A stretch of 64,000 nt of DNA, taken from positions 286,854-350,853 of the forward strand of contig JBBIRK010000002.1 in assembly GCA_037441845.1 (NCBI GenBank), in the 5' to 3' direction. Under the pieces are notes generated by a model. It worked only from the letters and a program-made list of their open reading frames with translations. It ran no database searches and had not been told where the DNA came from. The DNA is from Candidatus Zixiibacteriota bacterium. Its GTDB lineage: Bacteria > Zixibacteria > MSB-5A5 > UBA10806 > 4484-95. This document shows, one piece after another, positions 1 through 64,000 of this stretch. Both the position numbers and the translations under genes were made by a program. Each line of letters opens with the position of its first letter. Position 1 is the stretch's first letter.

Positions 1-1551
1 GATGGTTTTAAGCGCAATTGGACGATCGATAGCCGGATCCAATCCCTTATAGACCATCCCCATCGCACCCTTGCCGATAGGCTCGATGACGCGATACCTT
101 CCGAATGAACCGGTTTCCAGACGCGCATCCATTTCGAGCACGGCGGTCATGGAACGCGACACGGGCATCGTTCGTCCCTGCTCCAGCGGCATGGTTGCGG
201 AGGGCGTGCCGGCCACGGAAATCGAAGGAGCCCTGACCGGAGTCGAGGTTCCGCCCAGAGGTGTAGAGCTCAACAATTGTTCATAATCTATTTCGTCATC
301 ATCGGAATCCTCATCCGGATCCGCATCGCGCCGGTTTTTTATTGTCGGCGAAGCTATCATGAAAAACAGAATCATCATGACCGGATAGGAAAATTTGGTG
401 ATCATATCGAGGCTGGCGAATAATATGAAACTCACGTTAATCAGAACGAATACCAGTATGCCCAGAGAAATCAGCCTGTACATAAGGGATATCCGAGGGA
501 GAATTATGGCCGCGAAAAGTCCGATTCCGACCATCAGCAGGATATTGATCAAGTTCGATTTGCCGAAATCTATCAGGAAATTGCCGTGCACGATATTTTC
601 GATCGAATTGGCTAAAATCTCGGCGCCGGGCATGTCAGCTCCCACCGGTGTGGAGTAGATATCGCTCGAATTGGAGCCGGTGAAGGCGATAAGGACGATC
701 TTGCCGCTAAGCGCTTTTTTGCCGGCGTTGCCGTTCACCAAATCGACGGCGGAAACTTTTTTGAACGTGCCTGGAGGTCCGTTGAAATTGAGCGCCATGC
801 GACCGGCATGATCGGTGGGAATGAATCGGGGTCCTACTTGTATTCCTTTTCCTACATGGACCACGACATTATCACGGCCCACGCCAAGATATTTCGCAGC
901 GGTTATCAGCGATGCCGAGGGAAGATTTTCTCCAGCATAATTAAGGATCAAGGGGTCGAATCGGACCAGGCGGTCATAATCGAAACTGACGCCGGTGAAA
1001 CCTACGGCGTATGAGCCCGCCGCTATATTTTTTTCCGGCAAAGAAAGGCTTCCAGCGATGACCGGCGGTTTTTTGGCCAGTAAATCGCGATCGTCGAATT
1101 TTATCAAGGAGGTCCGCCGGAGGTAATCGGGAATTCCCTCGCCGGTGGCGCTGAAATCGGAAGTGGAGTAGCGATATGGAATGATCACGTTGCCTGCCCG
1201 GCTGATACTTGCCGCAAGAGCGGCCAGCGCCGAAGCGCTGTCTCTGGCGGGATCGGGAGGCAGCAATAGGTTAAGCAAAATCACTCTGGGCTGTTGTTCG
1301 GCAACTTTATCCACCAAGCGGGCGAGCTTTTCGCGCCCCCATGGCCAGGGGCCCAATTCTTTAAGGCTGGCATCGTCTATCGCTACGATATTGATGTCAT
1401 CGGGAACGTTGCTTTTGCCGCGCAATTGAAAGAGCTTATCGAATACGTTGGTTTCGAGCTTTTTGAACAGCGTCGGCTGATCGAGATATATGGTGACGAT
1501 AAAAAACGTTATCAGAAGATATAAAAGAATCCCGGAGAATCTCTTGAGCAT
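1..1551 (-). CDS. CHASE2 sensor-domain Ser/Thr protein kinase (partial; C-terminal kinase domain runs off the window start)
   Basis: My own minus-strand translation from the ATG at 1551: MLKRFSGILLYLLITFF (signal anchor), then CHASE2-like region with GPWPWGREKLARL, three TM helices, then kinase Gly-loop GRYRVIEPIGKGAMGMVYKG before the window edge. Absent from the ORF track because no stop lies inside the window. Confidence 0.7.
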   Translation of the reverse strand, partial: MLKRFSGILLYLLITFFIVTIYLDQPTLFKKLETNVFDKLFQLRGKSNVPDDINIVAIDDASLKELGPWPWGREKLARLVDKVAEQQPRVILLNLLLPPDPARDSASALAALAASISRAGNVIIPYRYSTSDFSATGEGIPDYLRRTSLIKFDDRDLLAKKPPVIAGSLSLPEKNIAAGSYAVGFTGVSFDYDRLVRFDPLILNYAGENLPSASLITAAKYLGVGRDNVVVHVGKGIQVGPRFIPTDHAGRMALNFNGPPGTFKKVSAVDLVNGNAGKKALSGKIVLIAFTGSNSSDIYSTPVGADMPGAEILANSIENIVHGNFLIDFGKSNLINILLMVGIGLFAAIILPRISLMYRLISLGILVFVLINVSFILFASLDMITKFSYPVMMILFFMIASPTIKNRRDADPDEDSDDDEIDYEQLLSSTPLGGTSTPVRAPSISVAGTPSATMPLEQGRTMPVSRSMTAVLEMDARLETGSFGRYRVIEPIGKGAMGMVYKGLDPAIDRPIALKTI

Positions 1552-2026
1552 TTTTATTCCCTGTCTGGAAGAAGTTTCCGACAACAGACGACACAATATC
1601 TTATCTTATGTAGTTAATCGGCAATGGGCGGCCATAATTTAGTTTGGCCGATCGAAATCCGAAGAAATTGTGCAGGAACGATAACTGTATTTGTATCAAG
1701 TAGATAGTGCGATCTTGCGGCTGGTTCCAGAAGGTAGCGGTCGATTTTCCATTGAATGCGATCGGATCAGCCTGCGGTCGTTCTCCTGAAAAAAACTCAA
1801 CGGCACAGGCAGACCTGCAAAAAATGGTCGAACCGTTTCCAAATGTGAAGAAACTGTGTATGAGGTTTATTATAGAACCTCTGACAATCGGTCTTGGTGT
1901 TGCCCCGATGCTGAGCCTTCGTCAGGGGAAAACAGCAAGCCGGCCAGGATTATCATACAAGTTAGTATTCCGAGAAACAAAATAAGCCTTACGAGCAGCA
2001 GCCCGCTGCCTTCCTTGAATTTATCG

Positions 2027-2758
2027 CTAACGCCCAACGGCAAGCCTTTCTATCAGGTATTCCGGCATTCCGAGAGCGGCCATCCTTTTTTGAGTGGCGT
2101 CATAATCGTAGGCCACCCGCTTGTGCCGGATTATCTGGGTTTTAGTATCGTAAATCACGTAACAGCTGCGCGGGTCGCCGTCGCGGGGCTGACCCAACGA
2201 GCCGATGTTGATCAGGTAACGGCGCCCCGGAAGAATTTTCTCCTCGGGTTTATTGGAGATTATGCAGTTTCCCTTAGAATCGATGGAGACGATGAACGGA
2301 CGATGAGTATGGCCGACAAGACAGATTTTTTGAGTGAAATGCTTGAAGTTTTCCTCGACGTCGGTCATACCGAGAATATAGTGCCACATCTCGGGTTCGC
2401 GTGGGGAAGAATGAACGATGAGGATATTATCGAAGGTGTGGCTGATTTGGAATTTGCTTAGGATGGCGATAGTTTCTTTGCTGAGCGAGTTTCTGGTCCA
2501 GCTCATCGCCTCGGCGGCATACTGGTTGAAATACTCGGTTTCCATCAAGCCGAGCGCGGCATAATCGTGGTTGCCTATCAGCTTTACGTGGGCTATTCGG
2601 TCGATCATCTCGACACATTCGTTGGGGTTGGGTCCATAGCCTACGGCATCGCCGAGGAAAAACACCTTGTCGATACGTTCATTCTGGAGGTCAATCGCGA
2701 AGGCTTTGAGCGCTTCGAAATTGGCATGAACGTCGGAAAAGAATGCGTACTTCATCAA
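2027..2758 (-). CDS. calcineurin-like metallophosphoesterase (possible protein phosphatase)
   Basis: SDVHAN ... LGDAVGYG ... GNHD ... HTH metal-binding motifs in the 243 aa ORF; 4-nt overlap with the upstream FHA gene. Confidence 0.85.
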   Translation of the reverse strand: MMKYAFFSDVHANFEALKAFAIDLQNERIDKVFFLGDAVGYGPNPNECVEMIDRIAHVKLIGNHDYAALGLMETEYFNQYAAEAMSWTRNSLSKETIAILSKFQISHTFDNILIVHSSPREPEMWHYILGMTDVEENFKHFTQKICLVGHTHRPFIVSIDSKGNCIISNKPEEKILPGRRYLINIGSLGQPRDGDPRSCYVIYDTKTQIIRHKRVAYDYDATQKRMAALGMPEYLIERLAVGR

Positions 2759-3447
2759 GCGCGATTTTCTATGTATCTGAAAACGGTTTTCCCCACTTGA
2801 ATGAGATCGTCGTTTTTCAACATATATTTGTCAACGTCCTCGCCGTTCACCTTGGTTTTCCCCTTTTTGCCGATGTTCACCAGCCAGAAATCGTTCCCCT
2901 CTTTGACGATCTTGGCCTGGACACTCGACAAAAACACTCCCTTGGCTTTGATATTCGCCAGTTTGGAGCGGCCGATCGTCACCACCGAGTGAGCCAGAGG
3001 AAACATTTCTTTCTCGGCACCGCTTTCACCCAGTAGAATAGAACAGCCGGTCTCGGCTGTCAACTTTTTTGACATCTTATCTTTGGCGATCAGCTCTTTT
3101 TGCTTCTTGGTTTCCAGCAACATGGTGCCATCGACACCGAAAGCGTCTAAATCACGGCGGGCTTCCTGATGGTAAATCAGATTGTATTTGGCGATAGTGA
3201 TGGTATCGTTGTCTTTCAGGATTTCCTCGGTGATCTTGCGCGAATTCAGGAACGTGCCATTTAGCGACTCGTTGTCGATCACCACCGCCTGCTTATCGCC
3301 GAATTCGATGATGGCGTGACGGCGGGAGACTCCCCGGTTGTCAAGCACAATGTCGTTATCCGGCGTTCTCCCTATGGTGACCCGTTTTTTTTCGGTGAGG
3401 AATCTCTCGATTACCTTGTCTTCGAATTTTACGATGATCTCCGGCAT
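2755..3447 (-). CDS. tandem FHA-domain protein
   Basis: First FHA: TIGR...DIVLD..VSRRHA...NGTFLN. Second, degenerate FHA: VVTIGRS...KVNGEDV. Confidence 0.85.
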   Translation of the reverse strand: MPEIIVKFEDKVIERFLTEKKRVTIGRTPDNDIVLDNRGVSRRHAIIEFGDKQAVVIDNESLNGTFLNSRKITEEILKDNDTITIAKYNLIYHQEARRDLDAFGVDGTMLLETKKQKELIAKDKMSKKLTAETGCSILLGESGAEKEMFPLAHSVVTIGRSKLANIKAKGVFLSSVQAKIVKEGNDFWLVNIGKKGKTKVNGEDVDKYMLKNDDLIQVGKTVFRYIENRA

Positions 3448-3575
3448 AGGACCTCCCCATGCGGCCTTTTACGGCCGTCTATTGGCTTAAAGAGAATTCG
3501 CGGATTCGTCTTGCTCCCACGGCATTAGGCCTTTTGGCTTGCCTAAGTCCGCAATTCGTTTATATTTTCGGCTGC

Positions 3576-4607
3576 GTGACGCTAAACTTTAAAAACAGCC
3601 GTTCGGTGATAGCCGGGCCGGCGGCGGGAATCACAGACCGGATCACGCGCAGAATAGCGCGGGCCTGCGGCGCCGATGTCACCATGACCGGTCTGATTTC
3701 GAGCGAGGGCATAGTGCGCGGCCATCGGCGGACACTCGAACTGCTCGAGTTCGATGATGCGGAGCGACCGATCGGCATACAGATATTCGGGGCCAGGCCG
3801 GATATCATGGCGGAGGCGGCCCGAATAGTCGAGGGTTATGCGCCTGAGTTCATAGATCTGAATTTCGGCTGCCCGGCACCCAAAGTTATCGGAAAGAATG
3901 GAGGCTCCGCCCTGCTTGCCGACCTGCCGCTGATGGCCGAGATAATCGGGGCAGTGCGTCAGGCGGTGGCTATCCCGGTGACGGTTAAAATTAGGGCGGG
4001 GGTCAACACCCAAAATATCGTGGCGGCCGAAGCAGCGATTATCGCCGAAGAACGCGGCGCCGAAGCCGTTTGTATTCACCCCCGGACGGCGGCTCAGAGA
4101 TATTCGGGTAATGCGGATTGGAATATCATCGCCGGCGTGAAAAAGGCTGTCGGAATAGCCGTAATCGGCTCGGGCGATATCGATTCGCCGCTGAAAGCCG
4201 AATCGATGTTCGATCGGACGGGATGCGACGCTATAATGATCTGTCGAGCGGCGTTCGGGAATCCCTGGATTTTCGGGCGGGTGAAAAGCTACCTGAAATG
4301 CGGGCGGGAAGCGCCGGAGCCGGATTGCCGGATGCGGATCGGAACGGCGATCGATCATTTAAGGCAGGCGATTGAAAGTTATGGCGGAGCAGCGGGGGTT
4401 TTCCGGATGAGAAAACAGATCGCCTGGTATATAAAGGGAATGAACGGGGCGGCTGCGGCCAGAGAAGTATTGATGAGATTGACCGACCCCGAAGAAATCG
4501 TTTCAGAACTGAACAAGCTGGCCGAATTTCAGGAAGCCGGCGCCCCCACCAGGACGAAACGAACAGGTTATCGGGCGCAAGCGGAATGCAACGACGGCGG
4601 CCGATAG
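3576..4607 (+). CDS. dus: tRNA-dihydrouridine synthase (DusB-like)
   Basis: AGPAAGITD..., LNFGCPAPKV and TVKIRAG motifs. The track ORF starts at 3459 and would overlap the FHA gene; the in-frame GTG at 3576 gives an N-terminus colinear with DusB (MTLNFKNSRSVIAGP). Confidence 0.8.
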   Translation: MTLNFKNSRSVIAGPAAGITDRITRRIARACGADVTMTGLISSEGIVRGHRRTLELLEFDDAERPIGIQIFGARPDIMAEAARIVEGYAPEFIDLNFGCPAPKVIGKNGGSALLADLPLMAEIIGAVRQAVAIPVTVKIRAGVNTQNIVAAEAAIIAEERGAEAVCIHPRTAAQRYSGNADWNIIAGVKKAVGIAVIGSGDIDSPLKAESMFDRTGCDAIMICRAAFGNPWIFGRVKSYLKCGREAPEPDCRMRIGTAIDHLRQAIESYGGAAGVFRMRKQIAWYIKGMNGAAAAREVLMRLTDPEEIVSELNKLAEFQEAGAPTRTKRTGYRAQAECNDGGR

Positions 4608-4733
4608 AAAATCGATGCGGCATGACGGCGGTTTCCAACGGAAACCGCATGTTCGGCGCACGATGGTTGGTAAAGAATAGTTAACGAAGACAATGAAAAC
4701 GGAGATATAACCCCGACCGAAAGGAAGTCATCG

Positions 4734-5714
4734 ATGGCCGATGGGATATTGGTATTTGCGGAACTGAAAGACGGGAAATTGGCGCCGGTGGCCAAACAGT
4801 CGCTGACCGCCGCCGGGAAACTGGCACAGGCTAAGGGACTCGAAGTGACGGCGGTTTGTATAGGGAAAAATATCGAGGCGGCGGCCGGCGATTCGATCAA
4901 GTGCGGTGCGGCTGCGGCTTATTATTGCGATGCCGCGGAGCTCGAGCATTTCGTCGATGAGAGCTATGCCAAAATCGTGGCGGAAATCGCGGCCAAAACT
5001 CAACCGCGGCTGATTATCGGCGGCGCGAGTTTCGTGGGAAAGGAGCTGTTTCCCCGACTGGCCGCCATGTTGAATTCGGGCCTGGCGGCGGATGTCATCG
5101 CGATCGATTGGGAGGGTGAGGAAATCGTGGCCACGCGGCCGGCATACGGCGGCAAAGCGATATTGAAGGTTTCTCCCAACGGTCCGGGTCCGCGGCTGGT
5201 GACGATTAGAGCGAAAGCGTTTCCGGAGGCGACGCCGGCGGAAACGGGCGACGGAAAGATCGAAAAAATAGCATACGATTCGGTTCGACATGGAGCCAGA
5301 GCGAAAGTAATAGAGAAGATAAGAGAGAGCGGGCAATCGGTCAGCTTGACGGATGCCGACATAATCGTTTCCGGCGGCCGGGGCCTGCGCGATCCGGCGA
5401 ATTTCAAATTGATACGTGAGCTGGCCGAGGTTTTGGGCGGCGCCGTGGGCGCATCGAGAGCCACCGTGGACGCGGGCTGGATTCCCTATGCGCATCAAGT
5501 GGGGCAAACCGGCAAGACGGTTAATCCGAAATTATACGTGGCCTGCGGCATATCCGGCGCGATTCAGCATCTGGTGGGGATGCAATCGGCCAAGATAATC
5601 GTGGCGATCAATCGGGATCCGGAAGCGCCGATTTTCAAAGTGGCCACTTACGGGATAGTCGGAGATCTGTTCGAAATTCTGCCGAAGCTGATCGCCCGGC
5701 TCAAGAAGGCTTAG
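4734..5714 (+). CDS. etfA: electron transfer flavoprotein alpha subunit
   Basis: C-terminal FAD-binding signature SGGRGL...ATVDAGW...QVGQTGK...VACGISGAIQH. Confidence 0.9.
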   Translation: MADGILVFAELKDGKLAPVAKQSLTAAGKLAQAKGLEVTAVCIGKNIEAAAGDSIKCGAAAAYYCDAAELEHFVDESYAKIVAEIAAKTQPRLIIGGASFVGKELFPRLAAMLNSGLAADVIAIDWEGEEIVATRPAYGGKAILKVSPNGPGPRLVTIRAKAFPEATPAETGDGKIEKIAYDSVRHGARAKVIEKIRESGQSVSLTDADIIVSGGRGLRDPANFKLIRELAEVLGGAVGASRATVDAGWIPYAHQVGQTGKTVNPKLYVACGISGAIQHLVGMQSAKIIVAINRDPEAPIFKVATYGIVGDLFEILPKLIARLKKA

Positions 5715-5721
5715 GATCAAT

Positions 5722-5759
5722 AAAAAAAATTCGAGGGCGCGGAATTCCACGCCCTCGAA
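5722..5759 (-). terminator. Rho-independent terminator (10-bp stem TTCGAGGGCG/CGCCCTCGAA; U-run on minus sense)
   Basis: Perfect inverted repeat 5730-5739/5750-5759 with an adjacent A8 run on plus (U8 on minus), downstream of the minus-strand M16 operon and convergent with etfA. Confidence 0.55.
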
Positions 5760-5823
5760 TCGAGCACAAGCGCTATCGACCCACAAAGTCAATTGCATTT
5801 CATTCATTATTCAATTTCGGCAT

Positions 5824-7197
5824 CTATAACTGATCGTAAGGGATCGTCTGCACCTTTCCCATGGATTTCAGTTGGGATTCGACTGCCGATGCTTTGGTCA
5901 CGATGCTGAAAATCATGTTTTTCGTATCCCAGAATTTCGCCGCCGCGCGCTTTATATCGGCTTTAGTGACTTTTTGGATATTGGCGGTGAAGTCCTGGAT
6001 ATAGGATACGGGGAGGCCGTAAAGCTTGATTTTGACTATTTCCGAAGCCACGGCCTCGGGCGTTTCGAGAGTCATGGGATAATAGCCGCTGTAGAAATTG
6101 CGCGCTTCGTTGAATTCGATATCGGTGACCTCTTCGGTACGCATTTTTTCGATGACATCGATCGCCGCCCGCAAGGCGATCAAAGTGGAATCGTTTTCGG
6201 TGAAGGTGGCGCAGAACAGCGCACCGGGGTTGAGGTTCCATTCGTTCTGGGTTCGGATATCGTAGGTCAATCCCTTTTCCACCCTCACGGCCTGGGTAAG
6301 TCTGGAAGTAAAGGACGCCCCCATGATGTAATTCATCAAGAGGAACGAGTAATAATCGGGGTCTTTGCGGGTAAGGCCGAGATGCCCGAAACGGATATTG
6401 GCCTGAGAGGCATCCGGCTTATCGACCAAAATTATGGTGTAACCTTCGGGATTTTCAGCAGGAGTGATCTGCGGACTGGTTATATCGCCCATTTGCCACG
6501 AACCGAACGCTTTTGCGGCGGCAGTGAAAGCGGCGGCCGGGTCGATATCGCCGGCGAAGATCAAGATCGCGTTATTGGGGCGGTAGTAATTGGAATAGAA
6601 ATCCCTGGCGTCGTTGAAAGTCAGCGCGGTCAGAGTGTTTTCCGTTCCCTCCTCCGGCTGTGAATAGGGATGGTCGCCGAAAAGATAACGGGCGAACGCT
6701 TTTTCGCAGAGCGAGGCCGGGTCGTCTTTCTGTTGCATGACCGAGGCGACCAGGCGCTGACGATCGCGCTCGAACTCGAGGCTGTCGAACGTCGGGTGCA
6801 GGATAATGTCTGAAAACAGGTCGAGTCCGATATCCAGATGCCGCCGCAGGACGGTGCAAGATATGTTTGAGTAATCGCGATTCGCCGAACCGGAGAGGCT
6901 GCCGCCGATAAAATCGATCTGGTCGGCGATTTCGGTGGCTTTGCGGCTGGTGGTTCCTTTGCGCAACAGGCCGGCGGTCAGATTGGCCAAACCAGCCTTG
7001 CCGACGGGATCATACCTGGAGCCCGATTTGACCACCATCCGCATCCAGACGACAGGTAATTCATGGTTTTCGATCACCACGACTTCGAGTGCGTTATTCA
7101 TCCTCGATTCGGAAATCGGGGGCAGTTTCACTTGAGCGAAAGCCGGCAAAATGCAAAGCGCAACAGCCAGGCATGCGATAATCATAATATTTTTCAC
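5824..7197 (-). CDS. M16 (pitrilysin) family peptidase, inactive-type subunit (no HxxEH)
   Basis: Signal peptide; M16 fold pattern but GLANLTAGLLRKGT in place of the HxxEH zinc motif. Confidence 0.8.
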   Translation of the reverse strand: MKNIMIIACLAVALCILPAFAQVKLPPISESRMNNALEVVVIENHELPVVWMRMVVKSGSRYDPVGKAGLANLTAGLLRKGTTSRKATEIADQIDFIGGSLSGSANRDYSNISCTVLRRHLDIGLDLFSDIILHPTFDSLEFERDRQRLVASVMQQKDDPASLCEKAFARYLFGDHPYSQPEEGTENTLTALTFNDARDFYSNYYRPNNAILIFAGDIDPAAAFTAAAKAFGSWQMGDITSPQITPAENPEGYTIILVDKPDASQANIRFGHLGLTRKDPDYYSFLLMNYIMGASFTSRLTQAVRVEKGLTYDIRTQNEWNLNPGALFCATFTENDSTLIALRAAIDVIEKMRTEEVTDIEFNEARNFYSGYYPMTLETPEAVASEIVKIKLYGLPVSYIQDFTANIQKVTKADIKRAAAKFWDTKNMIFSIVTKASAVESQLKSMGKVQTIPYDQL

Positions 7198-7212
7198 TTA
7201 TTCCTCCCAGCG

Positions 7213-8559
7213 CTAATTATCGACCGCAGCGGCGCGCGACGGCGACTCTGGAACGAGGACGACCACGGTGCGGTTGCGATCGGTCAGGTATTTATCTGCT
7301 ACCCGCATGACATCGGCGGCGGTCACCTTGCGATAACCATCGGCCTCTTTGTAAATGTTCATATAATCTCCGGTGTCGATTTCGAAGTAGCCGACCTGCA
7401 CGGCGCGATCCTCGTTGGAAACCATGCCCATGATGAATTCGGCTTCGAGCTGATTTTTCGCCTTCTGCAATTCGGTTTCGGAAATCGGTTCGGTCTGCAG
7501 GCGGTCAACCTCCTGCCAGATTTCCTTTTCGAGGGAATCCATGTTCACGCCCGGGACTGCGCCGGCCATGACATAAAAAAGGCCGGGATGATTAAGGCGG
7601 GAGGCCTCGCCCTGGACAAACAGCGCTTTCCTCTCTTCGTAAACGAGGCGGCGGTGCAAACGCGATGATTCACCGCCGAACAGCACTCTGGCCGCCACTT
7701 TCAGAGGGAAGATATCTTCGCTTTTGCCATCGGCGATCTTGAAACCGGCGATTATGGCCGGCAGCTGGGCCAGTTTGTGGTAATAGATTCTTTTTTCGCC
7801 GCGTTGTTCGGGTTCTAACGTGCGCACCGGCGGCGGCGGAGTTTCGGGTTTCAGAGGACCGTAATATTTTTTGACCAGCTTCATGGTTTTTTCGATATCG
7901 ATATCGCCGGCGATTACCAGAAAACAGTTGTTCGGAGCATAGTGGGTGCGGTAATAATCGAGGCAATTTTCGAGAGTGATCGATTGAATATCGGACAAAA
8001 ACCCGATCGGCAGCCAGCGGTAGGGATGAGCGACATAAGCGTTGTTGTAAAGCTGTTCATACAGCGCGCCGAACGGGGAATTTTCGTAGCGCATCAATCT
8101 TTCGTTGATCACCACGTTGCGTTCGGTGGTAAGGTTTTGTTGGTTTATCTGCAGGTTGCGCGAACGATCGGCTTCGAGATCGATCGCTACTTCCAGCTTT
8201 TCGGAGGGCATGACCTCGTAGTAGGTGGTGTTATCGAAAGAGGTCCAGGCGTTGTTGATACCGCCGTTGCCCATCACCAGCCGATCGAATTTCTCCTTGG
8301 GGTATTTCTTGGTTCCTTTGAACATCATATGTTCGAACAGGTGGGAAATACCCGTAATTCCGGGTCGTTCGTCTTTGGAGCCGCATCTATACCAGGCCTG
8401 GACCGTTACTGTCGGACATGAGTTGTCCTGCAGAAGCAGCACCATCAGGCCGTTGTCGAGCCGGCGTTTTTCGATCGGGAAATTCAATTCGCCGGCCGTC
8501 GCCGAGGCGCCGATCAAAAGCACCATCAACAACGACCATTTCCGTAAACGCATGTTCAC
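7213..8559 (-). CDS. M16 family zinc peptidase, active subunit
   Basis: GISHLFEHMMFKGT (HxxEH) zinc-binding motif; signal peptide. Confidence 0.9.
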   Translation of the reverse strand: MNMRLRKWSLLMVLLIGASATAGELNFPIEKRRLDNGLMVLLLQDNSCPTVTVQAWYRCGSKDERPGITGISHLFEHMMFKGTKKYPKEKFDRLVMGNGGINNAWTSFDNTTYYEVMPSEKLEVAIDLEADRSRNLQINQQNLTTERNVVINERLMRYENSPFGALYEQLYNNAYVAHPYRWLPIGFLSDIQSITLENCLDYYRTHYAPNNCFLVIAGDIDIEKTMKLVKKYYGPLKPETPPPPVRTLEPEQRGEKRIYYHKLAQLPAIIAGFKIADGKSEDIFPLKVAARVLFGGESSRLHRRLVYEERKALFVQGEASRLNHPGLFYVMAGAVPGVNMDSLEKEIWQEVDRLQTEPISETELQKAKNQLEAEFIMGMVSNEDRAVQVGYFEIDTGDYMNIYKEADGYRKVTAADVMRVADKYLTDRNRTVVVLVPESPSRAAAVDN

Positions 8560-8568
8560 CTCCGCTAT

Positions 8569-10974
8569 TTATTTTATGTTTATTTCAAACGGCATTCTGT
8601 AAAACGCAAATTCGCCATCGGCCAGCGAGAGATGGATAGGCAGGGCCAATCTGGAGATGCCGAGGGCGGTCAGATCGCTTTCGAGAGATCCCACTCCGAA
8701 GGACAAGCGAAATCCATAGCGCGGATAGATGTCGTATTCTATCGGTTGTCCGGGATGGGGTCGAGCCAGCGACTCGGCCAGTTTCAGGGCGTCGAGCAAG
8801 CCTCCCTCTCGGCCGGCCAGGCCGGCTGAGACAGCATCTCGACCGGACCAGACTCTTCCCTGTCCGAGAGAATCGACGCGTTCAGGAGTCATGCCACGCC
8901 ATCGGGAGACCTTGGCGATGAACTCATCGTAAAGCCAATTTATTTCGCTTAACACCAATTCGCGTTCGTCATCTTCGAGCTTTCGCCATGAGGAACGGAT
9001 ATCGGCGTGTCGGCCTCGTTTTATGATCGTTTTATTCGCTCCGATTTTTCGATAAAGGCCGCGATCGACGAGTTTGCCGACGACCACACCTATGGAGCCG
9101 GTGATACACGGCGAGGGGACGATAATCTCATCGCCGATGCAGCCGATATAATATCCACCCGAAGCGCAAACATCGGCCATCGAGACTACAAGCGGCTTTT
9201 TCCCTTTCAGCTTTTCCAATTGGTGGTAGATGGCATCGGCGGTTTCGACTTCGCCGCCCGGGGAATCTATGCGGAGCACGATGGCACCCACACGTTTGTC
9301 ATCGGCGGCGGCTTTTACGGCCTTCGCTATTGTTTCCTGACCCATGGTATTGCCGAACAAGGGGCTTTGTTTATTTTCGCGGCCGGTCATTTCGCCGGTG
9401 GCGTTGATTACGGCGATGCGCATGGGGTCGCCCCAGTAGTTTGTCGCGCGCGGTGGTTCGGGGCGGCCGATCAAGTCGACGATGCCGGAGTTTCGGCCGA
9501 AATACCTGGCTTTATTTTCGGTCAGTTCATCGGGATAGATCAAGCCCGAGACAAGACCCTGATTCAACGCTCGTTCGGCGCCATAAGGGCCGTTGTCGAT
9601 TATTTCGCGGACGCGGTCTTCGGTCAGGCCTCGGCCGGCGGCGATATCGGTGATCATGATATCGAAGAAATCATCGAGGAGGGCGTTTATCTGGATGCTG
9701 TCGCCTTCGGAAATATCCTCACGGGTAAGAATTTCGCCGGCGGTTTTGAATTTGCCGGTGCTCATGAATTCGGCCTCGAGGCCGAGCTTGTCGAGCGTGC
9801 CTTTCAGGTGAAGCAGTTCGGCGCGCAATCCACATAGTTCGAGCGCGGCGACCGGCGGCATGTAGATTTCATCGGCCACCGAGGCGATATAGTATTCTTT
9901 ATTGCCGGCGGAATGCAAATAGGCGATCAGTTTGCGTCCCGATTTTTTGAATTCGGCGAGGGCGCGACGTAATTCCCAGGCGGAGGCGAAACCGAGCGGA
10001 AAGGATTCGATATCGAGTAGAAGCGAACCTATTTTTTTATCGGCGGAAGCCTCCCTCAGCGTCTGCAGCGTCTCCAAAAATGAGATCGGCCGCGGACCGA
10101 ACAGCTTCTTCCCTCTGGGTTCATGGTAAAGATTGCGGTTTATTTTAAGGCGTCCGATTTTACGGTGATATGGAAGGGTTCTGGAACTTGCCACCGGCCC
10201 CTGATTGTAGTAGATGGTTCCGCCGGTGAAATCGCTTTCGTGGAAACCGGAGCTGAAGCCGACCGAAGATTGTTCGATTGCGAAGGTGATTCCGGCCTGG
10301 ACCATGCCGTCGGTTCGGTATAGGGCGGCCAAGCTGACACCCGCTTTCGGCGCCGCCTCTATCTTGAGACTGAATCGCGTCTTTTCGAGAGGGAAATTTT
10401 CCCGCAGGCTCGCATCGGAACTCAGGGTTAATTTTTCGCCGAACGGACGCAAACCGAGCCCGAGAGTGTACAGACGTTCCAACCGCTGGAAATCGATAAT
10501 CGGCCGATTGATATCATCGACCACCAACCCCAAAGAAAGCACCGGCAGGGGTCGATATAGAACTCCGCTTTTCCAGACCCGTTTATTGCGGTAACTTTCG
10601 CTTTTGCCGCCGAACCAGGAGTAGGAAATTCCCCAATAAAAATCGGGGAACATGCGGGCGCCGCTGGCAAGGACGTACTTGCGCCGGAAAATTCCATTGG
10701 AATGTTTGAGCCACTGAGCGGAAACCAAAAGCCCGCGCATGCCGAAAATGAAGCCGTCGTCGCCTTTTAATGTCGAATCGGGAAAGGCGTGGAGGTAGCG
10801 GAATCCGATCACGTATTCGGGAGCCAGCGCGGCAGGATTGATCAGGCCCGCGGAAATATCGTTCACGGTCGCCACCGATTGGGGGTAAATATCGATTTCA
10901 GCATCGGGCTGGGCCGATAGAGACGTCGGGATGATCAGGCAAGAGAAGAGCAATAAGGCGGCAATAAACCTCAC
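8569..10974 (-). CDS. sppA: signal peptide peptidase SppA (67K type) with ~280 aa N-terminal beta-rich extension
   Basis: Two ClpP/crotonase-like SppA repeats (LLLDIESFPLG...; IVLRIDSPGGEVETADAIY...CASGGYY...SIGVV) preceded by a signal peptide and an uncharacterised domain. Confidence 0.8.
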   Translation of the reverse strand: MRFIAALLLFSCLIIPTSLSAQPDAEIDIYPQSVATVNDISAGLINPAALAPEYVIGFRYLHAFPDSTLKGDDGFIFGMRGLLVSAQWLKHSNGIFRRKYVLASGARMFPDFYWGISYSWFGGKSESYRNKRVWKSGVLYRPLPVLSLGLVVDDINRPIIDFQRLERLYTLGLGLRPFGEKLTLSSDASLRENFPLEKTRFSLKIEAAPKAGVSLAALYRTDGMVQAGITFAIEQSSVGFSSGFHESDFTGGTIYYNQGPVASSRTLPYHRKIGRLKINRNLYHEPRGKKLFGPRPISFLETLQTLREASADKKIGSLLLDIESFPLGFASAWELRRALAEFKKSGRKLIAYLHSAGNKEYYIASVADEIYMPPVAALELCGLRAELLHLKGTLDKLGLEAEFMSTGKFKTAGEILTREDISEGDSIQINALLDDFFDIMITDIAAGRGLTEDRVREIIDNGPYGAERALNQGLVSGLIYPDELTENKARYFGRNSGIVDLIGRPEPPRATNYWGDPMRIAVINATGEMTGRENKQSPLFGNTMGQETIAKAVKAAADDKRVGAIVLRIDSPGGEVETADAIYHQLEKLKGKKPLVVSMADVCASGGYYIGCIGDEIIVPSPCITGSIGVVVGKLVDRGLYRKIGANKTIIKRGRHADIRSSWRKLEDDERELVLSEINWLYDEFIAKVSRWRGMTPERVDSLGQGRVWSGRDAVSAGLAGREGGLLDALKLAESLARPHPGQPIEYDIYPRYGFRLSFGVGSLESDLTALGISRLALPIHLSLADGEFAFYRMPFEINIK

Positions 10975-11046
10975 CGAAAAACCTCCTTCAAGTATTTCGA
11001 CGCATTGGCTGCAAGTTACGGCGGCGACATTGCTGGGTCAACAGCT

Positions 11047-12186
11047 TTATCGACCGGATAGATTTATTTCGCCGATGCCATCGACGGTGATTTCGATTAA
11101 AGATCGACCGTCTCCGATGATTCCCTCAAGATGATTCCGGTCCAGTGAGATCGGTTTTATGGGGAAGCCACGGGTATGGATTCTGCCTCCCCGATCGACC
11201 GCCAAGGAAACCTTGGCGGAAACGTTCTGGGGTAAAGTTACATTGATATTGCTGTAAGTGTTGTTAATCGAAAGCTGGGCATCGTCGAGGGAGGCGATAT
11301 CGACATCGATGGTCGAGTATTTGGTTTCGATATAGTTTTCGCCGCGGGATAGATTAAGGCGGCGAAGATCAATGGTGTTGTAGCTGGTTTCGCAGATCAA
11401 TTCGCCTTTTACATCTGCGGAACTGATGCTGCCGTAGCTGGTGCGCAAAATGACGTCGCCGTCTCCGGCGTCGACCCGGAAAATCTTGATGTCGTTGTAA
11501 CTGGTGTTGACCTCTATTGATCCCTTGATATTCCTCAATTCGACCGGGGCGTAAGAGGTGGAGAAGGAACCGCGGGCGCCGCGCAATTCGATATCGGAGG
11601 CTTCGATTCCGGAAAAGCCGGCCTCGATATTGATCGTGCCGACGATTCGCGATAACTCGATTTTCGAATAAGAGGTGTTAATATCGACCTGGCCGTTGAC
11701 CTCGCTGACCGAGACATCGCCGTATTCGTTGCCGATAAAGGCGCCGCTTAAAGGCCCGGTCAATTTGACCGTGCTGAACGAGCTTTTCGAATCAACTAGG
11801 AAATTCAGCGGCACGTTCACGAGGAGTTTGACTCCGACGCCTTGATTGGTGCCCTCCCAGGGGGCCTTTGCGGGAGTGAGCACCCGCAGGCGCAGACCAT
11901 CGGGAAGACGGGCTTCATCATCGAGTCTGATATCGATCAACTCGGAGTAACCTCGGCAGTCTCCGGATCCGGCTTTGCACCAGGTTTCGAATTCGACGCT
12001 GACGGTCGATTGGGAACGGGCGCGGACGATTATTTCGCAACTGAGATTTCCCGGGGTGCGGATTTCGAGGGCGGTTTTGCCGCCGGCGGGTATGTCGATA
12101 TTGCCGTTTTCTATGATCGTTTTCTGGGCCGATGCGGCGGCGACCAGCAATATGGTCAAGAATATTATTCGCAACGATTCGTTCAT
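11047..12186 (-). CDS. DUF4097-type beta-strand repeat protein (putative adhesin)
   Basis: Signal peptide, then at least seven ~20-aa repeats with an (N/E)TSY..I core: NTSYSKIELSRI, STSYAPVELRNI, NTSYNDIKIFRV, ETSYNTIDLRRL ... Confidence 0.65.
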   Translation of the reverse strand: MNESLRIIFLTILLVAAASAQKTIIENGNIDIPAGGKTALEIRTPGNLSCEIIVRARSQSTVSVEFETWCKAGSGDCRGYSELIDIRLDDEARLPDGLRLRVLTPAKAPWEGTNQGVGVKLLVNVPLNFLVDSKSSFSTVKLTGPLSGAFIGNEYGDVSVSEVNGQVDINTSYSKIELSRIVGTINIEAGFSGIEASDIELRGARGSFSTSYAPVELRNIKGSIEVNTSYNDIKIFRVDAGDGDVILRTSYGSISSADVKGELICETSYNTIDLRRLNLSRGENYIETKYSTIDVDIASLDDAQLSINNTYSNINVTLPQNVSAKVSLAVDRGGRIHTRGFPIKPISLDRNHLEGIIGDGRSLIEITVDGIGEINLSGR

Positions 12187-12226
12187 CGGTTTTATCCGCT
12201 CCGTTATGGTATACGGATGTCGAAAA

Positions 12227-13171
12227 TCAACGGTTTCGCTTATTTACCCCTATTTCGGGATCGTAAACGAAACGCACCAGCGTCCTACCCACTTCCCCGA
12301 GACTCGATTCGGAGCATTTGTCCGGGGTATCGGCGAGAGTATGCCAGAAAGGATAATCCATGTCAATAATATCTATGGCGGGGAAACCGGCCTGCAGAAA
12401 CGGGACGTGGTCATCGAGGACGGTGTGTTTGACATCATCGAAAAAATGAGCGGCGTTTTCGATCTTAGCGGCTTTCCAGAATTTATCGACGAGCCATCGC
12501 GCGTGCGTATTCGAATAATATTCGCGGTGAATTTGCAAATCGCTGTCGCCGATCATGTCGAGAAGAATCACCGCGGAGGGCCTATAACCGCCTATATTCC
12601 GAACGAAGTATTTACTGCCGAGCAACCAACCTTCAGGGTAGTCGTCGCGTCCATAGTCTTCACCATCGAAAAACACGATATCGACGCCTATCGGGGGCCT
12701 ATGGAATTTCATGATTTCGGCCATGACCAGCAGGACCGCCACGCCCGAGGCGGCATCATTGGCACCGAGCACGGGCTGTCGGTGCAGAGACGTATCGGAC
12801 TCTTTGTCGGCCCGGGGGCGGCAGTCCCAGTGGGCGCAGAAAAGGATTCTGGTTTTATGTTCGGGGTTGAACGAGGCGATCAGGTTGGTCAAGCGAAGCG
12901 TATCGTTTTTCTTGTTATCGATATGAATAAATTGCTGCCGACGGCAGATCGGCGTTGTTTCTTGTAGCTTTTGCAGAAGGTATTCGCGGCATCGGTCATG
13001 CGCCGGGCTGTTGGGTGTGCGGGGACCGAAAGCGCATTGTTGTTCGATATATTCGAAGGCGCGTTTAGAATCGAACGAAGGCAGCCGAGGATGCGAACAG
13101 GCAAGCGGAAAAGCGGCCAGCGCAAGGAATACCGCGGCTGCGACCGCGCTTAAAATCTTAATTCGGTCCAT
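12227..13171 (-). CDS. M28 family peptidase / glutaminyl-cyclase-like
   Basis: GANDAASGVAVLL, FFDGEDYG and DDHVPF motifs. Start moved to MDRIKILSAV (signal peptide); the track ORF carries a 58-codon spurious extension. Overlaps the sprA stop by 22 nt. Confidence 0.8.
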   Translation of the reverse strand: MDRIKILSAVAAAVFLALAAFPLACSHPRLPSFDSKRAFEYIEQQCAFGPRTPNSPAHDRCREYLLQKLQETTPICRRQQFIHIDNKKNDTLRLTNLIASFNPEHKTRILFCAHWDCRPRADKESDTSLHRQPVLGANDAASGVAVLLVMAEIMKFHRPPIGVDIVFFDGEDYGRDDYPEGWLLGSKYFVRNIGGYRPSAVILLDMIGDSDLQIHREYYSNTHARWLVDKFWKAAKIENAAHFFDDVKHTVLDDHVPFLQAGFPAIDIIDMDYPFWHTLADTPDKCSESSLGEVGRTLVRFVYDPEIGVNKRNR

Positions 13172-16100
13172 ATACCGAGCTCGCGGATGTGCCTTTTGCG
13201 TTGCTGGATTTTGTCGTTGGAATCGACCCAGCGGGCCTGGAGACCGCCGGTGATTTTGGCGGAGAAGCGATAAGATGCTTTGGGTTCGACGCTGGTTTCC
13301 ACACGATCGGATTCGACCGTTTTCAGGGCATTTTGAATCGACCAATTTTTATTGAATCGTTTGTTATAGTCGAGCGAAAGAGTCAATTGGCTTTCGAATT
13401 TCAGTTTGCCGAATATCGGGATATTGATTCCCCGTGGAGCGGTGAGCGAATACCCGAGGGATATTCTTATGGTGCGATCCTGCGAATAGCTGGTACGTTG
13501 ATTGATCCCCTCGCTGCGAAGGTTCTCCGATTTTCTCTTGTTGAAGTCGTAGCGGGCGGTGATACGAACTTCCTTGGGGAGAGTGGCATTGACCGCCAAC
13601 AGCGGCGTATAGGAATCGGCGACGTTGCGGCTGTATTTCTGGTCGGTATCGGCATGACCGGATTTATCGATTTTACGGGCGTAATTCGACTGCATGGTGG
13701 CGGTTTTGGCGAATTTTTTGAACAGAGGGAACTTTTCGACGCCCGAGATATTGACATCGATTCTCGGGAAATCGAGCGAGGTGTTTTTGACCGGGTCGGT
13801 GGTGGTTCGGGTTATGCCGACCCGGAATTTATAGGAAACTCCGATATCGACACCGGTTAAGGGAGCCAGTCCCGATCCGATCGAATAATCCTGGTTGTAG
13901 ATTTTTTGTTCGCGCGTTCCCAGGCCGATTACGGTGTTTTTGGGAACGCCCGGGTCATCGGCGAAACCGAGCGTATACTTCCAATCAGGTCTTCTATAGA
14001 GGCCGGATTGGTTCATTTTTTTATCGAAAGTGTAGCCCAAAGTCAGCGGTTTTATGGAGCGGATGGTGTTCAGGGCCGGTTTGAAAATTTTGAGTGGATT
14101 GGGCAATTTGAACGGTTTGCCGGGCTTTTTCTTTTCGGGACTGAATTCTTCGGCCTCTTCCTGCTCGCCCTGCTCTTTGTCGTTTTTCTCGCCCGGCGCG
14201 GCTTTGGGCGCAGCTGGGGCTTTGCCCGCACCACGCTTTTTCAGGCCGAGAATGTCGAAAATGTCGAGGCTCAAGTCGCCCCGCAATGTGGCCCCCACTT
14301 GAGAAGTTTTCGTAGTGTCGATACTGCGGGCGAAATCGGAATTGTCGGAGTAATTGGAATTGTACTGGAATCTGGGCGCAATCTTGCTGGTAAGCCGCGG
14401 CGAAAAGGAGACATCGAAACGTTGGCTGAAGGTTCTTTCGCGGCCGAGTTTGATGTCGCGTGGATCGTAGGCGAATTTGAGGGTGGCCGGATCGCTTATA
14501 TCGCGATTGCTGGTCATGGAGAAGCTGGTTTTCAGACTGCTGAACAAATCGAAACCGTAATTTTGCGTAAGCGCGAGGTCACGCACATAGGAGGAGGTTC
14601 GGATTCCCCGCTGGTTGACGGAAAAACTTCGGGTGCTGTTGACCGTGCCGTCGAATTTCAAAGTGGTCGGCAGAAAAGACAACTGCGCCGAATGGATACC
14701 CGAGGGCATAAAGAGATATTTGGTCCAGTAAAAAGGTTTTATGGTCGGGCGCGACCGGGGAGCAAGATCGTAAGAGCCGGTGGCGTTGTAAGTGGTAGTG
14801 CGGCTCAAGGGCGTGGTGGGATTCAGGCTGGATTGTTTTCCATAGGTGCCGCCGATGGTGAATCTGTTCAGGGTCCAGGCCCAGAGCCAATTGTTGGTAT
14901 TGCGGCGGAATTGCTCTCTGGCGGAAACCGACCACGAGCGGCTCTCCGATTTATAAAATTCCCGCAGGTCTGCCGGGAGAATAATATCCGAGCTGGGCAT
15001 TAGGCGCGGCAGCTGGCGGCTTTGCTGCCAGTTGTAAGTTATGGGCAATTTCAATTGCCATGACGGCGGGGCGATTTTATCGACATTGATGGTGGCGCTG
15101 ACCGATTGAGTTGTCGAAAGCGAACCGCCCGGCTTTTTGTCGAGCAATCTGACATAATCGGCGCCCTGGCGGTTGTAGTTGGCGTTGATATTCACGAAAT
15201 CAGCCAGGCCGACCGTGATACCGAGCCTTCCGGCGAAATCGGAATTGCGTCGGACGCCGGTGACGCGCAATTCATCGCACCAGACTTCGCCCGATACGGT
15301 CTGCGTATCCGCGACCAGACTGTCGTTGTAAACCCCGATTACGAAGCAGCGGATGCTCGAAAGGCTCGGATTTCCTTTTACCAGATAGGGCCCTTCCTGA
15401 TAGGCGATCGAATCGGGATGGTCGGCCGGACGCCGCGTTTTGAGAGCGGTCAATTCGGCGAAATCGATATCGACATGGTTGCCGTCAGCCCAGCCATCGG
15501 ACAACACCGTTTGATATTCGTAGTAATTGTTGCGGGAAGTGTCCACTCCCATCCGGAAAAAGAATTTCAGACGTCCGCCATCCGCGGAGTTATCGCCGTG
15601 TACGAACATTTTCATGCTCGAATAAAGGGTATAGTCCTCGGGCTGATAAAGATACCAGTAGGCGCGCACGCTTTGGCCGGGGCTCAGATTTTCGTAGCGT
15701 AGGACCAGGGATTGTTCCTTTTCGACGACGCCCGTTTCGCGATTGGATTGGGCGATTACTCCAGGCGGCGAGGTATAGCCGATATTTTCCTGAGTGTTCT
15801 TGACGGTAACCTCGAACGTTATGTTCGATTCTTCCGGACGCAGGGGAGCTTTGCGCCATTTGTTGCCGACTAGTTGTATCGAGGCGAGTTTGAGCAGATA
15901 CTGCTGCGATGCTCCCGAAATCCACAATCTGACGAATTTGATCTGCGAGAAATCACTCAGATTGGCGTTGCCGACCGAGGTGAACGCGGTGCTGTCCTGC
16001 AGAGGAATACGCAGCAATTTCCAGCCGGTTCGGGTGGAATCGGCGATTACGGTGTCGGGTTCCAAGAGGTTCACCGTATAGGAGAAGTAGGAATTCACCA

Positions 16101-19100
16101 GATCGGTGTAGGTATTGTTGTTGATATCCTCGGTGTCGAAACGATTGAGCCGATCGGGGTCGTTGCGGTTCCCCTCGGTGCCGTTGATACGGGAAAAATC
16201 GTTGCGTTCGGCGTTGGTGCCGGTTTTATACGACCAGTCGTCGCCGTTGGGATCGGGGTTGGCGGCCTGATCGAAACCGGGTTCCTGCGGGTTGGGCAAT
16301 CCATCGAGCCCGACGTCTTCGTTTTGTTCGAAAATGCCGTTGCGATTGAAGTCTTCGGTAAAGGGAACGGACGAACCGTCGCCGTCGAGATCCTCGCTGA
16401 TCTTGCCTATATCGATATGGAATAGAGGATGGTCGAGGCCGTCGTAAGTGGTATCGGGTTGATACCAGATCTCGATGAACTGGGTGAGCGATTGATCGTT
16501 CATTCCGGAGAAGAGCGGGCGCATAATGCCGGACCAGGCGGCTTGGGGATTGAGAATGGTGTCGGAATTGGGGCTGTATCTGAGAATCAAGACGTCGGTG
16601 CGATTGTCCTGGTCGCGCACCGAGCGATCGGGCCAGATATCGGTGAGCAGATAAGGAGTGTATGGGTTATACCACCACAATTTGCGTTTGGCGGCCAGAT
16701 TCATGCCGACCGGCGGCGAAGCCGTGGTCCAAATGCCACGGCGGGTCATCAGATCGGTATAGTCGCGGGAGCCCTCGAAATCGTCGATATAGGCGTCGTT
16801 ACGAAGATTGGGATTGGGAAAGCTTTGGGCGACTTCGCCGGAGATATCGATTCGGGAAGCGGTTTCGGTTTCGATGAAGGGCAGGAAATCGACCGCCCGA
16901 GTGAGAACCTTCGGCGCGAAGCCGAATATGAAGTTGGAGTCCCAGATCATGGAGCTGCGCGGTTCGCGACCTACCCGCGGGCGATATTCTCTGGCTGATT
17001 CCTTGCGATACATCCCGGCCCAGGACAACCAGGATTTGTCGTTGATATTGTATTTGGCGGAAAGGCCGAAAAATGATTTTTTCTCGGCGAGGAAAAACGG
17101 CGCATATTCGAAATCGATGCTAACGTTGTTGGTGGGATTAAGGGCTTCCTGGTTTATGAATGTAATCTGGCCGAGATCGTAATTTATGCTGTAATCGACG
17201 CCCCGTTGCAGGGTTTGACCGTTGCCCATGCGCACCACCTCGGAGTTTTCGATGATATTGGTGCGGCCGAGGCTGAACGTGGTCGATCTTTTGGACGATT
17301 TCACGTAAATGTAATAGGTTTGGTTATTGGCGCGGCTGGAGTTGTCATAGGGCAAATCGTAAATCAAGGGATTGCGCGTGTTGAGGACGGGCGAATCGAA
17401 GGGACGCGCCATAGGGAAAATCAAGTGTCCGCGGCCGGCATCGATAACGGTGCTGACGAAATCGAACTGGCAGTCCGGCGTGCGGGCGCGGGTCGAGTTG
17501 TTTAGGCTGTCGAGGCCGAGCAACGTGATATAGCAAATCTGATTTTGATCGGTGGTGTCGGTGTTAAGGTCGCCATGGCCCTTATATATCTGCAATTCGA
17601 ACCCGGCTTCGGTGAGGTCTCTTCCTCTGAGGTCATAGACGTTGCGCCATTCGAGATCCCAAGTCGAGAAGGACGAATCCGGGTTGATTGCCTTGATAAG
17701 TTTGAGCACCAACGTATCGCCGCGCAGGTTCCCCTCTCGCAGTGTATCGTAAGGCGCGTTTTTGCGGACATATTCGATATAGGCGGCAAGAAAGTCGCCG
17801 GTTTGGTCGCTGATAGGCTGATGCAGGGTGATGAACCAACCCGCCCGATTGAGATCGAAGTCGTTGTCGTTGAGCCGCAGCATATGGCTCTGCACAAATT
17901 CGCTTCGGCTTTGTTCCTGCTGGGTCTCGTAGTAAAGGGTATCGTTGCCGCCGGTTTCGTCCGGGTTCGGGCCGTAATGAGGATCGACGCAGGCTTTGCC
18001 GTAGGCGTCATGCTGAGTCGGCTGGGGACCGCCTTTGCGATAAAGTACCACGCGCAAGAGAGAATCGGTGGCGGGATTGAATTCGTTCGGGCGTCCCAGC
18101 CAGAAATAGACGTTATGCAGGTAGGCGTAATCATAGATGGTATCTTGTGAGCCCTGGGCACCGGCTTGAAAAGTCGCTTTTTCGGACGCTCCTTTTTCCT
18201 GGGAGGTTATCATCGTCAATTCCGTATTACCCACTTTGGCGGTGGCTTTGATGCCGAACAATCCCTGGACGTTTTGGGAGAAACCGATCAACTGCGCGTT
18301 CGGCAGCGACAGGTTGGTATTTCCGGCCTCGACCGTCTGCAGTATTTCGTCTTCCCCGCCCTTATAGCGCAGTTTAAGCGTGTTGGCCAACTCCTGATCG
18401 CGATTGGAGTCCTGATCGACCTCGATGCTCAGCTTGGAGCCTATGTCGCCCTTGATTTTAAAACGCGAGGTCTGCTCCATGTGCAGAGAGGGGAATTTCG
18501 ATTGTTTGAAGGTACCGGTATTGACGAGATTATCTTCCCATTCTGATCGCCCGGAGAAAGCGATTCGTCGGGAGCCGGTGACGGTGATGCGCGGGCCGCC
18601 TTCGCCGATAATGGAGCGGACCGATTTGGGAACATTGCCGATATTTATCGGGATCTGGATCCCCTCCGCTGCCTTGGGCTTGCTTTGCGTGCCGCTGAAA
18701 CCGGCCATTTCAGCGGCCCATTGTTTGCGCAGATAATTTTCGGAAGAACTTCTGACGTAACTGTCGAAATCGACGGCGATCGGATTATAAACGGCGAATT
18801 TGCCGAAACTGCGGGTGAGACGGACATAATCGATAGAACCGGTGACATCGACCCGCCATTTCAATTTTATCAGGTCGAACTTCAGGATATAGCAATCATC
18901 TTCGATCAGGGACAACCCGCCCGGAAAATTCCGAAGCAACGGCGGAGGAGCGTATGGATTATTATATTTCAGCCTGACGACGAATTCATTATCGGCCGCA
19001 AATGCCGATACGCACCACGTCGTCAGCGCAAGTAAGAATCCCGCAAGCGAGAAGAGCAAATTGGTTCGTTTCAGAGACAAACGAGCTCCACTTAAAATCA

Positions 19101-19101
19101 A
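13150..19101 (-). CDS. sprA: T9SS translocon / gliding-motility protein SprA (Sov)
   Basis: 1983 aa secreted protein with SprA N-terminal family pattern (TLKLRYKGGEDEILQTVEAGNTNLSLP) and beta-rich repeats throughout. Confidence 0.8.
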   Translation of the reverse strand: MILSGARLSLKRTNLLFSLAGFLLALTTWCVSAFAADNEFVVRLKYNNPYAPPPLLRNFPGGLSLIEDDCYILKFDLIKLKWRVDVTGSIDYVRLTRSFGKFAVYNPIAVDFDSYVRSSSENYLRKQWAAEMAGFSGTQSKPKAAEGIQIPINIGNVPKSVRSIIGEGGPRITVTGSRRIAFSGRSEWEDNLVNTGTFKQSKFPSLHMEQTSRFKIKGDIGSKLSIEVDQDSNRDQELANTLKLRYKGGEDEILQTVEAGNTNLSLPNAQLIGFSQNVQGLFGIKATAKVGNTELTMITSQEKGASEKATFQAGAQGSQDTIYDYAYLHNVYFWLGRPNEFNPATDSLLRVVLYRKGGPQPTQHDAYGKACVDPHYGPNPDETGGNDTLYYETQQEQSRSEFVQSHMLRLNDNDFDLNRAGWFITLHQPISDQTGDFLAAYIEYVRKNAPYDTLREGNLRGDTLVLKLIKAINPDSSFSTWDLEWRNVYDLRGRDLTEAGFELQIYKGHGDLNTDTTDQNQICYITLLGLDSLNNSTRARTPDCQFDFVSTVIDAGRGHLIFPMARPFDSPVLNTRNPLIYDLPYDNSSRANNQTYYIYVKSSKRSTTFSLGRTNIIENSEVVRMGNGQTLQRGVDYSINYDLGQITFINQEALNPTNNVSIDFEYAPFFLAEKKSFFGLSAKYNINDKSWLSWAGMYRKESAREYRPRVGREPRSSMIWDSNFIFGFAPKVLTRAVDFLPFIETETASRIDISGEVAQSFPNPNLRNDAYIDDFEGSRDYTDLMTRRGIWTTASPPVGMNLAAKRKLWWYNPYTPYLLTDIWPDRSVRDQDNRTDVLILRYSPNSDTILNPQAAWSGIMRPLFSGMNDQSLTQFIEIWYQPDTTYDGLDHPLFHIDIGKISEDLDGDGSSVPFTEDFNRNGIFEQNEDVGLDGLPNPQEPGFDQAANPDPNGDDWSYKTGTNAERNDFSRINGTEGNRNDPDRLNRFDTEDINNNTYTDLVNSYFSYTVNLLEPDTVIADSTRTGWKLLRIPLQDSTAFTSVGNANLSDFSQIKFVRLWISGASQQYLLKLASIQLVGNKWRKAPLRPEESNITFEVTVKNTQENIGYTSPPGVIAQSNRETGVVEKEQSLVLRYENLSPGQSVRAYWYLYQPEDYTLYSSMKMFVHGDNSADGGRLKFFFRMGVDTSRNNYYEYQTVLSDGWADGNHVDIDFAELTALKTRRPADHPDSIAYQEGPYLVKGNPSLSSIRCFVIGVYNDSLVADTQTVSGEVWCDELRVTGVRRNSDFAGRLGITVGLADFVNINANYNRQGADYVRLLDKKPGGSLSTTQSVSATINVDKIAPPSWQLKLPITYNWQQSRQLPRLMPSSDIILPADLREFYKSESRSWSVSAREQFRRNTNNWLWAWTLNRFTIGGTYGKQSSLNPTTPLSRTTTYNATGSYDLAPRSRPTIKPFYWTKYLFMPSGIHSAQLSFLPTTLKFDGTVNSTRSFSVNQRGIRTSSYVRDLALTQNYGFDLFSSLKTSFSMTSNRDISDPATLKFAYDPRDIKLGRERTFSQRFDVSFSPRLTSKIAPRFQYNSNYSDNSDFARSIDTTKTSQVGATLRGDLSLDIFDILGLKKRGAGKAPAAPKAAPGEKNDKEQGEQEEAEEFSPEKKKPGKPFKLPNPLKIFKPALNTIRSIKPLTLGYTFDKKMNQSGLYRRPDWKYTLGFADDPGVPKNTVIGLGTREQKIYNQDYSIGSGLAPLTGVDIGVSYKFRVGITRTTTDPVKNTSLDFPRIDVNISGVEKFPLFKKFAKTATMQSNYARKIDKSGHADTDQKYSRNVADSYTPLLAVNATLPKEVRITARYDFNKRKSENLRSEGINQRTSYSQDRTIRISLGYSLTAPRGINIPIFGKLKFESQLTLSLDYNKRFNKNWSIQNALKTVESDRVETSVEPKASYRFSAKITGGLQARWVDSNDKIQQRKRHIRELGIWTELRF

Positions 19102-19139
19102 ATCGATCTTTAGCTGTATCCTATAAAACTTCCTTTCGT

Positions 19140-20057
19140 TTAAGGTTCGACAAAAGTTATCTCGTACTCAAGCCTCAGCCCGTGTTTTTCGAGGGCTTTT
19201 GCTTTCATCGATTCGGCCAGATTCTTGACGTCGGCGGCTGTAGCTTTGCCTTTGTTCACGATTATATTGCAGTGTTTTTCGTAAACCTCTGCTCCTCCGA
19301 CTTTCATTCCTTTAACACCTGCTTCTTCGAGCAATTTCCCCGCCGGCACCAGCTCCGGTGATTTGATGTTTTTGAAAACGGATCCGGCGCTTCCCTCCCA
19401 GGTGGGGTGCTTTTCCCTGCGGATTCGTCTCAATTCGGCGGCTTTCGCGGCCAGAGCGGCTTTATCGCCCCGAGCAAGCTTGAGTTTGGCGGAGAGTATC
19501 AGATGAGGATCGGTTTTCAGGCGACTGTGTCGGTAGCCGAACTGGAAGAAATCGGAATCGACTATCTTGACTTGGCCATCGGGCGCCATCAACACCGCTC
19601 GTTCGAGGACATCGCCGATGCTTTTCCCCCATGCGCCCGCGTTGCCCCAAATCGCTCCGCCCACGCTTCCGGGAATGCCGGCGGCGAATTCGAGTCCGGC
19701 CAGAGAATGGTCGATTACGATATCGACGAGCCGGTTGTAAGAGACGCCCGATTGGACGGTGACGATTGTTTCGTGGATTTCGAAGCGATCGCATTCATCT
19801 TTAATCACCAAGCCGTCGAAACCGTTGTCGGCGAAAACGATATTGGAGCCGCCTCCCAAAACGAAATAGCGGAAATTCAACTCATTCGCCAGCAGGTAGG
19901 CCCGGGCCAGTTTTTCCGGAGTCGAAGCGATATAGAGATATTTAGCCGGGCCGCCCAAGCGAAAGCTGGTGAATTGCGCCAAAGGGACCGAGCGTTTCAA
20001 TTCTCCGCCGAATTTACCTTGTAAAAGATCGAATTTTTCCACGCTATCCACCGGCAT
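19140..20057 (-). CDS. murB: UDP-N-acetylenolpyruvoylglucosamine reductase
   Basis: FAD-binding domain (RLGGPAKYL, GGGSN) and MurB C-terminal pattern. Confidence 0.9.
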   Translation of the reverse strand: MPVDSVEKFDLLQGKFGGELKRSVPLAQFTSFRLGGPAKYLYIASTPEKLARAYLLANELNFRYFVLGGGSNIVFADNGFDGLVIKDECDRFEIHETIVTVQSGVSYNRLVDIVIDHSLAGLEFAAGIPGSVGGAIWGNAGAWGKSIGDVLERAVLMAPDGQVKIVDSDFFQFGYRHSRLKTDPHLILSAKLKLARGDKAALAAKAAELRRIRREKHPTWEGSAGSVFKNIKSPELVPAGKLLEEAGVKGMKVGGAEVYEKHCNIIVNKGKATAADVKNLAESMKAKALEKHGLRLEYEITFVEP

Positions 20058-20244
20058 AATAGTCCAAAATCGCTTAAAATCAAGTTTTTTGTAAGTTCAT
20101 CCCGTTCCGAGGAGAATCCATTCATTGTTGCCCGGGCAGCGGAAAATTCAAGTCGGAAGGAAACGCCTCCGAGCGCCGTTGTCTCGATTTCGGATCTGCT
20201 GGTTCAACCATCATATTCCCGGCGCGCGATCGCTACCGTACATC

Positions 20245-20583
20245 TTATTTTACGTCCGAATCGCCCTTTTGGTCAGTTTCGGGTTTATCGGCCGAATCTT
20301 TCGGCGGCTCGGGCTTATTGGCTTCATCGACATAATTCAAGCGAAGATCAGCCAGAATATTCGACAAATAACGTTCTTCCTGATCGGTAAGGTTGCCTTT
20401 GGTTTTGGCCTGGAGCATAGCCAGCATATCGATCGAATGTCTGGCCATCTCGAGGTTGCGTTCGATTTTTCCGGTGAACGGGCTGGCGATTTTACCCATC
20501 TGCTGATAGGCGGCGGCCTGGAAACTCATCAGAAGCTGAACGAACAGCAGCCGATTATCGTCGTTAGGGGAATTGTCGGTCAT
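20245..20583 (-). CDS. DUF1844 family protein
   Basis: LFVQLLMSFQAAAYQQMG ... KTKGNLTDQEERYLSNILADLRLNYV matches my memory of the DUF1844 consensus. Confidence 0.6.
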   Translation of the reverse strand: MTDNSPNDDNRLLFVQLLMSFQAAAYQQMGKIASPFTGKIERNLEMARHSIDMLAMLQAKTKGNLTDQEERYLSNILADLRLNYVDEANKPEPPKDSADKPETDQKGDSDVK

Positions 20584-20589
20584 CGCCTT

Positions 20590-20775
20590 TTACCTCGTTC
20601 CGTTGCGGGTAATTTTGAGCGCCAACGACAGTTTGTGTCGGATATCCATCAGATCGGCCTCGAGCTGTTTGAACAGGCGGCGCAAATCGAAATCCTCGGT
20701 TTCCTGGACGAATTGATTGAACATGCCGGCCAGTTCGCTGGCAAGTGAATCGGCTTTTTTGATTTTGTCCTGCAT
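20590..20775 (-). CDS. small hypothetical protein (61 aa) between recG and DUF1844
   Basis: ORF tightly packed in the recG-DUF1844 operon (12 nt and 6 nt spacers); no recognisable motif. Confidence 0.35.
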   Translation of the reverse strand: MQDKIKKADSLASELAGMFNQFVQETEDFDLRRLFKQLEADLMDIRHKLSLALKITRNGTR

Positions 20776-20786
20776 CGTACCTCCAT

Positions 20787-22916
20787 TCAGGCGGTTTGGG
20801 AATATATCAATTTTTTGGAAAATTTTCTTATTAACACTTGGCGCAACGTGCGGTTTTCCGATTTCAACAGGTGGGGGTCATCGGCTACTATATCGAAAGC
20901 GCAGGACCGCGCCAGACTTAAAGTGGCGGAATCGGTCAATTTGGCCACTCGCAATTCGGGCATACCGTGCTGTCGGGTTCCCATGAATTCGCCGGGGCCG
21001 CGAATCTGCAGATCGGCCTCAGCTATGCGGAATCCATCGTTGGCGGCGCACAGGGCTTTTATCCGACTTTCGGCCTCGGGGGAAAGCGCCTTATCGCTTA
21101 AAAGAAAACAATAGGATTGCTGATTGCCTCGTCCGACACGTCCGCGGAGTTGATGAAGCTGCGAAAGACCGAACCTTTCGGCCTGTTCGATCACCATGAT
21201 GGTGGCGTTGGGGACGTCGAGTCCGACCTCGATCACGGTGGTGCCGACGATAATCTGATATTCGCCGGCGCGGAATTTTTCCATGATAAAGTTTTTATCG
21301 CGGCCTTTCAGTCGTCCGTGAAGGAGGGCCAGGCGCAGATCGGGAAATGTGTCCCGGCTCAGCTTTTCGAAACTTTCGACGGCCGCCGCCAGATCGATTT
21401 TTTCGGATTCCTCAACCAGAGGGAAAACGATATACGCCTGCCGTCCGCTTTTTATTTGGTCGTGGACGAACCGATACATGGCCTCTTTTTTTTCCGGAGG
21501 AACGAACGAAGTCTTGACGGGGATTCTTCCCGGGGGCATGCCGTCGATGATTGAAACATCGAGGTCACCGTAGAGGGTCATGGCCAAAGTCCGCGGGATA
21601 GGAGTGGCGGTCATCACCAATACATGGGGGAACTTTCCCTTGCTTTTCAAGGCGGCGCGCTGAGCCACTCCGAATCGATGTTGTTCGTCGATCACCGCCA
21701 ACCCCAGGCGGCAAAACTGCAGATTTTCTTGAATGAGGGTCTGGGTGCCTATGACCATATCAATTCGGCCGTCGGCGATCTCTTGTTTCAAAGTGGTTCG
21801 CATCTTCCCCTTGACCGACCCGGTTAATACCGCCAGCCTGACGGGCAGGTCGGATAACATGAGACTCAAGGCGTAGCCATGTTGTTCGGCCAGAATCTCG
21901 GTCGGCACCATGAGGGCGGCCTGATAACCGGACTCGACAGCGGCCAGCATGGCCAGAAGCGCCACCACGGTTTTGCCGCTGCCGACGTCTCCCTGCAACA
22001 GGCGATTCATCGGATGCGGCTTGGCCATATCCGCCAGAATTTCCCGCAGGACTTTTTTCTGGGCGGGGGTGAGTTCGAAGTGCAGGTTGTTCAAAAGCAT
22101 GCGGCCGAGTTTTTTGGGCGGAGGAATCGGTATTCCCGGTTCTTGAGTCGAGCGGACTTGACGGCGCGCGGCCAGTAGGAGTTCGAAATAAAAGAATTCC
22201 TCGAAAGAGAGCCGATGCATTCCTTTATCGGCGAGTTCGCGGGAATCCGGAAAATGGGTTTGATAAACGGCCTTGTTGAAATCGAGAAGATCGTGCTTGC
22301 GGCGGAGTTCGGCCGGCAGGGTTTCGCATTCGAGTCCGGCCAATATGTCGAGCGCCGGTTTGATGATTCTGCGCAGCCCCCGCGAATGAAGACCCATTCG
22401 ATTCAATCCGGAGGTTTGGGGGTATATGGGAATGATACGCCGGGTGTGCAGCGGAGTATCCTCGGGACCGGAAACGATCTCGAATTCCGGGTGGCTCATC
22501 TGCAGATATTTGAATCGGCCGACGCGGCCGGTGGCGGCGACGATGTCACCCTCGGAAAACATTTTCAGCAGATACTTGTATCCGGAGAACCAAACGAGTT
22601 CGAGGATACCTGAATCGTCTTGAAGATATACCACGAATCTCCTCTTGCCTCCGAACAACTCGTCGAATGAAGTCACCTCGCCTATAACGGTGGCCACCGA
22701 GCCCTCCTGCAGCCGGTCGATCGGCAGAATCTCGGTGCGGTCGAGATATTTACGGGGGACGTAGAAAAACAGGTCGAACACCGTGGCGATGCCGGCCTCT
22801 TTCAAAGCGGCTGCCCGCTCCGGACCGATCCCTTTCAGGTATTGAATATCCTGAAACAGGAAATCCAGCGCGCGGTTTCGAGAATCAGTTTTCGGTATCT
22901 CCGAATGCTTCTGCAT
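20787..22916 (-). CDS. recG: ATP-dependent DNA helicase RecG
   Basis: Wedge/OB N-terminus; Walker A GDVGSGKT; DEQH box; helicase C motifs. Confidence 0.9.
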   Translation of the reverse strand: MQKHSEIPKTDSRNRALDFLFQDIQYLKGIGPERAAALKEAGIATVFDLFFYVPRKYLDRTEILPIDRLQEGSVATVIGEVTSFDELFGGKRRFVVYLQDDSGILELVWFSGYKYLLKMFSEGDIVAATGRVGRFKYLQMSHPEFEIVSGPEDTPLHTRRIIPIYPQTSGLNRMGLHSRGLRRIIKPALDILAGLECETLPAELRRKHDLLDFNKAVYQTHFPDSRELADKGMHRLSFEEFFYFELLLAARRQVRSTQEPGIPIPPPKKLGRMLLNNLHFELTPAQKKVLREILADMAKPHPMNRLLQGDVGSGKTVVALLAMLAAVESGYQAALMVPTEILAEQHGYALSLMLSDLPVRLAVLTGSVKGKMRTTLKQEIADGRIDMVIGTQTLIQENLQFCRLGLAVIDEQHRFGVAQRAALKSKGKFPHVLVMTATPIPRTLAMTLYGDLDVSIIDGMPPGRIPVKTSFVPPEKKEAMYRFVHDQIKSGRQAYIVFPLVEESEKIDLAAAVESFEKLSRDTFPDLRLALLHGRLKGRDKNFIMEKFRAGEYQIIVGTTVIEVGLDVPNATIMVIEQAERFGLSQLHQLRGRVGRGNQQSYCFLLSDKALSPEAESRIKALCAANDGFRIAEADLQIRGPGEFMGTRQHGMPELRVAKLTDSATLSLARSCAFDIVADDPHLLKSENRTLRQVLIRKFSKKLIYSQTA

Positions 22917-23043
22917 TATAGGCGATTATAGAAGTTAACGAAGAGCGCAGTCAAGACCAATCAGGGCGGGTCGTCCGAGCGTAAAGTGCACAATCTCGAT
23001 TTGTTATGAGAGAAAGCGGCCGGCACGGGATCCATAAATTCGT

Positions 23044-23071
23044 TTGTCAAAATCAGCGAAATGAGTATATT
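23044..23071 (+). promoter_or_regulatory. sigma70-like promoter TTGTCA-N16-TATATT upstream of rfbB
   Basis: Hexamers at 23044-23049 and 23066-23071, about 30 nt upstream of the rfbB ATG (23102). Confidence 0.4.
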
Positions 23072-23101
23072 TTCGCCGAAAAGCATTGCTATAAAGGTTT
23101 C

Positions 23102-24166
23102 ATGGCGGTTTACGAAAAGACGATAATCATAACCGGCGGCGCCGGATTCATCGGATCAAACCTTCTGCTTTATCTGGTTCCCCGATACCCCAATTACAGA
23201 TTTATCAATATCGACAGCCTGACCTACGCCGGCAATTTGGCCAATTTGCGGAAGATCGAGAGAAACGCCAATTACGTTTTCGAGAAAATAGATATACGCG
23301 ATTACGCGAAGCTGCGCGATTGTTTCGAGAGGTTCCAGCCCGACGGGTTGATAAATCTGGCCGCCGAATCGCACGTGGACAGGTCGATCATGGGGCCGGC
23401 ACCATTTATCGAGACGAATATACTCGGCACTTTCAATTTGCTGGAATTAACCCGGGCAAGGTCGGCGATAAAAGGTTCATTTCGTTTTCATCAGGTGTCG
23501 ACTGACGAGGTTTATGGGGAAATGGAGGGCGAAAGCCGGGCGGACGAGGATTTCCCCTACCGGCCGAGTTCGCCCTATTCGGCAAGCAAGGGGTCGGCCG
23601 ATCATTTGGTGCGGGCGTATCACCGCACATACGGGCTGGATACGGTGATCACGATTTCGAGCAATAATTTCGGGCCGTATCAATTTCCGGAGAAGCTGGT
23701 GCCGCTGACGATACGCAACGCCCTTGCCGAAATCGCGATACCGATTTACGGCGACGGCTTGCAGGTGCGCGATTGGCTGTATGTAATGGATCATTGTCGC
23801 GCCATCGACCTGGTTTTTCACAAAGGGGTTTCGGGCAAGACGTACAATGTGGGTGGAGGCAGGCAGGCGGCCAATATCGATATCGTGAAAAGCGTTTGCC
23901 GCCATGTCGATCGCTTGACGGGCCGAGGGCCAAGCGAGCGGCTGATCGAGCTGGTGAAGGATCGCCCCGGGCATGATCGAAGATATGCTATAGACACTCA
24001 TTTGATCGAAAGCGAGCTGGGCTGGAGATGCGAATATCCTTTCGAGCAGGCGATGAGCGAAACAGTCGAATGGTATTTCAAGAACAAGCAGTGGCTCGAT
24101 AACTGCATTTCGGGCGAATACGCGAACTATTACGACAAAGTTTATGCTAAAGGTTGGAAAGATTAA
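23102..24166 (+). CDS. rfbB: dTDP-glucose 4,6-dehydratase
   Basis: TGGAGFIGS, YxxxK SDR motifs; start at MAVYEK (the track ORF is extended from 23006). Confidence 0.9.
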   Translation: MAVYEKTIIITGGAGFIGSNLLLYLVPRYPNYRFINIDSLTYAGNLANLRKIERNANYVFEKIDIRDYAKLRDCFERFQPDGLINLAAESHVDRSIMGPAPFIETNILGTFNLLELTRARSAIKGSFRFHQVSTDEVYGEMEGESRADEDFPYRPSSPYSASKGSADHLVRAYHRTYGLDTVITISSNNFGPYQFPEKLVPLTIRNALAEIAIPIYGDGLQVRDWLYVMDHCRAIDLVFHKGVSGKTYNVGGGRQAANIDIVKSVCRHVDRLTGRGPSERLIELVKDRPGHDRRYAIDTHLIESELGWRCEYPFEQAMSETVEWYFKNKQWLDNCISGEYANYYDKVYAKGWKD

Positions 24167-25045
24167 ATGGCGGACGGCATGAGGAAAGGGATAATACTGG
24201 CGGGCGGCAGCGGCAGCAGGCTTTACCCGGCCACCGCGGCGATATGCAAGCAGTTGTTGCCACTTTACGACAAGCCGATGGTTTATTATCCTCTTTCGAC
24301 TCTGATGCAATTCGGGATAAGGGAAGTATTGCTGATATCGACGCCGGAATTTATCGGCAGATTCGAGCGGCTTCTCGGAAACGGAAGCAGGCTGGGTATA
24401 AATATCAGCTATGCGGTTCAGGAGCGCCCGGAGGGGATAGCCCAGGCGATAATTATCGGAGAGGATTTCATCGCCGGAGACAATTTCGCGCTGATTTTGG
24501 GAGATAACGTCTTTTACGGGCCGCTCGATTTGGAACGCGAGGCGGCATCGTTTACCCGTGGGGCGACCATTTTCGGCTATCGGGTGCGCAATCCGCAGAG
24601 ATACGGCGTGATAGAATTCGGCGAAAGCGGTGAAATCGAAAGGATTGTCGAGAAACCGTCGGCTCCGAAATCGGATTACGCGGTTACCGGGCTGTATCTT
24701 TACGACGGAGGTGCGGTCGCAATCGCCAAAGAGCTGAAACCATCGGCGCGCGGAGAACTCGAAATCACCGATGTCAATAATGCTTACCTTCGGGAAAAAC
24801 AATTGAATCTGGTCAGGCTGGGACAAGGGTTCGCCTGGTTGGACAGCGGCACTTTCGAAAGCATACTGGAAGCGGCCAATTTCATCGCCACGATCGAGAA
24901 ACGGCAGGGCGTGAAAATAGCCTGTATCGAGGAGACGGCTTGGAAAAAAGGGTTCATCGGCAAAGACGACCTCCTGAAATTGATAACGGAAATGCCCGAC
25001 AACGATTACCGTCACTACCTGGAGCGGATAACCGGTCATAGATGA
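24167..25045 (+). CDS. rfbA: glucose-1-phosphate thymidylyltransferase
   Basis: GIILAGGSGSRLYPAT...KQLLP motif. Confidence 0.9.
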   Translation: MADGMRKGIILAGGSGSRLYPATAAICKQLLPLYDKPMVYYPLSTLMQFGIREVLLISTPEFIGRFERLLGNGSRLGINISYAVQERPEGIAQAIIIGEDFIAGDNFALILGDNVFYGPLDLEREAASFTRGATIFGYRVRNPQRYGVIEFGESGEIERIVEKPSAPKSDYAVTGLYLYDGGAVAIAKELKPSARGELEITDVNNAYLREKQLNLVRLGQGFAWLDSGTFESILEAANFIATIEKRQGVKIACIEETAWKKGFIGKDDLLKLITEMPDNDYRHYLERITGHR

Positions 25046-25923
25046 AAAGGGTGTTGATAATCGGCGGAAGCGGCCGGCTGGGGCGGGCTTTGGTCGAGCG
25101 GCTGAAAGTCAAATACGAAATTCATGCCCCCAGCAGAGCGCAGCTGGATATAACGGATGCCGAAGCGGTTCGGAGATGTTTGGAGGCAACGGTTCCGCAG
25201 ATAGTGATAAATGCGGCAGCCATAACCGATGTGGATTATTGCGAGACGAACCCGGCGGCGGCGATGGCGGTGAACGGCGAGGCTCCGGGGAAACTTGCCG
25301 GAATCTGTAAAGAGATCGATGCCGAGATTGTTCACTTTTCGACGAATTATGTTTTTAACGGGCGCAAGAGCCGACCTTATATCGAAGATGATCCGCCCGA
25401 TCCGATAAACGAGTACGGCAAGAGCAAGCTTGCGGGGGAACGTCGGGTAAGCGAAATCGCAGAGAAGTGGACCATATTGAGGGTGGCCTGGCTTTATGGT
25501 CCGACCGGGAATGATTTTATCAAAACGATAATGAGGGAAGGTCGAAACTGGGTTGCCGCGATGAAGGAGGGCCGGCGTCCCCCGCCGATCAAGGTGGTCG
25601 CCGATCAGATCGGCAATCCCACCTGGGTGAGGGAAGTCGCCCGCCAGGTGGAGATCGTTATCGATGGAGGACTGCGGGGTTTGTTCCATTGCGTTTCCGG
25701 CGGAGCCGTATCGAGATTCGAGCTGGCCAAAGAGATTTTCAGAATAAAGAATATCGGGGCCGAATGTGCTCCATACGTTTCGGAGGAGTTCGGGTGGAAG
25801 GCGAAACGACCTTTGAATGCGGGTCTGGAGAACAGAAGGTTGACCGAACTCGGGCTGAATTCTATGAGAAATTGTATCGAAACGGTGACTGAGTATCTGC
25901 AAAGCGAGGGCGGCGATTTATAA
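25042..25923 (+). CDS. rfbD: dTDP-4-dehydrorhamnose reductase
   Basis: RmlD fold pattern (IIGGSGRLG ... YGKSKLAGE). Confidence 0.85.
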   Translation: MKRVLIIGGSGRLGRALVERLKVKYEIHAPSRAQLDITDAEAVRRCLEATVPQIVINAAAITDVDYCETNPAAAMAVNGEAPGKLAGICKEIDAEIVHFSTNYVFNGRKSRPYIEDDPPDPINEYGKSKLAGERRVSEIAEKWTILRVAWLYGPTGNDFIKTIMREGRNWVAAMKEGRRPPPIKVVADQIGNPTWVREVARQVEIVIDGGLRGLFHCVSGGAVSRFELAKEIFRIKNIGAECAPYVSEEFGWKAKRPLNAGLENRRLTELGLNSMRNCIETVTEYLQSEGGDL

Positions 25924-25945
25924 GCCCGAAATCAAGATCGAGGGA

Positions 25946-26392
25946 GTGGTAATCCGACCGCTGGAACCGCACCGGGACGGCCGCGGCTGGCTGGTGGAGC
26001 TTTTCAGGAGTGATTGGCCCGAGGGCAGACATCGGCCGATGATGAGCTATATCTCGTTGACGGCACCGGGCGCAAGCAGAGGCCCGCATGAGCATCGGGA
26101 GCAAACCGATTATTTCTGCTTTATCGGGCCGTCGAAGTTCAGAGTCTATTTGTGGGACAATCGACGCCAATCGCCCACAAACGGTGAATCGGCGCGAATC
26201 GATATCGACGAGAATAATCCACTTGCGATAATAATTCCCCCCGGGGTGGTCCACGCTTACAAGAATATCGGTGCTGTGCCCGGCTATGTATTCAATGCAC
26301 CGGACAAACTTTATCGTGGGCCGGGACGCAGCCTGGCGGTGGACGAAATCCGCTATGAGGACGACACGGAGAGCCGATTCGTGATGGACTGA
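25946..26392 (+). CDS. rfbC: dTDP-4-dehydrorhamnose 3,5-epimerase (short cupin form)
   Basis: RGWLVELFR ... YISLTAPGASRGPHEH cupin motif. Confidence 0.75.
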   Translation: MVIRPLEPHRDGRGWLVELFRSDWPEGRHRPMMSYISLTAPGASRGPHEHREQTDYFCFIGPSKFRVYLWDNRRQSPTNGESARIDIDENNPLAIIIPPGVVHAYKNIGAVPGYVFNAPDKLYRGPGRSLAVDEIRYEDDTESRFVMD

Positions 26393-26444
26393 GCTGCGGC
26401 AGAACCAATGGGATAAGCGCGAAAGCAAAAACGGCAAAAAAGCA

Positions 26445-26473
26445 TAGGCGGATCGTGAATATCCGCCTTTTTT
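26445..26473 (+). terminator. Rho-independent terminator after rfbC (AGGCGGAT-loop-ATCCGCCT + T6)
   Basis: Hairpin 26445-26467 followed by TTTTTT. Confidence 0.6.
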
Positions 26474-26497
26474 ATCTGCCTAAAATCGTTTGGATGT

Positions 26498-27880
26498 TCA
26501 AATTTTAAGGGCGGTCATGAATTCACGGGCGGTCAAGTTCTCGCAGGAAAATATGACGTCTTCGATTCGTTTCCGCCGGTCGGGATTGAGCAGGCTGCCG
26601 GAAAGGGCATCGAACTTGGCATTGAGGTCCTCTTCGGTCATCGGTTCGCGGGGATCGCCCTTAGGATACTCGAGATATTCGGAATATTCGCGGCCGTCGG
26701 TGGTGCGGATAACCACTTTCGACGGTTGTTTGGCGGGGAACATTTTTTCGAATTCGACGGAAGCCTCGCCCTTTATCTTGTCAATCACATCCCAGATTCG
26801 CTTATCGGCCAGTTTTTCCTCGGAGAACGAGGCGGTGGTGATTTGACGATCGACGATGGCTGCGGCGATGCAATAGGGCAGCGAGTGATCGGCGGTCTCG
26901 CGCGATTTCGGCCGATACTTGTGGGGATCGAACAGGATGTCGCAGGCGCGGGCGATAGTGGTCACGGTAACGCTTTCGATCTGGTCGTATTTGATGTCGT
27001 TGGCTTTGACCACCTTGAGGGTGGCGCTGATATGAGTATGAGTCAGGGCCTCGGTGGGGAAAGCTTTCATGCTGCATTGCAGAATTTTGAAATCTTTGCC
27101 CAAATCTCCGATTAGTTTGGCGACCGCCCAATCGGGCCCAAACACCTGCATGAATCCCTCTTTGCCCTCGAAAACGAGCTCGGTGCCGGTGTAGCCCCGG
27201 GCCGCCATCATGGCAGCGAAAATGCCGGAGGCGGCGGCCATCGGGTCAACCGTATTTTTCATCATGGTGAGCTGGCCTGCGGTGGGGCAGCCGATCGTGT
27301 GATTGTGGCAACCGTTGATGCCGATCGCATTCACGATCTGATCGACGGTCAGCCCGAGAAGCTTGCCGGCAACCAGAGGCGATACGAATTGGGTGAGGGT
27401 GGCGTGATGCCATTTTCTTTCGCGGATCCCCGGAACGGCGAATTCGCACAGTCGTTGTTCGAATTCGTATGCCAGCACGATACCGACCAGAACCTCTTTC
27501 ATCGAAGCGTCAACCATTTCGCCGGCGGCGACGGCGGTGGGAATGAGATCCGAGGGATGGGAAGGATCTTCTTTCCAATAGATATCGTTGAAATCGAGCG
27601 CCCGGATCATCAGGGAATTGACCAAGGCTGCGTTCACACCGGGCAGCTTGTCGCCGAAACCGATCAGAGTCGCCTCGGGCTTGCCCCCCATATCCACGCA
27701 GATCGAGCGCATGATACCGACGTCTTTGGTGTGATAGGCGCCATAGGCGCAGCCGATCGAATCGTAAAGATAACGTTTGGCTTCGTCGATAACCGCCCGG
27801 GGAAGATCGCCGTAGCGGAGACCGACCGCGAATTCGGCCATGGTTCTCGAGATCGATTTTTCCATTTCAGACCCTTTCAC
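26498..27880 (-). CDS. MmgE/PrpD family protein (2-methylcitrate dehydratase / cis-aconitate decarboxylase family)
   Basis: Full-length 460 aa reads as the MmgE/PrpD fold pattern throughout. Confidence 0.8.
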   Translation of the reverse strand: MKGSEMEKSISRTMAEFAVGLRYGDLPRAVIDEAKRYLYDSIGCAYGAYHTKDVGIMRSICVDMGGKPEATLIGFGDKLPGVNAALVNSLMIRALDFNDIYWKEDPSHPSDLIPTAVAAGEMVDASMKEVLVGIVLAYEFEQRLCEFAVPGIRERKWHHATLTQFVSPLVAGKLLGLTVDQIVNAIGINGCHNHTIGCPTAGQLTMMKNTVDPMAAASGIFAAMMAARGYTGTELVFEGKEGFMQVFGPDWAVAKLIGDLGKDFKILQCSMKAFPTEALTHTHISATLKVVKANDIKYDQIESVTVTTIARACDILFDPHKYRPKSRETADHSLPYCIAAAIVDRQITTASFSEEKLADKRIWDVIDKIKGEASVEFEKMFPAKQPSKVVIRTTDGREYSEYLEYPKGDPREPMTEEDLNAKFDALSGSLLNPDRRKRIEDVIFSCENLTAREFMTALKI

Positions 27881-28003
27881 TAAATTTCAGGTAATTCATT
27901 TCATGTCCATTACCATGACGGATGCCGCCCAACCGAGTTACGGCAACCATCCGCAATGAAACCGATTCATCGGGAATTCCAATCCGATCGCCTCGAAGAA
28001 AAT

Positions 28004-29986
28004 TCAAGAACGTAAATTTTTCTTGACCCATTCCTCGAGACTTCCGGCCAGAATCAGTTCCTGAGCCGCTTCGCCGATCGGACCGATCGGGTATTTTTTC
28101 CCGGAGAATTCGACGGTCGAATGTCGGAAATCGATGGTCGCCATGACGCCGGTGCGCAGGGTCGGCTTGGCGGAACCGAATCTGGTTTTCAGTTCATCGA
28201 TCAGTTCGGGGGCGTCGATGGTGAGAAAGCCGTTGTTGAGCGCGTTGCGCTTATAGGTCTCGGAAAAGGAACCGGCCAGAACCAGGGCGATCCCCTTATA
28301 TTTGAGCGCGGTGGCGGCTTGTTCGCGGGAGCTGCCGGTGCCGAAATTGTAGCCTGAGGCCAGCAGATCGCCCTTGCGGGCGATCGCTACGAATTGCGGA
28401 TCGTAATTTTCCATGACCACGCCCGCCTGCTGCTCCGGGGTGAAATCGTCGATGTAGGTATATTTCCCGGGATAGATACCGTCGGTGTTCAGATTATCTT
28501 GATTGCAAAAAACGATTTCTCCGGTGAGAGTCTCGGGAAACCCCTCAACTATTCTGACTGCGGCGGTCGTCTGTGCCTTGCGGGCGGCGATTGAAGATTT
28601 GCCCACAGGTTTCAAGTTCCCCGGAAGGCGGATATTTTCAGGCATTTCGATATAACCGGCGACTGCGGAGGCGGCTACCACAGCGGGCGAAGCGAGATAT
28701 GCTTTCGAGTCCGGGGAACCCATGCGTCCCTTGAAATTTCGATTGGTAGCCGAGATGCCGACTTCACCGGCCTGCAATAAGCCCTTGCCGAGACCGATGC
28801 AGGGGCCGCAACCCGGCGGTAATGGAATAGCACCGGCATCCAGCAGATTCCGCCAGTCGCCGCGTTTTTCGGCCTCTTCTTGGATTTCGCTCGAGGCTGC
28901 GGAAATGTAGAACTCCACGCCCGGGGCGACTTTTTTGCCGGCTACCACGCGGGCAGCCTCGGCGATATCCTCCACCCGGCTGTTGACGCAGGAGACAAGG
29001 TAGGCTTTTTGAATCGCTATCCTCTGTTTACTAATCTGGGAAACGGGCGAGATTACTTTCACCGTATTGGGACCGCTGACATGCGGCTCGACGGATTCGA
29101 GATCGAAGACGATTTCCCGGGCATAAAAAGCATCGGGGTCAGCCGTCGGGATCTCTTTCTTGAGTTTTTCGATGCGCTCGTGGTTAAGCCGGGGATGCTT
29201 TCCGTTACCTTCGGAATCGGACGGCACGCCGGCCAGACCGCGCCTGGCGATAAAGTCAGCCCTGCGTTTGAGCCAGTCGAGAGTGATTTCGTCGATCGGA
29301 AAGATGGCTGCCAGCGCCCCCCACTCGGTGGTCATGTTGGCGATCGTGAGCCGCTGATCTATCGAAAGTCCGGCGATGCCGCCGCCGCAAAATTCGAGCG
29401 CGTGATTCAGAACCTCGTCTTTATTGAAGGTTCCGCAGAGAGCGATGATGACATCTTTGCCGGTGACGCCGGGGCGAAGTCTGCCGGTGAATTCGATTCT
29501 GGCCACCGGCGGAACCTGCCACCAGGTTCGTGTGGTAGCCCAAATGGCGGCTGCGTCCGTGCGCACGATCGGGGTGCCGAGGCAACCGAGTCCGCCGTAC
29601 ATATTGGAGTGGCTGTCGGAGGCGACAACCAGTGTGCCGGGCCAGGCGTAACCCTCCTCGCACATTATTTGATGACCTATCCCCCTGCCGGCGGGGTAGA
29701 AATCGACCCCCATGTTTTCGGCGAATTCGGCGATTTTATTGTATTTGGCCAGATTCGCCTCGCTCGTGTCCTGGACATTATGATCAAGGGTGACAACCAC
29801 TTGTCGAGGATCGGCGATTTTGGTGGCTCCGATGCTCTTGAATTTGGGGATAACCGCGCCGGTGTTGTCGTGAGTCATTACGTAGGCGGGGCGGATCGAC
29901 AGATAGTCGCCGGCTTTCACCTGGTGATCGGCCGCAAGTCCTACGGCGAACTTCTGGGCTATTTTTTCAACGACATTTTGTCCCAT
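28004..29986 (-). CDS. aconitase-family hydro-lyase, fused large + swivel domains (homoaconitase / IPM-dehydratase-like)
   Basis: Canonical aconitase motifs GHQ, SDSHS, SCVNSR and PGCGPCIG; C-terminal LeuD-like swivel domain. Confidence 0.85.
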   Translation of the reverse strand: MGQNVVEKIAQKFAVGLAADHQVKAGDYLSIRPAYVMTHDNTGAVIPKFKSIGATKIADPRQVVVTLDHNVQDTSEANLAKYNKIAEFAENMGVDFYPAGRGIGHQIMCEEGYAWPGTLVVASDSHSNMYGGLGCLGTPIVRTDAAAIWATTRTWWQVPPVARIEFTGRLRPGVTGKDVIIALCGTFNKDEVLNHALEFCGGGIAGLSIDQRLTIANMTTEWGALAAIFPIDEITLDWLKRRADFIARRGLAGVPSDSEGNGKHPRLNHERIEKLKKEIPTADPDAFYAREIVFDLESVEPHVSGPNTVKVISPVSQISKQRIAIQKAYLVSCVNSRVEDIAEAARVVAGKKVAPGVEFYISAASSEIQEEAEKRGDWRNLLDAGAIPLPPGCGPCIGLGKGLLQAGEVGISATNRNFKGRMGSPDSKAYLASPAVVAASAVAGYIEMPENIRLPGNLKPVGKSSIAARKAQTTAAVRIVEGFPETLTGEIVFCNQDNLNTDGIYPGKYTYIDDFTPEQQAGVVMENYDPQFVAIARKGDLLASGYNFGTGSSREQAATALKYKGIALVLAGSFSETYKRNALNNGFLTIDAPELIDELKTRFGSAKPTLRTGVMATIDFRHSTVEFSGKKYPIGPIGEAAQELILAGSLEEWVKKNLRS

Positions 29987-30117
29987 TCTGCATGCCTCTA
30001 CTCAGTAATAATCCCCGGCCGGAGTCCGCCGGCCAATAATGTTATTCCACGCATCGGCGAAAATAGGAATCGACAAAATGCAATTCAAGTAAAATCGAAT
30101 GCCTTGAAAACCGCCCT

Positions 30118-30732
30118 ATGAGTAAGAAAATAAAGGCCCGCAGCAATGTTCAATACCGCTTCATTAAGTATCATCAAAAGTGGTCGATATCAATAAGGGG
30201 CATAAACATTTATATCGAGAATCAATTGCGGAACGATATCATGTTGCCCAAACGCGACCAGAATCAGTTGATGGAAGAATTGTATCATCTGCAAAACTGC
30301 GAGATGGCGCTGGGCGTATTCTACGGCGAACTGGTGGCTTTATATCCCGAGGAGAGGTATTTCTGGGAAGAAGCCGTATCGGACGAGATAAACCACGCCC
30401 GCTGGCTGGGGAAATTGATAGTGTTGGTCAGCGGCATGATCGAATCGTTTTCACCGGGATCCTATCGCACGGAATTGCTCAAGACATTCGCCGAGGGAAT
30501 ATATCGGGAAGTCGATAGAATAAAGAACGGCGAGCATACGAAACGGGAAATCCTGGGATTAATTTTGAATTATGAGCGGTCTGGATTGGAGCTGAGGCCT
30601 TACGAGGTTGTTCATTCGTCTCTTCCGGAGTTTCAAGCGTTGGTGGCCTCGTTGAAACCGGAACTGGCGATTCATTGTAAAAGGCTCGTTGACTACGCCA
30701 GCCGGAAAATGCAAGTAGGCACGGGCGGTTGA
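30118..30732 (+). CDS. hypothetical protein, possibly ferritin-like (ExxH)
   Basis: EEAVSDEINHARWL-type ExxH motif; start uncertain, ATG at 30241 is an alternative. Confidence 0.35.
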   Translation: MSKKIKARSNVQYRFIKYHQKWSISIRGINIYIENQLRNDIMLPKRDQNQLMEELYHLQNCEMALGVFYGELVALYPEERYFWEEAVSDEINHARWLGKLIVLVSGMIESFSPGSYRTELLKTFAEGIYREVDRIKNGEHTKREILGLILNYERSGLELRPYEVVHSSLPEFQALVASLKPELAIHCKRLVDYASRKMQVGTGG

Positions 30733-30898
30733 GCCGCTTTCGATCGTTTCATCCGCATCCAATTCTCTATTCGGTTCCGCGACGGAACCGATCGGGCTGT
30801 CAATATCACCTGAGCACATATTGATTGAATCGGCTGTCGAATTTCGCTATTTTCGGGCGAAAACAAACGCTCGACGGATAAGCACGACGGAGGAGGAG

Positions 30899-32110
30899 AT
30901 GAATTTCGAATTCACTCAGGATCATCTGGCGACCACCAAATTGAGCCGCGATTTCGCGGCCAGGAACGTTCTGCCGACGATCAGGGAAAACGACCGCAAT
31001 TCGTATTTCGATAGAACGATTCTCAAGAAGATGGCGGAGGCTGATCTGCTCGGGATCTGTTTCCCCGAAAAATACGGCGGCGCGGGATTGGATTATATAT
31101 GTTTGGGGCTTGCCTGCGAGGAACTTGAATACGCGGATACCTCGGCGAGGGTGATACTCTCGGTTCATATCGGGCTCAATTCGCTTACGCTTTTGTCGTG
31201 GGGAAACGCGCAACAAAAAGAAAAGTATCTGGTTCCTCAGGTCAATGGCGAAAAAATCGGCAGTTTCGGATTGACCGAGCCGAACGCCGGATCGGATGTG
31301 GTCGGGATTCAATCCACGGCTGTCAAGCGGGGCGGCAAATACATTTTGAACGGCGAAAAGATGTGGATAAGCCTGGGGGACGTGGCCGATAATTTTCTGG
31401 TGTTCGCCTGGACCGATCAGGAAAAAAAGCGGGCCAGGGATCACCGGGGAATGTCGGCTTTTATAGTGGAACGCGCTTTTCCCGGAGTGACCACCGGCAC
31501 TATCCACGGCAAGCTGGGAGTAAGAGCAGGCAACACCGGCTGGATATCGATGCAGGACGTCGAGGTGCCGGAAGAGAATCTGCTTGGGCATGAGGGGGAA
31601 GGATTCGGAATCGCCATGTTTTGTTTGGAACAGGGGCGTTACACGGTGGCGGCGGGATCCACAGGGCTTATCAAGGCCTGTCTTGACGCCTGCGTGAACT
31701 ATTCCCAATCGCGTCGCACGTTCGAGGCGCCGATCGGAGAGCATCAATTGGTGAAGGAGATGATCGCCGGTATGGCGGCGGGGTACGAATTTTCCCGCTT
31801 GCTGTGGCTGAAAGCGGGCTGGATGCGCAACGCCGGTATCCGCTGCACGCGCGAGACGGCGTTGGCCAAATGGATAGCCTGTCAGGAGGCCGAAAAAGCT
31901 GCGGCGGATGCGGTTCAGGTCCACGGCGCTTACGGGTTCTCCGACGAATATCCGGTCGAGCGGTTTTACCGCAATGCCAAAGGTGCATCGATATACGAAG
32001 GAACAAGAGAGATCCAGAAATTGATGCAGGCCGATTACGCGCTCGGAATCAGACAAGATAAGCCGCGCAGAGTGAATCTCCCCCGCTGGCCGTTCGAGGA
32101 AAACGTGTGA
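30899..32110 (+). CDS. acyl-CoA dehydrogenase
   Basis: FGLTEPNAGSD ... YEGTREIQ motifs; start at MNFEFTQDH. Confidence 0.9.
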   Translation: MNFEFTQDHLATTKLSRDFAARNVLPTIRENDRNSYFDRTILKKMAEADLLGICFPEKYGGAGLDYICLGLACEELEYADTSARVILSVHIGLNSLTLLSWGNAQQKEKYLVPQVNGEKIGSFGLTEPNAGSDVVGIQSTAVKRGGKYILNGEKMWISLGDVADNFLVFAWTDQEKKRARDHRGMSAFIVERAFPGVTTGTIHGKLGVRAGNTGWISMQDVEVPEENLLGHEGEGFGIAMFCLEQGRYTVAAGSTGLIKACLDACVNYSQSRRTFEAPIGEHQLVKEMIAGMAAGYEFSRLLWLKAGWMRNAGIRCTRETALAKWIACQEAEKAAADAVQVHGAYGFSDEYPVERFYRNAKGASIYEGTREIQKLMQADYALGIRQDKPRRVNLPRWPFEENV

Positions 32111-32604
32111 GCGAAACCGCGGAAACGACGATCCTCGAAATCGAGGAAAAAGATAGGGAATGGATCCGGGCGATAATGGCCGGAACCTGGGGAAGCAGCA
32201 TTATTATAAGCCGGGGGAAGAAGCATCTTGCGGATCGATATCCCGGGTTCATTGCGAAACGGAATAATCGGAATTGCGGGTTTGCCGTTTATGAAATTAT
32301 AGAAGGGCAGTGCGAGTTAGTCGCCATGCGCAGCCTGATGGAGGGGGAAGGAATCGGAACGTTGTTGCTGAAAGCGGTGGAAGAAAAGGCGTTGCAAAAA
32401 CGATGTCGCCGGCTCTGGCTGGTGACGACCAACGACAACATTCCGGCGCTCGAATTCTACGGCAAGCGTGGATTCAGGCAAGTGGCGGTTCATAAAGATG
32501 CGGTGACTGGATATCGCAAGCTCAAGCCCGAGATACCACTTTACGGACACGGCGGCATACCGATAAGAGATGAAATCGAACTGGAGATCGATTTAGGCCG
32601 ATAG
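32107..32604 (+). CDS. GNAT family N-acetyltransferase
   Basis: Acetyl-CoA-binding segment EGEGIGTLLL ... LEFYGKRGF. Confidence 0.8.
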   Translation: MSETAETTILEIEEKDREWIRAIMAGTWGSSIIISRGKKHLADRYPGFIAKRNNRNCGFAVYEIIEGQCELVAMRSLMEGEGIGTLLLKAVEEKALQKRCRRLWLVTTNDNIPALEFYGKRGFRQVAVHKDAVTGYRKLKPEIPLYGHGGIPIRDEIELEIDLGR

Positions 32605-32676
32605 GCGGAATCGATGCGAAAAATCGAGGATCGACATTTCGCTGGAACGTGGTCGAAAATTTCGAAAAGATGGCGA

Positions 32677-33162
32677 TCAATCGGGCGGCAGTTCGATATC
32701 TTTCCAGGCCAGAGTGGCTTTGCCGGTTTTCAAGTTGAAAAAGTCGAGCAGCATCTGCCGGCAATCGTTTCGGGCGACACCGCTGACGATTTCGACGCCC
32801 GCCTGCCTTAGAAAATCGAATCTGGAGCCGCCGGCGCCTTTGAGAATGTCACGTTCGCCGAACACGACTTTTTTCATGCCGTAGTGGATTATGGCTCCGG
32901 CGCACATCGCGCAAGGCTCGAGAGTCGAATAAATCACGACGTCATCGAGCACGAAATCATCGCCGATTAAACCCGAAAGGTCACCCAGGCAATCGATCTC
33001 GGCGTGGCGCGTGATATCGATCGCCTGAATGCGGCGATTGTGGCCGTAAGCGACGATGCGGCCGTCTTTGACCGCCACCGCGCCTATGGGAACCTCACTT
33101 TCAGCAAGCCCCCGCCGGGCCTGATTGATCGCCTCCTGCATGAAAAATTCATCTTTTTCCAT
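32677..33162 (-). CDS. tadA: tRNA-specific adenosine deaminase
   Basis: HAEI ... PCAMCAGAI zinc motifs; start at MEKDEFFMQEA. Confidence 0.85.
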   Translation of the reverse strand: MEKDEFFMQEAINQARRGLAESEVPIGAVAVKDGRIVAYGHNRRIQAIDITRHAEIDCLGDLSGLIGDDFVLDDVVIYSTLEPCAMCAGAIIHYGMKKVVFGERDILKGAGGSRFDFLRQAGVEIVSGVARNDCRQMLLDFFNLKTGKATLAWKDIELPPD

Positions 33163-33398
33163 AACTTTCTTCCCTATTGAAATCCGTTGTTCCGTCGTTT
33201 TTCGATTTATACGATAAAAGCCGCGGTAATGCAAGGAATTGCTTGGGGAAAACAGCGGATCCATCCTCGGTAAAGTTCAATTCCGGGAATAAGCGGATTA
33301 CTTTAGACGAGCTGCCGAAACAAAACGGACATAACTCATGTTATCCGCAATCATATGGAACATATGGAAATTCCAAACAACGGGATTGGAGGCCGATG

Positions 33399-34478
33399 AC
33401 GACCAAAAGCAAATTGATAGGTATTATCACCGTGGCGGTTGCGGTTGCCGGAGCCGCCTATGCGTTACCGAGATTCGCCGCCCGGGCCGAGCAGAAATGT
33501 AATCTCTGCCATATCAGCCCGAACGGCGGCGGGATGAGAAACTCTTTCGGAGGACAATATTTCGCTCAGACCGAAATGGCCGCCCGTAAGGTCGATTTCG
33601 AGGATATCGGGAGGTTCGACCCGATGGTTTCCAACAGCATAGCGATCGGGGCGGATATCCGAACCTTGTATCATCACGACGAGGATACCGAGCAATCGAC
33701 TTTTTTCCAGATGGAGGGGAATTTTTACCTGACGGCGCAATTGGACGAACGATTTTCGGCCACTCTCAATCGTGGTTTGTATTCGGGATTCGAGGCCTAT
33801 GGACTGGCTTATCTATTGCCGTGGGAAGGATATATCAAGGCGGGGAAATTCCAGCCCGCTTATGGCTGGTACACCGACGATCATACGACGTTCGTTCGGG
33901 AGAAGATGCTTTGGCGTCCCGGTTCGTACGATACGGGGATTGAGATCGGTCTGCTGCCGCAAAATTTTTCGGCGTCGCTGGGGATTTTCAACGGATCATC
34001 GGGGAGTTTCGACGAAAACAAAAGCAAAGCGATGGCGGCGCGCGCCGAGTTGAGGCGGAATGTAAGCGGAATCGGATTGGGCTTGGGGGGATCCTATTAT
34101 TACAATCGACGGCCGGCGGCCAGGGTCGATATGTATGGTCCGTTTTACTATTTGAAAAGCGGCGCGCTGGTGCTGACCGGCGAAATCGGCTTGCTGGGCA
34201 CCGATTCGGACCATTCCGACGGCTCGGCTTTGGCGGTTTCGCAGGAAATCGCGTGGGAGATAAAACGAGGATATTGGATCAAGGCGCAATACGATTTTTC
34301 CGATCCCGATATCGATATCAAGAGCGGGGCGTCGGTCCGCTACGGCGCGGGGCTGCAGTATTTTCCGATTGGATTCGTCGAGATAGCGCCGCTGATCAGA
34401 TATTACGACGAGATCGATGCTTCGGGGAATCATGACGGGTATGTGGTTTTCGACGGTCAGTTGCACTTTTTTTTCTAA
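33399..34478 (+). CDS. outer-membrane beta-barrel protein with N-terminal CxxCH heme-binding motif
   Basis: SD GGAGG; signal peptide (AYA); CNLCH immediately after cleavage; amphipathic beta-strand pattern; C-terminal HFFF. Confidence 0.55.
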   Translation, partial: TTKSKLIGIITVAVAVAGAAYALPRFAARAEQKCNLCHISPNGGGMRNSFGGQYFAQTEMAARKVDFEDIGRFDPMVSNSIAIGADIRTLYHHDEDTEQSTFFQMEGNFYLTAQLDERFSATLNRGLYSGFEAYGLAYLLPWEGYIKAGKFQPAYGWYTDDHTTFVREKMLWRPGSYDTGIEIGLLPQNFSASLGIFNGSSGSFDENKSKAMAARAELRRNVSGIGLGLGGSYYYNRRPAARVDMYGPFYYLKSGALVLTGEIGLLGTDSDHSDGSALAVSQEIAWEIKRGYWIKAQYDFSDPDIDIKSGASVRYGAGLQYFPIGFVEIAPLIRYYDEIDASGNHDGYVVFDGQLHFFF

Positions 34479-34487
34479 GGAAACAAG

Positions 34488-34877
34488 ATGCTTAAGGGGA
34501 CGATATTTCTGATTATTTTCGGTTTGTTTTTCGCAGGCGGTTGTTCCGATTTCGGCGACAGGATAACAGACGGCCAGGACCCGGCCGACACGCTGGTATA
34601 TTTTTCGCGCGATATACAACCGATATTCAACGCCAATTGCGGCGGCTGCCATGTTGGAGGAAATCAAGGGGGATTGACACTGGACAGCTACGCCACGCTC
34701 ATGAAAGGCGGCGATTCGGGTCCGGTGGTGCGCGCCGGCTTGCCCGACAGCAGTCTTTTGGTCCAGCGTATCGAGGGAACGATCCAGCCGAGGATGCCGC
34801 TGGCCGGACAACCGCTGTCGGCCGCCGATATTCAAGCAATACGCCGCTGGATTCTTCAGGGAACGCACAATAACTGA
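34488..34877 (+). CDS. lipoprotein with Planctomycete-type cytochrome c domain (PSCyt1-like)
   Basis: Lipobox AGGC; IQPIFNANCGGCH ... LPDSSLL ... RMP ... DIQAIRRWI matches the PSCyt1 pattern. Confidence 0.6.
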   Translation: MLKGTIFLIIFGLFFAGGCSDFGDRITDGQDPADTLVYFSRDIQPIFNANCGGCHVGGNQGGLTLDSYATLMKGGDSGPVVRAGLPDSSLLVQRIEGTIQPRMPLAGQPLSAADIQAIRRWILQGTHNN

Positions 34878-34985
34878 ACTTTCGGGGAAAACGCGGTTTC
34901 ATCAATGACTCCGGCAGACCGCAGGCAAAAGAAGTAATGTCATTGAGGGCGTTCGGCCGGGGCGGCATTTATTGCGGTATCCGTA

Positions 34986-35014
34986 TTGACAACGGTACCG
35001 CTCCGTTGTAATAT
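34986..35014 (+). promoter_or_regulatory. sigma70-like promoter TTGACA-N17-TAATAT immediately upstream of kdsB
   Basis: Consensus hexamers; the kdsB GTG start is only 6 nt past the -10 box, implying a leaderless transcript if this promoter is used. Confidence 0.3.
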
Positions 35015-35019
35015 TATAT

Positions 35020-35766
35020 GTGCATAAAGTAATCGGAATAATACCCTCGCGTTACACCTCACGCAGGTTTCCGGGCAAGCCGCTGGCGCTGCTCGGAGGA
35101 ATCCCGATAATAATCCGGGTGTGGAATCAGGCGAAAAAATCAAGGCTCATAGAAAAGATCATGGTGGCCACCGACGATCGGAGGATTTTCGATACCGTCG
35201 TCGGTCACGGCGGCGAAGCGGTGATGGTCGAGGGGGATTTCGCCAGCGGCAGCGATCGGGTGGCCGCGGCGGCGCGGAAAATCAAGGCGGAAATAGTGCT
35301 CAATATCCAAGGCGATGAGCCGCTGATTCGGCCGGAGATTATCGACGCCGTGATCGGGCAGTTGATCGAAAACGAGAATGTATCGATGAGCAGCGCCTGC
35401 TGCAAAATGGAAGGCGAAGCCGGGCTCGATGATCCCAACGTGGTCAAGGCGGTGTTGGCGAAGGATGGAAAAGCGCTTTATTTTTCGCGCAGCCCTATCC
35501 CCTTTTCGGCGGATCACAACAAGGAAACGGATGCCAAGAGGAATCGAATCTGGTATCGGCATATCGGCGTTTACGGATTCCGCTATGATTTTCTTCAGCG
35601 ATTCGCCGCGCTCAAACCGAGTGAACTGGAGATTGCCGAGGGACTGGAACAGCTGCGGGCGTTGGAGAACGGATTCGATATATATTGCGCGATCGAAAGA
35701 CAACCGTTTTCGGGAATCGACACTCCGGCGGATATAAGCAGAGCCGAAAAAATGCTGGGTGGATAG
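35020..35766 (+). CDS. kdsB: 3-deoxy-manno-octulosonate cytidylyltransferase
   Basis: GIIPSRYTSRRFPGKPL; GTG start. Confidence 0.9.
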   Translation: MHKVIGIIPSRYTSRRFPGKPLALLGGIPIIIRVWNQAKKSRLIEKIMVATDDRRIFDTVVGHGGEAVMVEGDFASGSDRVAAAARKIKAEIVLNIQGDEPLIRPEIIDAVIGQLIENENVSMSSACCKMEGEAGLDDPNVVKAVLAKDGKALYFSRSPIPFSADHNKETDAKRNRIWYRHIGVYGFRYDFLQRFAALKPSELEIAEGLEQLRALENGFDIYCAIERQPFSGIDTPADISRAEKMLGG

Positions 35767-35771
35767 GAAAT

Positions 35772-37448
35772 ATGACATACACTAACAGTAATCGAACCAA
35801 GAACATATTTATCACCGGCGGCGTGGCCTCCTCGCTGGGCAAAGGGATCGCCGCGGCCAGCATAGGGTTGTTGCTCAAGTCGCGCGGGCTCGAAGTGAGG
35901 CTTCAGAAGTTCGACCCCTATATCAATGCCGATGCCGGCACCATGAATCCTTTCCAGCACGGCGAGGTGTTCGTGCTCGAGGACGGAGCGGAAACCGATC
36001 TCGATCTGGGTCACTACGAGCGGTTTATCGACGTGAATTTGAACCGCTTATCCAACGTGACCTCGGGGCAGATTTTCAACACGGTTATCCAGCGCGAACG
36101 CCGGGGCGATTATCTGGGGGCCTGCGTGCAGGTGATACCGCATATCACCGATGAGATCAAGTCCCGCTGTTCGTTGATCGCCCGCCAGGACGAAAACGTG
36201 GACGTGGTCATCACCGAAATCGGCGGCACGGTGGGCGATATCGAATCGTTGCCGTTTCTCGAGGCTATCCGTCAGATCGGGCTGGAGTCGGGACGGGAGA
36301 ACACCTTGTTCGTCCATTTGACGCTGGTGCCGTATTTGAGCACATCGGACGAACTGAAGACGAAACCGACCCAGCATTCGGTCAAGATGCTGAGGGAAAT
36401 CGGAATTCAGCCGGATATTTTGATCTGCCGGACGACCAAGCCGCTGTCGCGCGAAATAAAGAAAAAGATAGGGTTGTTCTGCAACATTCCTCCGGAGGCG
36501 GTGATCGAGAATCTCGATTGCTCGACCATATACGAGGTGCCGATCGCTTTTCACGCCGAGCTGGTGGACAATTTAATCGTGCATTATCTTAAATTGCTAT
36601 GCAAGGACTTGAGCCTCGAGCACTGGCGGGAAATGGTGCATCGGATCAAAAACCCCAAGCACAGCGTCAAAATCGCGATTTGCGGAAAATATATCAATTT
36701 GAAGGACGCCTATAAGTCGATAATCGAGGCGTTCATACATGCCGGCGTTCCGACCGAGACCAGAGTCGATCTGGAATGGATTTCCTCGGAGGATATCACC
36801 CAGGAGGGGGCGGAAAAATACTTGGCCGAGGTGGACGGCGTGCTGATACCCGGGGGGTTCGGCGAACGCGGTATAGAGGGAAAAATCAAGGCGGTGCAGT
36901 TCGTCCGGGAAAGAGGAATACCGTTTTTGGGGATCTGTCTGGGTCTTCAATGCGCGGTCATAGAATTCGCCCGCAACGTCTGCGGCATGGAAGGGGCGCA
37001 CTCTTACGAATTCAACGCCGAAACGCCGCATCCGGTCATTCACCTGATGGACGATCAGCGGCACTTGACAAGAATGGGCGGCACCATGAGACTCGGCGCC
37101 TACCCCTGTGTTTTAAGTTCGGGGACGGCCGCGGCCAAGTTGTATGGCAAGCTGAAATTCGCGGAGCGTCATCGCCACCGCTATGAAGTGAACAATGAAT
37201 ACCGGGAGCGTCTGTCCGGCGCGGGAATGGTGTTCTCCGGACTTTCGCCGGACAGCAATCTGGTGGAGATGATCGAGCTGCCATCGCACCCGTATTTCAT
37301 AGGCTGTCAATTTCATCCGGAACTTAAATCGCGCCCGCTTTCGCCGCATCCTCTATTCGTGGGATTGGTCAAGGCGGCGCTCGAATACAAGCGATCGAAA
37401 AAGGTCATGCAGGAGATTATCGACGATCGACAGGCGAGAAAAAGATGA
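35772..37448 (+). CDS. pyrG: CTP synthase
   Basis: IFITGGVASSLGKG; GATase domain GICLG...H..E; SD AGGAAA. Confidence 0.95.
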   Translation: MTYTNSNRTKNIFITGGVASSLGKGIAAASIGLLLKSRGLEVRLQKFDPYINADAGTMNPFQHGEVFVLEDGAETDLDLGHYERFIDVNLNRLSNVTSGQIFNTVIQRERRGDYLGACVQVIPHITDEIKSRCSLIARQDENVDVVITEIGGTVGDIESLPFLEAIRQIGLESGRENTLFVHLTLVPYLSTSDELKTKPTQHSVKMLREIGIQPDILICRTTKPLSREIKKKIGLFCNIPPEAVIENLDCSTIYEVPIAFHAELVDNLIVHYLKLLCKDLSLEHWREMVHRIKNPKHSVKIAICGKYINLKDAYKSIIEAFIHAGVPTETRVDLEWISSEDITQEGAEKYLAEVDGVLIPGGFGERGIEGKIKAVQFVRERGIPFLGICLGLQCAVIEFARNVCGMEGAHSYEFNAETPHPVIHLMDDQRHLTRMGGTMRLGAYPCVLSSGTAAAKLYGKLKFAERHRHRYEVNNEYRERLSGAGMVFSGLSPDSNLVEMIELPSHPYFIGCQFHPELKSRPLSPHPLFVGLVKAALEYKRSKKVMQEIIDDRQARKR

Positions 37449-37852
37449 AAAAATCGATTTTGCCGATTCTGCTGGCCGCTGCGATTTTCTGCGGCCCCGG
37501 GCATAAGGACGAAGAATCGGTCTTGGACGTCCCCTACCCTCCCGACAGCGAGGTGGTCTATTATCAGCAGCAATGTGATTCCGGATATCAGGATTACTGG
37601 ATGGATATCAAGGCGGTCAGTTCGGCGTTCATGTACAATTCGAAATACGCGTCGAGTCAGGTCAAGATAACTCAGTTGCGTATAAGGGAAGAAGAGCTGC
37701 TGAAAGGAACGGTCGAGGCATGGCTGCCTGACGTTTTGGTGGAAATTCGACTGGAGAGACGGTTCAAGAATCTGGGCAAGAAATCGATCTGGCAGGTGGT
37801 GGAGGTAAACGAGAAGCCGTGGCCGAAATCAGATTCAAGATCGGGCAAGTAG
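37445..37852 (+). CDS. hypothetical secreted/lipoprotein
   Basis: Signal peptide MKKSILPILLAAAIFCG; no other recognisable motif. Confidence 0.45.
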   Translation: MKKSILPILLAAAIFCGPGHKDEESVLDVPYPPDSEVVYYQQQCDSGYQDYWMDIKAVSSAFMYNSKYASSQVKITQLRIREEELLKGTVEAWLPDVLVEIRLERRFKNLGKKSIWQVVEVNEKPWPKSDSRSGK

Positions 37853-38649
37853 GGATCGGCGAGGAGCCGTTCATTATCGCCGGTCCGTGCGCGGTGGAGT
37901 CGAGGGAGATCGCGTTTCGAGCCGCCGAGGAGATCAAGAAGGTGGAATCGGCGGTGGGGATAAGTTTCATTTACAAGTCATCATATGCCAAAGCCAACCG
38001 ATTATCGGTTGAATCGTTCGCCACGATCGGCAAGGCGGCGGCGTTGGAGATACTGGCCGAAGTCAAGCGGCAATTCGAGCTGCCGATATTGACCGACGTC
38101 CACGCCACCGACGAAATCGCGGATGCGGCTGCTGTAGCCGACTGTCTTCAGATACCGGCGTTTCTCTGCCGCCAGACGGAGCTCGTGCAAGCGGCCGCTG
38201 CGACCGGAATGCCGGTGAATATAAAAAAAGGGCAATTCATGGCGCCCGACGATATGGACAAGATCGCGCGCAAGGCGACGGCGGTCGGGAATTCCAAAGT
38301 GATGTTGACGGAACGCGGGACATCTTTCGGTTATCACGATTTGATCGTGGATTTTCGTTCGCTGGTAACGATGGCGGGATTCGGCTGGCCGGTGATTTTC
38401 GACTGCACGCATGCGGTGCAAAAACCGGGTGCCGGAGGGGGCCATTCGGGAGGCGATCGGGTATTCATTTTGCCGTTGGCCAAGGCCGCGGCGGCGGTGG
38501 GAATAGACGGCCTATTCGTGGAAACGCATCCCGATCCGAGGAACGCCCTGAGCGATAAAGATTGCCAGTTGCCTTTGAGCGATCTGCGGCGATTCATATC
38601 GGAAGTGGCGGAAATCTGGCGTCATTCGAATCGGATCGACTGGACTTGA
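37819..38649 (+). CDS. kdsA: 3-deoxy-8-phosphooctulonate synthase
   Basis: IIAGPCAVES ... FKSS motifs. Confidence 0.9.
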   Translation: MAEIRFKIGQVGIGEEPFIIAGPCAVESREIAFRAAEEIKKVESAVGISFIYKSSYAKANRLSVESFATIGKAAALEILAEVKRQFELPILTDVHATDEIADAAAVADCLQIPAFLCRQTELVQAAAATGMPVNIKKGQFMAPDDMDKIARKATAVGNSKVMLTERGTSFGYHDLIVDFRSLVTMAGFGWPVIFDCTHAVQKPGAGGGHSGGDRVFILPLAKAAAAVGIDGLFVETHPDPRNALSDKDCQLPLSDLRRFISEVAEIWRHSNRIDWT

Positions 38650-38712
38650 AGTCGAAGGGATCGGAACCGAATTCATCTCCGTTCTTGAAATCAATTCTTT
38701 CAATTAAGATAT

Positions 38713-38741
38713 TGACAATTATCCGCAGCGGTAATAAGTTC
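38713..38741 (+). promoter_or_regulatory. sigma70-like promoter TTGACA-N17-TAAGTT for the Cas6-like gene
   Basis: Hexamers at 38713-38718 and 38736-38741; SD AAGGAG 5 nt before the GTG start at 38792. Confidence 0.4.
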
Positions 38742-38791
38742 AATGCGATTTTTGGCAGAGTTGCAGTGCAGACTCATTCAAAGGAGTAATT

Positions 38792-39430
38792 GTGCTGGAA
38801 GTCAACTATCTGCTTTTGACTTTAAGGACTGATAGACAAGTTAAGTTGGGAACCTCTCCCCTGTCGGTTTTTATATCTTCGGCCTATCAAAAAGAATTCG
38901 GTCAGATTTCGCATACGCTTTCCGGCGGAAGCTACCCGTTGTTGCAATATAAAGTGATCAGGGGGTCTCCTTTGATTGTGGCGATCAACGAGGGGCGGGA
39001 TTTATTGTGGAAAATCTACGATGATCTCGACAGCATCGATTGCAAAGGCGAATTCGTCATACTCGAAAAGCGCATAATCGAGAAAAAGGCGATGCTGGGT
39101 CCCACGGAGAGACGATTGAAATACCGCTTTTTGACTCCCTGGCTTACGATAACCGAGGCGGAATTGGCCAAGCAAGGCGGAACGGCATCGTTGGAGGAGG
39201 CGTTATTGCCGGTAATCGAAAGCAATCTTCGGGGGCTGTCGCGCAATTTCCACATTCCACTGGAGCAGCCGATAAGCGCGGGTTTCCATCTGCGGAGCGA
39301 GCATATCGTCCAGAAAGAATCGGGAATTATGGGGTTCCTCGGGACTTTTTACATCAACTACGAGATTCCGCAGTTTCTGGGTTTGGGCCGCGGCGTAAGC
39401 CGGGGATTCGGAACAGTCAAGCAAAGTTAA
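38792..39430 (+). CDS. Cas6-like RAMP endoribonuclease homolog (solo, no array)
   Basis: 212 aa; C-terminal glycine-rich loop GLGRGVSRGFG matches the Cas6 GhGxxxxxGhG signature; beta-strand N-terminus with His41. Assignment is motif-based only. Confidence 0.4.
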   Translation: MLEVNYLLLTLRTDRQVKLGTSPLSVFISSAYQKEFGQISHTLSGGSYPLLQYKVIRGSPLIVAINEGRDLLWKIYDDLDSIDCKGEFVILEKRIIEKKAMLGPTERRLKYRFLTPWLTITEAELAKQGGTASLEEALLPVIESNLRGLSRNFHIPLEQPISAGFHLRSEHIVQKESGIMGFLGTFYINYEIPQFLGLGRGVSRGFGTVKQS

Positions 39431-39604
39431 CTAAGAGATATTCCCCTATCTGCTATAAGTGGAACCTTAGGCGGCGCCGGAAGGGGGTGTTCAGTTTTTT
39501 CGGCGGCCCAGGTGAAAGTTCCGAGATAAATCAGGACTGCTGTCGCTTAGCGGTTGACATGTTCTTTTTTCTCCAGTTTATTGATACCAGTTCTGGAGGT
39601 GCAG

Positions 39605-41278
39605 ATGGATTTGTCCAAGATTAAAGCTCCCCGAGGTAGAGCGATTACCTGTAAATCGTGGCAGACCGAGGGAGCGTTCAGGATGTTGTTGAACAATCTC
39701 GATGCGGAGGTGGGGGAGAATCCGCAGGAACTGATCGTTTACGGCGGCAAGGGAAAAGCGGCGCGGGACGTTCGGTGTCTCAAGGGGATTTTGAAGTCGT
39801 TGGTGGAGCTCGAACCGGACGAGACCCTGGCGGTTCAATCGGGAAAGCCGGTGGGGATATTTCGCACGCATACCTGGGCTCCGCGGGTGATAATAGCCAA
39901 CAGCAACATGGTGCCGGCCTGGGCGACGCCGGAAAAATTCAGGGAACTCGAGCGGCTGGGCTTGATAATGTTCGGGCAAATGACCGCGGGGTCGTGGATT
40001 TATATCGGCACGCAGGGGATTTTGCAGGGGACATACGAGACATTCGCGGCGGCCGGTAGAAAACATTTCGGCGGTGATTTGAGAGGCAGGTTCGTGTTGA
40101 CCGGTGGAATGGGCGGGATGGGAGGCGCCCAGCCGTTGGCGGCCACGATGAACGGGGCGGCGATTCTCGTGGTCGAGGTGGACCCGGCGAGGATTAAAAG
40201 GCGGCTGGAAACCGGATACTGTGACTTGATGGAAACCGATCTCGACAACGCCCTGACCAAAATAGAGGCTGCGGTCAGGCAGCGAAGACCGGTTTCGATA
40301 GGGCTGGCGGCGAATGCGGCCGATGTTTTTCCCGAGCTTTTGCGCAGAGGAATAATTCCTGATCTGGTCACGGATCAAACATCGGCGCACGACGAGCTGA
40401 ACGGCTATGTGCCTTCGGGGCTGAGCCTGGAAGAGGCAAAGAGCTTGCGAACGACCGATCCGGACAAATACATAGCCAAAGCTTACGAATCGATGGTCAA
40501 GCATTGTCAGGCGATGGTTGAGATGCAAAAAAGAGGCGCCCATGTTTTCGATTACGGGAACAACCTTCGCGGGCAAGCCCAGAAAGCCGGCCTGAAGGAG
40601 GCTTTTGCTTATCCGGGTTTCGTGCCGGCTTACATAAGAGACCTGTTCTGCGAAGGCAAAGGGCCTTTTCGCTGGGCGGCGCTTTCGGGCGATCCTCGTG
40701 ACATCGCCGCCACCGATAAGATGGTCTTGCGCTTGTTTCCGGAAAACGAATCACTGAACAGATGGATCAAACTGGCGAAGGAAAAAGTGCATTTCCAGGG
40801 GTTGCCGGCGCGGATATGCTGGCTCGGTTACGGTGAGAGGGATAAGATGGGGCTGGAGATAAACGCGGCGGTTCGTAACGGCAAAATCGGGGCGCCGATC
40901 GTTATCGGTCGGGATCATCTCGACTGCGGATCGGTGGCATCGCCGTACCGCGAAACCGAAGCGATGAAAGACGGCTCCGATTGTATCGCCGATTGGCCCA
41001 TTTTGAATGCGCTTTTGAACACCGCCAGCGGGGCTTCATGGGTGAGTTTCCATCACGGAGGCGGAGTCGGAATCGGTCTGGCGCTTCATGCGGGGCAGGT
41101 TCTCGTATGCGACGGCGATCCGGAGATGGACCCGAGAATCGAAAGAGTATTGACCAACGATCCGGGAATGGGAATCGCCCGGCATGTCGATGCCGGTTAT
41201 GAGGAAGCCATAAGGGTCGCCGACCAGCGGGGGGTCAAGATTCCGATGAGACTTTATAAAAATGCCATCGACCAGTAA
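39605..41278 (+). CDS. hutU: urocanate hydratase
   Basis: Full-length urocanase pattern ([14 protein letters not shown] site). Confidence 0.9.
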
Positions 41279-41399
41279 GGCGTATTCGGGATAAAGCATT
41301 CGGTGGCGAGACGGAAGACCGCATGATAGCAATTATCACGCGCTAGAATGAGAAACATTCGAATATTCAGGCGATTATCGAAGATAGGAAATCAGCTGG

Positions 41400-41867
41400 T
41401 TACTTACCGAGTAAAGTCCGGGTGTAATTGAGCAGTCCGCCGGATTGGATTATTTTGCCGATCGGCTCCGGGATTGATTCGAAGCGGATAGCTCCTCCTC
41501 GACGCTGGATTTCATTTTTAACGAAATCGAGTTCGATCTCTTCGTGGTTTTTTAATCCGGCCGAGGCGATGTCACATTCCACCGGCGTTATCCCCACGGA
41601 GACGAGGATTCTATAAAACAGCGGAGGAATCCGTGAGGCGACGAGGGCAAACACATTGTTTTCTTTAAGGGCTGCGGCCATTGCCTCTCCCCTGTCCAGG
41701 TACAGGGCGAATGGCAAAAAGTCGTGATAGTCGTCGATAACCAAGGCAATCGGAGGTTGCGGCCCACTTCTTTCCCTGATAATTGATTGGAAGAGATCTT
41801 GGGGCTCGCCGGCAAGCGAGAAATCTTTGTCCGCGAAAAGAACGGACGCTTTCAAATTCCGAATCAA
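41400..41867 (-). CDS. LeuD-like aconitase swivel-domain protein, active-site motif degenerate
   Basis: Colinear with LeuD (VFALVASRIPPLFYRILVSVGITPVEC; C-terminal GGLLNYTR) but GCGSSREHA is replaced by IDDYHDFLP. Confidence 0.6.
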   Translation of the reverse strand: MIRNLKASVLFADKDFSLAGEPQDLFQSIIRERSGPQPPIALVIDDYHDFLPFALYLDRGEAMAAALKENNVFALVASRIPPLFYRILVSVGITPVECDIASAGLKNHEEIELDFVKNEIQRRGGAIRFESIPEPIGKIIQSGGLLNYTRTLLGK

Positions 41868-43450
41868 AGCAAGTATTTCCTCGGGTCGGTGACGGCGCCA
41901 TCGACCGCCGAGGCTGCGGCGGTGGCGGCCGAAGTAACGTATATTTCATTTACGCTGTCGCCGCAGAAGGAGGTCGCGACCACCCGTTCGGCGTCACCGG
42001 TCGGCCACTCGCTACGACTGCAGCCGGGACTGGATACCACGCAGCCCGATTCGATAAATGACCGGATAAATCCCTTTTCGACCGCCTCGAGATAGGTTTT
42101 TCGAGATCCCGGAACGATTATGACCTGAACGTCCCGGCTGATATGTCTTCCCCGCAAAATCGCGGCGGCCAGAGCAAAATCATCGAGGGAACCACCGTGG
42201 CAGCCGCCGATGATTACGGTATCTATTTTTCGCCCGGCGAATTCCTCGGCTGCTTTGATTTTGGGTTTCGAACTTTCCCTCCCCTTTTCCCGACTCGCCA
42301 CCAAGGGCGTCAAATAGCCTATATTGATTTCCATTTCGTCGGCGTATCGCGCATCCGGGTCGGCATTCAATGGGGTTAATTTTTGCCGGTAATACTTGCG
42401 CAGGTTTTTCCAGGAGATTTCGTCTAAATGCACACTGACAGCCGCCGCGGCCGGTTTGAAAACGGGACCGGCCAGTGTCAATCTGGAGAATAAGGACAAG
42501 GTCGAGACGACATCTCCGAATATTTCGATCGCTTTTCCGGCGACGACATGATGGAACAGATCATGTTCGAGTTTTAGGGCGATATCGGCGGCGGAAAGGC
42601 CACGCGGGATTTTGCCGGTGAGCACGACTTTGACGGTCGGTGGGATTTTATACCAAATTCTTCCAATGGCCCATATGGAGGCCAATTCGAGAGCGGCGGC
42701 CGGCAAACCCACAGCTCCGATTCCGCCGCAGGAGGATACATAGGCGTTCGAGCCGAATACCAGGTCGCCCGGTTTGGCCAGCCCCTGTTCGCAGACAATT
42801 TGGTGAGGGACCCCCGAGCCGCAATCGAAAAAATTTCCGATGCCCTGTTTGCGAGCCCAATCGCGCAGTGATTTGGGCGTGACATGATCATCGACGGCAA
42901 TGGGGGAAATTCGCTGATCGAGGACGGCTACGATTTTATTGTTATCCCAGATTCTGGCCGCGCCGATTTTCTTGAAATGGCCGAGCACGGTCGTGATTTC
43001 GGCGCCGCAGGTAACCAGATCGGGCGTTAATTCGACGGTATCCCCCTCTTCGACGGATTTCAGACCGGCTTTGCGGGCGATAATTTTTTGGATGAGGGTT
43101 TCTTTGCGGGAATTGCGTGATCGCCGCGGGATATCCAACAGCGGCAATTCAAGTTGCCTGAATTTCAATTGTTGGGGTTTGGATTTGATGTTGTATTTGA
43201 TGCGCCATTGCCGGAACGCCGGGCCGGTGATTTCCAGTTCGGCGCCTGCCAAGCGGTCGTTGCCGTATCGTTCCCAGAGGTCGAGGATGGTTTCCCGGGA
43301 ATATTTCGGCTGGCTGAAGGCGGGAATTCCTTTTTTGCTGCGCCAGTAGGCGACCAGCCTACCGGGGACGCCGAAGAACTCGCCGATTTTCCTGTCAGTG
43401 CGGTATTTTTTTTGAAGCTCTAAAAGCTCGTGCTTTTTGGGTATTTTCAC
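41864..43450 (-). CDS. LeuC/aconitase-large-subunit-like protein with N-terminal basic HTH-like extension; catalytic residues lost
   Basis: GSGVPHQIVCEQGLAKPGDLVFGSNAYV (aligns to GxGIxHQ...GADSHT with D/S/H lost); IIGGCHGG in place of IGSCTN; PGCSRS in place of PGCGPC; first ~110 aa resemble a basic helix-turn-helix (IGEFFGVPGRLVAYWRSKKGIP). Confidence 0.6.
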   Translation of the reverse strand: MKIPKKHELLELQKKYRTDRKIGEFFGVPGRLVAYWRSKKGIPAFSQPKYSRETILDLWERYGNDRLAGAELEITGPAFRQWRIKYNIKSKPQQLKFRQLELPLLDIPRRSRNSRKETLIQKIIARKAGLKSVEEGDTVELTPDLVTCGAEITTVLGHFKKIGAARIWDNNKIVAVLDQRISPIAVDDHVTPKSLRDWARKQGIGNFFDCGSGVPHQIVCEQGLAKPGDLVFGSNAYVSSCGGIGAVGLPAAALELASIWAIGRIWYKIPPTVKVVLTGKIPRGLSAADIALKLEHDLFHHVVAGKAIEIFGDVVSTLSLFSRLTLAGPVFKPAAAAVSVHLDEISWKNLRKYYRQKLTPLNADPDARYADEMEINIGYLTPLVASREKGRESSKPKIKAAEEFAGRKIDTVIIGGCHGGSLDDFALAAAILRGRHISRDVQVIIVPGSRKTYLEAVEKGFIRSFIESGCVVSSPGCSRSEWPTGDAERVVATSFCGDSVNEIYVTSAATAAASAVDGAVTDPRKYLL

Positions 43451-43938
43451 TTTTTCAAAATTTTGACAAAGTGTTTTTTCAATGAATCGTAAATTTCCTC
43501 AAGCGCGAACGATTGAACTTTCGTTTTGCCGATTACGGGCATGAAATTGGTGTCTCCAAGGAAACGCGGAACGACATGAATGTGAAGATGCTCCTTTATG
43601 CTCGAACCGGCGACCTCGCCGATATTGATGCCGATATTGAGGCCATCGGCGGGCATGGCGGCGAAAAGCAATTTATTTGCCAGGATCATCAATTCGAACA
43701 TTTCGGCCTGTTCTTCTTTGGTCAGGCTTTCGAGCTTGGCTTTATGCGCATTCGGAGCGATCATAAGATGGCCGCTGTTATAAGGGTATTTATTGAGGAT
43801 GATGAACGAATGTCGTCCCCGGTAAAGAATGAGATTTTTGCGATCATCTTTTTGCCTGAGCCTGCTGCAGAAGATGCATTTTTTTTCGGGTTTGCCCTTG
43901 ATATATACAGCGCGCCACGGCGCCCAAAGCTCGGCCAT
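43447..43938 (-). CDS. HIT family protein (histidine triad nucleotide hydrolase/transferase)
   Basis: CIFC N-terminus, HLHIHVVPR histidine triad. Confidence 0.85.
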   Translation of the reverse strand: MAELWAPWRAVYIKGKPEKKCIFCSRLRQKDDRKNLILYRGRHSFIILNKYPYNSGHLMIAPNAHKAKLESLTKEEQAEMFELMILANKLLFAAMPADGLNIGINIGEVAGSSIKEHLHIHVVPRFLGDTNFMPVIGKTKVQSFALEEIYDSLKKHFVKILKK

Positions 43939-44092
43939 GCGATAAGAATAACGACCGGATTCGCAAAATCAAGAAAATAATTTCAGCGGATACAATCCGC
44001 ATTTTTGGAATTTTCGTTGAAATCGAGCGCCTAAGAGAGGTTTTGAAGGACCGGGGTATTTCGGATCAGCGATCGGGGGAATGTGATAGTGT

Positions 44093-46195
44093 TCAGGCGC
44101 CGAGCTCGACGAGATGGTCGGCGTAGCTGTCGAGCCGGTTGCCGGAGGTAAGAAGCAATATCTGCCTTCCCGTCGAGAGCTGTTTCAGGATTTTCATGGT
44201 TTTGTCGAGACGCTGGGGATCGAGACATTCGAACGGCTCATCGAGGATAAGCGGAGCTTTGGCCTGATTGGCCATGATTTCGGTGAGCGCCAGCCTGGCG
44301 GTCAAATAGACTTGATCGGCGGTGGCGCGGGAAAGTTCGCTTTCAGGATCGACGTAATCGTTTTTTTGTTTGGAGAAGACCTTGAATTTAAGCGACGCCC
44401 TGTCGAAACGAACACTGTCGTAGCGGCCGTCGGTCATCGCCGCCAGCAATTCGGATGTGCGGTTTTCCAATAATTCGAGGGTCGAAATCATGATGTTTTG
44501 GCGGGCGATTTCAACGCATTCCTTGGTGAGTCCCAAGATGGCGAGTTCCTCGACATATTTCATTTTGCGCAGGGTCAATTCTTCTTTGCGTTCGAGATAG
44601 CTTGCCAGAAGCTCCGCGCCGCCTTCGGCGGTTTCGAGTTTGCGACGTAAGACGGCGATTTCGTTCTCGAGAGCCGATTTTTGTTCGGAGGTTTGGTCGA
44701 CCACATGCTTAAGTCGGTTGATTTCAGCCTGATCGAATTGCTTCCCTTGGGAGATTTTTATCGCCTCTTTGATCTCGCCCTCTCTGAGTCGCAATTGGCG
44801 GCATCTGTTTTCGAGCGTTTCCAGATCGGATTCGCCGAGCGCCGATTTTTGCAGTTCTTTTTCGTGACGCAATTGATTTTCGAGCTCATCCCGTTTCCAG
44901 GCGATCTGGCGGATTTGTTCGGCGCTGTTTATGTGATATTTGGACAGCAAAGCCTTCAGCTCGGCGGTTTGGTCATCGTATTCCTTTTTGCTTTCAGCCA
45001 GCCGATTCGATTTTTGTGTCAACTGGCCTTGTAGAAAAGACCTCAGCTGGAAGAATCTCGAAAATGAAAAGACGGTTATCATGAGAAAGGCAACGGCGGC
45101 TCCGCCGAAATAAAGGTGGCGGCCGGTAAAATGGAGCAGATAATCGGCCACGGCGAAACCCGATGCGCCGAGTGCGCAGATCGCCCAGAGCAATAGCGGG
45201 CCGATTTTTCGATTTCGTTGAAGCTCATGTTCGGCCTGGACCGCCTCTTTTTCCAGTTCTCTCAGTTTCGGCCGTAGATATTTGAGATTGGATTCGATTT
45301 CTTCGATGCGTTCGCGGTCTTCCGGGGAGACTCTGGTCAGTTCGGACAATTGTTTTTCGATTTCGGAGATTTTGCCGGTGACGGATTTGGCCATTTCGAG
45401 TTTGTTGGATATTTCGTCGAGCTCGCGTCCCACCTCGACCAGTTCGCTCAGTGATTTTTCCTGCTCGGTCATCTGATCGAGCGTCTGCTTTTTGTTGGTG
45501 TAGTCCTCGATTATATTGGCATAGGCCGTTTCCACCTGAGCCAGCGAGTTGCGATAGGTTTTCAGATTGGCGATGTCGCGCTTGAGGTTTTCGATATTGT
45601 AATCGATTTCGCTCTGGCTTTTTTCGAGGCGTTTCAGAAATCCCGAATCCGCGCCGGTGATGTTCTCTATGCGATCGTCTATTTTTACCTGAACGGAAGA
45701 GGCCGCCAGATCCTGTTGGCCGCCGGTCACCAGTGATTCCAGCTTATCGCGGATCGCCTCGAGTGAATCGTCTATGCGGGCTATTTCCCCTTGTTTTACG
45801 CAAGCGGTAGCCCGGAACAGTTCGGCCGATGGGAAGCCCACGGCGCCGGAAATCATTTCGAAAATTTTATGCGAATCGTCGATGGTCAAGTTGAGGCCGT
45901 CGCTTTTGAGGACGGAAGCGCCGGTGCCCAGGTTTTTTTCTACGATGGCGGAAAATCCGGCGGTCGATAATTCGGCTTTCAGCAAAGGCACATCGGAACC
46001 GGACCAGTTTTTCAGAGCCGCCGACTCGTTATCGATTGCTCCGGGTTTGCCATAGAGCAAAGTGGAGATAGCGGCGACGATCGTGCTCTTGCCGGCCTCA
46101 TTGGGCCCTTTTATGACATTGATTCCATCGCCCAGATCGCAGTGGAATCGTTTGAACCGTCCGAAATTCTCGATTGTAAGTTCGTTTATTTTCAT
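44093..46195 (-). CDS. SbcC/Rad50-like AAA ATPase (YhaN-like) with long coiled coil and two central TM helices
   Basis: Walker A GPNEAGKST; coiled coil; hydrophobic pair LLLWAICALGASGFAVADYLL / AAVAFLMITVFSF; Walker B LILDEP; signature LSRAT rather than LSGGQ; H-loop His absent. Confidence 0.75.
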   Translation of the reverse strand: MKINELTIENFGRFKRFHCDLGDGINVIKGPNEAGKSTIVAAISTLLYGKPGAIDNESAALKNWSGSDVPLLKAELSTAGFSAIVEKNLGTGASVLKSDGLNLTIDDSHKIFEMISGAVGFPSAELFRATACVKQGEIARIDDSLEAIRDKLESLVTGGQQDLAASSVQVKIDDRIENITGADSGFLKRLEKSQSEIDYNIENLKRDIANLKTYRNSLAQVETAYANIIEDYTNKKQTLDQMTEQEKSLSELVEVGRELDEISNKLEMAKSVTGKISEIEKQLSELTRVSPEDRERIEEIESNLKYLRPKLRELEKEAVQAEHELQRNRKIGPLLLWAICALGASGFAVADYLLHFTGRHLYFGGAAVAFLMITVFSFSRFFQLRSFLQGQLTQKSNRLAESKKEYDDQTAELKALLSKYHINSAEQIRQIAWKRDELENQLRHEKELQKSALGESDLETLENRCRQLRLREGEIKEAIKISQGKQFDQAEINRLKHVVDQTSEQKSALENEIAVLRRKLETAEGGAELLASYLERKEELTLRKMKYVEELAILGLTKECVEIARQNIMISTLELLENRTSELLAAMTDGRYDSVRFDRASLKFKVFSKQKNDYVDPESELSRATADQVYLTARLALTEIMANQAKAPLILDEPFECLDPQRLDKTMKILKQLSTGRQILLLTSGNRLDSYADHLVELGA

Positions 46196-46196
46196 G

Positions 46197-47315
46197 TCAC
46201 CAGATTTTTTGCCCGGCCAAAAGCGAGTAGCCGATTTTAATTGACTTTTCGAGACGCATTTTTTCCTGCGCGTTGGCTTGTTTGAGCCTGGCGGTCATGA
46301 AACGGAGATATTGACCAAGCAGGGTTTTTTCGGCAACTTTCACTTCACTGACGTTATCCGGGAAGACGATCATATCGTCGATGATATCGAGGTAAAGAAA
46401 ATCGTTTTCGAGGAGGCGATAGACGGTCTCCGGTTCGAGTTCAGCCTCGAACAGCGCCAGACCTTTAAGTTTCAGACGAAGCAAGACGTCGGAACCGGCT
46501 TGAGCTTTGAGTTTGGCATATAGGTCGTTGTTATTGGTAATATCCTTGGCGTCATAAACGAGATTTTTCCACTCGAGGCGGCCGATCGGAACCTGATTTT
46601 GGCGGATTGACCTCGGGGCGACTATTTCGGTCACCACGATGAATCCGGCGCGGTCATCCTCGAAAGAGATCCGCTCGGGCGAACCGCAATGGGCGATGCG
46701 GATGTCCGGCAGAGCGTAATCGTGGAAAGAGGTCTTCCCGCCCAGGGCGATATAATCGAAGCGGCCGAGCAAAGCCCTGAACTGTTCGGTGAGCTCGTTC
46801 AAGAAATCGGCTTTGGGCAAGCAACCGAGCAGTAGATTGAATCCGGTATCCGGCAACGGGCTGACGCTTCGCACCAATTCAAGAAAATCGTGTTCGGTCG
46901 TAAGCGGCGCGCCATAGACCATGCAATTTTTTTCGGGCAGTGCAATGGAAGGTCGCTTTTTATCGAGCAAAATATGGATATTACCTGGCGGCTGCGGCCC
47001 CGAGAAAGTCCGCCAAAAGGCGTTATCATTGGCGCCGTCGCGTATGCCCGGAAGTATGACGACCGGCATCGGCGCCAGCGATGCCAATCCGCCGGCGGCG
47101 AATCTTTGCAAATTATTGGAGACATCCACGGTGTCGAACAGGTTGCCGGCTATCAAGAGCAGATCGGCTTTCTCGTGGCGGGCATATTCGATAATGTTGC
47201 AAAAGGCGTTTTTCAAGGCGGCCCTTATTTTGTCGCCGGCCAATTTCAGCCCGACAAAAGAGGCCCCCAGCCGGATATCGGAAGTGTGAACGATCTTCAT
47301 AGGAAACGCTCGCAC
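46197..47315 (-). CDS. SbcD/Mre11-like metallophosphoesterase homolog with substituted metal ligands (YhaO-like, predicted inactive)
   Basis: HTSDIRLG (versus HTSDxHLG), AGNLFD (versus GDxFD), LPGIRD (versus GNHD). Alternative start at MKIV (47300). Confidence 0.7.
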   Translation of the reverse strand: MRAFPMKIVHTSDIRLGASFVGLKLAGDKIRAALKNAFCNIIEYARHEKADLLLIAGNLFDTVDVSNNLQRFAAGGLASLAPMPVVILPGIRDGANDNAFWRTFSGPQPPGNIHILLDKKRPSIALPEKNCMVYGAPLTTEHDFLELVRSVSPLPDTGFNLLLGCLPKADFLNELTEQFRALLGRFDYIALGGKTSFHDYALPDIRIAHCGSPERISFEDDRAGFIVVTEIVAPRSIRQNQVPIGRLEWKNLVYDAKDITNNNDLYAKLKAQAGSDVLLRLKLKGLALFEAELEPETVYRLLENDFLYLDIIDDMIVFPDNVSEVKVAEKTLLGQYLRFMTARLKQANAQEKMRLEKSIKIGYSLLAGQKIW

Positions 47316-47340
47316 TTATGTTATCGGCAGAAGCGGCGGC

Positions 47341-49029
47341 TTATTTATTGCGGGCGGTCAGTTTTTTGGCGACCAGAGGGGGAGGAATGGTCCCCTCCGC
47401 AAGCAAAGCATCATGGAAACGGCCGAGAGAAAAGGCGGATCCGAGGATCTTTTTCTGATTTTCAAGCATCGCCAGAATTTGGAGTTTGCCCGTCAGATAG
47501 CTGGAGGCGACAGTGGGATTGGCGCAATACCTGCGGATTTCGGCGACGAAATAGTCATTATTTTCGCCCAGCAGGTTATTCATCAGAGCCAAAGCCGAAT
47601 CAGTCGAGAGACTGCCGTCGTGCAGGCCGCAATCGACGATTATTCGGACGGCGCGGAATCTTATGCCTCCCCATACGCCAAGCCAGCGGCGTTCGAGATC
47701 ATCGGTCCCGAACAACCCCTGCTCGGTGGCCATCTGCTCGCAATAAAGCGCCCACCCCTCGGAAAACATGGTGCTGTGGGTAATCCGTCGAATCAACGAG
47801 GGATGCTTTCTGGCGATATCGAGCTGCAAGTGATGACCCGGAAAGGCTTCGTGGACGACCGAACCTCGGAAAGTCCGATTGACGATCATGGAGTAATATC
47901 GTTGTTTTTGCAAAGAATCGAGTTGAGGTATCGGCCTGACATAGAATCTGCCGGTGGGGTCGCTGGAAAATACGGGCGCCGGCTCGTAGGCGATGCCGCG
48001 ATGGGTCGCCTGCATAAAGGCGGGCATTTGAACCGGCAGACAGGGACCTATATCCGGCGGAATGGTTACGATTCGGTTTTCTCGAAGAAATTCGGCGGTT
48101 CGATCGATTTCCCATTGATAATAACGCATGATGTCATCGACATCGAACGTATCCGGGCGGGTCAGGGTGACAGCCGGCGCAGGAGGTAATCTATCGACGA
48201 TGAGGCGCAGAGAATCCATGGTTCGGTTGCTGAGATCATACCAATACCAACCGATTTTTTTCAGGGAATCGCTGTCGATATCGAGCAGGTGGATTTGTCT
48301 GAGCATGTAGTTGAAATTGTTTTTGCCGACGGCGAAAGTCCCCGGCGCATCATTGAGTTCGATCTTGCAGGTAAGGGAGTAATTTTTGATATTGACTTTC
48401 GCCAGGCCGCAAATTTGCGCGATCCGAATTGAGCTGTCGGGAAGGATTTTCCCGAGGTAGTTTTCGATTTCCAGCAACAACGGTTCGGAATTCTCTGCGG
48501 TTTCGATGGCGGTTTCGTAGAATATCTGCGCCTGATTGAACTGGATTCCCCAGGATAAATTGAGGAAATCGGGGATTTTCCGCAACCGTGAAAGCAGAGC
48601 ATAGGCGCGCTGGGAATCGGGAATCGCCTGATCCAGCATCAGGTAATAGAGAGAATTGAGGGCATCATCGATATAGAGGGCGGGCGAGATTTCGTGCAGG
48701 GGGAAACGGACGAGCCAGAAATTATCCGCGGCGAGGGCGGATTTGAAGACGAGGTAATCGATATATTGGTCGAGCGAGAGTTTCAATGTGTCGATTTTTC
48801 TGAGCCGGCTTTCTATGACCGAGAGCTGATTGCGATAGTCGTAAACGGCCTGAATCGAGTAATCGGGCAACAGGCTGTCGTAATCGTGGATACCGAGGCT
48901 GGTTGACCAAACGGGATTGAAGCGACTCTTGGCGGCAAGATAATCGGCGGCGAGCTGGTTCAGGTCATCGGCCCAAGCGGATGCCGCGGTGATAAAAACG
49001 ACGGCTGCGAAAACCAAAATTTTATTCAT
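47341..49029 (-). CDS. DUF885 family protein (HExxPGHH metallopeptidase-like)
   Basis: Signal peptide; VVHEAFPGHHLQ motif. Confidence 0.8.
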   Translation of the reverse strand: MNKILVFAAVVFITAASAWADDLNQLAADYLAAKSRFNPVWSTSLGIHDYDSLLPDYSIQAVYDYRNQLSVIESRLRKIDTLKLSLDQYIDYLVFKSALAADNFWLVRFPLHEISPALYIDDALNSLYYLMLDQAIPDSQRAYALLSRLRKIPDFLNLSWGIQFNQAQIFYETAIETAENSEPLLLEIENYLGKILPDSSIRIAQICGLAKVNIKNYSLTCKIELNDAPGTFAVGKNNFNYMLRQIHLLDIDSDSLKKIGWYWYDLSNRTMDSLRLIVDRLPPAPAVTLTRPDTFDVDDIMRYYQWEIDRTAEFLRENRIVTIPPDIGPCLPVQMPAFMQATHRGIAYEPAPVFSSDPTGRFYVRPIPQLDSLQKQRYYSMIVNRTFRGSVVHEAFPGHHLQLDIARKHPSLIRRITHSTMFSEGWALYCEQMATEQGLFGTDDLERRWLGVWGGIRFRAVRIIVDCGLHDGSLSTDSALALMNNLLGENNDYFVAEIRRYCANPTVASSYLTGKLQILAMLENQKKILGSAFSLGRFHDALLAEGTIPPPLVAKKLTARNK

Positions 49030-49039
49030 GGCGATCTTC

Positions 49040-50482
49040 CTATTTTTTCAGTAACAACGACACCGACTCAATATGATATGTATGGGGGAACATGTCAACG
49101 GCTACCGTTCGTTCGAGTTCAAATCCTTTGTCTATGAGAAAACGCAAATCGCGGGCGAGTGTGGCGGGATTGCAGGAGACATAGACGAGCTTGGCGGGAT
49201 CGAGTTTGACTATCCCCGGAAGCGCTTTCGGATGGAGTCCTGCGCGCGGTGGATCGACGACGACGATGTCGGCGGATTCGGCGCCTGCGATAAAATGTTC
49301 GACCGGGGCGTGAACGAATTCGATGTCGGCGATGCCGTTTTCAGCGGCGTTCAGGCGGGCATCGGCAACCGCCCGCGCTTCGGATTCCACGCCCACGACA
49401 TGGGCTCCGGCGCCGGCCAGGAATATGGCGATGGTGCCGGTGCCGCAATAGAGATCGAGCATTTTGTCAGTTTTTCGGGGAGCGGCGAATTCGATCACCG
49501 TGTCATAGAGAATCTCAGCCTGATAGGAATTGGTCTGGAAAAAACTGTCGGGCGAGATTCTGAATCGATAGCGGCCCAATTTTTCGTAAATATATTCCCG
49601 TCCCTGGATCAGGCCGTGCGAGAATCCCGGGGGATACAGGTCCCAGCGGGCGATATTGGCTTTGCGGCTGTTTATCATCCAGAACAACCCGCTGATTTGA
49701 GGGAATTCCGCGGCGGTGGATTCGAGTAAACCGACGATTTTCCTTTCGCATCCGGCATAATCGGCCGAAGTGACGAGCACAATCATGACTTCACCCGTAT
49801 GTTTACCCTCGCGGACGATCAAAAACCGCAGCAATCCGGAATTATTCAGAATGTCGTAGGCGGGCAAAGCCAGGCGAATAGATTCGGCACGGACATGGCG
49901 GACGATTTCATTGGATAATTCCGATTGCAGGTGGCAGGAGTCAAGCTGGAATATATCATGGAACGAACCCAAGCGATGTAAACCGAGAACGAGCTGATCA
50001 TCGGCTCCGACAGTGAACGAAAATTCCATTTTATTGCGATAATAGTAAATTTTGCGGGCGCCCAGCGGCGGTTCGACCGGAGGGTCGGGGATTCCGGCAA
50101 GATGAATCAACTGATTTTTCAGCTGCTCGGCCTTATAGGCCAACTGCCGGTCATAAGCGTAATTCTGCCATCGACAGCCGCCGCAAACCCCGAAGTGGGC
50201 GCACACCGGGCTCTGACGAAAAGGCGAAGGGCTTTCGAGCGCAACGGCAACCGCTTCAAGATACGACTTTCTTCTTCTGGTTATTTTGGCGGAGACGATA
50301 TCGCCGGGGAGTGCGTTATCGACGAACACGATTCTGCCATCGAGTTTGGCGATGCCGCGGCCGCCGTAGGCAAGATCGGTAATTTCAAGCGAGATTGTTT
50401 CAGAATCGCGGTACAGAAGACACCCATCATTAAACGGTGTTTTCGCGATCGTCATCGCCCGACGGCGGACATGACGCAACAA
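49040..50482 (-). CDS. rlmD: 23S rRNA (uracil-5-)-methyltransferase RlmD/RumA
   Basis: TRAM domain, Fe-S Cys cluster CAHFGVCGGCRWQ, SAM MTase motifs. Confidence 0.85.
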   Translation of the reverse strand: MLRHVRRRAMTIAKTPFNDGCLLYRDSETISLEITDLAYGGRGIAKLDGRIVFVDNALPGDIVSAKITRRRKSYLEAVAVALESPSPFRQSPVCAHFGVCGGCRWQNYAYDRQLAYKAEQLKNQLIHLAGIPDPPVEPPLGARKIYYYRNKMEFSFTVGADDQLVLGLHRLGSFHDIFQLDSCHLQSELSNEIVRHVRAESIRLALPAYDILNNSGLLRFLIVREGKHTGEVMIVLVTSADYAGCERKIVGLLESTAAEFPQISGLFWMINSRKANIARWDLYPPGFSHGLIQGREYIYEKLGRYRFRISPDSFFQTNSYQAEILYDTVIEFAAPRKTDKMLDLYCGTGTIAIFLAGAGAHVVGVESEARAVADARLNAAENGIADIEFVHAPVEHFIAGAESADIVVVDPPRAGLHPKALPGIVKLDPAKLVYVSCNPATLARDLRFLIDKGFELERTVAVDMFPHTYHIESVSLLLKK

Positions 50483-50521
50483 GTGCGGGGAATGCGAAAG
50501 TTCTTTCGAGCATAAAAAAAG

Positions 50522-50614
50522 CGGAAGGGACAGGAATCGAACCTGCCAAAACCGGGATCACCGGTTTCCAACGATTTTGAAGACCGCGGGGGCCACCAGA
50601 CCCCATCCGCTTCC
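50522..50614 (-). tRNA. selC: tRNA-Sec (selC), anticodon UCA
   Basis: Reverse complement reads GGAAGCGGATGGGGTCTGGTGGCCCCCGCGGTCTTCAAAATCGTTGGAAACCGGTGATCCCGGTTTTGGCAGGTTCGATTCCTGTCCCTTCCG. Colinear with E. coli selC from memory: GGAAG..GGTG.., CTTCAAA loop giving anticodon TCA, long variable arm, GGCAGGTTCGAnTCCTGT, ..CTTCCG. 93 nt. Confidence 0.8.
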
Positions 50615-50668
50615 AAGGGGAAATTAGGCGTTCGATGGATTACAGGCAAGCCAAAAAGAAAAGGAGAA

Positions 50669-51391
50669 TCAAATCGATTTTCCGGGAAGATTCAGCGGGT
50701 TATCGACGGCAAGCATCTCTTTTTGAAAAAACGCCTCGCCGTATTTGACGCCGATCATGTAGCCGTAGCGGCGGTTCTGAATCTCCATGAAATCGAAAAT
50801 GTTTCTTGCCGGCGGATAAACCTCCCGCTGACCGGGCTTTTCCTCGAATTGACTTTTATAGCAGGCGACCGCCTCGCATTTACGTTGAAATTGAGCCGTG
50901 ATATCGATCACGAAAGTGGGTCTTATTTCCTGAAAGCTGCAGGAATAAATGATCTTGCGCGGTCGGTGAGGTTCGTTTCCGATAGGTAGTTTGCCGAGAC
51001 CCGCCAAGAAACAGCCGCGGTAACCTATCAGCCCGGCTGCGGTATGATCGGGGTGACGCTGAGTGCCATAGGGCAGAATCACCAATTGGGGGCGAGTGCG
51101 GCAGATGATGCGGGCAACGGCAAGGGCGTTTTCCTGAGAGTCGAACAGACCGGCATCGGGCAGATTGAGATTTTGGCGGAAGGCCAGACCCATAACCGCG
51201 GAAGCGGCATCGGCCTCTTTGCTGCGGGTTTCGGAATCGCCGCGGCTTCCCGATTCGCCGGCCGTCAGATCGAGGATTCCCACTTTATAGCCGAGATCCA
51301 CTAATTTGATGATGGTGCCGCCGCTGACTATCTCGGTGTCGTCGCGGTGGGCGGCTATGGCGAGCACGTCGAGCTGAGGCGGATTATTCAT
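50669..51391 (-). CDS. bshB: PIG-L/LmbE family deacetylase (bacillithiol BshB-like)
   Basis: AHRDDTEI ... HPDH motifs. Confidence 0.75.
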   Translation of the reverse strand: MNNPPQLDVLAIAAHRDDTEIVSGGTIIKLVDLGYKVGILDLTAGESGSRGDSETRSKEADAASAVMGLAFRQNLNLPDAGLFDSQENALAVARIICRTRPQLVILPYGTQRHPDHTAAGLIGYRGCFLAGLGKLPIGNEPHRPRKIIYSCSFQEIRPTFVIDITAQFQRKCEAVACYKSQFEEKPGQREVYPPARNIFDFMEIQNRRYGYMIGVKYGEAFFQKEMLAVDNPLNLPGKSI

Positions 51392-52505
51392 TCATGATTT
51401 CCTCGTAATAGTTGAGATATTTTTGGATTACATCGCCGATCCTATATTTTTCGAGCACGAGCTGCCGGGCTGCTTGGGAAAACGATTTTGCCATATCGGG
51501 ACTTTCGAGGATCATCATCGATTTTTCGGCCATCGCTTGGATGTCCCTCACCGGCGCAAGGAATCCGGTGACGCCGTCGGCGATCAGCTCGGGCAAGCCC
51601 CCGATTTCGCTAGCGACCACGGGAACGCCGCAGCTCATGGCCTCGAGGGCGGCCAGGCCGAAAGCCTCGGAGCCGGAAGGCAAAAGGAAAAGATCGGCTA
51701 TCGGCAGAATAACGTGAACGCGGTCCTGATTGCCCAGAAAAGTCACGAGGTCGGAAAGACCGAGTTCGCGCACGAGACTCATGATATTGCCGATATCGGG
51801 CCCATCGCCGACAAGCAACAGGCGGGATGGAATCCGTTTGCGCACGATGTCGAAAATCCGAACGACATCGATAGCATTTTTAACCGGGCGGTAATTGGAC
51901 ATATGCACGATGATTTTTTCGCCGGGCTTGGCGAAACGGCTGCGGGCGCATTCCGAAGATTTGGGTTGGAAACGATCTGTATCGACGAAATTCGGAATTA
52001 CCCGGATATCTTTTTTCAGATTGAACACGGTTTTGGTTTCATCGTGAAGATACCGGGATACCGCGGTGAGACCATCGGAAGCCTCGAGCGAAAATCTGGT
52101 TATCGAGTAGAACGATCGGTCCTGACCTATCAGGGTGATATCGGTGCCGTGCAAGGTGGTTACGATTTTGGGAGCATCGGCGCCCAGAACCTTGGCGGCC
52201 AGGAATGCGGCCGAGGCGTGGGGAATGGCGTAATGGGCGTGCAGGATATCGAATCGGTGCCGTTGAGATTCATCGGCCAGACGCGCGGCCAGTGTTTCGG
52301 TATAGGGGGGGTATTTGAACAGCGGGTAGTTAGTGATATCGATTTCGTGAAATATGAAATTGGCCTCGAACGCGCTGAGCCGAAAAGGAAGTTCATAAGA
52401 AAAGAAATGAACCTCACAGCCTCTTTTTGAGAGTCCGATACCGAGTTCGGAGGCGACCACCCCCGAACCACCTCTTACCGGATAACAGATAATGCCGACC
52501 TTCAT
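51384..52505 (-). CDS. bshA: GT4 glycosyltransferase, N-acetyl-glucosaminyl L-malate synthase BshA-like
   Basis: [22 protein letters not shown] ... C-terminal GT4 E-x7-E region; colinear with BshA. Confidence 0.75.
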
Positions 52506-54115
52506 AAGTATATCGCCGCGTGTGCGGCATGTTCAATATCGAGATTTTCGGCTATGGTGTCAAATATAGATCGTCCGTATTTGCTGACATAATAGACAGG
52601 CGAAACGAGGCGTTCCTGGAATTGGTTATCGGGGAATAGGTAGTCGTGAGCCTTTTTCAATTGAGCGATGATTTCATTGTGCCTTTTTTTATTGGACGAT
52701 TTGAGTTTTCTGGCGAGCTCATGGGATTCGAAATCGATTTTTTTGCGGAAATTGAGAAGCAGATTGGCGCTTTCGGCATTGCCTGCTTGTTGCTGCGCCG
52801 CCAGATTTTCGAGATTGCGGCAATAGTCCGAAGTCAGGAATGTGAGATTATCGGCGGACTCGGCCGGGAACAGACGTTCGATCACCTTTCCGCCCAGGGC
52901 GTAGGGATCGGCTTTCAGTTCGGTTGGTTCAATATCATATTTTTGCAAAATCCGGGCGATGTGCGGCTCTATCAAGGTGGCACCGGGTCGGGGAAAAATT
53001 ATCGGGTGAGGGATACCGAAAAGCTCGAACCAGGGATCGATTTGCGCGAAATAAGCCAATTCGGAGGGTCCCACGATTTGCGCGACGACCGGGAAAGCGT
53101 GGCACTGGGCGATGGGTCGAAGCAGAACGTTGGGGGAAAACGATTCCGGGTGTGCAGATATCAAATCTTGCAATTCCGCGGCAGACCAGCGGTGGTCGGC
53201 GCCGTCGGCGATGAAATTATCGCCCTCGGTGAGGATATTGAATCGTTGGGGGGAGTGATAAAATAAACTCAGCTGACGAGGGGTCTTGTGAACCTGCGCG
53301 TGATAACCGGCGGAGACCAGAGTCTGCGATCTTTTCTCGTATATTTCGAAAGAACGCCTATGTTCTTTTAAATCGGCTGCGAAAATTGCGGCGAAATGGC
53401 TTTTCATGCCCGGTGCGTTCGGATCGACGAGAACGATGCCCCATTTGCCGAGGAATTTCATGAACAGCTTGCCGAACGCTGCAGTCAGCTTCTCCCCCGG
53501 TTCGTAGCAATCGCGGATATTTTCAAGAAGCGCCGGTTTGAATTCCGAATCGGGAAGTTCGGCGGTCAGGGCATCGATGAATTCGACGATCCGGTCGTCG
53601 AGGATAATCGAATCGAGGGGCGATTTGGGCAGAATCGTGGATGGGTTATATTCGAATTTGATCGAGGAGCCGTTTCTTTCGGGAAAAGCGGTCGAGTTGA
53701 TTTCGGCGAAATCGTGATCATCGCTGGCTATCCAAAAACAAGGAATCACCTTTCTTTTAAGCAAAGACTCGTAATGCCGGGCGAGCTTAGCGGCGGCGAG
53801 CGCTTTATAGATGATATACATGGGGCTAAGAAGCATTCCCGGCTGCTGGCCTGCGAAGACGCATAGCGTCCGCGTATCAGCCAAAGATTCAATGGCGGCC
53901 ATGGTTTCGCGGCCGGCCTCATACTCGGCGTTTTGACGAATCAGAATATCGCGAAGGGCGCTGCGCGGGTATGCCCGGGCATCGATCTCCGAGACCGTCG
54001 AAAAAATCGATCGAGGCTGGTCGTATGCAGTCGCAAAGAGCTCTTTCAGCCGCCCGGCCTTGTAATCGGCGTAAAGTTTAGAGGGCGGCGGGAATTCGAG
54101 GCATAAGGTTCGCAT
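52502..54115 (-). CDS. bshC: bacillithiol biosynthesis cysteine-adding enzyme BshC
   Basis: 537 aa; FAGQQPGMLLSPMYIIYKALAAAKLA...VIPCFWIASDDHDFAEIN matches the BshC hallmark TGQQ.GL..GPLYTIYK...FWIAGEDHDFDE. Confidence 0.8.
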   Translation of the reverse strand: MRTLCLEFPPPSKLYADYKAGRLKELFATAYDQPRSIFSTVSEIDARAYPRSALRDILIRQNAEYEAGRETMAAIESLADTRTLCVFAGQQPGMLLSPMYIIYKALAAAKLARHYESLLKRKVIPCFWIASDDHDFAEINSTAFPERNGSSIKFEYNPSTILPKSPLDSIILDDRIVEFIDALTAELPDSEFKPALLENIRDCYEPGEKLTAAFGKLFMKFLGKWGIVLVDPNAPGMKSHFAAIFAADLKEHRRSFEIYEKRSQTLVSAGYHAQVHKTPRQLSLFYHSPQRFNILTEGDNFIADGADHRWSAAELQDLISAHPESFSPNVLLRPIAQCHAFPVVAQIVGPSELAYFAQIDPWFELFGIPHPIIFPRPGATLIEPHIARILQKYDIEPTELKADPYALGGKVIERLFPAESADNLTFLTSDYCRNLENLAAQQQAGNAESANLLLNFRKKIDFESHELARKLKSSNKKRHNEIIAQLKKAHDYLFPDNQFQERLVSPVYYVSKYGRSIFDTIAENLDIEHAAHAAIYL

Positions 54116-57100
54116 CAGTCGGCCGTCGTTTCAGCAGGCAACCCGGATTCAACGGCTGCGGTTCCGGCGGTTTCGATCGCCACCGTTTCGCGGCCGGTAA
54201 GGCGTTTTACGATATCATCGAGGATGGTATAGACAACCGGCACGACGACCAAAGTCAGAAGCGTCGACGAAATCAAGCCTCCTATAATAGCCCTGGCCAT
54301 CGGCGCTCGGAATTCGGCGCCCGGCCCGAGTCCGAAAGCAAGCGGCAAGGCACCGAAAATCATGGCGAATGTGGTCATCAAGATAGGCCTGAGTCGGATC
54401 GGTCCAGCGGTCAGCAGGGCCTCGGTTCGGGGCATTCCTTTGCGGCGGAGCTGTTTGGTGAGATCGATGAGCAGGATTGCGTTTTTGGTCACCAGTCCCA
54501 TGAGCAAGACGATTCCGATAAGTGACATGATCGAGAAAGTCGAGCGCCATATCAAAAGCAGGAACAGTGCGCCGACCACGGCCAGCGGCAAAGACAGCAT
54601 AATGGCCAAGGGATCGACGAATGACTCGAATTGGGAGGCCAAAAGCAGGTAGATGAAAATAATAGCCAGAATAAGGGCGGTGAATATGTTGCTGAACGAT
54701 TCGGCCATGATTTCGCCCGCGCCGACGATTTCGATTTTATACCCCGGCGGGATATTGATTTTGGACAGGTTGGCGGTCACGAAATTCGAGACATCGCTCA
54801 AGACGTAACCCTCGGCGAGATTGCAGCCGACGGAAGCGGAGCGTTGGCGGTCGTAACGGCGGACGTCGGTGGGGCTGGAGGCGAATTTCAGCGTGGCGAC
54901 GTTGCCCAACTCGAAATGTGCATTTCCGCCTTTGACGTCTTTCGTGGAAAATATCCGTATTTGCGCAAGGTCGTCAATATTGCGACGATATTTCGGGTGA
55001 AGCATCAACCTGATATTGTATTCTTCGTCGTTTTCCTTGAGCCGGGAGATATCGACGCCGTCTATCAAATTGCGCACGGTGCCTGCGATGGCGCCTATGG
55101 AAAGTCCGAGATCGTTGGCGATGTCACGATCGACATGAATTTGCAGTTCGGGTCTTCCCTGCTTTTCGCTGTTCAAGATGTCGACCGCTCCGGGGGCTTG
55201 GCGCAACAGGTCCTCCAATTCGTCGGCCAGCCTGCGGACAACCTCATGCTCCGGCCCTCTGATCGAGTATTCCAATTGCTGCTGGCTTCCCCCCTCGCCG
55301 CGCTCCGTGGCGACCTGGATGCTGAGACCGGCGATCGTCGAGAGGTCTTTTCTGATTTCGGGAATAAGCTGGAAGACGGATTTGGCTCGCTCGTTTTTCG
55401 GGTTAAGTTTTACGAAAATATCGCCTTCGTTGACGTTTCGGTTGCTGCCACCGATACGAGTGAGGATGCTTACCACCTCCGGATATTTTTTCAATTTTCC
55501 CTCTATGTCGGCGGCCAGCCGGGCAGTGTAATCGAGCGATTCGTCGGGGCTCGATTTGAAAGTGATCACCAACTGCGCCTGATCGGTTTGAGGCAGAAAC
55601 TCGCTGCCGATGAATTTGCCTGCGCCCAGAGCAATGATGAAAAGAATAGTCGCCAGAGCCAAGGTGGCCAAACGGTGTTCAAGCACCCAGTTCAAAGTCG
55701 TCCTGTAACGGCCGTCGAGGTTTTTGAAAAATCGGTGCCAGTTGCGTAACATGAATTTCACCATGTTGCCGGGGAGATTGATAAGTCCCGGTTTGGATTC
55801 GCCGATTTGTTCTTCTTTTTTCAGCCAGCGCGACGACAGCATCGGGGTGAGTGTGAAGGCGACGAATAATGATACCAGCACCGCACCGGCAACCGTGATG
55901 CCGAATTGATAGAAGAAGCGCCCGATTATGCCCGACATGAAGGCGACCGGAATGAAAACGACCATGATCGAGAAGGTAGTGGCCATGACAGCCAAGCCGA
56001 TTTCGGCGGTGGCGTTGCGGGCGGCGGCCATCGGTGATTCGCCGCTATCGAGATGGCGGTAGATATTTTCGATCACGACGATGGCGTCGTCTATGAGCAA
56101 CCCCACGGCCAGCGAAAGACCGAGCAATGTCATCATGTTTATCGAGAAGCCGAATGCGTTCATCAGAAAGATGGTGCTGATGATCGAGGTCGGAATAGCC
56201 AACGCCGAAATGATGGTGGATCGGATATTGGCCAGAAACAGGAAAATAACGAAGACCGCCAAGAGGCCGCCGTAAATCAGATTGACCACCACGTCGTCTA
56301 TGGATTCGCGTATGAAAATCGAGTTATCCTCGACGATTTCGGTCTTGACTCCGGTGGGGATATCTTTTTCGATTTCCTTGAGCCTTTCCTTGATTCCCTC
56401 GGCGGTGGCCACGATGTTTGCTCCCGATTGCCTGATCAGAGCCATCGAGATGGCCGGATTGCCGTTGAGGCGGGACAGACCATTGCGCTCTTTGACGCCA
56501 TCAACGACGTCCGCTATATCGTGAAGTCTGATTATTTTTCCGTTCGAGTTGCGAACGATGATTCGGGACAGTTCCTCCGGGGAAGCCGCTCGTCCCATGA
56601 CCCTGACCATAAGATCGGTTTGGCCCTGATTCAATTTGCCGCCGGGGAGTTCGAGATTGGCGGCTCTGACGGCGGCGGCGACTTCATCGGGAGTGATATC
56701 GAGGGCGTTGATTTTATCGAGATCGAGCAATATCTGGATTTCTCTTTCGCTGCCACCGATGATTTCGACCGAGCCCACACCGGGAACAGTTTCGAGATGG
56801 CGTTTCAGGAAGTTTTTAGCGAATCCAGTCAATTCTTTTTCGGATCTGTCGCCGGATACGGTGATGGTGATGATCGGCTGAGAAGCGGGGTCGTATTTTT
56901 GGATGACCGGACTCTCAGCATCGCGGGGAAGGTCGGCGGCGATTCCGGCGATTTTGTCGCGGACGTCCTGGGCGGCGACATCGGGATCGGTTTCGAGGCT
57001 GAATTCTATTATGATTTGGGAAAGCGATTCCCGTGAATAAGAAATGATGCGCTTAATACCGGCGATGGTATTGACGACGTCTTCGATTTTTTTGGTGACA

Positions 57101-57285
57101 TCGGTGGCGACGGCCTCGGAGCTGGCTCCCGGATAGACGGTCATCACGACCACGAACGGGAAATCGACATTGGGGAACAGCTCCACGTTCATTTTGAAGA
57201 ACGAGGCGAGTCCGAGGACCACCAGGGCGAGGATCACCATGGTGGCGAACACCGGCCTCTTGATTGCCGTATCAGCGAGATACAT
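54115..57285 (-). CDS. RND efflux transporter permease (AcrB/CzcA family)
   Basis: 1056 aa, 12-TM HAE1/HME pattern. Confidence 0.9.
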
Positions 57286-58312
57286 CGGCGGACTCCTCGG
57301 TTGAAACGATTACGGGTGTACGATCGCGCAGATTGCCTTTACCCACCACGACCACCAATTCGCCCTGCTCGAGCCCGCTTAAAACCTGGGTTTCATCGCC
57401 ATCGGTGGGACCGATTTCGATCGATCTGGCGAAGGCGGTGTCGCGGGCGACGACATAGACCTTGGCGATACCTTCTTCCGAGAACAGGGCGCTGTTTTTC
57501 ACGGCGAGGACACCTTTGAGATTATCCAATATCAACTGGCATTTGGCGAACATGCCGGGTTTGAGGTGACCATCGGGATTTTCCATTTCGATTTCGACTC
57601 GAAACAATCTGGTTTCGGGATCAGCCGAGCGCGCCTTTTCGATGACCCGGGCCTCCACCGGGCTGTCGCCATCGACCGTCACCCGAGCGCTCTGTCCCGA
57701 TTCGATTTTGGCGATATCGGCGGAATTCACGTATATGGTCATTCTCATTTTCGAGGTGGAGGCGATCGTCGCCAAAGGCAGGCCGAGCGGGACCTGTTCG
57801 CCGATATTTACTACGATGTCCGTGATGACGCCATCGATCGGCGAGGTAAGTTCGACCGATTCGCGGGCGGCGCTGAAATCGGCTTGGGCTACCTCGAAGG
57901 CGGTTCGGGCGCTGTTGTAATCATGTTCGGACACGGCTTTTTGTTCGAACAAGCGGGAGATCTTTTCGAAATTGTCCTTGGCCTGGCGAAAAACCGCCTG
58001 CGCCTGATGGTAACGCGAGTTTACACCGAGTTTATCGAGCAGAATGACCGGCTGACCCTTTTCCACGCGGCTGCCCTCTGGAAATGGGATTTCGACGACC
58101 CGTTCGGGAATGATCGCATAGATTTTCGCCTGCCGGGCGCCCTCGAGAGTGCCGGCGAACGATTTGGAGACGGTGATATCGGACAATCGGGCGGGAGCGA
58201 CCTTAACCGCCACTCGAGGAACAACGGGAGCGGTGTCCTTTCCTCCGCCGCAAGCTATCAGCAAAGCCAGAGGGAAAATCAGATAAATGCCATTTAATTT
58301 CATAAGCGCCAC
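57272..58312 (-). CDS. RND efflux periplasmic adaptor (MFP)
   Basis: Lipoprotein signal; biotinyl/lipoyl-like and beta-barrel domains. Confidence 0.85.
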   Translation of the reverse strand: MALMKLNGIYLIFPLALLIACGGGKDTAPVVPRVAVKVAPARLSDITVSKSFAGTLEGARQAKIYAIIPERVVEIPFPEGSRVEKGQPVILLDKLGVNSRYHQAQAVFRQAKDNFEKISRLFEQKAVSEHDYNSARTAFEVAQADFSAARESVELTSPIDGVITDIVVNIGEQVPLGLPLATIASTSKMRMTIYVNSADIAKIESGQSARVTVDGDSPVEARVIEKARSADPETRLFRVEIEMENPDGHLKPGMFAKCQLILDNLKGVLAVKNSALFSEEGIAKVYVVARDTAFARSIEIGPTDGDETQVLSGLEQGELVVVVGKGNLRDRTPVIVSTEESADVSR

Positions 58313-59644
58313 CTACCTTATCAAATCTTCTTCACCGAGGGCTTTCAGCAAAGCGGCAAGCCCGGTCACGAGATTGTTGAAAGCGATGATTTTATTGGTT
58401 TCGGCCGCGGTCAGGGCAACCTCGGCGTCGAACATTTCGAGTTGGGTTCCGACTCCGTTTTCGAATCTCAAGCGGGCGATGTCGAGTCCGCGGCGAGCCA
58501 TTTCCACCGTTTCCGATCCGGCGGTCAAGTTCTCGCGGGCTTTTTGATAATCGTACCAGCATCGCTCGAGCTCCAAAATGAGATTTTCTTCGAGTTCGGT
58601 TTCGGAAAGGCGTGAATTGGCCAAGTCGATTTTCGCCTGTTTGGCCTGGGAGACGGTCCGCCAGGAATCGAAAATCGGGATGGTTATGGCGATACCGGAA
58701 TAGGAGCTTCGCTTGAAATCGTCGGAGCCGGGGAAACGATCAAGATCGCTCTGTGCCTGATATTGCAAAGAAGTTTGAAAAAAGATCGACGGGCGCCAGC
58801 CGCCCCAGGCGATAGATACGGCTTTTTTGTAGATTTCGCTTTGGTAGCGGGCCATCTTGATTTCCGGTCGTTTTTCGAGCATGGCCATACGAGCCGAATC
58901 GAGATCAAAGTGCGGCAGCAGGTAGCGATCGATTTGCGGGTCTTGAACCAACCGCGGTTTGCTGTCGACCGGCAGGCCGATCAGGTTATTGAGATTTTTA
59001 TAGGCCAACTCGGCGCCGGCCTCGGCATCGATTCTATTGGGGCGGGCGTTGGCCAACCGCACCTGAGCCCTTAACACCTCGTAATCGGAAACCAGGCCTT
59101 GAGCGAACAGCTTGCGGGTGACCTCGAGGCCCTCGGCGGCCAATTTTTCGGCCTGAGCGGCGACTCTCAGTAATTCATCGGCCATGATCGCGGCGTAGAA
59201 CGATTTGATTACTTGTAATTGGAGATTTTGCCGGGCCAGGCGCAACTGTTCCTGAGTAAGTTTCTTATATGTCTTAGCGATACTAAGCGCGGTGAATACC
59301 TTGCCGCCTATATATATCGGCTGCGTCAAAGTCAATCCCGCGGTGTAGCTGTTGGTAGTACCGAATTTGACTTCCTGAGGACCGTCATCGCCGAAAGGCA
59401 CGACAAACGTGGGTAATTCCCAGTTGCGGACATAATTCAGGGAAGCTTCCAATTGCGGCAATGCGGACGACTGGGCCTCCGTAACCCGCCATCCCGCCTT
59501 TTCATGTTCCTTGACGGCCCGCAGATACTCCTCGTTGTTTTGCAATCCGAGTTGGATTGCCTGCTCGAGAGTGAGATCCATCTGAGCCGCCGATGTTCCA
59601 GTGATCAATAAAGCGATCCAAAAAGCAAAAATCGTTTTCCTCAC
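58313..59644 (-). CDS. TolC family outer membrane efflux protein
   Basis: Signal peptide; two-repeat TolC pattern. Confidence 0.85.
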   Translation of the reverse strand: MRKTIFAFWIALLITGTSAAQMDLTLEQAIQLGLQNNEEYLRAVKEHEKAGWRVTEAQSSALPQLEASLNYVRNWELPTFVVPFGDDGPQEVKFGTTNSYTAGLTLTQPIYIGGKVFTALSIAKTYKKLTQEQLRLARQNLQLQVIKSFYAAIMADELLRVAAQAEKLAAEGLEVTRKLFAQGLVSDYEVLRAQVRLANARPNRIDAEAGAELAYKNLNNLIGLPVDSKPRLVQDPQIDRYLLPHFDLDSARMAMLEKRPEIKMARYQSEIYKKAVSIAWGGWRPSIFFQTSLQYQAQSDLDRFPGSDDFKRSSYSGIAITIPIFDSWRTVSQAKQAKIDLANSRLSETELEENLILELERCWYDYQKARENLTAGSETVEMARRGLDIARLRFENGVGTQLEMFDAEVALTAAETNKIIAFNNLVTGLAALLKALGEEDLIR

Positions 59645-59705
59645 GCCAATTCCTTTCCCGCGGATATTGCCTGTCGAGGTCGACCGTCCGAACGTTCCGG
59701 CCTAA

Positions 59706-60194
59706 TCAGACCAGGGCCGCCAGCTCCTTGCGCAATTTATCGACATCAGTCGGTAATTCGAGAGCCGCCCGATGCCTCACTGAACCCTCGTGGCCGATAC
59801 AGAACGCGATCGGGTGGTAGGCCGGCCTGGCCGAGGCGGTGTTTACGACGCTGAACAATCTGCCGGCGTTAAGATCGTGATCGCAAAAGCATCGGAAATC
59901 AAGGCGGTTTTTCTTTTTGAACTCGTCCGCCTGTCGGCTTTTCAGGGGCATAATGATCGATATTTTATATTCGAACCCGGAGGCGGAACGCGGCAGCCCT
60001 TTCTGCAAATTGGAGACGATCCCTACTCCGTTGTCGTCGGGGTTGAGAAATGCAAGCAGAGTGTAACGATCCCCGGAGCGATCGATGGGATCGCCCATTT
60101 CGAAATTCGAATCGGGCAGTTGGAACCGGGGAGCGATAAAACCGACCCTAATCACATTTACATTATCCATCTCAAAATCTCCTGTTATCGACAA
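59706..60194 (-). CDS. thioredoxin-fold AhpC/TSA-like protein lacking the peroxidatic Cys
   Basis: APRFQLPD...YTLLAFLNPDDNGVGI aligns to the Prx motif F.P.DFT.VC.TE but Cys is absent. Confidence 0.35.
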   Translation of the reverse strand: MSITGDFEMDNVNVIRVGFIAPRFQLPDSNFEMGDPIDRSGDRYTLLAFLNPDDNGVGIVSNLQKGLPRSASGFEYKISIIMPLKSRQADEFKKKNRLDFRCFCDHDLNAGRLFSVVNTASARPAYHPIAFCIGHEGSVRHRAALELPTDVDKLRKELAALV

Positions 60195-60916
60195 TTCGAT
60201 TTATTTTCCTCTAATTTCGATTTCATAAAGTAATCACACGAATGATTCAAGCGGCAGGTTCGGCAGAGCGGGTTGCGGCTGCGACAAACGACCCTCCCGT
60301 GGGCAATCAGATTCAGATGAAATCGGTAGAGCGATAGTTTATCGGCGAAGCGGGCGAAATAATCGTGCGCCTTATCCGGGGAGATCCCTTTGGGCAGAAT
60401 GCCGATTCTGCCGGCGACTCGAAAGACGTGGGTATCTACGGGCATGACATTTCTGCCCAGCGAGAATGCCATGACACAGGCGGCGGTTTTTCGTCCGACG
60501 CCGGGTAGCGAGGTGAGGAATTCGACGATCTCCTGGTCCTTCCAGCCGCGAATGAAATCGAGGGAATAGCGGCCGTCTTTCTTGATTTTGCGAAGAACCT
60601 CTTTTATGCGTCGGGCGCGGATTTCGGCGAGTCCGGCCGGTCTTATGGTTTGGGCGATCGTTCGAGTATCGGCGGCCGCGACATCTTCCCAGGTGGGATA
60701 AGCCTTCTTGAGCGCGGCGAAAGCACGGTCACGGTTATTGTCATTGGTATTTTGCGAAAGGATCGTAAAAATCAATTCGGTCAGCGGATCGACCCCCGGC
60801 CGGAATTTTTTATCACCGTGGATCCGCGTTAATAAATCGTCAACTTTTTCCGCGCGTCGACTAAGTTCGTCTGAAAATTCGAGTCGGGTGGGATTCTTCG
60901 TCGGAGTTCGTTTCAT
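60185..60916 (-). CDS. nth: endonuclease III family DNA glycosylase (HhH-GPD, 4Fe-4S)
   Basis: LPGVGRKTA HhH, catalytic D, C-x6-C-x2-C-x5-C cluster. Confidence 0.8.
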   Translation of the reverse strand: MKRTPTKNPTRLEFSDELSRRAEKVDDLLTRIHGDKKFRPGVDPLTELIFTILSQNTNDNNRDRAFAALKKAYPTWEDVAAADTRTIAQTIRPAGLAEIRARRIKEVLRKIKKDGRYSLDFIRGWKDQEIVEFLTSLPGVGRKTAACVMAFSLGRNVMPVDTHVFRVAGRIGILPKGISPDKAHDYFARFADKLSLYRFHLNLIAHGRVVCRSRNPLCRTCRLNHSCDYFMKSKLEENKSNCR

Positions 60917-61599
60917 TTTCTGACCGGTTTTTTACGGGAATAGCGTGTTTTTTCGGTGGCGATGCCGTTGAGCAAAAGATCTATGACGCAATCGGGACGT
61001 CGTTTAAGAAATTCGCGTTCCTGGCTCTTGGAAAGGTCGAGCATAGCCCGGGCGATGGGATGGCCGATGAAATATATCAGGTTCATGCCCATGAAACTGA
61101 CGAGGGTTTGAATCGGATCGAGGTCGCGGAATTGGTGTTTCCTGCGACCATCGTTCAAGATTTCGAGAAAACGGTCGGCGATCGATTGGCGGCATTCGTG
61201 GCGCACCTGGGCTATGGCCGCGTGGACATGATCGGGGTTATCTATGAGCGCCTCCATGACTATTTTGGAATAATCGCCATGCTGGGAAAACGATTCGACA
61301 TGGGCGGCCACCACCCGTTTCATGCGTTCAATCGGCGAGAGTGATTCGTCGGCCGACTCTTGGAGGCGAGTGCTGATTTGCAGGGAGATTTTTTTCAGTA
61401 TTTCGTAGACGGCCGCCTTGTAGAGGTTTTCTTTGCCGGCGAAATAGTAATAGGCCATCGCCTTGTTCAAGCCCGCTCGGGCGGCGATTTCCTCCATGCA
61501 AGCCCCATGTTTGCCTTTCTGGGCGAAAACGACGATGGCGGCCTCAACCAATTTTTGTCGGCTGTGATGATCGCCGCTTTTTTTCAATCGATCGGACAT
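60913..61599 (-). CDS. TetR/AcrR family transcriptional regulator
   Basis: N-terminal HTH EEIAARAGLNKAMAYYYF. Confidence 0.85.
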   Translation of the reverse strand: MSDRLKKSGDHHSRQKLVEAAIVVFAQKGKHGACMEEIAARAGLNKAMAYYYFAGKENLYKAAVYEILKKISLQISTRLQESADESLSPIERMKRVVAAHVESFSQHGDYSKIVMEALIDNPDHVHAAIAQVRHECRQSIADRFLEILNDGRRKHQFRDLDPIQTLVSFMGMNLIYFIGHPIARAMLDLSKSQEREFLKRRPDCVIDLLLNGIATEKTRYSRKKPVRK

Positions 61600-61724
61600 T
61601 AACTATTCCGTTTAACGTTTTCGTTAATTTATGCAGAATTTACGATGAGACAACGATTTTGTTTCATAATTCGTTCGCAATCGAAAAAAACGAGTAGTTG
61701 GTTTCGGAGATCGCCGCAACCCGA

Positions 61725-62354
61725 CTAACGGGAGGAGAGCGATCGGATCGCCGCCCGCAATTCGATTAAGCTCGAGTCGCTGAAAGGGTCATAGTAGCCG
61801 CGGATGCGGGCTTGCCTGTCCACCAATACGAAACGCGAGCTATGATCGGCGGGCAAGTTATCGGCGGACAGCATGAATCCGTTTTCCGAGAGGTCGGCCA
61901 CTTCGTCGATCGGCCCGCGCAAGAAAAGCCAGCGGTCGTCGGTTACTCCGAAAGCCGCGGCATATTTTTGCAACACCGGCAGCGAATCGTAATCGGGGTC
62001 GACATCGATGGAGACGAATTGGATATCTGGAAAAGCGGCATATTCTTTGTAAAGTTCGGCCATTTTGGTGGACATTACCGGGCAGATGCTGTGGCATCTG
62101 GTGAAAAAGAAACAAATCACGCTGGTCTTGCCGAGTAGTCCGGCACTTCCGAAGGGAATATTAGATTGGGTGACGAACCGGAATTCGGGCACCTGCCCCA
62201 GTATCGGCAATCGGTCCGATGACGAATCGGCCAAGTGATTTCGCATAAAAATAAGCGCCAGCAACAGAGCCAACAGCACCGTTGCACCGAGATATAGCCC
62301 GAATTTGATCGGCAAGCGGCCGGTGCTTTTAAGGCTGTGGGACGAACCCGCCAT
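61725..62354 (-). CDS. SCO1/SenC copper chaperone
   Basis: CHSICP motif in a thioredoxin fold; N-terminal TM. Confidence 0.8.
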   Translation of the reverse strand: MAGSSHSLKSTGRLPIKFGLYLGATVLLALLLALIFMRNHLADSSSDRLPILGQVPEFRFVTQSNIPFGSAGLLGKTSVICFFFTRCHSICPVMSTKMAELYKEYAAFPDIQFVSIDVDPDYDSLPVLQKYAAAFGVTDDRWLFLRGPIDEVADLSENGFMLSADNLPADHSSRFVLVDRQARIRGYYDPFSDSSLIELRAAIRSLSSR

Positions 62355-62355
62355 C

Positions 62356-62754
62356 TTAATGACCTTCGTGCCCGGCGGGGGCGACGGTATCCGCCGGTTG
62401 GTTTTGATAGATCACCGCCTCGGGATTTACCGGATTGGCCAGGATTTCATAAACAGTGCCGCGCTCCATGGTGTCGAACATGGTCAAAATCAGAAAAACC
62501 CCGAGGAACACTATGGAGATCAGGAATATGGTGAGATAGATTTTCTTGTCGTAGAGCAAGTGCATGAAAAAGAGCGCCACCAAAGAGGCTTTGAGAGTGG
62601 CGATACCCAGGGCCACCACTACGTTCCAGCCGCCGAGGTTTATACGCGACACGGCAACCGTAACCGCAGTCAAGATAAGCAATGCAGACCCGGTGCCGAG
62701 ATAGATTTTCAGCGGCGTAACGTGATCGTCGGTTCTTGCGTGAGAGATTTCCAT
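62356..62754 (-). CDS. cytochrome c oxidase subunit IV (bacterial aa3/caa3 type)
   Basis: Three TM helices with the CoxIV pattern. Confidence 0.65.
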   Translation of the reverse strand: MEISHARTDDHVTPLKIYLGTGSALLILTAVTVAVSRINLGGWNVVVALGIATLKASLVALFFMHLLYDKKIYLTIFLISIVFLGVFLILTMFDTMERGTVYEILANPVNPEAVIYQNQPADTVAPAGHEGH

Positions 62755-62758
62755 AAAA

Positions 62759-63406
62759 TCATCCTATTAAATACAATAGGGGGAATAGATAAATCCAAAC
62801 CAAATCCACGAAATGCCAATATAGGCCTGCCAGTTCCACCGGAGTGTAATAGTCGGCGGAGAAACGGCCGCGGGCGGTATTCAAGGTAATCCAGATTAAA
62901 ACCGACATCCCCCCTATTATATGCAGCGCATGCAGTCCGGTCATGGCGAAATAGATGGTGAAGAACAGGTGCGGATTGACCCCTTCGATTCCTCGGTAAG
63001 TATAGAACTTGCCCGGCAATTGGCCGAGATGAATCTTGTGGCTGTATTCGAAGTATTTCACCACTAAAAAAGCCGCGGCCAGGAGGATGGTGATCACCAG
63101 AAATCGCACCGTATTTCGCCGATTACCGAGCTGGATGCTGCGGATCGCCAGGGCCATAGTCACCGAGCTGGATATAAGAATCACGGTGTTGAGGCCGCCC
63201 AAAACGACATTGAGAGCGCGATGGGCGTTGTGAAACATGTCCGGATTCCAAGCGCGGAATACGCCATAGGCGACGAACAGCCCGCCGAAAAGTAATACCT
63301 CGGTGACCAAGAAAATCCATAGGCCCAATTTGGCCGATTCTTTCTGCTGCTGCGGCGTAGAGAAGTGATGTGCCAGTCCCGGTTGATTCGGCGAATGTTC
63401 GTTCAT
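62759..63406 (-). CDS. ctaE: cytochrome c oxidase subunit III
   Basis: COX3 TM pattern. Confidence 0.85.
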
Positions 63407-63409
63407 AGG

Positions 63410-64000
63410 TCAAGATTCGTTTTTGGGGTTCGCGGTGATTTTGTCGTAATCATAAAATCCGTGGGTGACGGTCGGCGTGACGGCGAAATTGGCGGCCGGA
63501 GGCGGCGATTCGGTTTGCCATTCGAGCGTCAGCGCATTCCATGGGTTGGCGGGAGCGGGTTTACCGCGGAAAAGCGATGAGATCAGGTAGATCGCCATTA
63601 TCAACATTCCGACGCCCAGAATGATCGAGCCGGCAGTGGAGATTTCATGGAGACCTTCGTATTTGGCAGGATAAGAATAATAACGCCGCGGCATGCCGCG
63701 CGAACCGAGGATGAACTGGGTGAAAAAAGTAATATTGAATCCGACGAAAGTGAAAATCCATGCTATCACCGCCCAGGTTTTGTTATACATCTTACCCCAA
63801 ATCTTGGGCCACCAATAATGCAGTCCGCCGAAAAACGCCATCACCGTGCCGCCGAACATGACATAGTGGAAATGAGCGACGATGAAATAAGTGTCGTGCA
63901 GATGAACATCAGTGGCCAGAGCGCCCAAAAACATGCCGGTGAGGCCGCCGATGGTGAAAAGGAACAAAAACGATAGTCCATATAGCATCGGCGTTTCGAA
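63410..64000 (-). CDS. ctaD: cytochrome c oxidase subunit I (C-terminal part; gene continues beyond window)
   Basis: COX1 C-terminal helices ([14 protein letters not shown]...). Confidence 0.9.

Follow-up and report, generated by a model that had tools for sequence, protein, structure and literature searches.

A candidate Cyc2-type outer-membrane redox module of two genes, a monohaem cytochrome-porin and a PSCyt1 lipoprotein, in Zixibacteria and related phyla

A pair of adjacent genes on the forward strand of a 64,000-nucleotide stretch of DNA from a Candidatus Zixiibacteriota bacterium (the window) encodes a putative cytochrome-porin fusion, P1, and a small lipoprotein cytochrome c, P2. As modelled, P1 is a haem-bearing outer-membrane barrel with one CxxCH haem and 16 strands, and profile comparisons indicate that its N-terminal haem scaffold is homologous to that of Cyc2-type proteins. 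By analogy with Cyc2, we lean towards reading the two genes as a two-gene Cyc2-type outer-membrane redox module, and the P1 family with its dedicated PSCyt1 partner looks like a large unannotated sister family of Cyc2.

The P1 gene comprises the following features:
33388..33392, + strand: GGAGG, Shine-Dalgarno-like, 3 nt 5' of the P1 start codon (sequence)
33396..34478, + strand: P1, fused monohaem cytochrome and 16-strand porin, Cyc2-like, 360 aa (reading frame, AlphaFold2 and Foldseek)
33396..33464, + strand: Sec signal peptide, aa 1-23, MTTKSK, a hydrophobic core and AYA, cleaved before LP (sequence and alignment A1)
33465..33638, + strand: N-terminal haem module, aa 24-81, LPRFAARAEQK-CNLCH-ISPNGGGMRNSFG (conservation, hhalign, motif counts)
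33498..33512, + strand: haem c attachment site, C35-N-L-C38-H39 (sequence; invariant in 31/31 aligned sequences)
33639..34472, + strand: 16-strand beta-barrel, aa 82-359, with a C-terminal HFFF beta-signal (DSSP of the AlphaFold2 model; Foldseek)

An earlier note on this DNA had described the P1 reading frame; the frame was borne out on the + strand, and its start was corrected from 33399 to the ATG at 33396, the position at which homologues begin with an equivalent Met (alignment A1). A longer reading frame opening at a TTG (33177) was rejected, as it clashes with the divergent deaminase gene and the homologue alignment gives it no support. The cleavage site, assigned by eye with the AXA rule, directly precedes the conserved LPRFA motif and matches the signal peptides of the homologues in A1, in agreement with the signal peptide proposed earlier. 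The CNLCH motif (residues 35-39) lies some 12 residues past the cleavage site and is not part of the cleaved peptide.

Among the 31 aligned homologues, P25, C35, C38 and H39 are invariant, as are G44, R48 and G52, and M47 is conserved in at least 90%. Short helices are found in the haem module at residues 25-31, 50-61 and 68-71. Exactly one CxxCH is present in 212 of 214 full-length family members, and within the 64-kb window P1 and P2 are the only reading frames bearing this motif, with no multihaem reading frame detected. Past the haem site, the family carries a CH-x-x-P-x-GGGM motif (P in 190/214 and M in 145/214, versus 0/120 in a Cyc2-type comparison set), which reads CH-I-S-P-N-G-G-G-M in the window protein; this motif suggests that the haem of the P1 family is ligated by His and Met, with the Met as the distal ligand.

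The AlphaFold2 model of P1 contains 16 strands as assigned by DSSP (mean pLDDT 86, pTM 0.81), and a Foldseek search of the PDB with this model returned 16-strand porins on top, including OprP (2o4v, E 1.6e-11) and OprO (4rjw, TMq 0.63). OprP, OprO and 16-strand porins in general are the closest structural matches to the barrel (TMq 0.61-0.63), and the former two are the same templates as those given for the porin domain of Cyc2 (Keffer 2021), although their identity to P1 is only about 10% and they have no haem domain. The beta-barrel claimed in the earlier note was in this way recovered both by structure prediction and by structural matching. The protein ends in QLHFFF, with the reading frame closing at 34478, and the C-terminal residue is F, Y, W, L or I in 203 of the 214 family members.

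P2 begins 9 nt past the P1 stop, one less than previously counted, and it and its 3' surroundings contain the following features:
34488..34877, + strand: P2, lipoprotein monohaem class-I cytochrome c of the PSCyt1 type, 129 aa (Pfam PF07635; c6 alignment)
34488..34556, + strand: lipoprotein signal peptide, lipobox FAGG-C19, with C-S-D-F-G from the lipidated Cys (sequence)
34638..34652, + strand: haem c attachment site, C51-G-G-C54-H55 (sequence)
34794-34796, + strand: putative distal ligand M103, in RMP (alignment to cytochrome c6)
34989..35009, + strand: terminator-like hairpin 3' of P2 (consensus scan, weak)
34986-35015: promoter-like site for kdsB, overlapping the hairpin (consensus scan, which does not cover FCB-type promoters)

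The evidence for the last two is weak because the consensus used in the scan is not of the FCB type. For P2 itself, the assignment as a PSCyt1 lipoprotein was upheld by the Pfam scan, in which residues 51-104 match PF07635 with 39.8 bits (E 6.9e-10) against a cut-off of 22, and by the lipobox at C19, whose context (GLFFAGG-C19-SDFGD) predicts lipidation and presumably agrees with the PROSITE PS51257-type pattern. Residues 46-129 also match cytochrome c6 (4eid, E 6e-4) in an alignment that spans the whole mature domain, with CGGCH and M103-P aligned to their c6 counterparts, so that P2 shares its profile, CxxCH and Met-Pro ligand motif with PSCyt1 and class-I c6/c551 cytochromes. A weak match to FoxE (E 0.13) was insignificant and was set aside. 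The PSCyt1 domains of Planctomycetes usually form part of large multidomain proteins, whereas P2 is a free-standing lipoprotein of 110 aa dedicated to the haem-porin, its orthologues sometimes having Ig-like domains ahead of the cytochrome. Such inserted domains (He_PIG/BIG-type, one to three copies) are carried by many P2 orthologues.

A lipobox Cys was found in 30 of 70 adjacent PSCyt1-type partner reading frames. Whatever domain comes next, these lipoproteins show a consensus of C-[SK]-D-x-G, with D at +3 and G at +5 each present in 27 of the 30. Their haem motif varies, being CX4CH in 11/30 and CX3CH or CXCH in single cases.

At 50% identity, the P1 family falls into at least 3,680 clusters, and profile scans of P1 revealed no Pfam or NCBIfam model for it; its members are all named 'hypothetical protein' in databases. 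They occur mainly in Zixibacteria, Ignavibacteria, Bacteroidota and Eisenbacteria, and all those found so far come from MAGs. The family is spread through soils, fens, lakes and groundwater or aquifers, habitats which are not specifically iron-rich. Its proteins are 340 to 436 aa long (median 376), and 38 of the 214 fall below 365 aa. In the literature found for Zixibacteria, Ignavibacteria, Bacteroidota and PSCyt1, the sole mentions were FeGenie- or BLAST-based 'cyc2' calls given without sequence detail.

Gene neighbourhoods were surveyed for 80 of 354 GTDB loci, and partners were counted with an HMM run over all six reading frames, which copes with CX3-4CH variants and with upstream start-codon extension. 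A PSCyt1 gene on the same strand and within 2 kb of the barrel gene was detected in 66 loci, out of 81 in all or 76 when truncated ones are left out, while only three PSCyt1 domains lay elsewhere in the 823 kb of these loci; the suggestion that P1 and P2 are cognate, for which a co-occurrence analysis had been proposed, gained clear support from this conserved pairing. A second, non-lipidated PSCyt1 cytochrome gene comes next in 19 loci, in Bacteroidota and Ignavibacteria, and 24 loci have a gene directly upstream whose product bears a T9SS sorting tail. Among the reading frames of the window, no second soluble cytochrome gene was found beside the pair. The neighbours there are housekeeping genes (a tadA-like deaminase gene divergent from P1, kdsB, pyrG and kdsA), and no oxidase or carbon-fixation genes lie directly beside the pair; within the window, an A-type (aa3-type) haem-copper oxidase cluster (COX1, COX3, COX4, SCO1) is found at a distance of 27 kb.

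Cyc2 has been described as a monohaem cytochrome with a single N-terminal CxxCH, fused to a 16-strand OprO/OprP-like porin (Keffer 2021). The picture of P1 drawn in the earlier note holds in its anatomy; what it missed was this precedent, which makes the design less unprecedented than implied. Cyc2 and P1 share a signal peptide, a mature x-P-x-F-A, a CxxCH six residues past F-A, and a short helical haem module fused to an OprP/OprO-like 16-strand porin with an aromatic C-terminus. A c-type cytochrome gene often follows downstream in the loci of both. The two differ in motif (FAR[QK][TY] in Cyc2, FAARAEQ in the window protein and FA[SA]RTG in its family), in length (about 400-500 aa for Cyc2, 360 aa for P1 and a median of 376 for its family), in home (Proteobacteria for Cyc2, the FCB group for the P1 family) and in partner (Cyc1, a c4 cytochrome, or rusticyanin for Cyc2, a PSCyt1 lipoprotein for P1).

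The Cyc2-type control set consisted of 120 listed full-length proteins of the PxFARQT type, named 'cytochrome C [Rhodomicrobium sp.]' or 'hypothetical'; it was seeded by a Cyc2 N-terminal motif rather than by representatives of Cyc2 clusters 1-3. The motif bait had matched frameshifted genes of long-read assemblies, and one of these (L083), which is followed downstream by c-type cytochrome genes, was reconstructed and used to gather the control proteins. When modelled alike, the control family (alignment A4) also yielded 16 strands and the same porin class by Foldseek. By hhalign, the N-termini of A1 and A4 were aligned with a probability of 92% (E 5e-7), rising to 95.7% (E 1e-8) with larger alignments, and reciprocal HMMs matched the N-termini of 119/120 Cyc2-type and 211/214 P1-family proteins. 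HMMs built from Cyc2-type proteins scored up to 25 bits against the P1-family N-terminus, and scores against the PxFARQT-type set reached 31.5 bits for the full sequence and about 27 for the N-terminal domain. The P1 family and the Cyc2-type set also share the spacing P-x-F-x(7)-CxxCH (196/214 and 119/120, respectively). The alignment of the two families is limited to the N-terminal 28-45 residues and covers 28-31 columns in hhalign. Between the barrels no significant similarity was detected; a global hhalign run gave a probability of 0.06, and a greedy local run (mact 0.05) was co-linear over 330 columns with no added score, for which reason homology of the barrels is not claimed.

It is unlikely that P1 is no more than a Cyc2 orthologue of the usual kind that has already been catalogued, for example of the FeGenie 'Cyc2 cluster 3' (Zixibacteria, Ignavibacteriales, Krumholzibacteria), with nothing new about it. 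FeGenie-based surveys do call cyc2 in exactly these taxa, Cyc2-type HMMs do reach the N-terminus of the family, and its median length clears the 365-aa filter. The curated definition, however, includes AXPXFAR[Q/K][T/Y] ahead of CXXCH, which serves as a filter and is described as found in Cyc2 alone, a PXL about 4 aa past CXXCH, and a BLASTP match at E<=1e-5 to a representative of clusters 1-3 (Keffer 2021) or a FeGenie HMM score above its cut-off, together with a minimum length of 365 aa (Keffer 2021) or 375 aa (FeGenie paper). PxFAR[QK][TY] was found in 0/214 P1-family members versus 93/120 controls and PxL past the haem site in 0/214 versus 117/120, while a similarity of about 30 residues is probably too little for the BLASTP criterion of Cyc2 pipelines and the 'hypothetical protein' names also speak against cataloguing. 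In the window protein, which reads A-L-P-R-F-A-A-R-A-E-Q, the AXPXFA part fits, with the R one position off and [QK][TY] missing; at 360 aa it also falls short of both length filters, which are arbitrary and carry no biological meaning. Since the Cyc2 signature motifs are absent from all 214 members, iron-oxidase activity is not simply transferable to this family. The characterised proteins, namely Cyc2 of Mariprofundus ferrooxydans PV-1 and Acidithiobacillus ferrooxidans and Leptospirillum Cyt572, are oxidases (McAllister 2020, Keffer 2021), and it has been cautioned that Cyc2 homologues need not all be iron oxidases (Keffer 2021).

Other systems that move electrons across the outer membrane are more distant. 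In MtrCAB, MtoAB and PioAB, a decahaem cytochrome sits in a 26-strand porin and forms a haem wire of about 100-185 Å (Keffer 2021). Like P1/P2, these systems combine a barrel with haem for trans-outer-membrane electrons and have a partner cytochrome gene in the operon; unlike them, they use separate polypeptides, whereas P1 has one haem fused to 16 strands and one monohaem partner. The Pfam scan gave no sequence or family relationship between the two types, and the statement that the pair is much smaller than MtrAB/PioAB proved correct (one haem and 16 strands versus ten haems and a 26-strand porin). Cyc1 and MtoD, whose genes lie next to or near those of the outer-membrane oxidase, resemble P2 as proposed periplasmic c-type relays from that oxidase to the terminal oxidase; Cyc1 is a dihaem c4 and MtoD a soluble monohaem protein, whereas P2 is lipid-anchored, of the PSCyt1 type, and has a C-x-D-x-G N-terminus.

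In the redox module that we favour, P1 would be exported via Sec and have one haem c attached at C35/C38/H39 once in the periplasm, after which BAM would insert it as a 16-strand porin with the haem domain probably lying at or in the periplasmic mouth. P2, a class-I cytochrome c with predicted His55/Met103 ligation, would be lipid-anchored, presumably on the periplasmic face of the membrane, and would stay beside the barrel, perhaps in direct contact with it, as an electron relay that joins the P1 haem to the respiratory chain of the inner membrane. Flow would most likely be inward: a reductant that is small and soluble, Fe(II) being the prime candidate, would enter the pore and be oxidised at the P1 haem, and the electron would then pass via P2 to cytochrome c oxidase. 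That Fe(II) oxidation would in this way supply a cytochrome c oxidase is plausible. The 'compact outer-membrane electron conduit' of the earlier note is the reading best supported here. Counted for the redox module were the architecture and N-terminal homology shared with Cyc2, the conservation of the haem site and of the pairing, the aa3-type oxidase 27 kb off and the likeness of P2 to c6, a soluble carrier. Counted against it were the host lineages (Bacteroidota, Ignavibacteria and Eisenbacteria are mostly known as organotrophs), the habitats, which are not specifically iron-rich, the position of the window pair amid housekeeping genes, the absence of Cyc2 motifs, and a barrel without significant similarity to Cyc2.

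The same architecture might also work in reverse, with electrons flowing from quinol via bc/ACIII and P2 to the P1 haem and on to soluble extracellular acceptors small enough for a porin (such as chelated Fe(III), humic quinones and flavins), as a minimal outlet for extracellular electron transfer in organotrophic FCB bacteria. Such export accords with the mainly organotrophic host taxa, among which Ignavibacteria and Zixibacteria have repeatedly been proposed as iron reducers or 'both oxidisers and reducers', with the occurrence of the family in settings other than iron mats (soils, fens, lakes and groundwater), and with the T9SS sorting-tail protein just upstream in 24 loci, which points to cell-surface chemistry. 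We nevertheless consider it unlikely, as Cyc2 of PV-1 and A. ferrooxidans as well as Cyt572, the relatives with a characterised function, are oxidases and an aa3-type oxidase is encoded nearby. Moreover, His/Met class-I cytochromes (c6/c551-type) typically have a high potential, which suits the feeding of an oxidase better than Fe(III) reduction, and the same would be expected of a P2-type His/Met partner.

A further variant, which seems improbable to us, places P2 and its Ig-domain orthologues on the cell surface, so that the barrel haem would link an outer cytochrome to a soluble PSCyt1 shuttle in a miniature MtrCAB of three monohaem proteins. The surface lipoprotein signal of Bacteroidetes consists of a polar residue or Lys and, behind it, two or more adjacent D/E at +3 to +6, and known examples are SDDFE, SDDDD and K-(D/E)2 (Lauber 2016). 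The near-invariant C-x-D-x-G of the partners resembles these signals, though it is weaker and fits them only in part: with one or two acidic residues it lacks the two consecutive D/E after K/Q/S that experiments define as the minimum, P2 itself (C-S-D-F-G-D) having acidic residues at +3 and +6 and Bacteroidota partners reading KDMG. The one to three Ig-like domains of many orthologues are typical of surface lipoproteins, the non-lipidated PSCyt1 of 19 loci could be the true periplasmic partner, and the window organism encodes the T9SS translocon SprA, a sign of FCB-type surface biology; yet no second soluble cytochrome gene lies beside the pair in the window, and the export pathway is unproven beyond Bacteroidota. 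Still less probable is that the pair forms no conduit at all, with the haem acting as a plug, a sensor or a catalytic site (for example in peroxide or nitric-oxide detoxification at the envelope), or with the pair serving haem/iron uptake. The barrel does match the NCBIfam LbtU siderophore porin (E 0.006), the pair is unlinked to respiratory genes in most loci, and haem-bearing sensor kinases occur in some of them. The LbtU match, however, reaches only 16 bits against a cut-off of 90, the CxxCH of P1 makes its haem a covalent cofactor attached by a maturation system and not a transported cargo, and an obligate class-I carrier cytochrome as partner is hard to fit with uptake or a plug. Neither the window nor the 80 related loci contain TonB/ExbBD, haem-uptake, siderophore, haem oxygenase, ABC importer or peroxidase genes near the pair, and the haem/iron uptake module, which the earlier note had offered as an alternative, was rejected.

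Taking the redox module and the family together, we tentatively propose, with somewhat less confidence than in the module itself, a very widespread sister family of Cyc2, mainly from the FCB group, which would have its own haem environment (probably His/Met) and an obligate PSCyt1 lipoprotein, possibly displayed on the surface, and which would represent a minimal conduit that the motif and length filters of Cyc2 curation would leave out. Cyc2 is the main genetic marker for environmental Fe(II) oxidation, and its curated definition is centred on Proteobacteria. If the conduit family is real, the part that abundant heterotrophs of soils and sediments play in iron or extracellular redox cycling would be systematically under-counted or mis-assigned, and the P1 family may help to explain the frequent 'iron oxidation and reduction' calls in these phyla. 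With a working conduit, much of the FCB group would join the organisms that transfer electrons through one-haem porins; as a compact two-gene system of about 50 kDa, the pair would be fit for heterologous expression like the Cyc2 of PV-1. If the family proves inactive toward iron, it would show that Cyc2 should not be assigned on its N-terminal motif by itself.

In addition to the partner cytochromes, some Bacteroidota loci encode either an ECF sigma factor or a histidine kinase that bears CxxCH, the latter together with a sigma-54 regulator. These additions suggest a regulated, redox-related expression of the pair.

Only two CxxCH-containing ORFs are present in the 64-kb window, those of P1, a putative haem-bearing outer-membrane barrel protein, and P2, the lipoprotein cytochrome adjacent to it. 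Both are encoded on the same strand, with the start of P2 9 nt past the stop of P1, and the pair is flanked by a divergently transcribed tadA-like deaminase gene on one side and kdsB on the other:

33396-34478, + strand, P1 ORF, 360 aa, ATG at 33396
34488-34877, + strand, P2 ORF, 129 aa
34989-35009, terminator-like hairpin after P2

The ORF reported for P1 in the earlier note could be retained, with its start moved to an ATG three bases ahead, which carries GGAGG 3 nt upstream. A longer version starting from TTG at 33177 was rejected; it overlaps the deaminase gene and receives no support from homologues.

The N-terminus of P1 consists of MTTKSK, a hydrophobic core and AYA/LPRFAARAEQK-CNLCH, and therefore the haem-attachment motif falls some 12 residues past the cleavage site and outside the signal peptide, in agreement with the earlier note. 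No Pfam or NCBIfam family was matched by P1, and no sequence relative was detected in the PDB. An AlphaFold2 model built with 31 homologues (mean pLDDT 86, pTM 0.81) contains the beta-barrel that had been proposed, with 16 beta-strands between residues 82 and 359; short helices occupy 25-31, 50-61 and 68-71 ahead of them, and the sequence ends in HFFF. Foldseek comparison of the model with the PDB returned 16-strand porins, the first being OprP (2o4v, E 1.6e-11) and the highest query TM-score that of OprO (4rjw, 0.63). Neither outcome that the earlier note named as refuting its reading, a missing barrel or a haem motif within the signal peptide, was observed. P1 shows the traits of a 16-strand porin that is exported by Sec, inserted by BAM and equipped with a single haem c site at the N-terminus of its mature chain.

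P2 shows the traits of a lipid-anchored class-I cytochrome c, including a lipobox (FAGG-C19), CGGCH at residues 51-55 and RMP at 102-104. Its proposed Planctomycete-type cytochrome c domain was recognized by Pfam PSCyt1 (E 6.9e-10, 39.8 bits, gathering score 22), and the whole mature domain could be aligned with cytochrome c6 (4eid, E 6e-4), with the CxxCH and Met-Pro ligand motifs in register. A sub-threshold match (E 0.13, 15 bits) was also found between residues 62-128 and PDB 5mab, FoxE, the Fe(II) oxidoreductase of Rhodobacter ferrooxidans SW2; the similarity probably reflects just common class-I cytochrome features.

A word-indexed search with P1 yielded 70 relatives, none of them with a label other than 'hypothetical' and most of them from Zixibacteria. 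The nearest (78% identity) is labelled 'uncultured Ignavibacteria', and those that come next (50-58%) either belong to Zixibacteria or carry the label 'uncultured Ignavibacteria/bacterium'. When 1.84 billion cluster representatives were searched exhaustively with a profile (E<=1e-3), 3,680 clusters were detected, including 2,085 at <=1e-10 and 603 at <=1e-30, with lengths mostly of 340-436 aa among the best 150. In a GTDB scan (one genome per species), 354 loci were obtained; the 80 best are all from MAGs and are distributed among Zixibacteria, Ignavibacteria, Bacteroidota/Chitinophagales, Eisenbacteria, Krumholzibacteriia, Latescibacterota, Fibrobacteraceae and Verrucomicrobiia. P25, C35, C38, H39, G44, R48 and G52 are invariant in the P1 alignment and M47 is conserved to 90% or more, the haem-region consensus being A-x-A-L-P-R-F-A-x-R-x-G-x-x-C-x-x-C-H-V-N-P-T-G-G-G-M-R. 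The window also encodes an SprA-type type IX secretion (T9SS) translocon (1,983-aa ORF at 13150-19101, - strand; SprA_N domain, E 1.5e-34), and the presence of SprA/Sov indicates an FCB-group organism with T9SS surface biology.

The occurrence of the partner was examined in the 80 loci and the window using an HMM of the PSCyt1 domain in all six frames. Such a domain was found on the same strand and within 2 kb of the barrel gene in 66 of 81 loci (downstream in 55, upstream only in 11). Of the 15 loci without it, five lie on contigs that end right after the barrel gene, leaving 66 of 76 informative loci. Only three other PSCyt1 matches occur in the whole 823 kb of scanned loci. On these counts the two genes form a conserved unit, in agreement with the cognate pair suggested previously. 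Two kinds of partner could be distinguished. Type A is a lipoprotein with the order lipobox, zero to three Ig-like domains (He_PIG/BIG-type) and PSCyt1, and with a near-invariant C-x-D-x-G from the lipidated Cys (D and G each in 27/30); one to three Ig-like domains are often present, as seen in loci L003-L009, L020, L027-L031, L038-L041 and L057-L066. Its haem motif is CX2CH (13), CX4CH (11, such as CVNAGCH and CGGSQCH), CX3CH (1) or CXCH (1, CPCH), and P2 of the window belongs to this type, being short and having the canonical CGGCH. Type B is a PSCyt1 cytochrome with a signal peptide and no lipidation (consensus KKxCLPCHAEDNFNPSEL...PPFGDRMPLNSKKK...WIDQGAKNN). It is absent from the window, but in many loci of Bacteroidota and Ignavibacteria it comes after type A and gives a three-gene module (second gene downstream of the barrel, e.g., L029:7820-8209, L041:7839-8303 and L057:2103-2540). 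Two or more PSCyt1 domains lie downstream of the barrel in 19 loci.

Besides the partner, neighbours of the barrel gene are not conserved across the 80 loci, with three recurring exceptions. In 24 loci, a protein of ~450 aa with He_PIG, CarboxypepD_reg and Por_Secre_tail (the T9SS C-terminal sorting domain), a predicted secreted or surface protein, is encoded ~200 nt upstream on the same strand (e.g., L075:1071-2420). A HAMP histidine kinase with a sigma-54-dependent response regulator lies upstream on the same strand in 7-8 loci (e.g., L056:2022-3581 and L055:3798-5204); six of eight such kinases contain CxxCH and are possibly haem-c sensors. In nine separate loci an ECF sigma factor occupies that position.

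The design of P1 is already known from Cyc2, in which a signal peptide and one CXXCH precede a fused porin of 16 strands, modelled on OprO/OprP, with AXPXFAR[Q/K][T/Y] upstream of the haem site and PXL downstream (Keffer et al. 2021). The Cyc2 pipeline sets a minimum of 365 aa and demands the motif PXFAR[QK][TY] (Keffer et al. 2021), and the length minimum in the FeGenie paper is 375 aa. As control, actual proteins with the Cyc2 motif were used in place of reference sequences (Cyc2-type set, n=120; 22 aligned as A4). The P1 family matched A4 in hhalign over 31 columns (probability 92%, E 5e-7), covering the signal-peptide end and haem motif only, and over 28 columns with larger alignments (95.7%, E 1e-8). 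Reciprocal HMMs matched the N-termini of 119/120 Cyc2-type proteins and 211/214 full-length P1-family members with at most ~27 domain bits, and neither method gave significant similarity in the barrel. The spacing P-x-F-x(7)-CxxCH is common to both (196/214 in the P1 family, 119/120 in the Cyc2-type set), whereas their signature motifs are mutually exclusive.

Signature motifs in the P1 family and the Cyc2-type set
PxFAR[QK][TY]: P1 family 0/214; Cyc2-type set 93/120
PxL after haem: P1 family 0/214; Cyc2-type set 117/120
CxxCH-x-x-P: P1 family 190/214; Cyc2-type set 0/120
Met at His+8: P1 family 145/214; Cyc2-type set 0/120

A Cyc2-type control (P0104) modelled like P1 also has 16 strands and matched the same porin class. 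P1 is homologous to Cyc2 in its haem module at any rate and appears to fall outside Cyc2 as currently defined; on these comparisons it is treated as Cyc2-like and, by analogy, as working in the manner of Cyc2. FeGenie-based papers list 'cyc2' for Zixibacteria, Ignavibacteriales and Krumholzibacteria, frequently as cluster 3, and these calls may include the P1 family; that P1 is an ordinary, already catalogued Cyc2 is unlikely. New are a large unannotated sister family of Cyc2 with a different haem pocket, its PSCyt1 lipoprotein partner, which is close to obligate and has a conserved motif at the N-terminus, and its FCB-group home. Canonical-motif (PxFARQT/PxFARKY) Cyc2-type genes also occur on three long-read metagenome contigs (L081:3001-4800, L082:3001-4400 and L083:3001-4424), where frameshifts or internal stops split them into pieces of 60-300 aa, and a short-query motif search therefore gave only 47-86-aa 'proteins'. 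The gene is followed by two Cytochrom_C genes in L083, and by a cytochrome c ORF (frame translation) and a weak COX4_pro match in L081.

The compact outer-membrane electron conduit of the earlier note is somewhat favoured for P1/P2, and the haem/iron uptake that it offered as an alternative, like other non-conduit roles, seems very improbable. By analogy with Cyc2, P1 would hold its small haem domain at or inside the periplasmic opening of the barrel, where a small redox species entering the pore could swap an electron with the haem, and P2 would pass the electron on to the respiratory chain. Fe(II) oxidation is the favoured, unproven direction; outward export onto soluble acceptors is unlikely. 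That P2 is surface-exposed, with a three-haem chain wherever type B is present, is quite doubtful; its C-x-D-x-G bears only partial likeness to the Bacteroidetes lipoprotein export signal. A plausible sink for the electrons is an A-type haem-copper cytochrome c oxidase cluster, 27 kb off in a separate operon (61725-63988, - strand), with COX1 (cut by the window end), COX3, COX4_pro and an SCO1/SenC copper chaperone. An RND efflux system unrelated to P1/P2 lies at 54115-59644 (- strand), where a 1,056-aa pump of the AcrB family is followed by ORFs whose position and length alone suggest a membrane-fusion protein and an outer-membrane factor.

Follow-up and report, generated by a model that had tools for sequence, protein, structure and literature searches.

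A catalytically dead LeuC-like protein with a putative DNA-binding head and a fixed HIT partner in Zixibacteria

In the genome of a Candidatus Zixiibacteriota bacterium, an operon of three minus-strand genes encodes a HIT protein, a LeuC-like large protein and a LeuD-like small protein, as given by the ORF listing of the window, i.e., the whole stretch of 64,000 nucleotides that was analyzed. An intact homoaconitase is encoded 12 kb away within the same window, and therefore this genome does not depend on the LeuC-like copy for that chemistry. This raises the question why a protein resembling an amino-acid-biosynthesis enzyme is kept here next to a HIT gene, and what it does if it is not the enzyme. 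From the letters alone, the three genes had been read as a coupled unit in which a LeuC and a LeuD homolog with lost active sites might act as a ligand sensor or a nucleic-acid binder.

The coupling of the genes was borne out. Both junctions overlap by 4 nt, with GTGA between the HIT and the large gene (AAG-TGA over GTG-AAA, read directly from the sequence) and TTGA between the large and the small gene (CTT-TGA over TTG-ATT). The features of the operon are compiled in Table 1.

Table 1. Features of the operon and its upstream region (window coordinates).
Feature	Coordinates	Strand	Details
HIT protein, 163 aa, ATG start	43447..43938	-	ORF list
LeuC-like large protein, 528 aa, GTG start	41864..43450	-	ORF list
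LeuD-like small protein, 155 aa, TTG start	41400..41867	-	ORF list
Bipartite HTH head (putative), large-protein residues 1-88	43187..43450	-	helices 6-16, 19-26, 30-40; 52-62, 65-71, 76-85
Basic linker, large-protein residues 89-118	43097..43186	-	pI 11.5, motif KPxQLKxxQLEL
LeuC/HacA-type aconitase-superfamily body, large-protein residues 119-528	41864..43096	-	3/13 key residues kept
Candidate operon promoter	43945..43973	-	CTTGATT (43967-43973), 16-nt spacer, TATTCT (43945-43950)
Palindromic hairpin GCGGAT-TGT-ATCCGC, between SbcC-like gene and HIT	43986..44000	.	terminator-like

Upstream of the HIT gene, the candidate promoter consists of a -35-like CTTGATT and a -10-like TATTCT. The latter ends 6 nt 5' of the HIT ATG, which implies a leaderless mRNA, and the operon may accordingly be transcribed without a leader. 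A promoter consensus scan gave no site upstream of HIT, and the candidate rests on comparative conservation only: CTTGATT is present in 19 of 57 upstream regions compared to at most nine in shuffles, every time 34–42 nt 5' of the ATG, and other clades display TATATT or TATAAT 6–9 nt 5' of the HIT ATG. On the minus strand, a T-rich stretch comes after the hairpin, which is probably the terminator of the upstream unit. A conserved operator upstream of HIT was not found, since exact k-mer enrichment returned only clade-specific promoter-like hexamers; a palindrome shared by a few loci, TGATT-N3-7-AATCA, has a single copy in the window versus 0.71 expected, which is chance level.

The large protein is clearly a LeuC homolog. 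It matches PF00330 (E 4.5e-44, Pfam scan), residues 118-524 align end to end with positions 2-415 of the NF001614 model, and alignment to the M. jannaschii structures of LeuC (4KP1) and HacA (4KP2) shows it to be colinear with the archaeal-type LeuC/HacA proteins. Nevertheless, it stays below the curated cutoffs of NF001614 (287 vs. 385 bits), TIGR02086 (266 vs. 410) and TIGR01343 (261 vs. 386). The alignment to the two solved structures revealed that only three of 13 catalytic and cluster residues are kept, namely H216, C417, and C477. Here, GADSHT is replaced by GSNAYV and (M/T)HD by CGAE, the NRNFxGR arginine loop is deleted, and the third cysteine of the [4Fe-4S] cluster is S480 (PGCSRS), while the first two, C417 and C477, are present. 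At the HD pair, the DSH triad and the Asn of CTN the protein carries GA, NAY, and G, so that only the HQ histidine (H216) remains of the catalytic and substrate set. All catalytic, cluster and SR-residue substitutions named in the original prediction were thereby recovered, and its concern that the alignment might be misregistered could be laid aside, as the HMMER alignments to both structures agree.

The small protein is the more diverged partner. Against TIGR02087 it scores 37.9 bits (cutoff 108.95) and only residues 61-150 align, its N-terminal half having strongly diverged. The C-terminal GGL motif is kept (SGGLLNYTR) and LDRGEA stands in place of the G(C)GSSRE(H/Q)A substrate loop. The TTG is the mechanical first start codon of the gene; this start is supported by the conservation of residues 1-60 with the relative L001 and by the same overlap in seven other loci. 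Profile and residue alignments thus agree with a LeuC and LeuD homology of both proteins, and judging from the aligned residues the body of the large protein is catalytically dead and the pair is a pseudoenzyme. As a universal third member of the system, however, the LeuD-like gene has to be rejected, since a search with an iterated HMM recovered it in just 12 of the 59 loci. Other clades carry genes for an OMP beta-barrel, a DNA methylase, DinB or a metallophosphoesterase downstream. A word-index search with the small protein yielded only three proteins because this protein diverges fast.

Compared to LeuC/HacA, the large protein has 117 extra basic N-terminal residues. This head and linker region is real coding sequence, being conserved in more than 100 homologs with a dN/dS of 0.07 vs. 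L001 and a pI of 10.4. According to the AF2 prediction, the head is composed of two tri-helical HTH units followed by a conserved linker, and R, K, W, and Y residues are invariant in the third helix of each unit. It therefore has the tri-helical HTH with basic recognition helix that defines homeodomain-like or HTH_23-type domains, and the HTH-like basic N-terminus proposed beforehand turned out to consist of two predicted three-helix units. The head has no direct curated HTH family match, neither in Pfam at E up to 10 nor as a PDB sequence match, and is tied to HTH_23-type arrays only transitively via proteins matching both the head profile and HTH_23. Its structural neighbors are nearly all DNA-binding domains. 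From this predicted fold, the head most likely binds DNA. Its degree of conservation is unusual for a specific transcription factor, and another partner such as RNA polymerase or RNA could be involved. The linker is predicted to be disordered (pLDDT 48–65), with P92, L95, Q99, L100, and E101 being invariant across 24 sequences.

The HIT protein matches PF01230 (E 4.7e-14, 53 bits vs. a cutoff of 21.5) and its catalytic motif HLHIHVVPR is intact; each of the 54 HIT genes counted (top eight variants, about 59 aligned) carries the motif HxHxHxVPR. The closest solved structures are 6AF2 (E 3e-29) and Rv2613c 3ANO (E 2e-28). By these matches the protein belongs to the Ap4A-phosphorylase/ATP-adenylyltransferase branch of the HIT superfamily, for which the corresponding activity is predicted. 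Like the Rv2613c-type HIT Ap4A phosphorylases (3ANO, 6AF2), it aligns over the full length (E ~1e-28) and displays the LWAPWR N-terminus and the HxHxHxx motif. It differs in scoring below the cutoff of the NCBIfam ATP adenylyltransferase equivalog NF052622 (134 vs. 290 bits) and in its lineage-specific pairing with the HTH-LeuC-like protein. Concerning this pairing, the gene-neighborhood check fully substantiated what had been supposed from one operon: 59 of 59 loci have the HIT gene immediately 5' and in the same orientation, about 37 of 54 loci show an NTGA overlap with the large gene, and in nearly all others the two genes lie within 11 nt of each other. More than 7,800 relatives of this HIT type exist at E < 1e-20. 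An Asgard HIT (L063) with 58% identity has an unrelated neighbor gene, and in another top match, P0355, the next gene overlaps by 4 nt and encodes a 541-aa protein of the aconitase family. The fixed pairing of HIT with the HTH-LeuC-like protein is specific to the Zixibacteria lineage. An anti-phage defence system was considered as well and rejected, since PADLOC gave no match for the LeuC-like and LeuD-like proteins and the HIT protein matches only the generic ThsC HIT model.

The ortholog family comprises 64 protein clusters and 59 species-level loci across Zixibacteria. Among 107 unique family sequences, five members keep all 13 key residues, 12 keep none, and every grade in between is present; by cluster cysteines, 45 sequences have three, 13 have two, 25 have one, and 24 lack all of them. 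Most lineages, that of the window among them, have lost the catalytic site. The intact clade (clade A; L014, L015, L016, L030, L046) has the same head and the HIT gene upstream and reaches 592 bits on NF001614 (cutoff 385). Here, the large protein of L014 passes NF001614, TIGR02086, and TIGR01343 (592, 545, and 561 bits). Four of these five loci (L014, L016, L030, L046) also have a canonical LeuD in the vicinity, recognizable by NFGCGSSREQA, and the L014 copy scores 206 bits on TIGR02087 (cutoff 109). A leucine operon context was not found around the intact-clade loci. The original picture of a dead pair thus holds for the window, while the decay series with an intact, head-bearing enzyme at its other end was beyond its view.

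Purifying selection acts along the whole unit. The head is the best-conserved part, with a mean pairwise identity of 0.65, followed by HIT (0.52), the linker (0.43) and the body (0.34). The dN/dS values against L001 are lowest in the linker (0.04), HIT (0.05) and the head (0.07) and higher in the body (0.15) and the small gene (0.24); since all values are below 0.25, no part is a pseudogene. In a neighbor-joining tree of head, linker and HIT only (midpoint-rooted, without support values), the intact clade falls among degenerate groups, which indicates lineage-specific losses. In the same tree L018 (8/13) and L007 (9/13) adjoin relatives with 1–4/13. PF28406 is listed in the precomputed annotations of two homologs.

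On balance, we hold it probable that the large protein of the window descends from a trigger enzyme, i.e., that it is a dead LeuC with a DNA-binding head, retained as a HIT-paired regulator or scaffold. The ancestor would have been the functional large subunit of a LeuC/HacA-type [4Fe-4S] dehydratase, to which a bipartite homeodomain-like HTH head was added, making it a DNA-binding trigger enzyme of the PutA/BirA/NadR kind, as one clade may still be. In other lineages the catalytic and cluster residues would have been lost piecemeal and independently, while strong purifying selection would have maintained head, linker and upstream HIT gene throughout. In the window protein the head would bind DNA and the dead body would serve as a folded scaffold for oligomerization or partner binding, possibly of HIT. 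HIT and the large protein would be translated, with coupling, from a single mRNA that lacks a leader. From this we infer that the large protein acts in regulation or as a scaffold.

Other explanations have to be weighed against this one. The constant HIT gene, which adjoins the large gene in 59 of 59 loci and is translationally coupled to it in the majority, could also mean that the HTH-LeuC-like protein is chiefly a HIT partner, forming a nucleotide or DNA-end module alongside an SbcCD-like nuclease instead of a transcription factor. Here, the large protein would tether HIT to DNA or RNA (cf. the aprataxin zinc finger), or would be regulated or adenylylated by HIT. The HIT protein has no DNA-binding domain of its own (Pfam scan), SbcD/SbcC-like genes lie directly 5' of HIT in about half of the loci including the window, and the conserved yet disordered linker motif resembles a docking peptide. 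However, this HIT is of the Ap4A-phosphorylase and not of the aprataxin branch, its type is widespread and outside the lineage lacks such a partner (as in the Asgard locus), SbcCD is missing between DUF885 and HIT in the whole L019-L039 clade and in clade A, and hairpin and separate promoter candidate divide SbcC from HIT, which leaves this explanation rather doubtful. Another reading, which we consider unlikely, takes HIT and the HTH-LeuC-like protein as one Zixibacteria-specific signaling device. Its dead LeuC(/LeuD) body, put to new use, would sense a HIT-linked nucleotide (a dinucleoside polyphosphate or another one, made or destroyed by HIT) or, in three- and four-cysteine members, the Fe-S status, and the bipartite head would relay this to a DNA target conserved throughout the phylum. 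The ligand sensor initially envisaged, if it is to have a conserved pocket, is unlikely family-wide because the former active-site positions vary freely, even among close relatives.

This variability also bears on whether the protein could have stayed an enzyme whose chemistry changed at a remodeled site (two cysteines and a histidine, or no cluster), the HTH head being used for autoregulation. The body is under purifying selection and full-length throughout the phylum, and H216, C417, and C477 are kept. Yet the third cysteine position is serine in the window, cysteine in L001 and P0002 (~80% identity) and glycine in P0004, the substrate-carboxylate-binding arginine loop and the LeuD substrate loop are gone, and the invariant columns are mostly Gly, Pro and fold residues common to LeuC, in which no alternative catalytic constellation is seen; an enzyme of this kind is quite improbable. 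Even lower is the probability of an IRP1-like riboregulator, in which the cluster-free LeuC-like/LeuD-like cleft would bind an RNA hairpin. RNA-binding precedents exist in the aconitase superfamily, weak local matches to IRP1 and IRP2 are found (E 1e-5 to 1e-6) and the cluster ligands are gone in many members. On the contrary, the cleft-forming LeuD-like partner is not constant, cleft residues vary across the family, conservation and basic charge reside in the added HTH head rather than in the cleft, and no Rfam match or conserved RNA structure was found near the operon. The analogy to IRP1 drawn at the outset, with RNA in an opened aconitase cleft, hence found no evidence, and since nucleic-acid binding is most simply assigned to the appended bipartite head, which points to DNA, the protein is probably not IRP1-like. 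Finally, body and LeuD-like gene could be a functionless relic heading for deletion, as their constraint is relaxed relative to the head and the large protein of the L041-L057 clade has shrunk to about 482 aa. This is hardly credible: dN/dS of the body and the small subunit is far below 1, frameshifts and stops are absent in almost all loci, and even the clade with 0/13 residues retains about 360 body residues in which the aconitase family can be recognized (58 bits).

Among the closest known systems is the archaeal-type isopropylmalate isomerase/homoaconitase LeuCD-HacAB of M. jannaschii (MJ0499/MJ1003; 4KP1, 4KP2). The three-domain fold of the large subunit is shared (29% identity; Foldseek to LeuC 4KP1 E 5e-41, TM 0.85), a separate adjacent and translationally coupled small-subunit gene is present (small subunits 3VBA, 2PKP, 1V7L), and the clade-A members exceed the curated LeuC/HacA thresholds. 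In contrast, the window protein adds the 117-residue head and linker and has lost ten of 13 key residues together with the GSSRE loop of LeuD, and the Zixibacteria gene lies outside leucine/lysine operons with HIT always 5'. AcnX (PF04412; PDB 7CNQ, 7CNR), a distant aconitase-superfamily fold that is often two-subunit too, had been named as the family that the protein might turn out to match. This identity was rejected by HMM search and Foldseek: the window protein has no PF04412 match at E up to 1, matches of its relatives are sub-threshold (25 vs. 31.5 bits), and the structural match (E 6e-12, TM 0.4) is far weaker than that to LeuC.

Regarding the proposed logic, PutA, BirA, and NadR are trigger enzymes or enzyme-derived regulators with an added DNA-binding domain. 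IRP1, IRP2, and the apo-aconitases of E. coli and B. subtilis are the RNA-binding precedents of the aconitase superfamily; the IRPs, which lack an added HTH, are monomers of about 900 aa with four domains and accommodate RNA in the cleft, and IRP2 is catalytically dead. A regulatory role that outlives or replaces catalysis is shared with the latter group, which differs from the present family in that here the candidate nucleic-acid binder is an appended domain, the cleft residues vary, and the small subunit is split and mostly absent. BzdR combines an HTH with a shikimate-kinase-like domain that is no longer the pathway enzyme (PMC3602430). With PutA, BirA, NadR, and BzdR the large protein has in common the arrangement of DNA-binding domain, linker and enzyme fold as well as the enzyme-to-regulator logic. 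Different from them are the aconitase/LeuC superfamily, the tandem HTH, the obligate coupling to HIT and the coexistence of intact and fully dead orthologs in one phylum.

In public records, family members are named "3-isopropylmalate dehydratase large subunit," "homoaconitase" or "hypothetical." These enzyme names are wrong for most of the family, and such misannotation would inflate leucine/lysine pathway calls in metabolic reconstructions of Zixibacteria.

Within one orthologous family of one phylum, the whole range is represented, with an intact Fe-S dehydratase at one end, a scaffold that is completely dead at the other, and all stages between them. Since all stages carry the same putative DNA-binding head and HIT partner, they form a natural time series, which models how a two-job enzyme drops catalysis and retains its second job, and whose stages are biochemically testable. 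Furthermore, HIT and the HTH-LeuC-like gene constitute a lineage-defining conserved gene pair of an uncultured phylum. If the sensing of a HIT-linked nucleotide or of the Fe-S status were true, the pair would represent an alarmone-responsive global regulator derived from a fossil amino-acid-biosynthesis enzyme.

The operon comprises a HIT gene, a LeuC-like large gene and a LeuD-like small gene, and both junctions read as 4-nt start/stop overlaps (GTGA for HIT/LeuC-like, TTGA for LeuC-like/LeuD-like). The family scan places the first product in the HIT family (PF01230, E 4.7e-14), nearest to the ATP adenylyltransferase/Ap4A phosphorylase branch (NF052622, 134 bits, under the cutoff of 290), with 6AF2 and Rv2613c (3ANO) as the closest solved structures (E about 1e-28). 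The large protein belongs to the aconitase family; its residues 118-524 cover archaeal-type LeuC/HacA models end to end, and it stays under every curated LeuC/HacA cutoff (NF001614, 287 bits vs. 385). The LeuD match of the small protein is confined to residues 61-150 (TIGR02087, 38 bits vs. a cutoff of 109).

Features of the operon, of the head of the large protein and of the surrounding window
Feature	Position	Strand	Remarks
HIT ORF	43447..43938	-	163 aa, ATG start (ORF calling)
LeuC-like ORF	41864..43450	-	528 aa, GTG start (ORF calling)
LeuD-like ORF	41400..41867	-	155 aa, TTG start (ORF calling)
Head unit 1	residues 6-16, 19-26, 30-40		predicted helices (AF2)
Head unit 2	residues 52-62, 65-71, 76-85		predicted helices (AF2)
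Region upstream of HIT	43939-43980		leaderless-looking HIT
Hairpin	43986-44000		predicted; between operon and SbcC-like gene
SbcC/Rad50-like and SbcD-like	44093-47315	-	700 and 372 aa; short, divergent, far under curated cutoffs
DUF885	47341-49029
Homoaconitase	28004..29986	-	660 aa, fused large-plus-small
Cas6/Cas6b-like orphan gene	38792-39430	+	212 aa, between kdsA and hutU
Selenocysteine tRNA	50521-50615	-	anticodon TCA (Rfam RF01852, 66.6 bits; ARAGORN)
Very large ORF	13150-19101	-	1983 aa

When aligned by HMMER with LeuC (4KP1, 4NQY) and HacA (4KP2) of M. jannaschii, the large protein shows the losses named in the original prediction: GADSHT has become GSNAYV and the third cluster cysteine is a serine (PGCSRS). 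In addition, the NRNFxGR arginine loop is deleted and GA stands where the HD pair is expected, whereas H216, C417 and C477 are kept. As was also claimed, the small protein lacks GSSRE(H/Q)A, with LDRGEA in its place, and keeps its C-terminal GGLLNY motif. The AF2 model of the large protein (pLDDT 87.8) superimposes on 4KP1 with a TM of 0.85 (E 5e-41). An AcnX identity was rejected, since AcnX structures reach only E 6e-12 and PF04412 does not match. Together, alignments, superposition and the weak AcnX match argue against a misregistered alignment as well as against a characterized AcnX-type dehydratase.

Residues 1-117 of the large protein form a basic stretch (pI 10.4; net charge, roughly +15), and six helices are predicted here as two three-helix units, with a pLDDT of about 84-93 over the helices and 73-80 in the inter-unit loop, followed by a low-confidence linker (residues 86-118). 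No direct match to this region was present in Pfam or PDB sequence models. A head profile searched against 1.84 billion representative proteins recovered the own family and many unrelated proteins with 3-10 tandem copies of the head-type unit (consensus LQKKYRTDxxIGExLGVxxxxVxxWRxKxxI), which Pfam labels HTH_23, HTH_17 or HTH_28. Among these unrelated proteins, with a unit of roughly 45 aa, are P0099, P0116, P0121, P0126-P0128, P0148 and P0151. Invariant R, K, W and Y lie in the third helix of each head unit, and the head as modeled would represent a bipartite, paired/Myb-like DNA-binding domain. In the precomputed annotation of the family members P0005 and P0012, PF28406.1 precedes PF00330 and may be a newer model over this head.

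A word-index search yielded full-length homologues in 64 clusters (523-538 aa, 43-80% identical), of which all named ones are from Zixibacteria; next in rank were ordinary LeuC and aconitases of 34% identity or less, lacking the head. The 59 loci of a one-genome-per-species scan stem from Zixibacteria MAGs or from MAGs labeled by submitters as 'uncultured Ignavibacteria' or 'bacterium'. The HTH-LeuC-like proteins thus form one orthologous family throughout the lineage. In all 59 loci, the gene directly upstream of theirs, in the same orientation, encodes HIT; of the 54 loci with both ORFs callable, about 37 show an NTGA overlap and nearly all others are at most 11 nt apart. Of about 59 HIT genes aligned, 54 were tallied (the eight most frequent motif variants), and all of these have HxHxHxVPR. 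Upstream of HIT, DUF885, SbcD-like and SbcC-like genes are frequent, although not in all clades, and the three form a synteny block in about half of the loci.

Here, CTTGATT occurs 34-42 nt before the HIT ATG in 19 of 57 upstream regions (at most 9 in shuffles), and in most clades a -10-like hexamer stops 6-9 nt short of this ATG, with no Shine-Dalgarno sequence; other clades carry TATATT or TATAAT at this position. These sequence patterns suggest that the operon has its own promoter and that the HIT mRNA is leaderless. In the intact clade (L014, L016, L030, L040, L046), HIT starts with TTG and is preceded by an AGGAG leader.

The decay of the active site was graded over 107 unique family sequences at 13 positions (HD pair, HQ His, DSH triad, three cluster Cys, CTN Asn and N/R/R of NRNFxGR). 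All 13 are kept in five sequences (L014, L015, L016, L030, L046) and none in twelve; all grades in between are represented, among them the window protein with three. Counted by cluster cysteines, 45 sequences have all three, 13 have two, 25 have one and 24 have none. NF001614 scores fall from 592 bits in the intact clade to 58 in locus L049, the window protein lying between, and the LeuD of L014 reaches 206 bits with TIGR02087. A canonical LeuD (NFGCGSSREQA) is nearby in four of the five intact loci (L014, L016, L030, L046). In two of these (L016 3141-3875, L046 8067-8762), a 231-244-aa protein with ferredoxin-like CxxCxxCxxxCP motifs, likened to QueG by eye only, lies between HTH-LeuC and LeuD.

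The head of the intact clade is 65% identical to that of the window and HIT is likewise upstream, which indicates that the head fusion predates the decay. A midpoint-rooted NJ tree without support values, built from head, linker and HIT only, places the intact clade among degenerate groups and L018 (8/13) and L007 (9/13) beside relatives at 1-4/13. Since catalytic sites do not re-evolve, the losses are lineage-specific and at least partly parallel. In one sub-clade (L008, L009, L012, L013, P0030-P0045), a Cys stands for the NRNF Asn, next to the three cluster cysteines, which are kept (position string NNNHHQCNCCCG); four Cys might here hold a cluster, in an active site that is dead in all other respects.

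Against a functionless relic, which is less likely, stand the dN/dS values of the window versus L001 (dS 0.7-1.3): 0.07 for the head, 0.04 for the linker, 0.15 for the body, 0.24 for the LeuD-like gene and 0.05 for HIT. Mean pairwise identities across loci are 0.65, 0.43 and 0.34 for head, linker and body, and 0.52 for HIT. None of the operon parts is a pseudogene; constraint on the body and the small subunit is relaxed, yet present. A remodelled enzyme is also less likely: the third Cys position holds S in the window, C in L001 and P0002 and G in P0004, and such differences even among close relatives speak against a newly shared site for catalysis or ligand binding. An IRP1-like model with an RNA-binding cleft, after the loose IRP1 comparison of the original prediction, is likewise less likely. 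An iterated HMM detected a LeuD-like gene in only 12 of 59 loci; in eight cases, the window included, this gene overlaps the large gene by 4 nt, and unrelated genes lie downstream in other clades.

An intact aconitase-family enzyme, 12 kb from the dead LeuC-like gene, is a homoaconitase by TIGR00139 (868 bits vs. a cutoff of 530) with all catalytic and cluster motifs, so this chemistry does not depend on the dead copy in this genome.

Among the neighbors, the Cas6-like gene matches Pfam Cas6b_N and Cas6b_C (PADLOC Cas6, E 2.5e-37) and recurs in L001 in the same synteny at 86% identity; the 64-kb window holds no CRISPR array, and the annotated neighbors of the gene include no further cas genes.

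Literature searches found no description of the family, whose members are named 3-isopropylmalate dehydratase, homoaconitase or hypothetical in public records. That an enzyme fold joined to a DNA-binding domain can turn into a regulator is a known concept. New are the aconitase/LeuC instance, the tandem-HTH head on a LeuC-like protein, its obligate HIT partner and the complete intact-to-dead series inside one orthologous group.

The best-supported reading is that the large protein descends from a 'trigger enzyme'. PutA, BirA and NadR are trigger enzymes with a DNA-binding domain, and the present protein resembles them in carrying such a head on an enzyme. BzdR, an enzyme-derived regulator, is comparable as well (PMC3602430). 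Here, an Fe-S dehydratase would have gained a DNA-binding head, and catalysis would then have disappeared in most lineages, with the function that depends on the head retained. The dead body is probably a scaffold, and the close linkage of the gene to HIT in every locus suggests that both proteins share a joint function.

Follow-up and report, generated by a model that had tools for sequence, protein, structure and literature searches.

The gene pair

Two adjacent genes of the Rad50-Mre11 superfamily are encoded on the minus strand of a 64,000-nucleotide stretch of Candidatus Zixiibacteriota DNA (contig JBBIRK010000002.1), hereafter the window. Both open reading frames are present where the initial annotation had placed an SbcC/SbcD-like pair:

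46197..47300, minus strand: partner gene, predicted pseudo-nuclease of the SbcD/Mre11 fold, 367 aa from the ATG at 47300
44093..46195, minus strand: ATPase gene, predicted YhaN/SbcE-type ABC ATPase of the Rad50 fold, 700 aa

An alternative GTG start at 47315 would yield a partner of 372 aa; because all homologues of the partner begin with MKI(V/I)H (MKIVHTSD), translation probably begins at the ATG at 47300 and yields a protein of 367 aa. The partner gene is directly upstream of the ATPase gene, here and in all related loci, and one nucleotide separates its stop codon from the ATPase ATG; translational coupling of the two genes is strongly supported. Promoter and terminator signals inside the pair do not exceed background level, and a tblastn search found no further copy of Mre11 or Rad50 within the window.

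The partner has an SbcD/Mre11 fold and has lost most of its metal ligands

The AlphaFold model of the partner (pLDDT 86.8, pTM 0.80) has as its top Foldseek matches E. coli SbcD, T. maritima Mre11 and P. furiosus Mre11, each with a probability of 1.0, a value also reached by S. pombe and human Mre11. On the strength of this model we confidently predict an SbcD/Mre11 fold, consisting of a nuclease core, a capping domain, a linker and a C-terminal helix pair (helices at residues 327–341 and 344–361, the linker at 315–324 being modelled with low confidence), and the colinearity with SbcD/Mre11 previously read from the sequence is upheld. Profile scores are low: the partner scores 42.9 against TIGR00619 and so does not reach the cut-off of 77.65, it is far under the cut-off of the SbcD and Mre11 equivalog models, and it barely passes that of Pfam Metallophos (22.8 versus 21.5, over residues 6–90 of the 372-aa frame). 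There is also a weak match to Pfam DNA_pol_E_B (E = 0.043).

The phosphoesterase motifs of this fold correspond to the following positions:

47265..47288, minus strand: former motif I, HTSDIRLG; Asp kept, His replaced by Arg; aligned to T. maritima Mre11 HTSDWHLG
47133..47153, minus strand: former motif II, IAGNLFD; bridging Asp replaced by Asn (GD to GN)
47037..47054, minus strand: former motif III, LPGIRD; GNHD replaced by GIRD
46812..46835, minus strand: former motif IV, LLLGCLPK; His replaced by Cys
46722..46748, minus strand: former motif V, ALGGKTSFH; GHxH replaced by GGKT; aligned to T. maritima Mre11 ALGHIHSF and S. aureus SbcD LGHLHH

The register of these motifs was tested in three ways, by aligning the single sequence to solved SbcD/Mre11 chains, by aligning a clade profile to the same chains, and within a family alignment of 213 proteins. 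All three set the substitutions opposite the canonical ligands, which rules out mis-registration. Where the canonical ligand string is DHDNHHHH, the partner has DRNIRCGT, keeping one ligand of eight; every motif is substituted, as the initial annotation had held, although the first Asp (Asp8) is retained. Canonical members of the family that were examined keep seven or eight of the eight. A protein that lacks the ligands of the two Mn2+ ions cannot be a metallophosphoesterase; that the partner is a pseudo-enzyme, a status predicted here from sequence, is strongly supported, and with a single ligand kept the earlier proposal of a nuclease-dead scaffold stands. Public labels such as ‘exonuclease SbcD’ and ‘DNA repair exonuclease’ are almost certainly wrong for the clade to which it belongs.

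Across the family, the ligand columns rank among the lowest 2–16% of column entropy (that is, the most conserved) in 142 canonical relatives, and five of the eight lie at the 56th–96th entropy percentile in the dead clade, the two motif III columns being at the 92nd and 73rd. At position 10 of the protein, in motif I, 134 of 142 canonical relatives have His, and the dead clade has R, H, N, Q, Y or G. The motif IV His occurs in all 142 canonical relatives; its position is occupied by Cys160 in 31 of 60 dead proteins. The bridging position of motif II is Asp in 141 of 142 canonical proteins and Asn in 52 of 60 dead ones, and the first His position of motif V (188) is Gly in 55 of 60. Both members of the 8/53 pair are acidic in 141 of 142 canonical proteins; exactly one is acidic in 59 of 60 dead proteins, a pattern consistent with charge compensation following metal loss.

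That Asp8, Asn53 and Gly188 have been re-fixed in the clade rather than left to vary at random, with Cys160 at the frequency given, could be taken to mean that the partner is still an enzyme, its site remodelled (for example, from Asp8, Asn53 and Arg or Cys) for another chemistry or for a single-metal phosphoesterase. We regard this as very unlikely, given that the other five ligand positions vary freely and that a deeper subclade has the swapped pattern Asn8/Asp53. Moreover, the clade-invariant residues include no alternative conserved set of His, Asp or Glu, and most positions that have gained constraint belong to the capping domain or the linker rather than to the surroundings of the former site.

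Clade-wide conservation and selection

The partner belongs to a monophyletic clade comprising 54 such ligand-poor proteins, and the named genomes that carry a member are all Zixibacteria metagenome-assembled genomes. Related genomes contain the same gene pair in conserved synteny throughout this clade. Of the 213 members of the wider family, 142 are canonical; ligands have been lost at least five times.

Both genes are under strong purifying selection, comparable to that on their housekeeping neighbours, a result that is strongly supported: the partner has a dN/dS of 0.074 and the ATPase one of 0.088, and seven neighbouring genes have values of 0.039–0.161. Together with conservation across the clade, these values rule out a pseudogene or a locus in decay, and the word ‘degenerate’, which the initial annotation had applied to the pair, is in that sense not appropriate to either gene. 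The most constrained part of the partner is its C-terminal end:

46200..46361, minus strand: linker and C-terminal helix pair, residues ~314–367; predicted ATPase-binding region

Over residues 301–367 dN/dS falls to 0.013, and the entropy of the linker is 1.01 in the dead clade versus 3.19 in canonical relatives. There is strong support for a shift of constraint in the partner, away from the active site and towards the linker and helix pair at the C-terminus.

The ATPase head

AlphaFold modelled the ATPase with a pLDDT of 81.6, and the top Foldseek match was C. thermophilum Rad50 (7zr1_C, 5.5e-17); the family profile matches P. furiosus Rad50 with E = 4.9e-33. Pfam matches are to AAA_27, AAA_23 and AAA_15, and the NCBIfam Rad50 models give a score of 84 against a cut-off of 1000. 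A Rad50-type split ABC head is strongly supported. The SbcEF (YhaN/YhaO) affinity suggested earlier is borne out by AAA_27, which scores 50.4 bits where the cut-off is 22, and by the JGI name ‘uncharacterized protein YhaN’ on three homologues (P0096, P0098 and P0099). The elements of the ATP site are:

46082..46108, minus strand: Walker A, GPNEAGKST; G30, E33, G35 and K36 invariant in the family alignment
44312..44335, minus strand: signature, LSRATADQ (family form LSxGTxDQ), aligned to Rad50 LSGGE; S622 invariant
44219..44254, minus strand: Walker B, PLILDEP, followed by the D-loop, FECLD; D652 and D659 invariant
44138..44164, minus strand: H-loop region, QILLLTSGN; His replaced by Gly; aligned to Rad50 QVILVSHDE

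Walker A and B can be read in the alignments (GPNEAGKS, LILDEP), as previously claimed; Walker B has the canonical Asp-Glu here (ILDEPF), where most relatives have Asp-Asp (ILDDPF). The ATP site has lost only two residues, the His of the H-loop and the Gly of the signature, the latter replaced by Ala. The absence of the former was correctly recognised in the initial annotation, TSGN lying opposite Rad50 VSHD; the H-loop of the Zixibacteria clade reads TS[GD][ND] or TS[HQR]DH, and most of the distant YhaN-like proteins have TCH or SH. The LSRAT signature was also correctly read, but it is not a local degeneration, since the non-LSGGQ form LSxGT is ancestral in the YhaN/SbcE family. With the Walker A Lys, Walker B Asp, signature Ser and D-loop Asp all invariant, the ATPase does not appear, from its sequence, to be obviously hydrolysis-dead, as the initial annotation had suggested it may be.

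A hydrophobic hairpin at the apex of the coiled coil

Two hydrophobic helices occupy the centre of the ATPase. AlphaFold places them at the tip of a long antiparallel coiled coil with ~180 residues per arm. Hydropathy is given as the Kyte-Doolittle 19-residue mean (KD19), for which the usual threshold is 1.6:

45140..45205, minus strand: apical hydrophobic helix 1, residues 331–352; KD19 1.92; model helix 334–353
45044..45115, minus strand: apical hydrophobic helix 2, residues 361–384; KD19 1.82; model helix begins at 361

The mid-coil helices noticed at the outset are real features, though no local oddity: a central hydrophobic domain is an ancestral trait of the YhaN/SbcE family. The central KD19 reaches at least 1.6 in 41 of 43 clade members, in none of which does KD19 exceed 1.25 outside the centre, and the hairpin is found in 38 of 57 other YhaN-like matches. 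The ATPase sequence contains no CxxC zinc hook, its cysteines being at 19, 132, 339, 464, 560 and 657. Within the ATPase, the hairpin is the region of lowest sequence conservation and yet of highest hydrophobicity.

Its hydropathy suggests that the hairpin probably inserts into a membrane. An alternative is that the dead-nuclease complex is soluble and nucleoid-associated, with the hairpin as an apex-to-apex dimerisation module that replaces the Rad50 zinc hook or SMC hinge. The central domain of B. subtilis SbcE, which is conserved and has no CxxC motif, was described only as hydrophobic and insoluble, and SbcE-YFP forms discrete foci on nucleoids or at the poles and was not presented as a membrane protein (PMC2811018). 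The N-terminal flank of the hairpin has a net negative charge (-1.9), and helix 2 is Gly-/Ala-rich and, averaged over the clade, of no more than moderate hydrophobicity (mean KD +0.87); furthermore, the 459-aa ATPase of one close canonical relative (L029) has no hairpin, so the apex module is dispensable in the family. Against this, KD19 of both segments is above the threshold, their 19-residue insertion-energy sums, on a scale that is approximate, are ~1–2 where the median for the protein is 22, and the C-terminal flank has a net charge of +3.75. Low identity with retained hydrophobicity is expected of helices that face lipid, not of a protein interface. A soluble complex joined at its apices is in our view possible, if rather unlikely.

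Closer to the head, one part of the coiled coil is conserved:

44582..44635, minus strand: conserved coiled-coil segment ETAEGGAELLASYLERKE, in the C-terminal arm near the head; near-invariant in the clade, not in outgroups P0125–P0142

By analogy with Mre11-Rad50, ETAEGGAELLASYLERKE is a candidate docking site for the helix pair of the partner.

Genomic neighbourhood and the question of defence

The neighbours of the pair are rlmD, DUF885, HIT and aconitase-like genes. The same surroundings are found in 20 loci, at identities down to 35%, and GC content at the locus is unremarkable. The window also contains an orphan Cas6b; there is no CRISPR array near it, tandem repeats being absent anywhere in the window.

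An association with defence islands had been raised in the initial annotation, and an anti-phage or mobile conflict system, in the form of a Lamassu-like SbcCD derivative with its effector elsewhere, has some points in its favour. The ATPase has weak PADLOC matches to LmuB, AriA, GajA and PtuA, and LmuB is also among its fold matches. Lamassu is a precedent for the loss of nuclease activity from an SbcCD derivative: LmuB/LmuC form an SbcCD-derived SMC-like complex, found in defence islands, in which the nuclease domain has been deleted, the C-terminal domain of SbcD alone is kept, so that the SbcD-derived subunit is without nuclease activity, and an LmuA effector has been recruited (PMC12663957). 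The present complex resembles Lamassu in having shed nuclease activity from an SbcCD-type ancestor, and differs in that its pseudo-enzyme retains the entire SbcD fold, in a vertically inherited housekeeping locus with no effector. The PADLOC matches cover essentially the N-terminal P-loop region, the partner has none, and no effector gene (such as LmuA) adjoins the pair. A defence island is ruled out by PADLOC and by housekeeping synteny across the clade, and with selection also of a housekeeping kind we consider a defence or conflict role for the pair extremely unlikely.

Relationship to known complexes

The closest resemblance is to SbcE/SbcF. There too a nuclease-like gene is immediately upstream of a gene for an SMC-like ATPase, the N-terminus of which matches AAA_27 (‘YhaN AAA’), and in the ATPase the signature is deviant, a CxxC hook is absent and two heptad arms flank a hydrophobic central domain. 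B. subtilis YhaN is predicted to be of 106 kDa and YhaO is described as highly similar to SbcD (PMC2811018); in contrast, the present ATPase is only 700 aa long and has lost the H-loop His, no yhaM is downstream, and the partner has lost seven of eight metal ligands. With SbcCD and Mre11-Rad50 the pair shares both subunit folds, gene order, the domain order of the partner, and an ABC head with Walker A and B, Q-loop and D-loop. It is distinguished from them by a hydrophobic apex in place of the zinc hook, shorter coiled coils, the lack of a di-metal site and scores far under the family cut-offs (TIGR00619, Rad50 models). The B subunits of eukaryotic DNA polymerases alpha, delta and epsilon are said, after Aravind and Koonin in 1998, to contain an inactivated calcineurin-like phosphoesterase domain. 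Like the partner they combine an Mre11-type phosphoesterase fold with lost metal ligands and a scaffold role, although they are not closely related to it and belong to another complex with another cellular role.

Within the Rad50-Mre11 superfamily, the gene pair belongs to the SbcEF (YhaN/YhaO) branch, of which it represents a clade-wide variant that is inherited vertically and whose nuclease subunit has turned into a pseudo-enzyme. In the literature on YhaN/YhaO, SbcE/SbcF, COG4717/AAA_27 (the YhaN/SbcE family), inactive Mre11/SbcD and membrane-anchored Rad50-like proteins we found only the 2009 study of SbcE and the one on Lamassu evolution, and no published description of the dead-partner clade in either. 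The pair is a previously undescribed, nuclease-dead variant of the poorly understood SbcEF complex.

A complex that may hold DNA without cutting it

On balance we favour an SbcEF-type complex with a dead nuclease, anchored in the membrane and holding DNA without cutting it. The partner has lost nearly all ligands and is nonetheless strongly conserved, and the complex therefore most likely holds or tethers its substrate and does not cut DNA. The partner would still dimerise and dock at the base of the ATPase coiled coil, and in an (ATPase)2(partner)2 complex it would serve as the scaffold or the gate. The hairpin at the apex would enter the cytoplasmic membrane with both of its ends inside, so that the heads reach ~25 nm into the cytoplasm. 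ATP binding would close the heads, and hydrolysis would probably be slow because the H-loop His is missing. The complex could then capture DNA, probably ends or duplex, and hold it unprocessed at the membrane, a natural counterpart of the nuclease-independent tethering by Mre11-Rad50.

The same architecture might serve outside DNA metabolism, as a membrane-anchored, ATP-driven coiled-coil machine acting on membrane, envelope or another macromolecule. The nuclease is gone and the dead state arose repeatedly; in a second, independent dead lineage (L028, L006) the ATPase is without the signature motif and the Walker B acid, which suggests that a purely structural role can be reached. We think this unlikely for the Zixibacteria clade, in which the ATP-site residues are invariant and the heads keep a Rad50-like fold; moreover, experimental data on the SbcEF family concern DNA repair and transformation only (PMC2811018).

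For the family as a whole, we put forward only tentatively that the core task of short YhaN/YhaO-type complexes with a membrane hairpin might be to capture and tether DNA at the cytoplasmic membrane in an ATP-gated, nuclease-independent manner, with the nuclease as an accessory discarded at least five times. If this were true, the Zixibacteria clade would amount to a naturally occurring separation-of-function mutant, phylum-wide in scale, of an Mre11-Rad50-type machine, with catalysis replaced by a new conserved interface between partner and ATPase. Mre11-Rad50-type complexes are defined by the coupling of an ATP-driven DNA clamp to a nuclease, and what is known of their nuclease-independent roles, in tethering and signalling, comes mostly from engineered point mutants. 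In the present clade a nuclease-less state has evolved naturally under strong selection, and something similar has happened in at least four other lineages of the family. The dead Zixibacteria clade thus points to a nuclease-independent function of the little-studied SbcEF branch, and it offers a comparative system in which dead and active sister complexes of the same architecture can be set side by side.

The gene pair

The locus comprises two open reading frames, both found on the minus strand, and the initial annotation is borne out as to the pair and its general character:

44093..46195 (-), ATPase of YhaN/SbcE type, 700 aa
46197..47315 (-), SbcD/Mre11-fold partner as read from a GTG, 372 aa

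The partner is the upstream gene; a single nucleotide separates its stop codon from the ATG that opens the ATPase, and this tight junction is seen again in every related locus. The true start of the partner is probably the ATG at 47300, giving a protein of 367 aa, because all of approximately 45 full-length homologues (357-379 aa) open at the internal methionine of MKIVHTSD.

An SbcD/Mre11 fold without metal ligands

Against Pfam Metallophos the partner barely passes (22.8, cut-off 21.5), over its N-terminal 90 residues only, and it falls below the cut-off of the TIGR00619 sbcd model (42.9 against 77.65). Its AlphaFold model is confident (pLDDT 86.8, pTM 0.80): the core takes up residues 1 to ~230 and the capping domain continues to ~313, after which a floppy linker (315-324) leads into a helix pair (327-361). 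Full-length proteins matched with a probability of 1.0 are E. coli SbcD and the Mre11 of T. maritima and of P. furiosus.

The register of the partner motifs was tested in three ways. Both the single sequence and a clade profile were aligned to solved chains, and the positions were also read in a family alignment of 213 full-length members drawn from a word-indexed search and an exhaustive search, the latter yielding 2180 representatives at E ≤ 1e-3 and 517 at E ≤ 1e-10. At the eight canonical positions the partner reads DRNIRCGT, the canonical string being DHDNHHHH, and the substitution of the metal-binding motifs that had been proposed from the sequence is in register by all three routes. Misalignment of the motifs is therefore not the explanation, since under the profile the substitutions stay opposite the canonical ligands. 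Both the dead active site and the overall architecture are well supported. The partner has its fold in common with SbcD/Mre11 but lacks the catalytic motifs that define them, and so should not be classified among SbcD nucleases.

Ligand loss across the family

Retention of the ligands is bimodal across the 213-member family.

Canonical residues kept, of eight, in the partner family
Canonical state: 6-8 kept, 142 proteins
Intermediate state: 3-5 kept, 11 proteins
Dead state: 0-2 kept, 60 proteins

In a neighbour-joining tree, on which the family shows a minimum of five state changes, the window partner belongs to a single 54-protein clade of 52 dead and two intermediate members (the dead clade). 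Public labels on dead-clade members (P0004-P0047, homologues of window 46197..47300) read 'exonuclease SbcD', 'DNA repair exonuclease SbcCD nuclease subunit' or 'metallophosphoesterase'; these names are probably wrong for this clade, because the metal ligands are missing.

In canonical relatives the ligand positions are among the most conserved columns, ranking in the lowest 2-16% by entropy. Five of them have moved to the 56th-96th percentile in the dead clade, and the other three are fixed again there, in new states (Asp8, Asn53 and Gly188). Exactly one acidic residue is present at the 8/53 pair in 59 of 60 dead proteins, as Asp/Asn in the main dead subclade and Asn/Asp in a deeper subclade, and both positions are acidic in 141 of 142 canonical proteins, suggesting that one carboxylate was neutralised once the metals were gone.

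The ATPase head and ATP site

Three Pfam domains are recognised at the N-terminus of the ATPase: AAA_27, also called 'YhaN AAA' (50.4 bits, cut-off 22), AAA_23 and AAA_15. The match to NCBIfam Rad50 models is only partial, at 84 bits where the cut-off is 1000, and a profile of 30 family members finds P. furiosus Rad50 heads at E = 4.9e-33. In the AlphaFold model (pLDDT 81.6) the head is split between residues 1-140 and 590-700 and is joined to two long antiparallel helical arms (141-325 and 361-587); the best-matching structure is C. thermophilum Rad50, ahead of Smc5/6, MukB, SbcC and LmuB.

The degeneracy originally attributed to this ATP site is partly real. The signature is LSRAT, in which Ser is invariant and Gly is replaced by Ala, and the H-loop His is absent (TSGN); the clade has TS[GD][ND] or TS[HQR]DH at the H-loop and more distant relatives TCH or SH. 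However, a signature of LSxGT rather than LSGGQ is a family trait, shared with distant YhaN-like proteins, in which Walker B is mostly Asp-Asp; the window ATPase has the canonical Asp-Glu, and the Walker A Lys, Walker B Asp and D-loop Asp are all invariant in the family alignment. In ABC ATPases in general, hydrolysis is slowed severely when the H-loop His is lost, which makes a slow, switch-like ATPase plausible here.

An apical hydrophobic hairpin

Two hydrophobic helices in the middle of the coiled coil had been noted, and they stand: Kyte-Doolittle 19-residue means are 1.92 at residues 331-352 and 1.82 at 361-384, and in the AlphaFold model they make up the tip of the coiled coil, at the position of the Rad50 zinc hook, with no CxxC anywhere in the window ATPase sequence. 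Outside the centre this mean is ≤ 1.25 in all of 43 clade members; a central segment of ≥ 1.6 is present in 41 of the 43 and in 38 of 57 other YhaN-like matches. The only experimental paper on the YhaN/SbcE family in the literature searched describes in B. subtilis SbcE a unique central domain, conserved in all SbcE homologues, with a hydrophobic first half and completely insoluble; it reports no CxxC, and gives SbcE roles in double-strand-break repair and transformation, with polar foci in competent cells (PMC2811018). The recurrence of the hairpin in other YhaN-like matches and its counterpart in SbcE therefore make it a family trait, and not the local peculiarity that it first appeared to be.

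Within the clade ATPases the hairpin combines the lowest sequence conservation (column identity 0.39-0.44 against 0.53-0.69 elsewhere) with the highest hydrophobicity, and its flanks carry net charges of +3.75 (C-terminal) and -1.9 (N-terminal). Insertion of the hairpin into a membrane seems likely, the main rival explanation being that this apical element is a hydrophobic dimerisation module.

Relatives of the pair outside the main dead clade
Closest canonical relatives, P0047 (locus L004) and P0048 (locus L008): ligands DHD(T/S)HHHH; ATPase 712 aa and 701 aa; hairpin present; H-loop TCH and TCD
Second dead lineage, L028 6001..8767 and L006 6001..8923: partner dead (DRNYLSGS, L028) or intermediate (e.g. 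P0054, L006); ATPase 567 aa (L028) and 620 aa (L006); hairpin present
L029 7050..8429: canonical partner; ATPase 459 aa; no hairpin; H-loop His kept (FSCH)

The hairpin architecture, with its predicted membrane insertion, is shared by the canonical sisters, and the ancestor was therefore an active nuclease within that same architecture. The second dead lineage is independent, lies in an unrelated neighbourhood and has intermediates that include the string DHNDCHHM; its ATPases are also degenerate, L028 having lost the signature and the Walker B acid (VIDG) and L006 the Walker B (VLDC), with the apical hairpin retained. The Zixibacteria clade is set apart by a dead nuclease together with a preserved ATP site. 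In L029 the far shorter ATPase wholly lacks the hydrophobic apex, so the hairpin has been gained or lost within the family.

Selection and the subunit interface

Between the window and L010, an 89%-identical relative, dN/dS is 0.074 for the whole partner and 0.088 for the ATPase, within the range of seven neighbouring housekeeping genes (0.039-0.161), which rules out a decaying gene; for partner residues 301-367 it is 0.013. Constraint on the capping domain is higher in the dead clade than in canonical members, and the linker and helix pair show the largest increase (motif P-x-N-V-S-E-V-K-V-x-E-K-T-x-L-G-Q-Y); the entropy of the linker is 3.19 among canonical relatives but 1.01 in the dead clade. 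Clade ATPases have near-invariant coiled-coil segments close to the heads, LESLVTGG and ETAEGGAELLASYLERKE, that are not found in outgroups (LESLVTGG / ETAEGGAELLASY at the base of the coiled coil). In Mre11-Rad50 the base of the Rad50 coiled coil is gripped by the Mre11 helix pair, and by analogy these segments look like a candidate partner-ATPase interface that is maintained, even reinforced.

Genomic context

All 16 loci from named genomes derive from Zixibacteria MAGs or automatically labelled bins, and 20 loci, as distant as 35% identity, keep the order rlmD - (DUF885) - partner - ATPase - (HIT - aconitase-like). Housekeeping genes surround the pair (RlmD, DUF885, an ATP-adenylyltransferase-like HIT protein, an isopropylmalate-dehydratase-like pair, bshA/B/C), PADLOC gives partial, P-loop-centred matches to the ATPase and no match to the partner, and GC content is flat. 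The suggested association with a defence island is thereby ruled out; the locus is core, vertically inherited DNA.

Other features were observed in the window:

38792..39430 (+), orphan Cas6b-family gene between kdsA and a urocanase gene (Pfam Cas6b_N 46.5 bits, Cas6b_C 72.5 bits, both over cut-off)
41400..43938 (-), tightly overlapping trio of HIT, isopropylmalate-dehydratase/homoaconitase-like large subunit and weak LeuD-like small subunit
50523..50614 (-), tRNA-Sec gene between rlmD and bshB (Rfam RF01852, 66.6 bits, gathering score 47)
50669..54115 (-), contiguous bshC-bshA-bshB cluster

The Cas6b gene holds the same position in L010; Tandem Repeats Finder detected no repeat array in the 64 kb window, and no further cas genes were found in the examined parts. 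The trio, downstream of the pair, is conserved in most loci, and its large subunit has an N-terminal extension of ~115 aa (43106..43450) without a Pfam match. The tRNA-Sec gene implies selenoprotein synthesis in this organism. The bsh cluster, also kept in L001 and L010, encodes a BshC Rossmann-like domain, a GT4 glycosyltransferase and a PIG-L deacetylase, which suggests that this Zixibacteria genome supports bacillithiol biosynthesis. At L020 5136..7400, in a Zixibacteria MAG, the ATPase frame ends after 526 aa and similarity runs on to the HIT gene, most likely through an assembly indel rather than real truncation.

A nuclease-dead variant of a Rad50-Mre11-like complex

As initially proposed, the pair belongs with YhaN/YhaO (SbcEF), which it resembles in its domains, its gene order and the types of its apex and signature. 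What separates it is its size, the missing H-loop His and, decisively, the dead partner. The main thrust of the initial annotation was right, and needs correction where it took family character for local degeneracy. The B subunits of eukaryotic DNA polymerases, with their inactivated phosphoesterase domain, offer a more general parallel to the partner. LmuC has been proposed to be a remnant of the SbcD C-terminal domain after removal of the nuclease (PMC12663957). Lamassu is thus an evolutionary parallel, but its effector and island context are absent from this pair. No description of a nuclease-dead YhaO/SbcF clade was found in the literature searched.

Rad50-Mre11-like complexes of this kind are known but poorly understood, and the pair adds a new variant, nuclease-dead and under strong selection. 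We infer its membrane anchoring, DNA substrate and ATP-cycle kinetics; most likely it would capture and tether its substrate at the membrane, gated by ATP, and leave it uncleaved.
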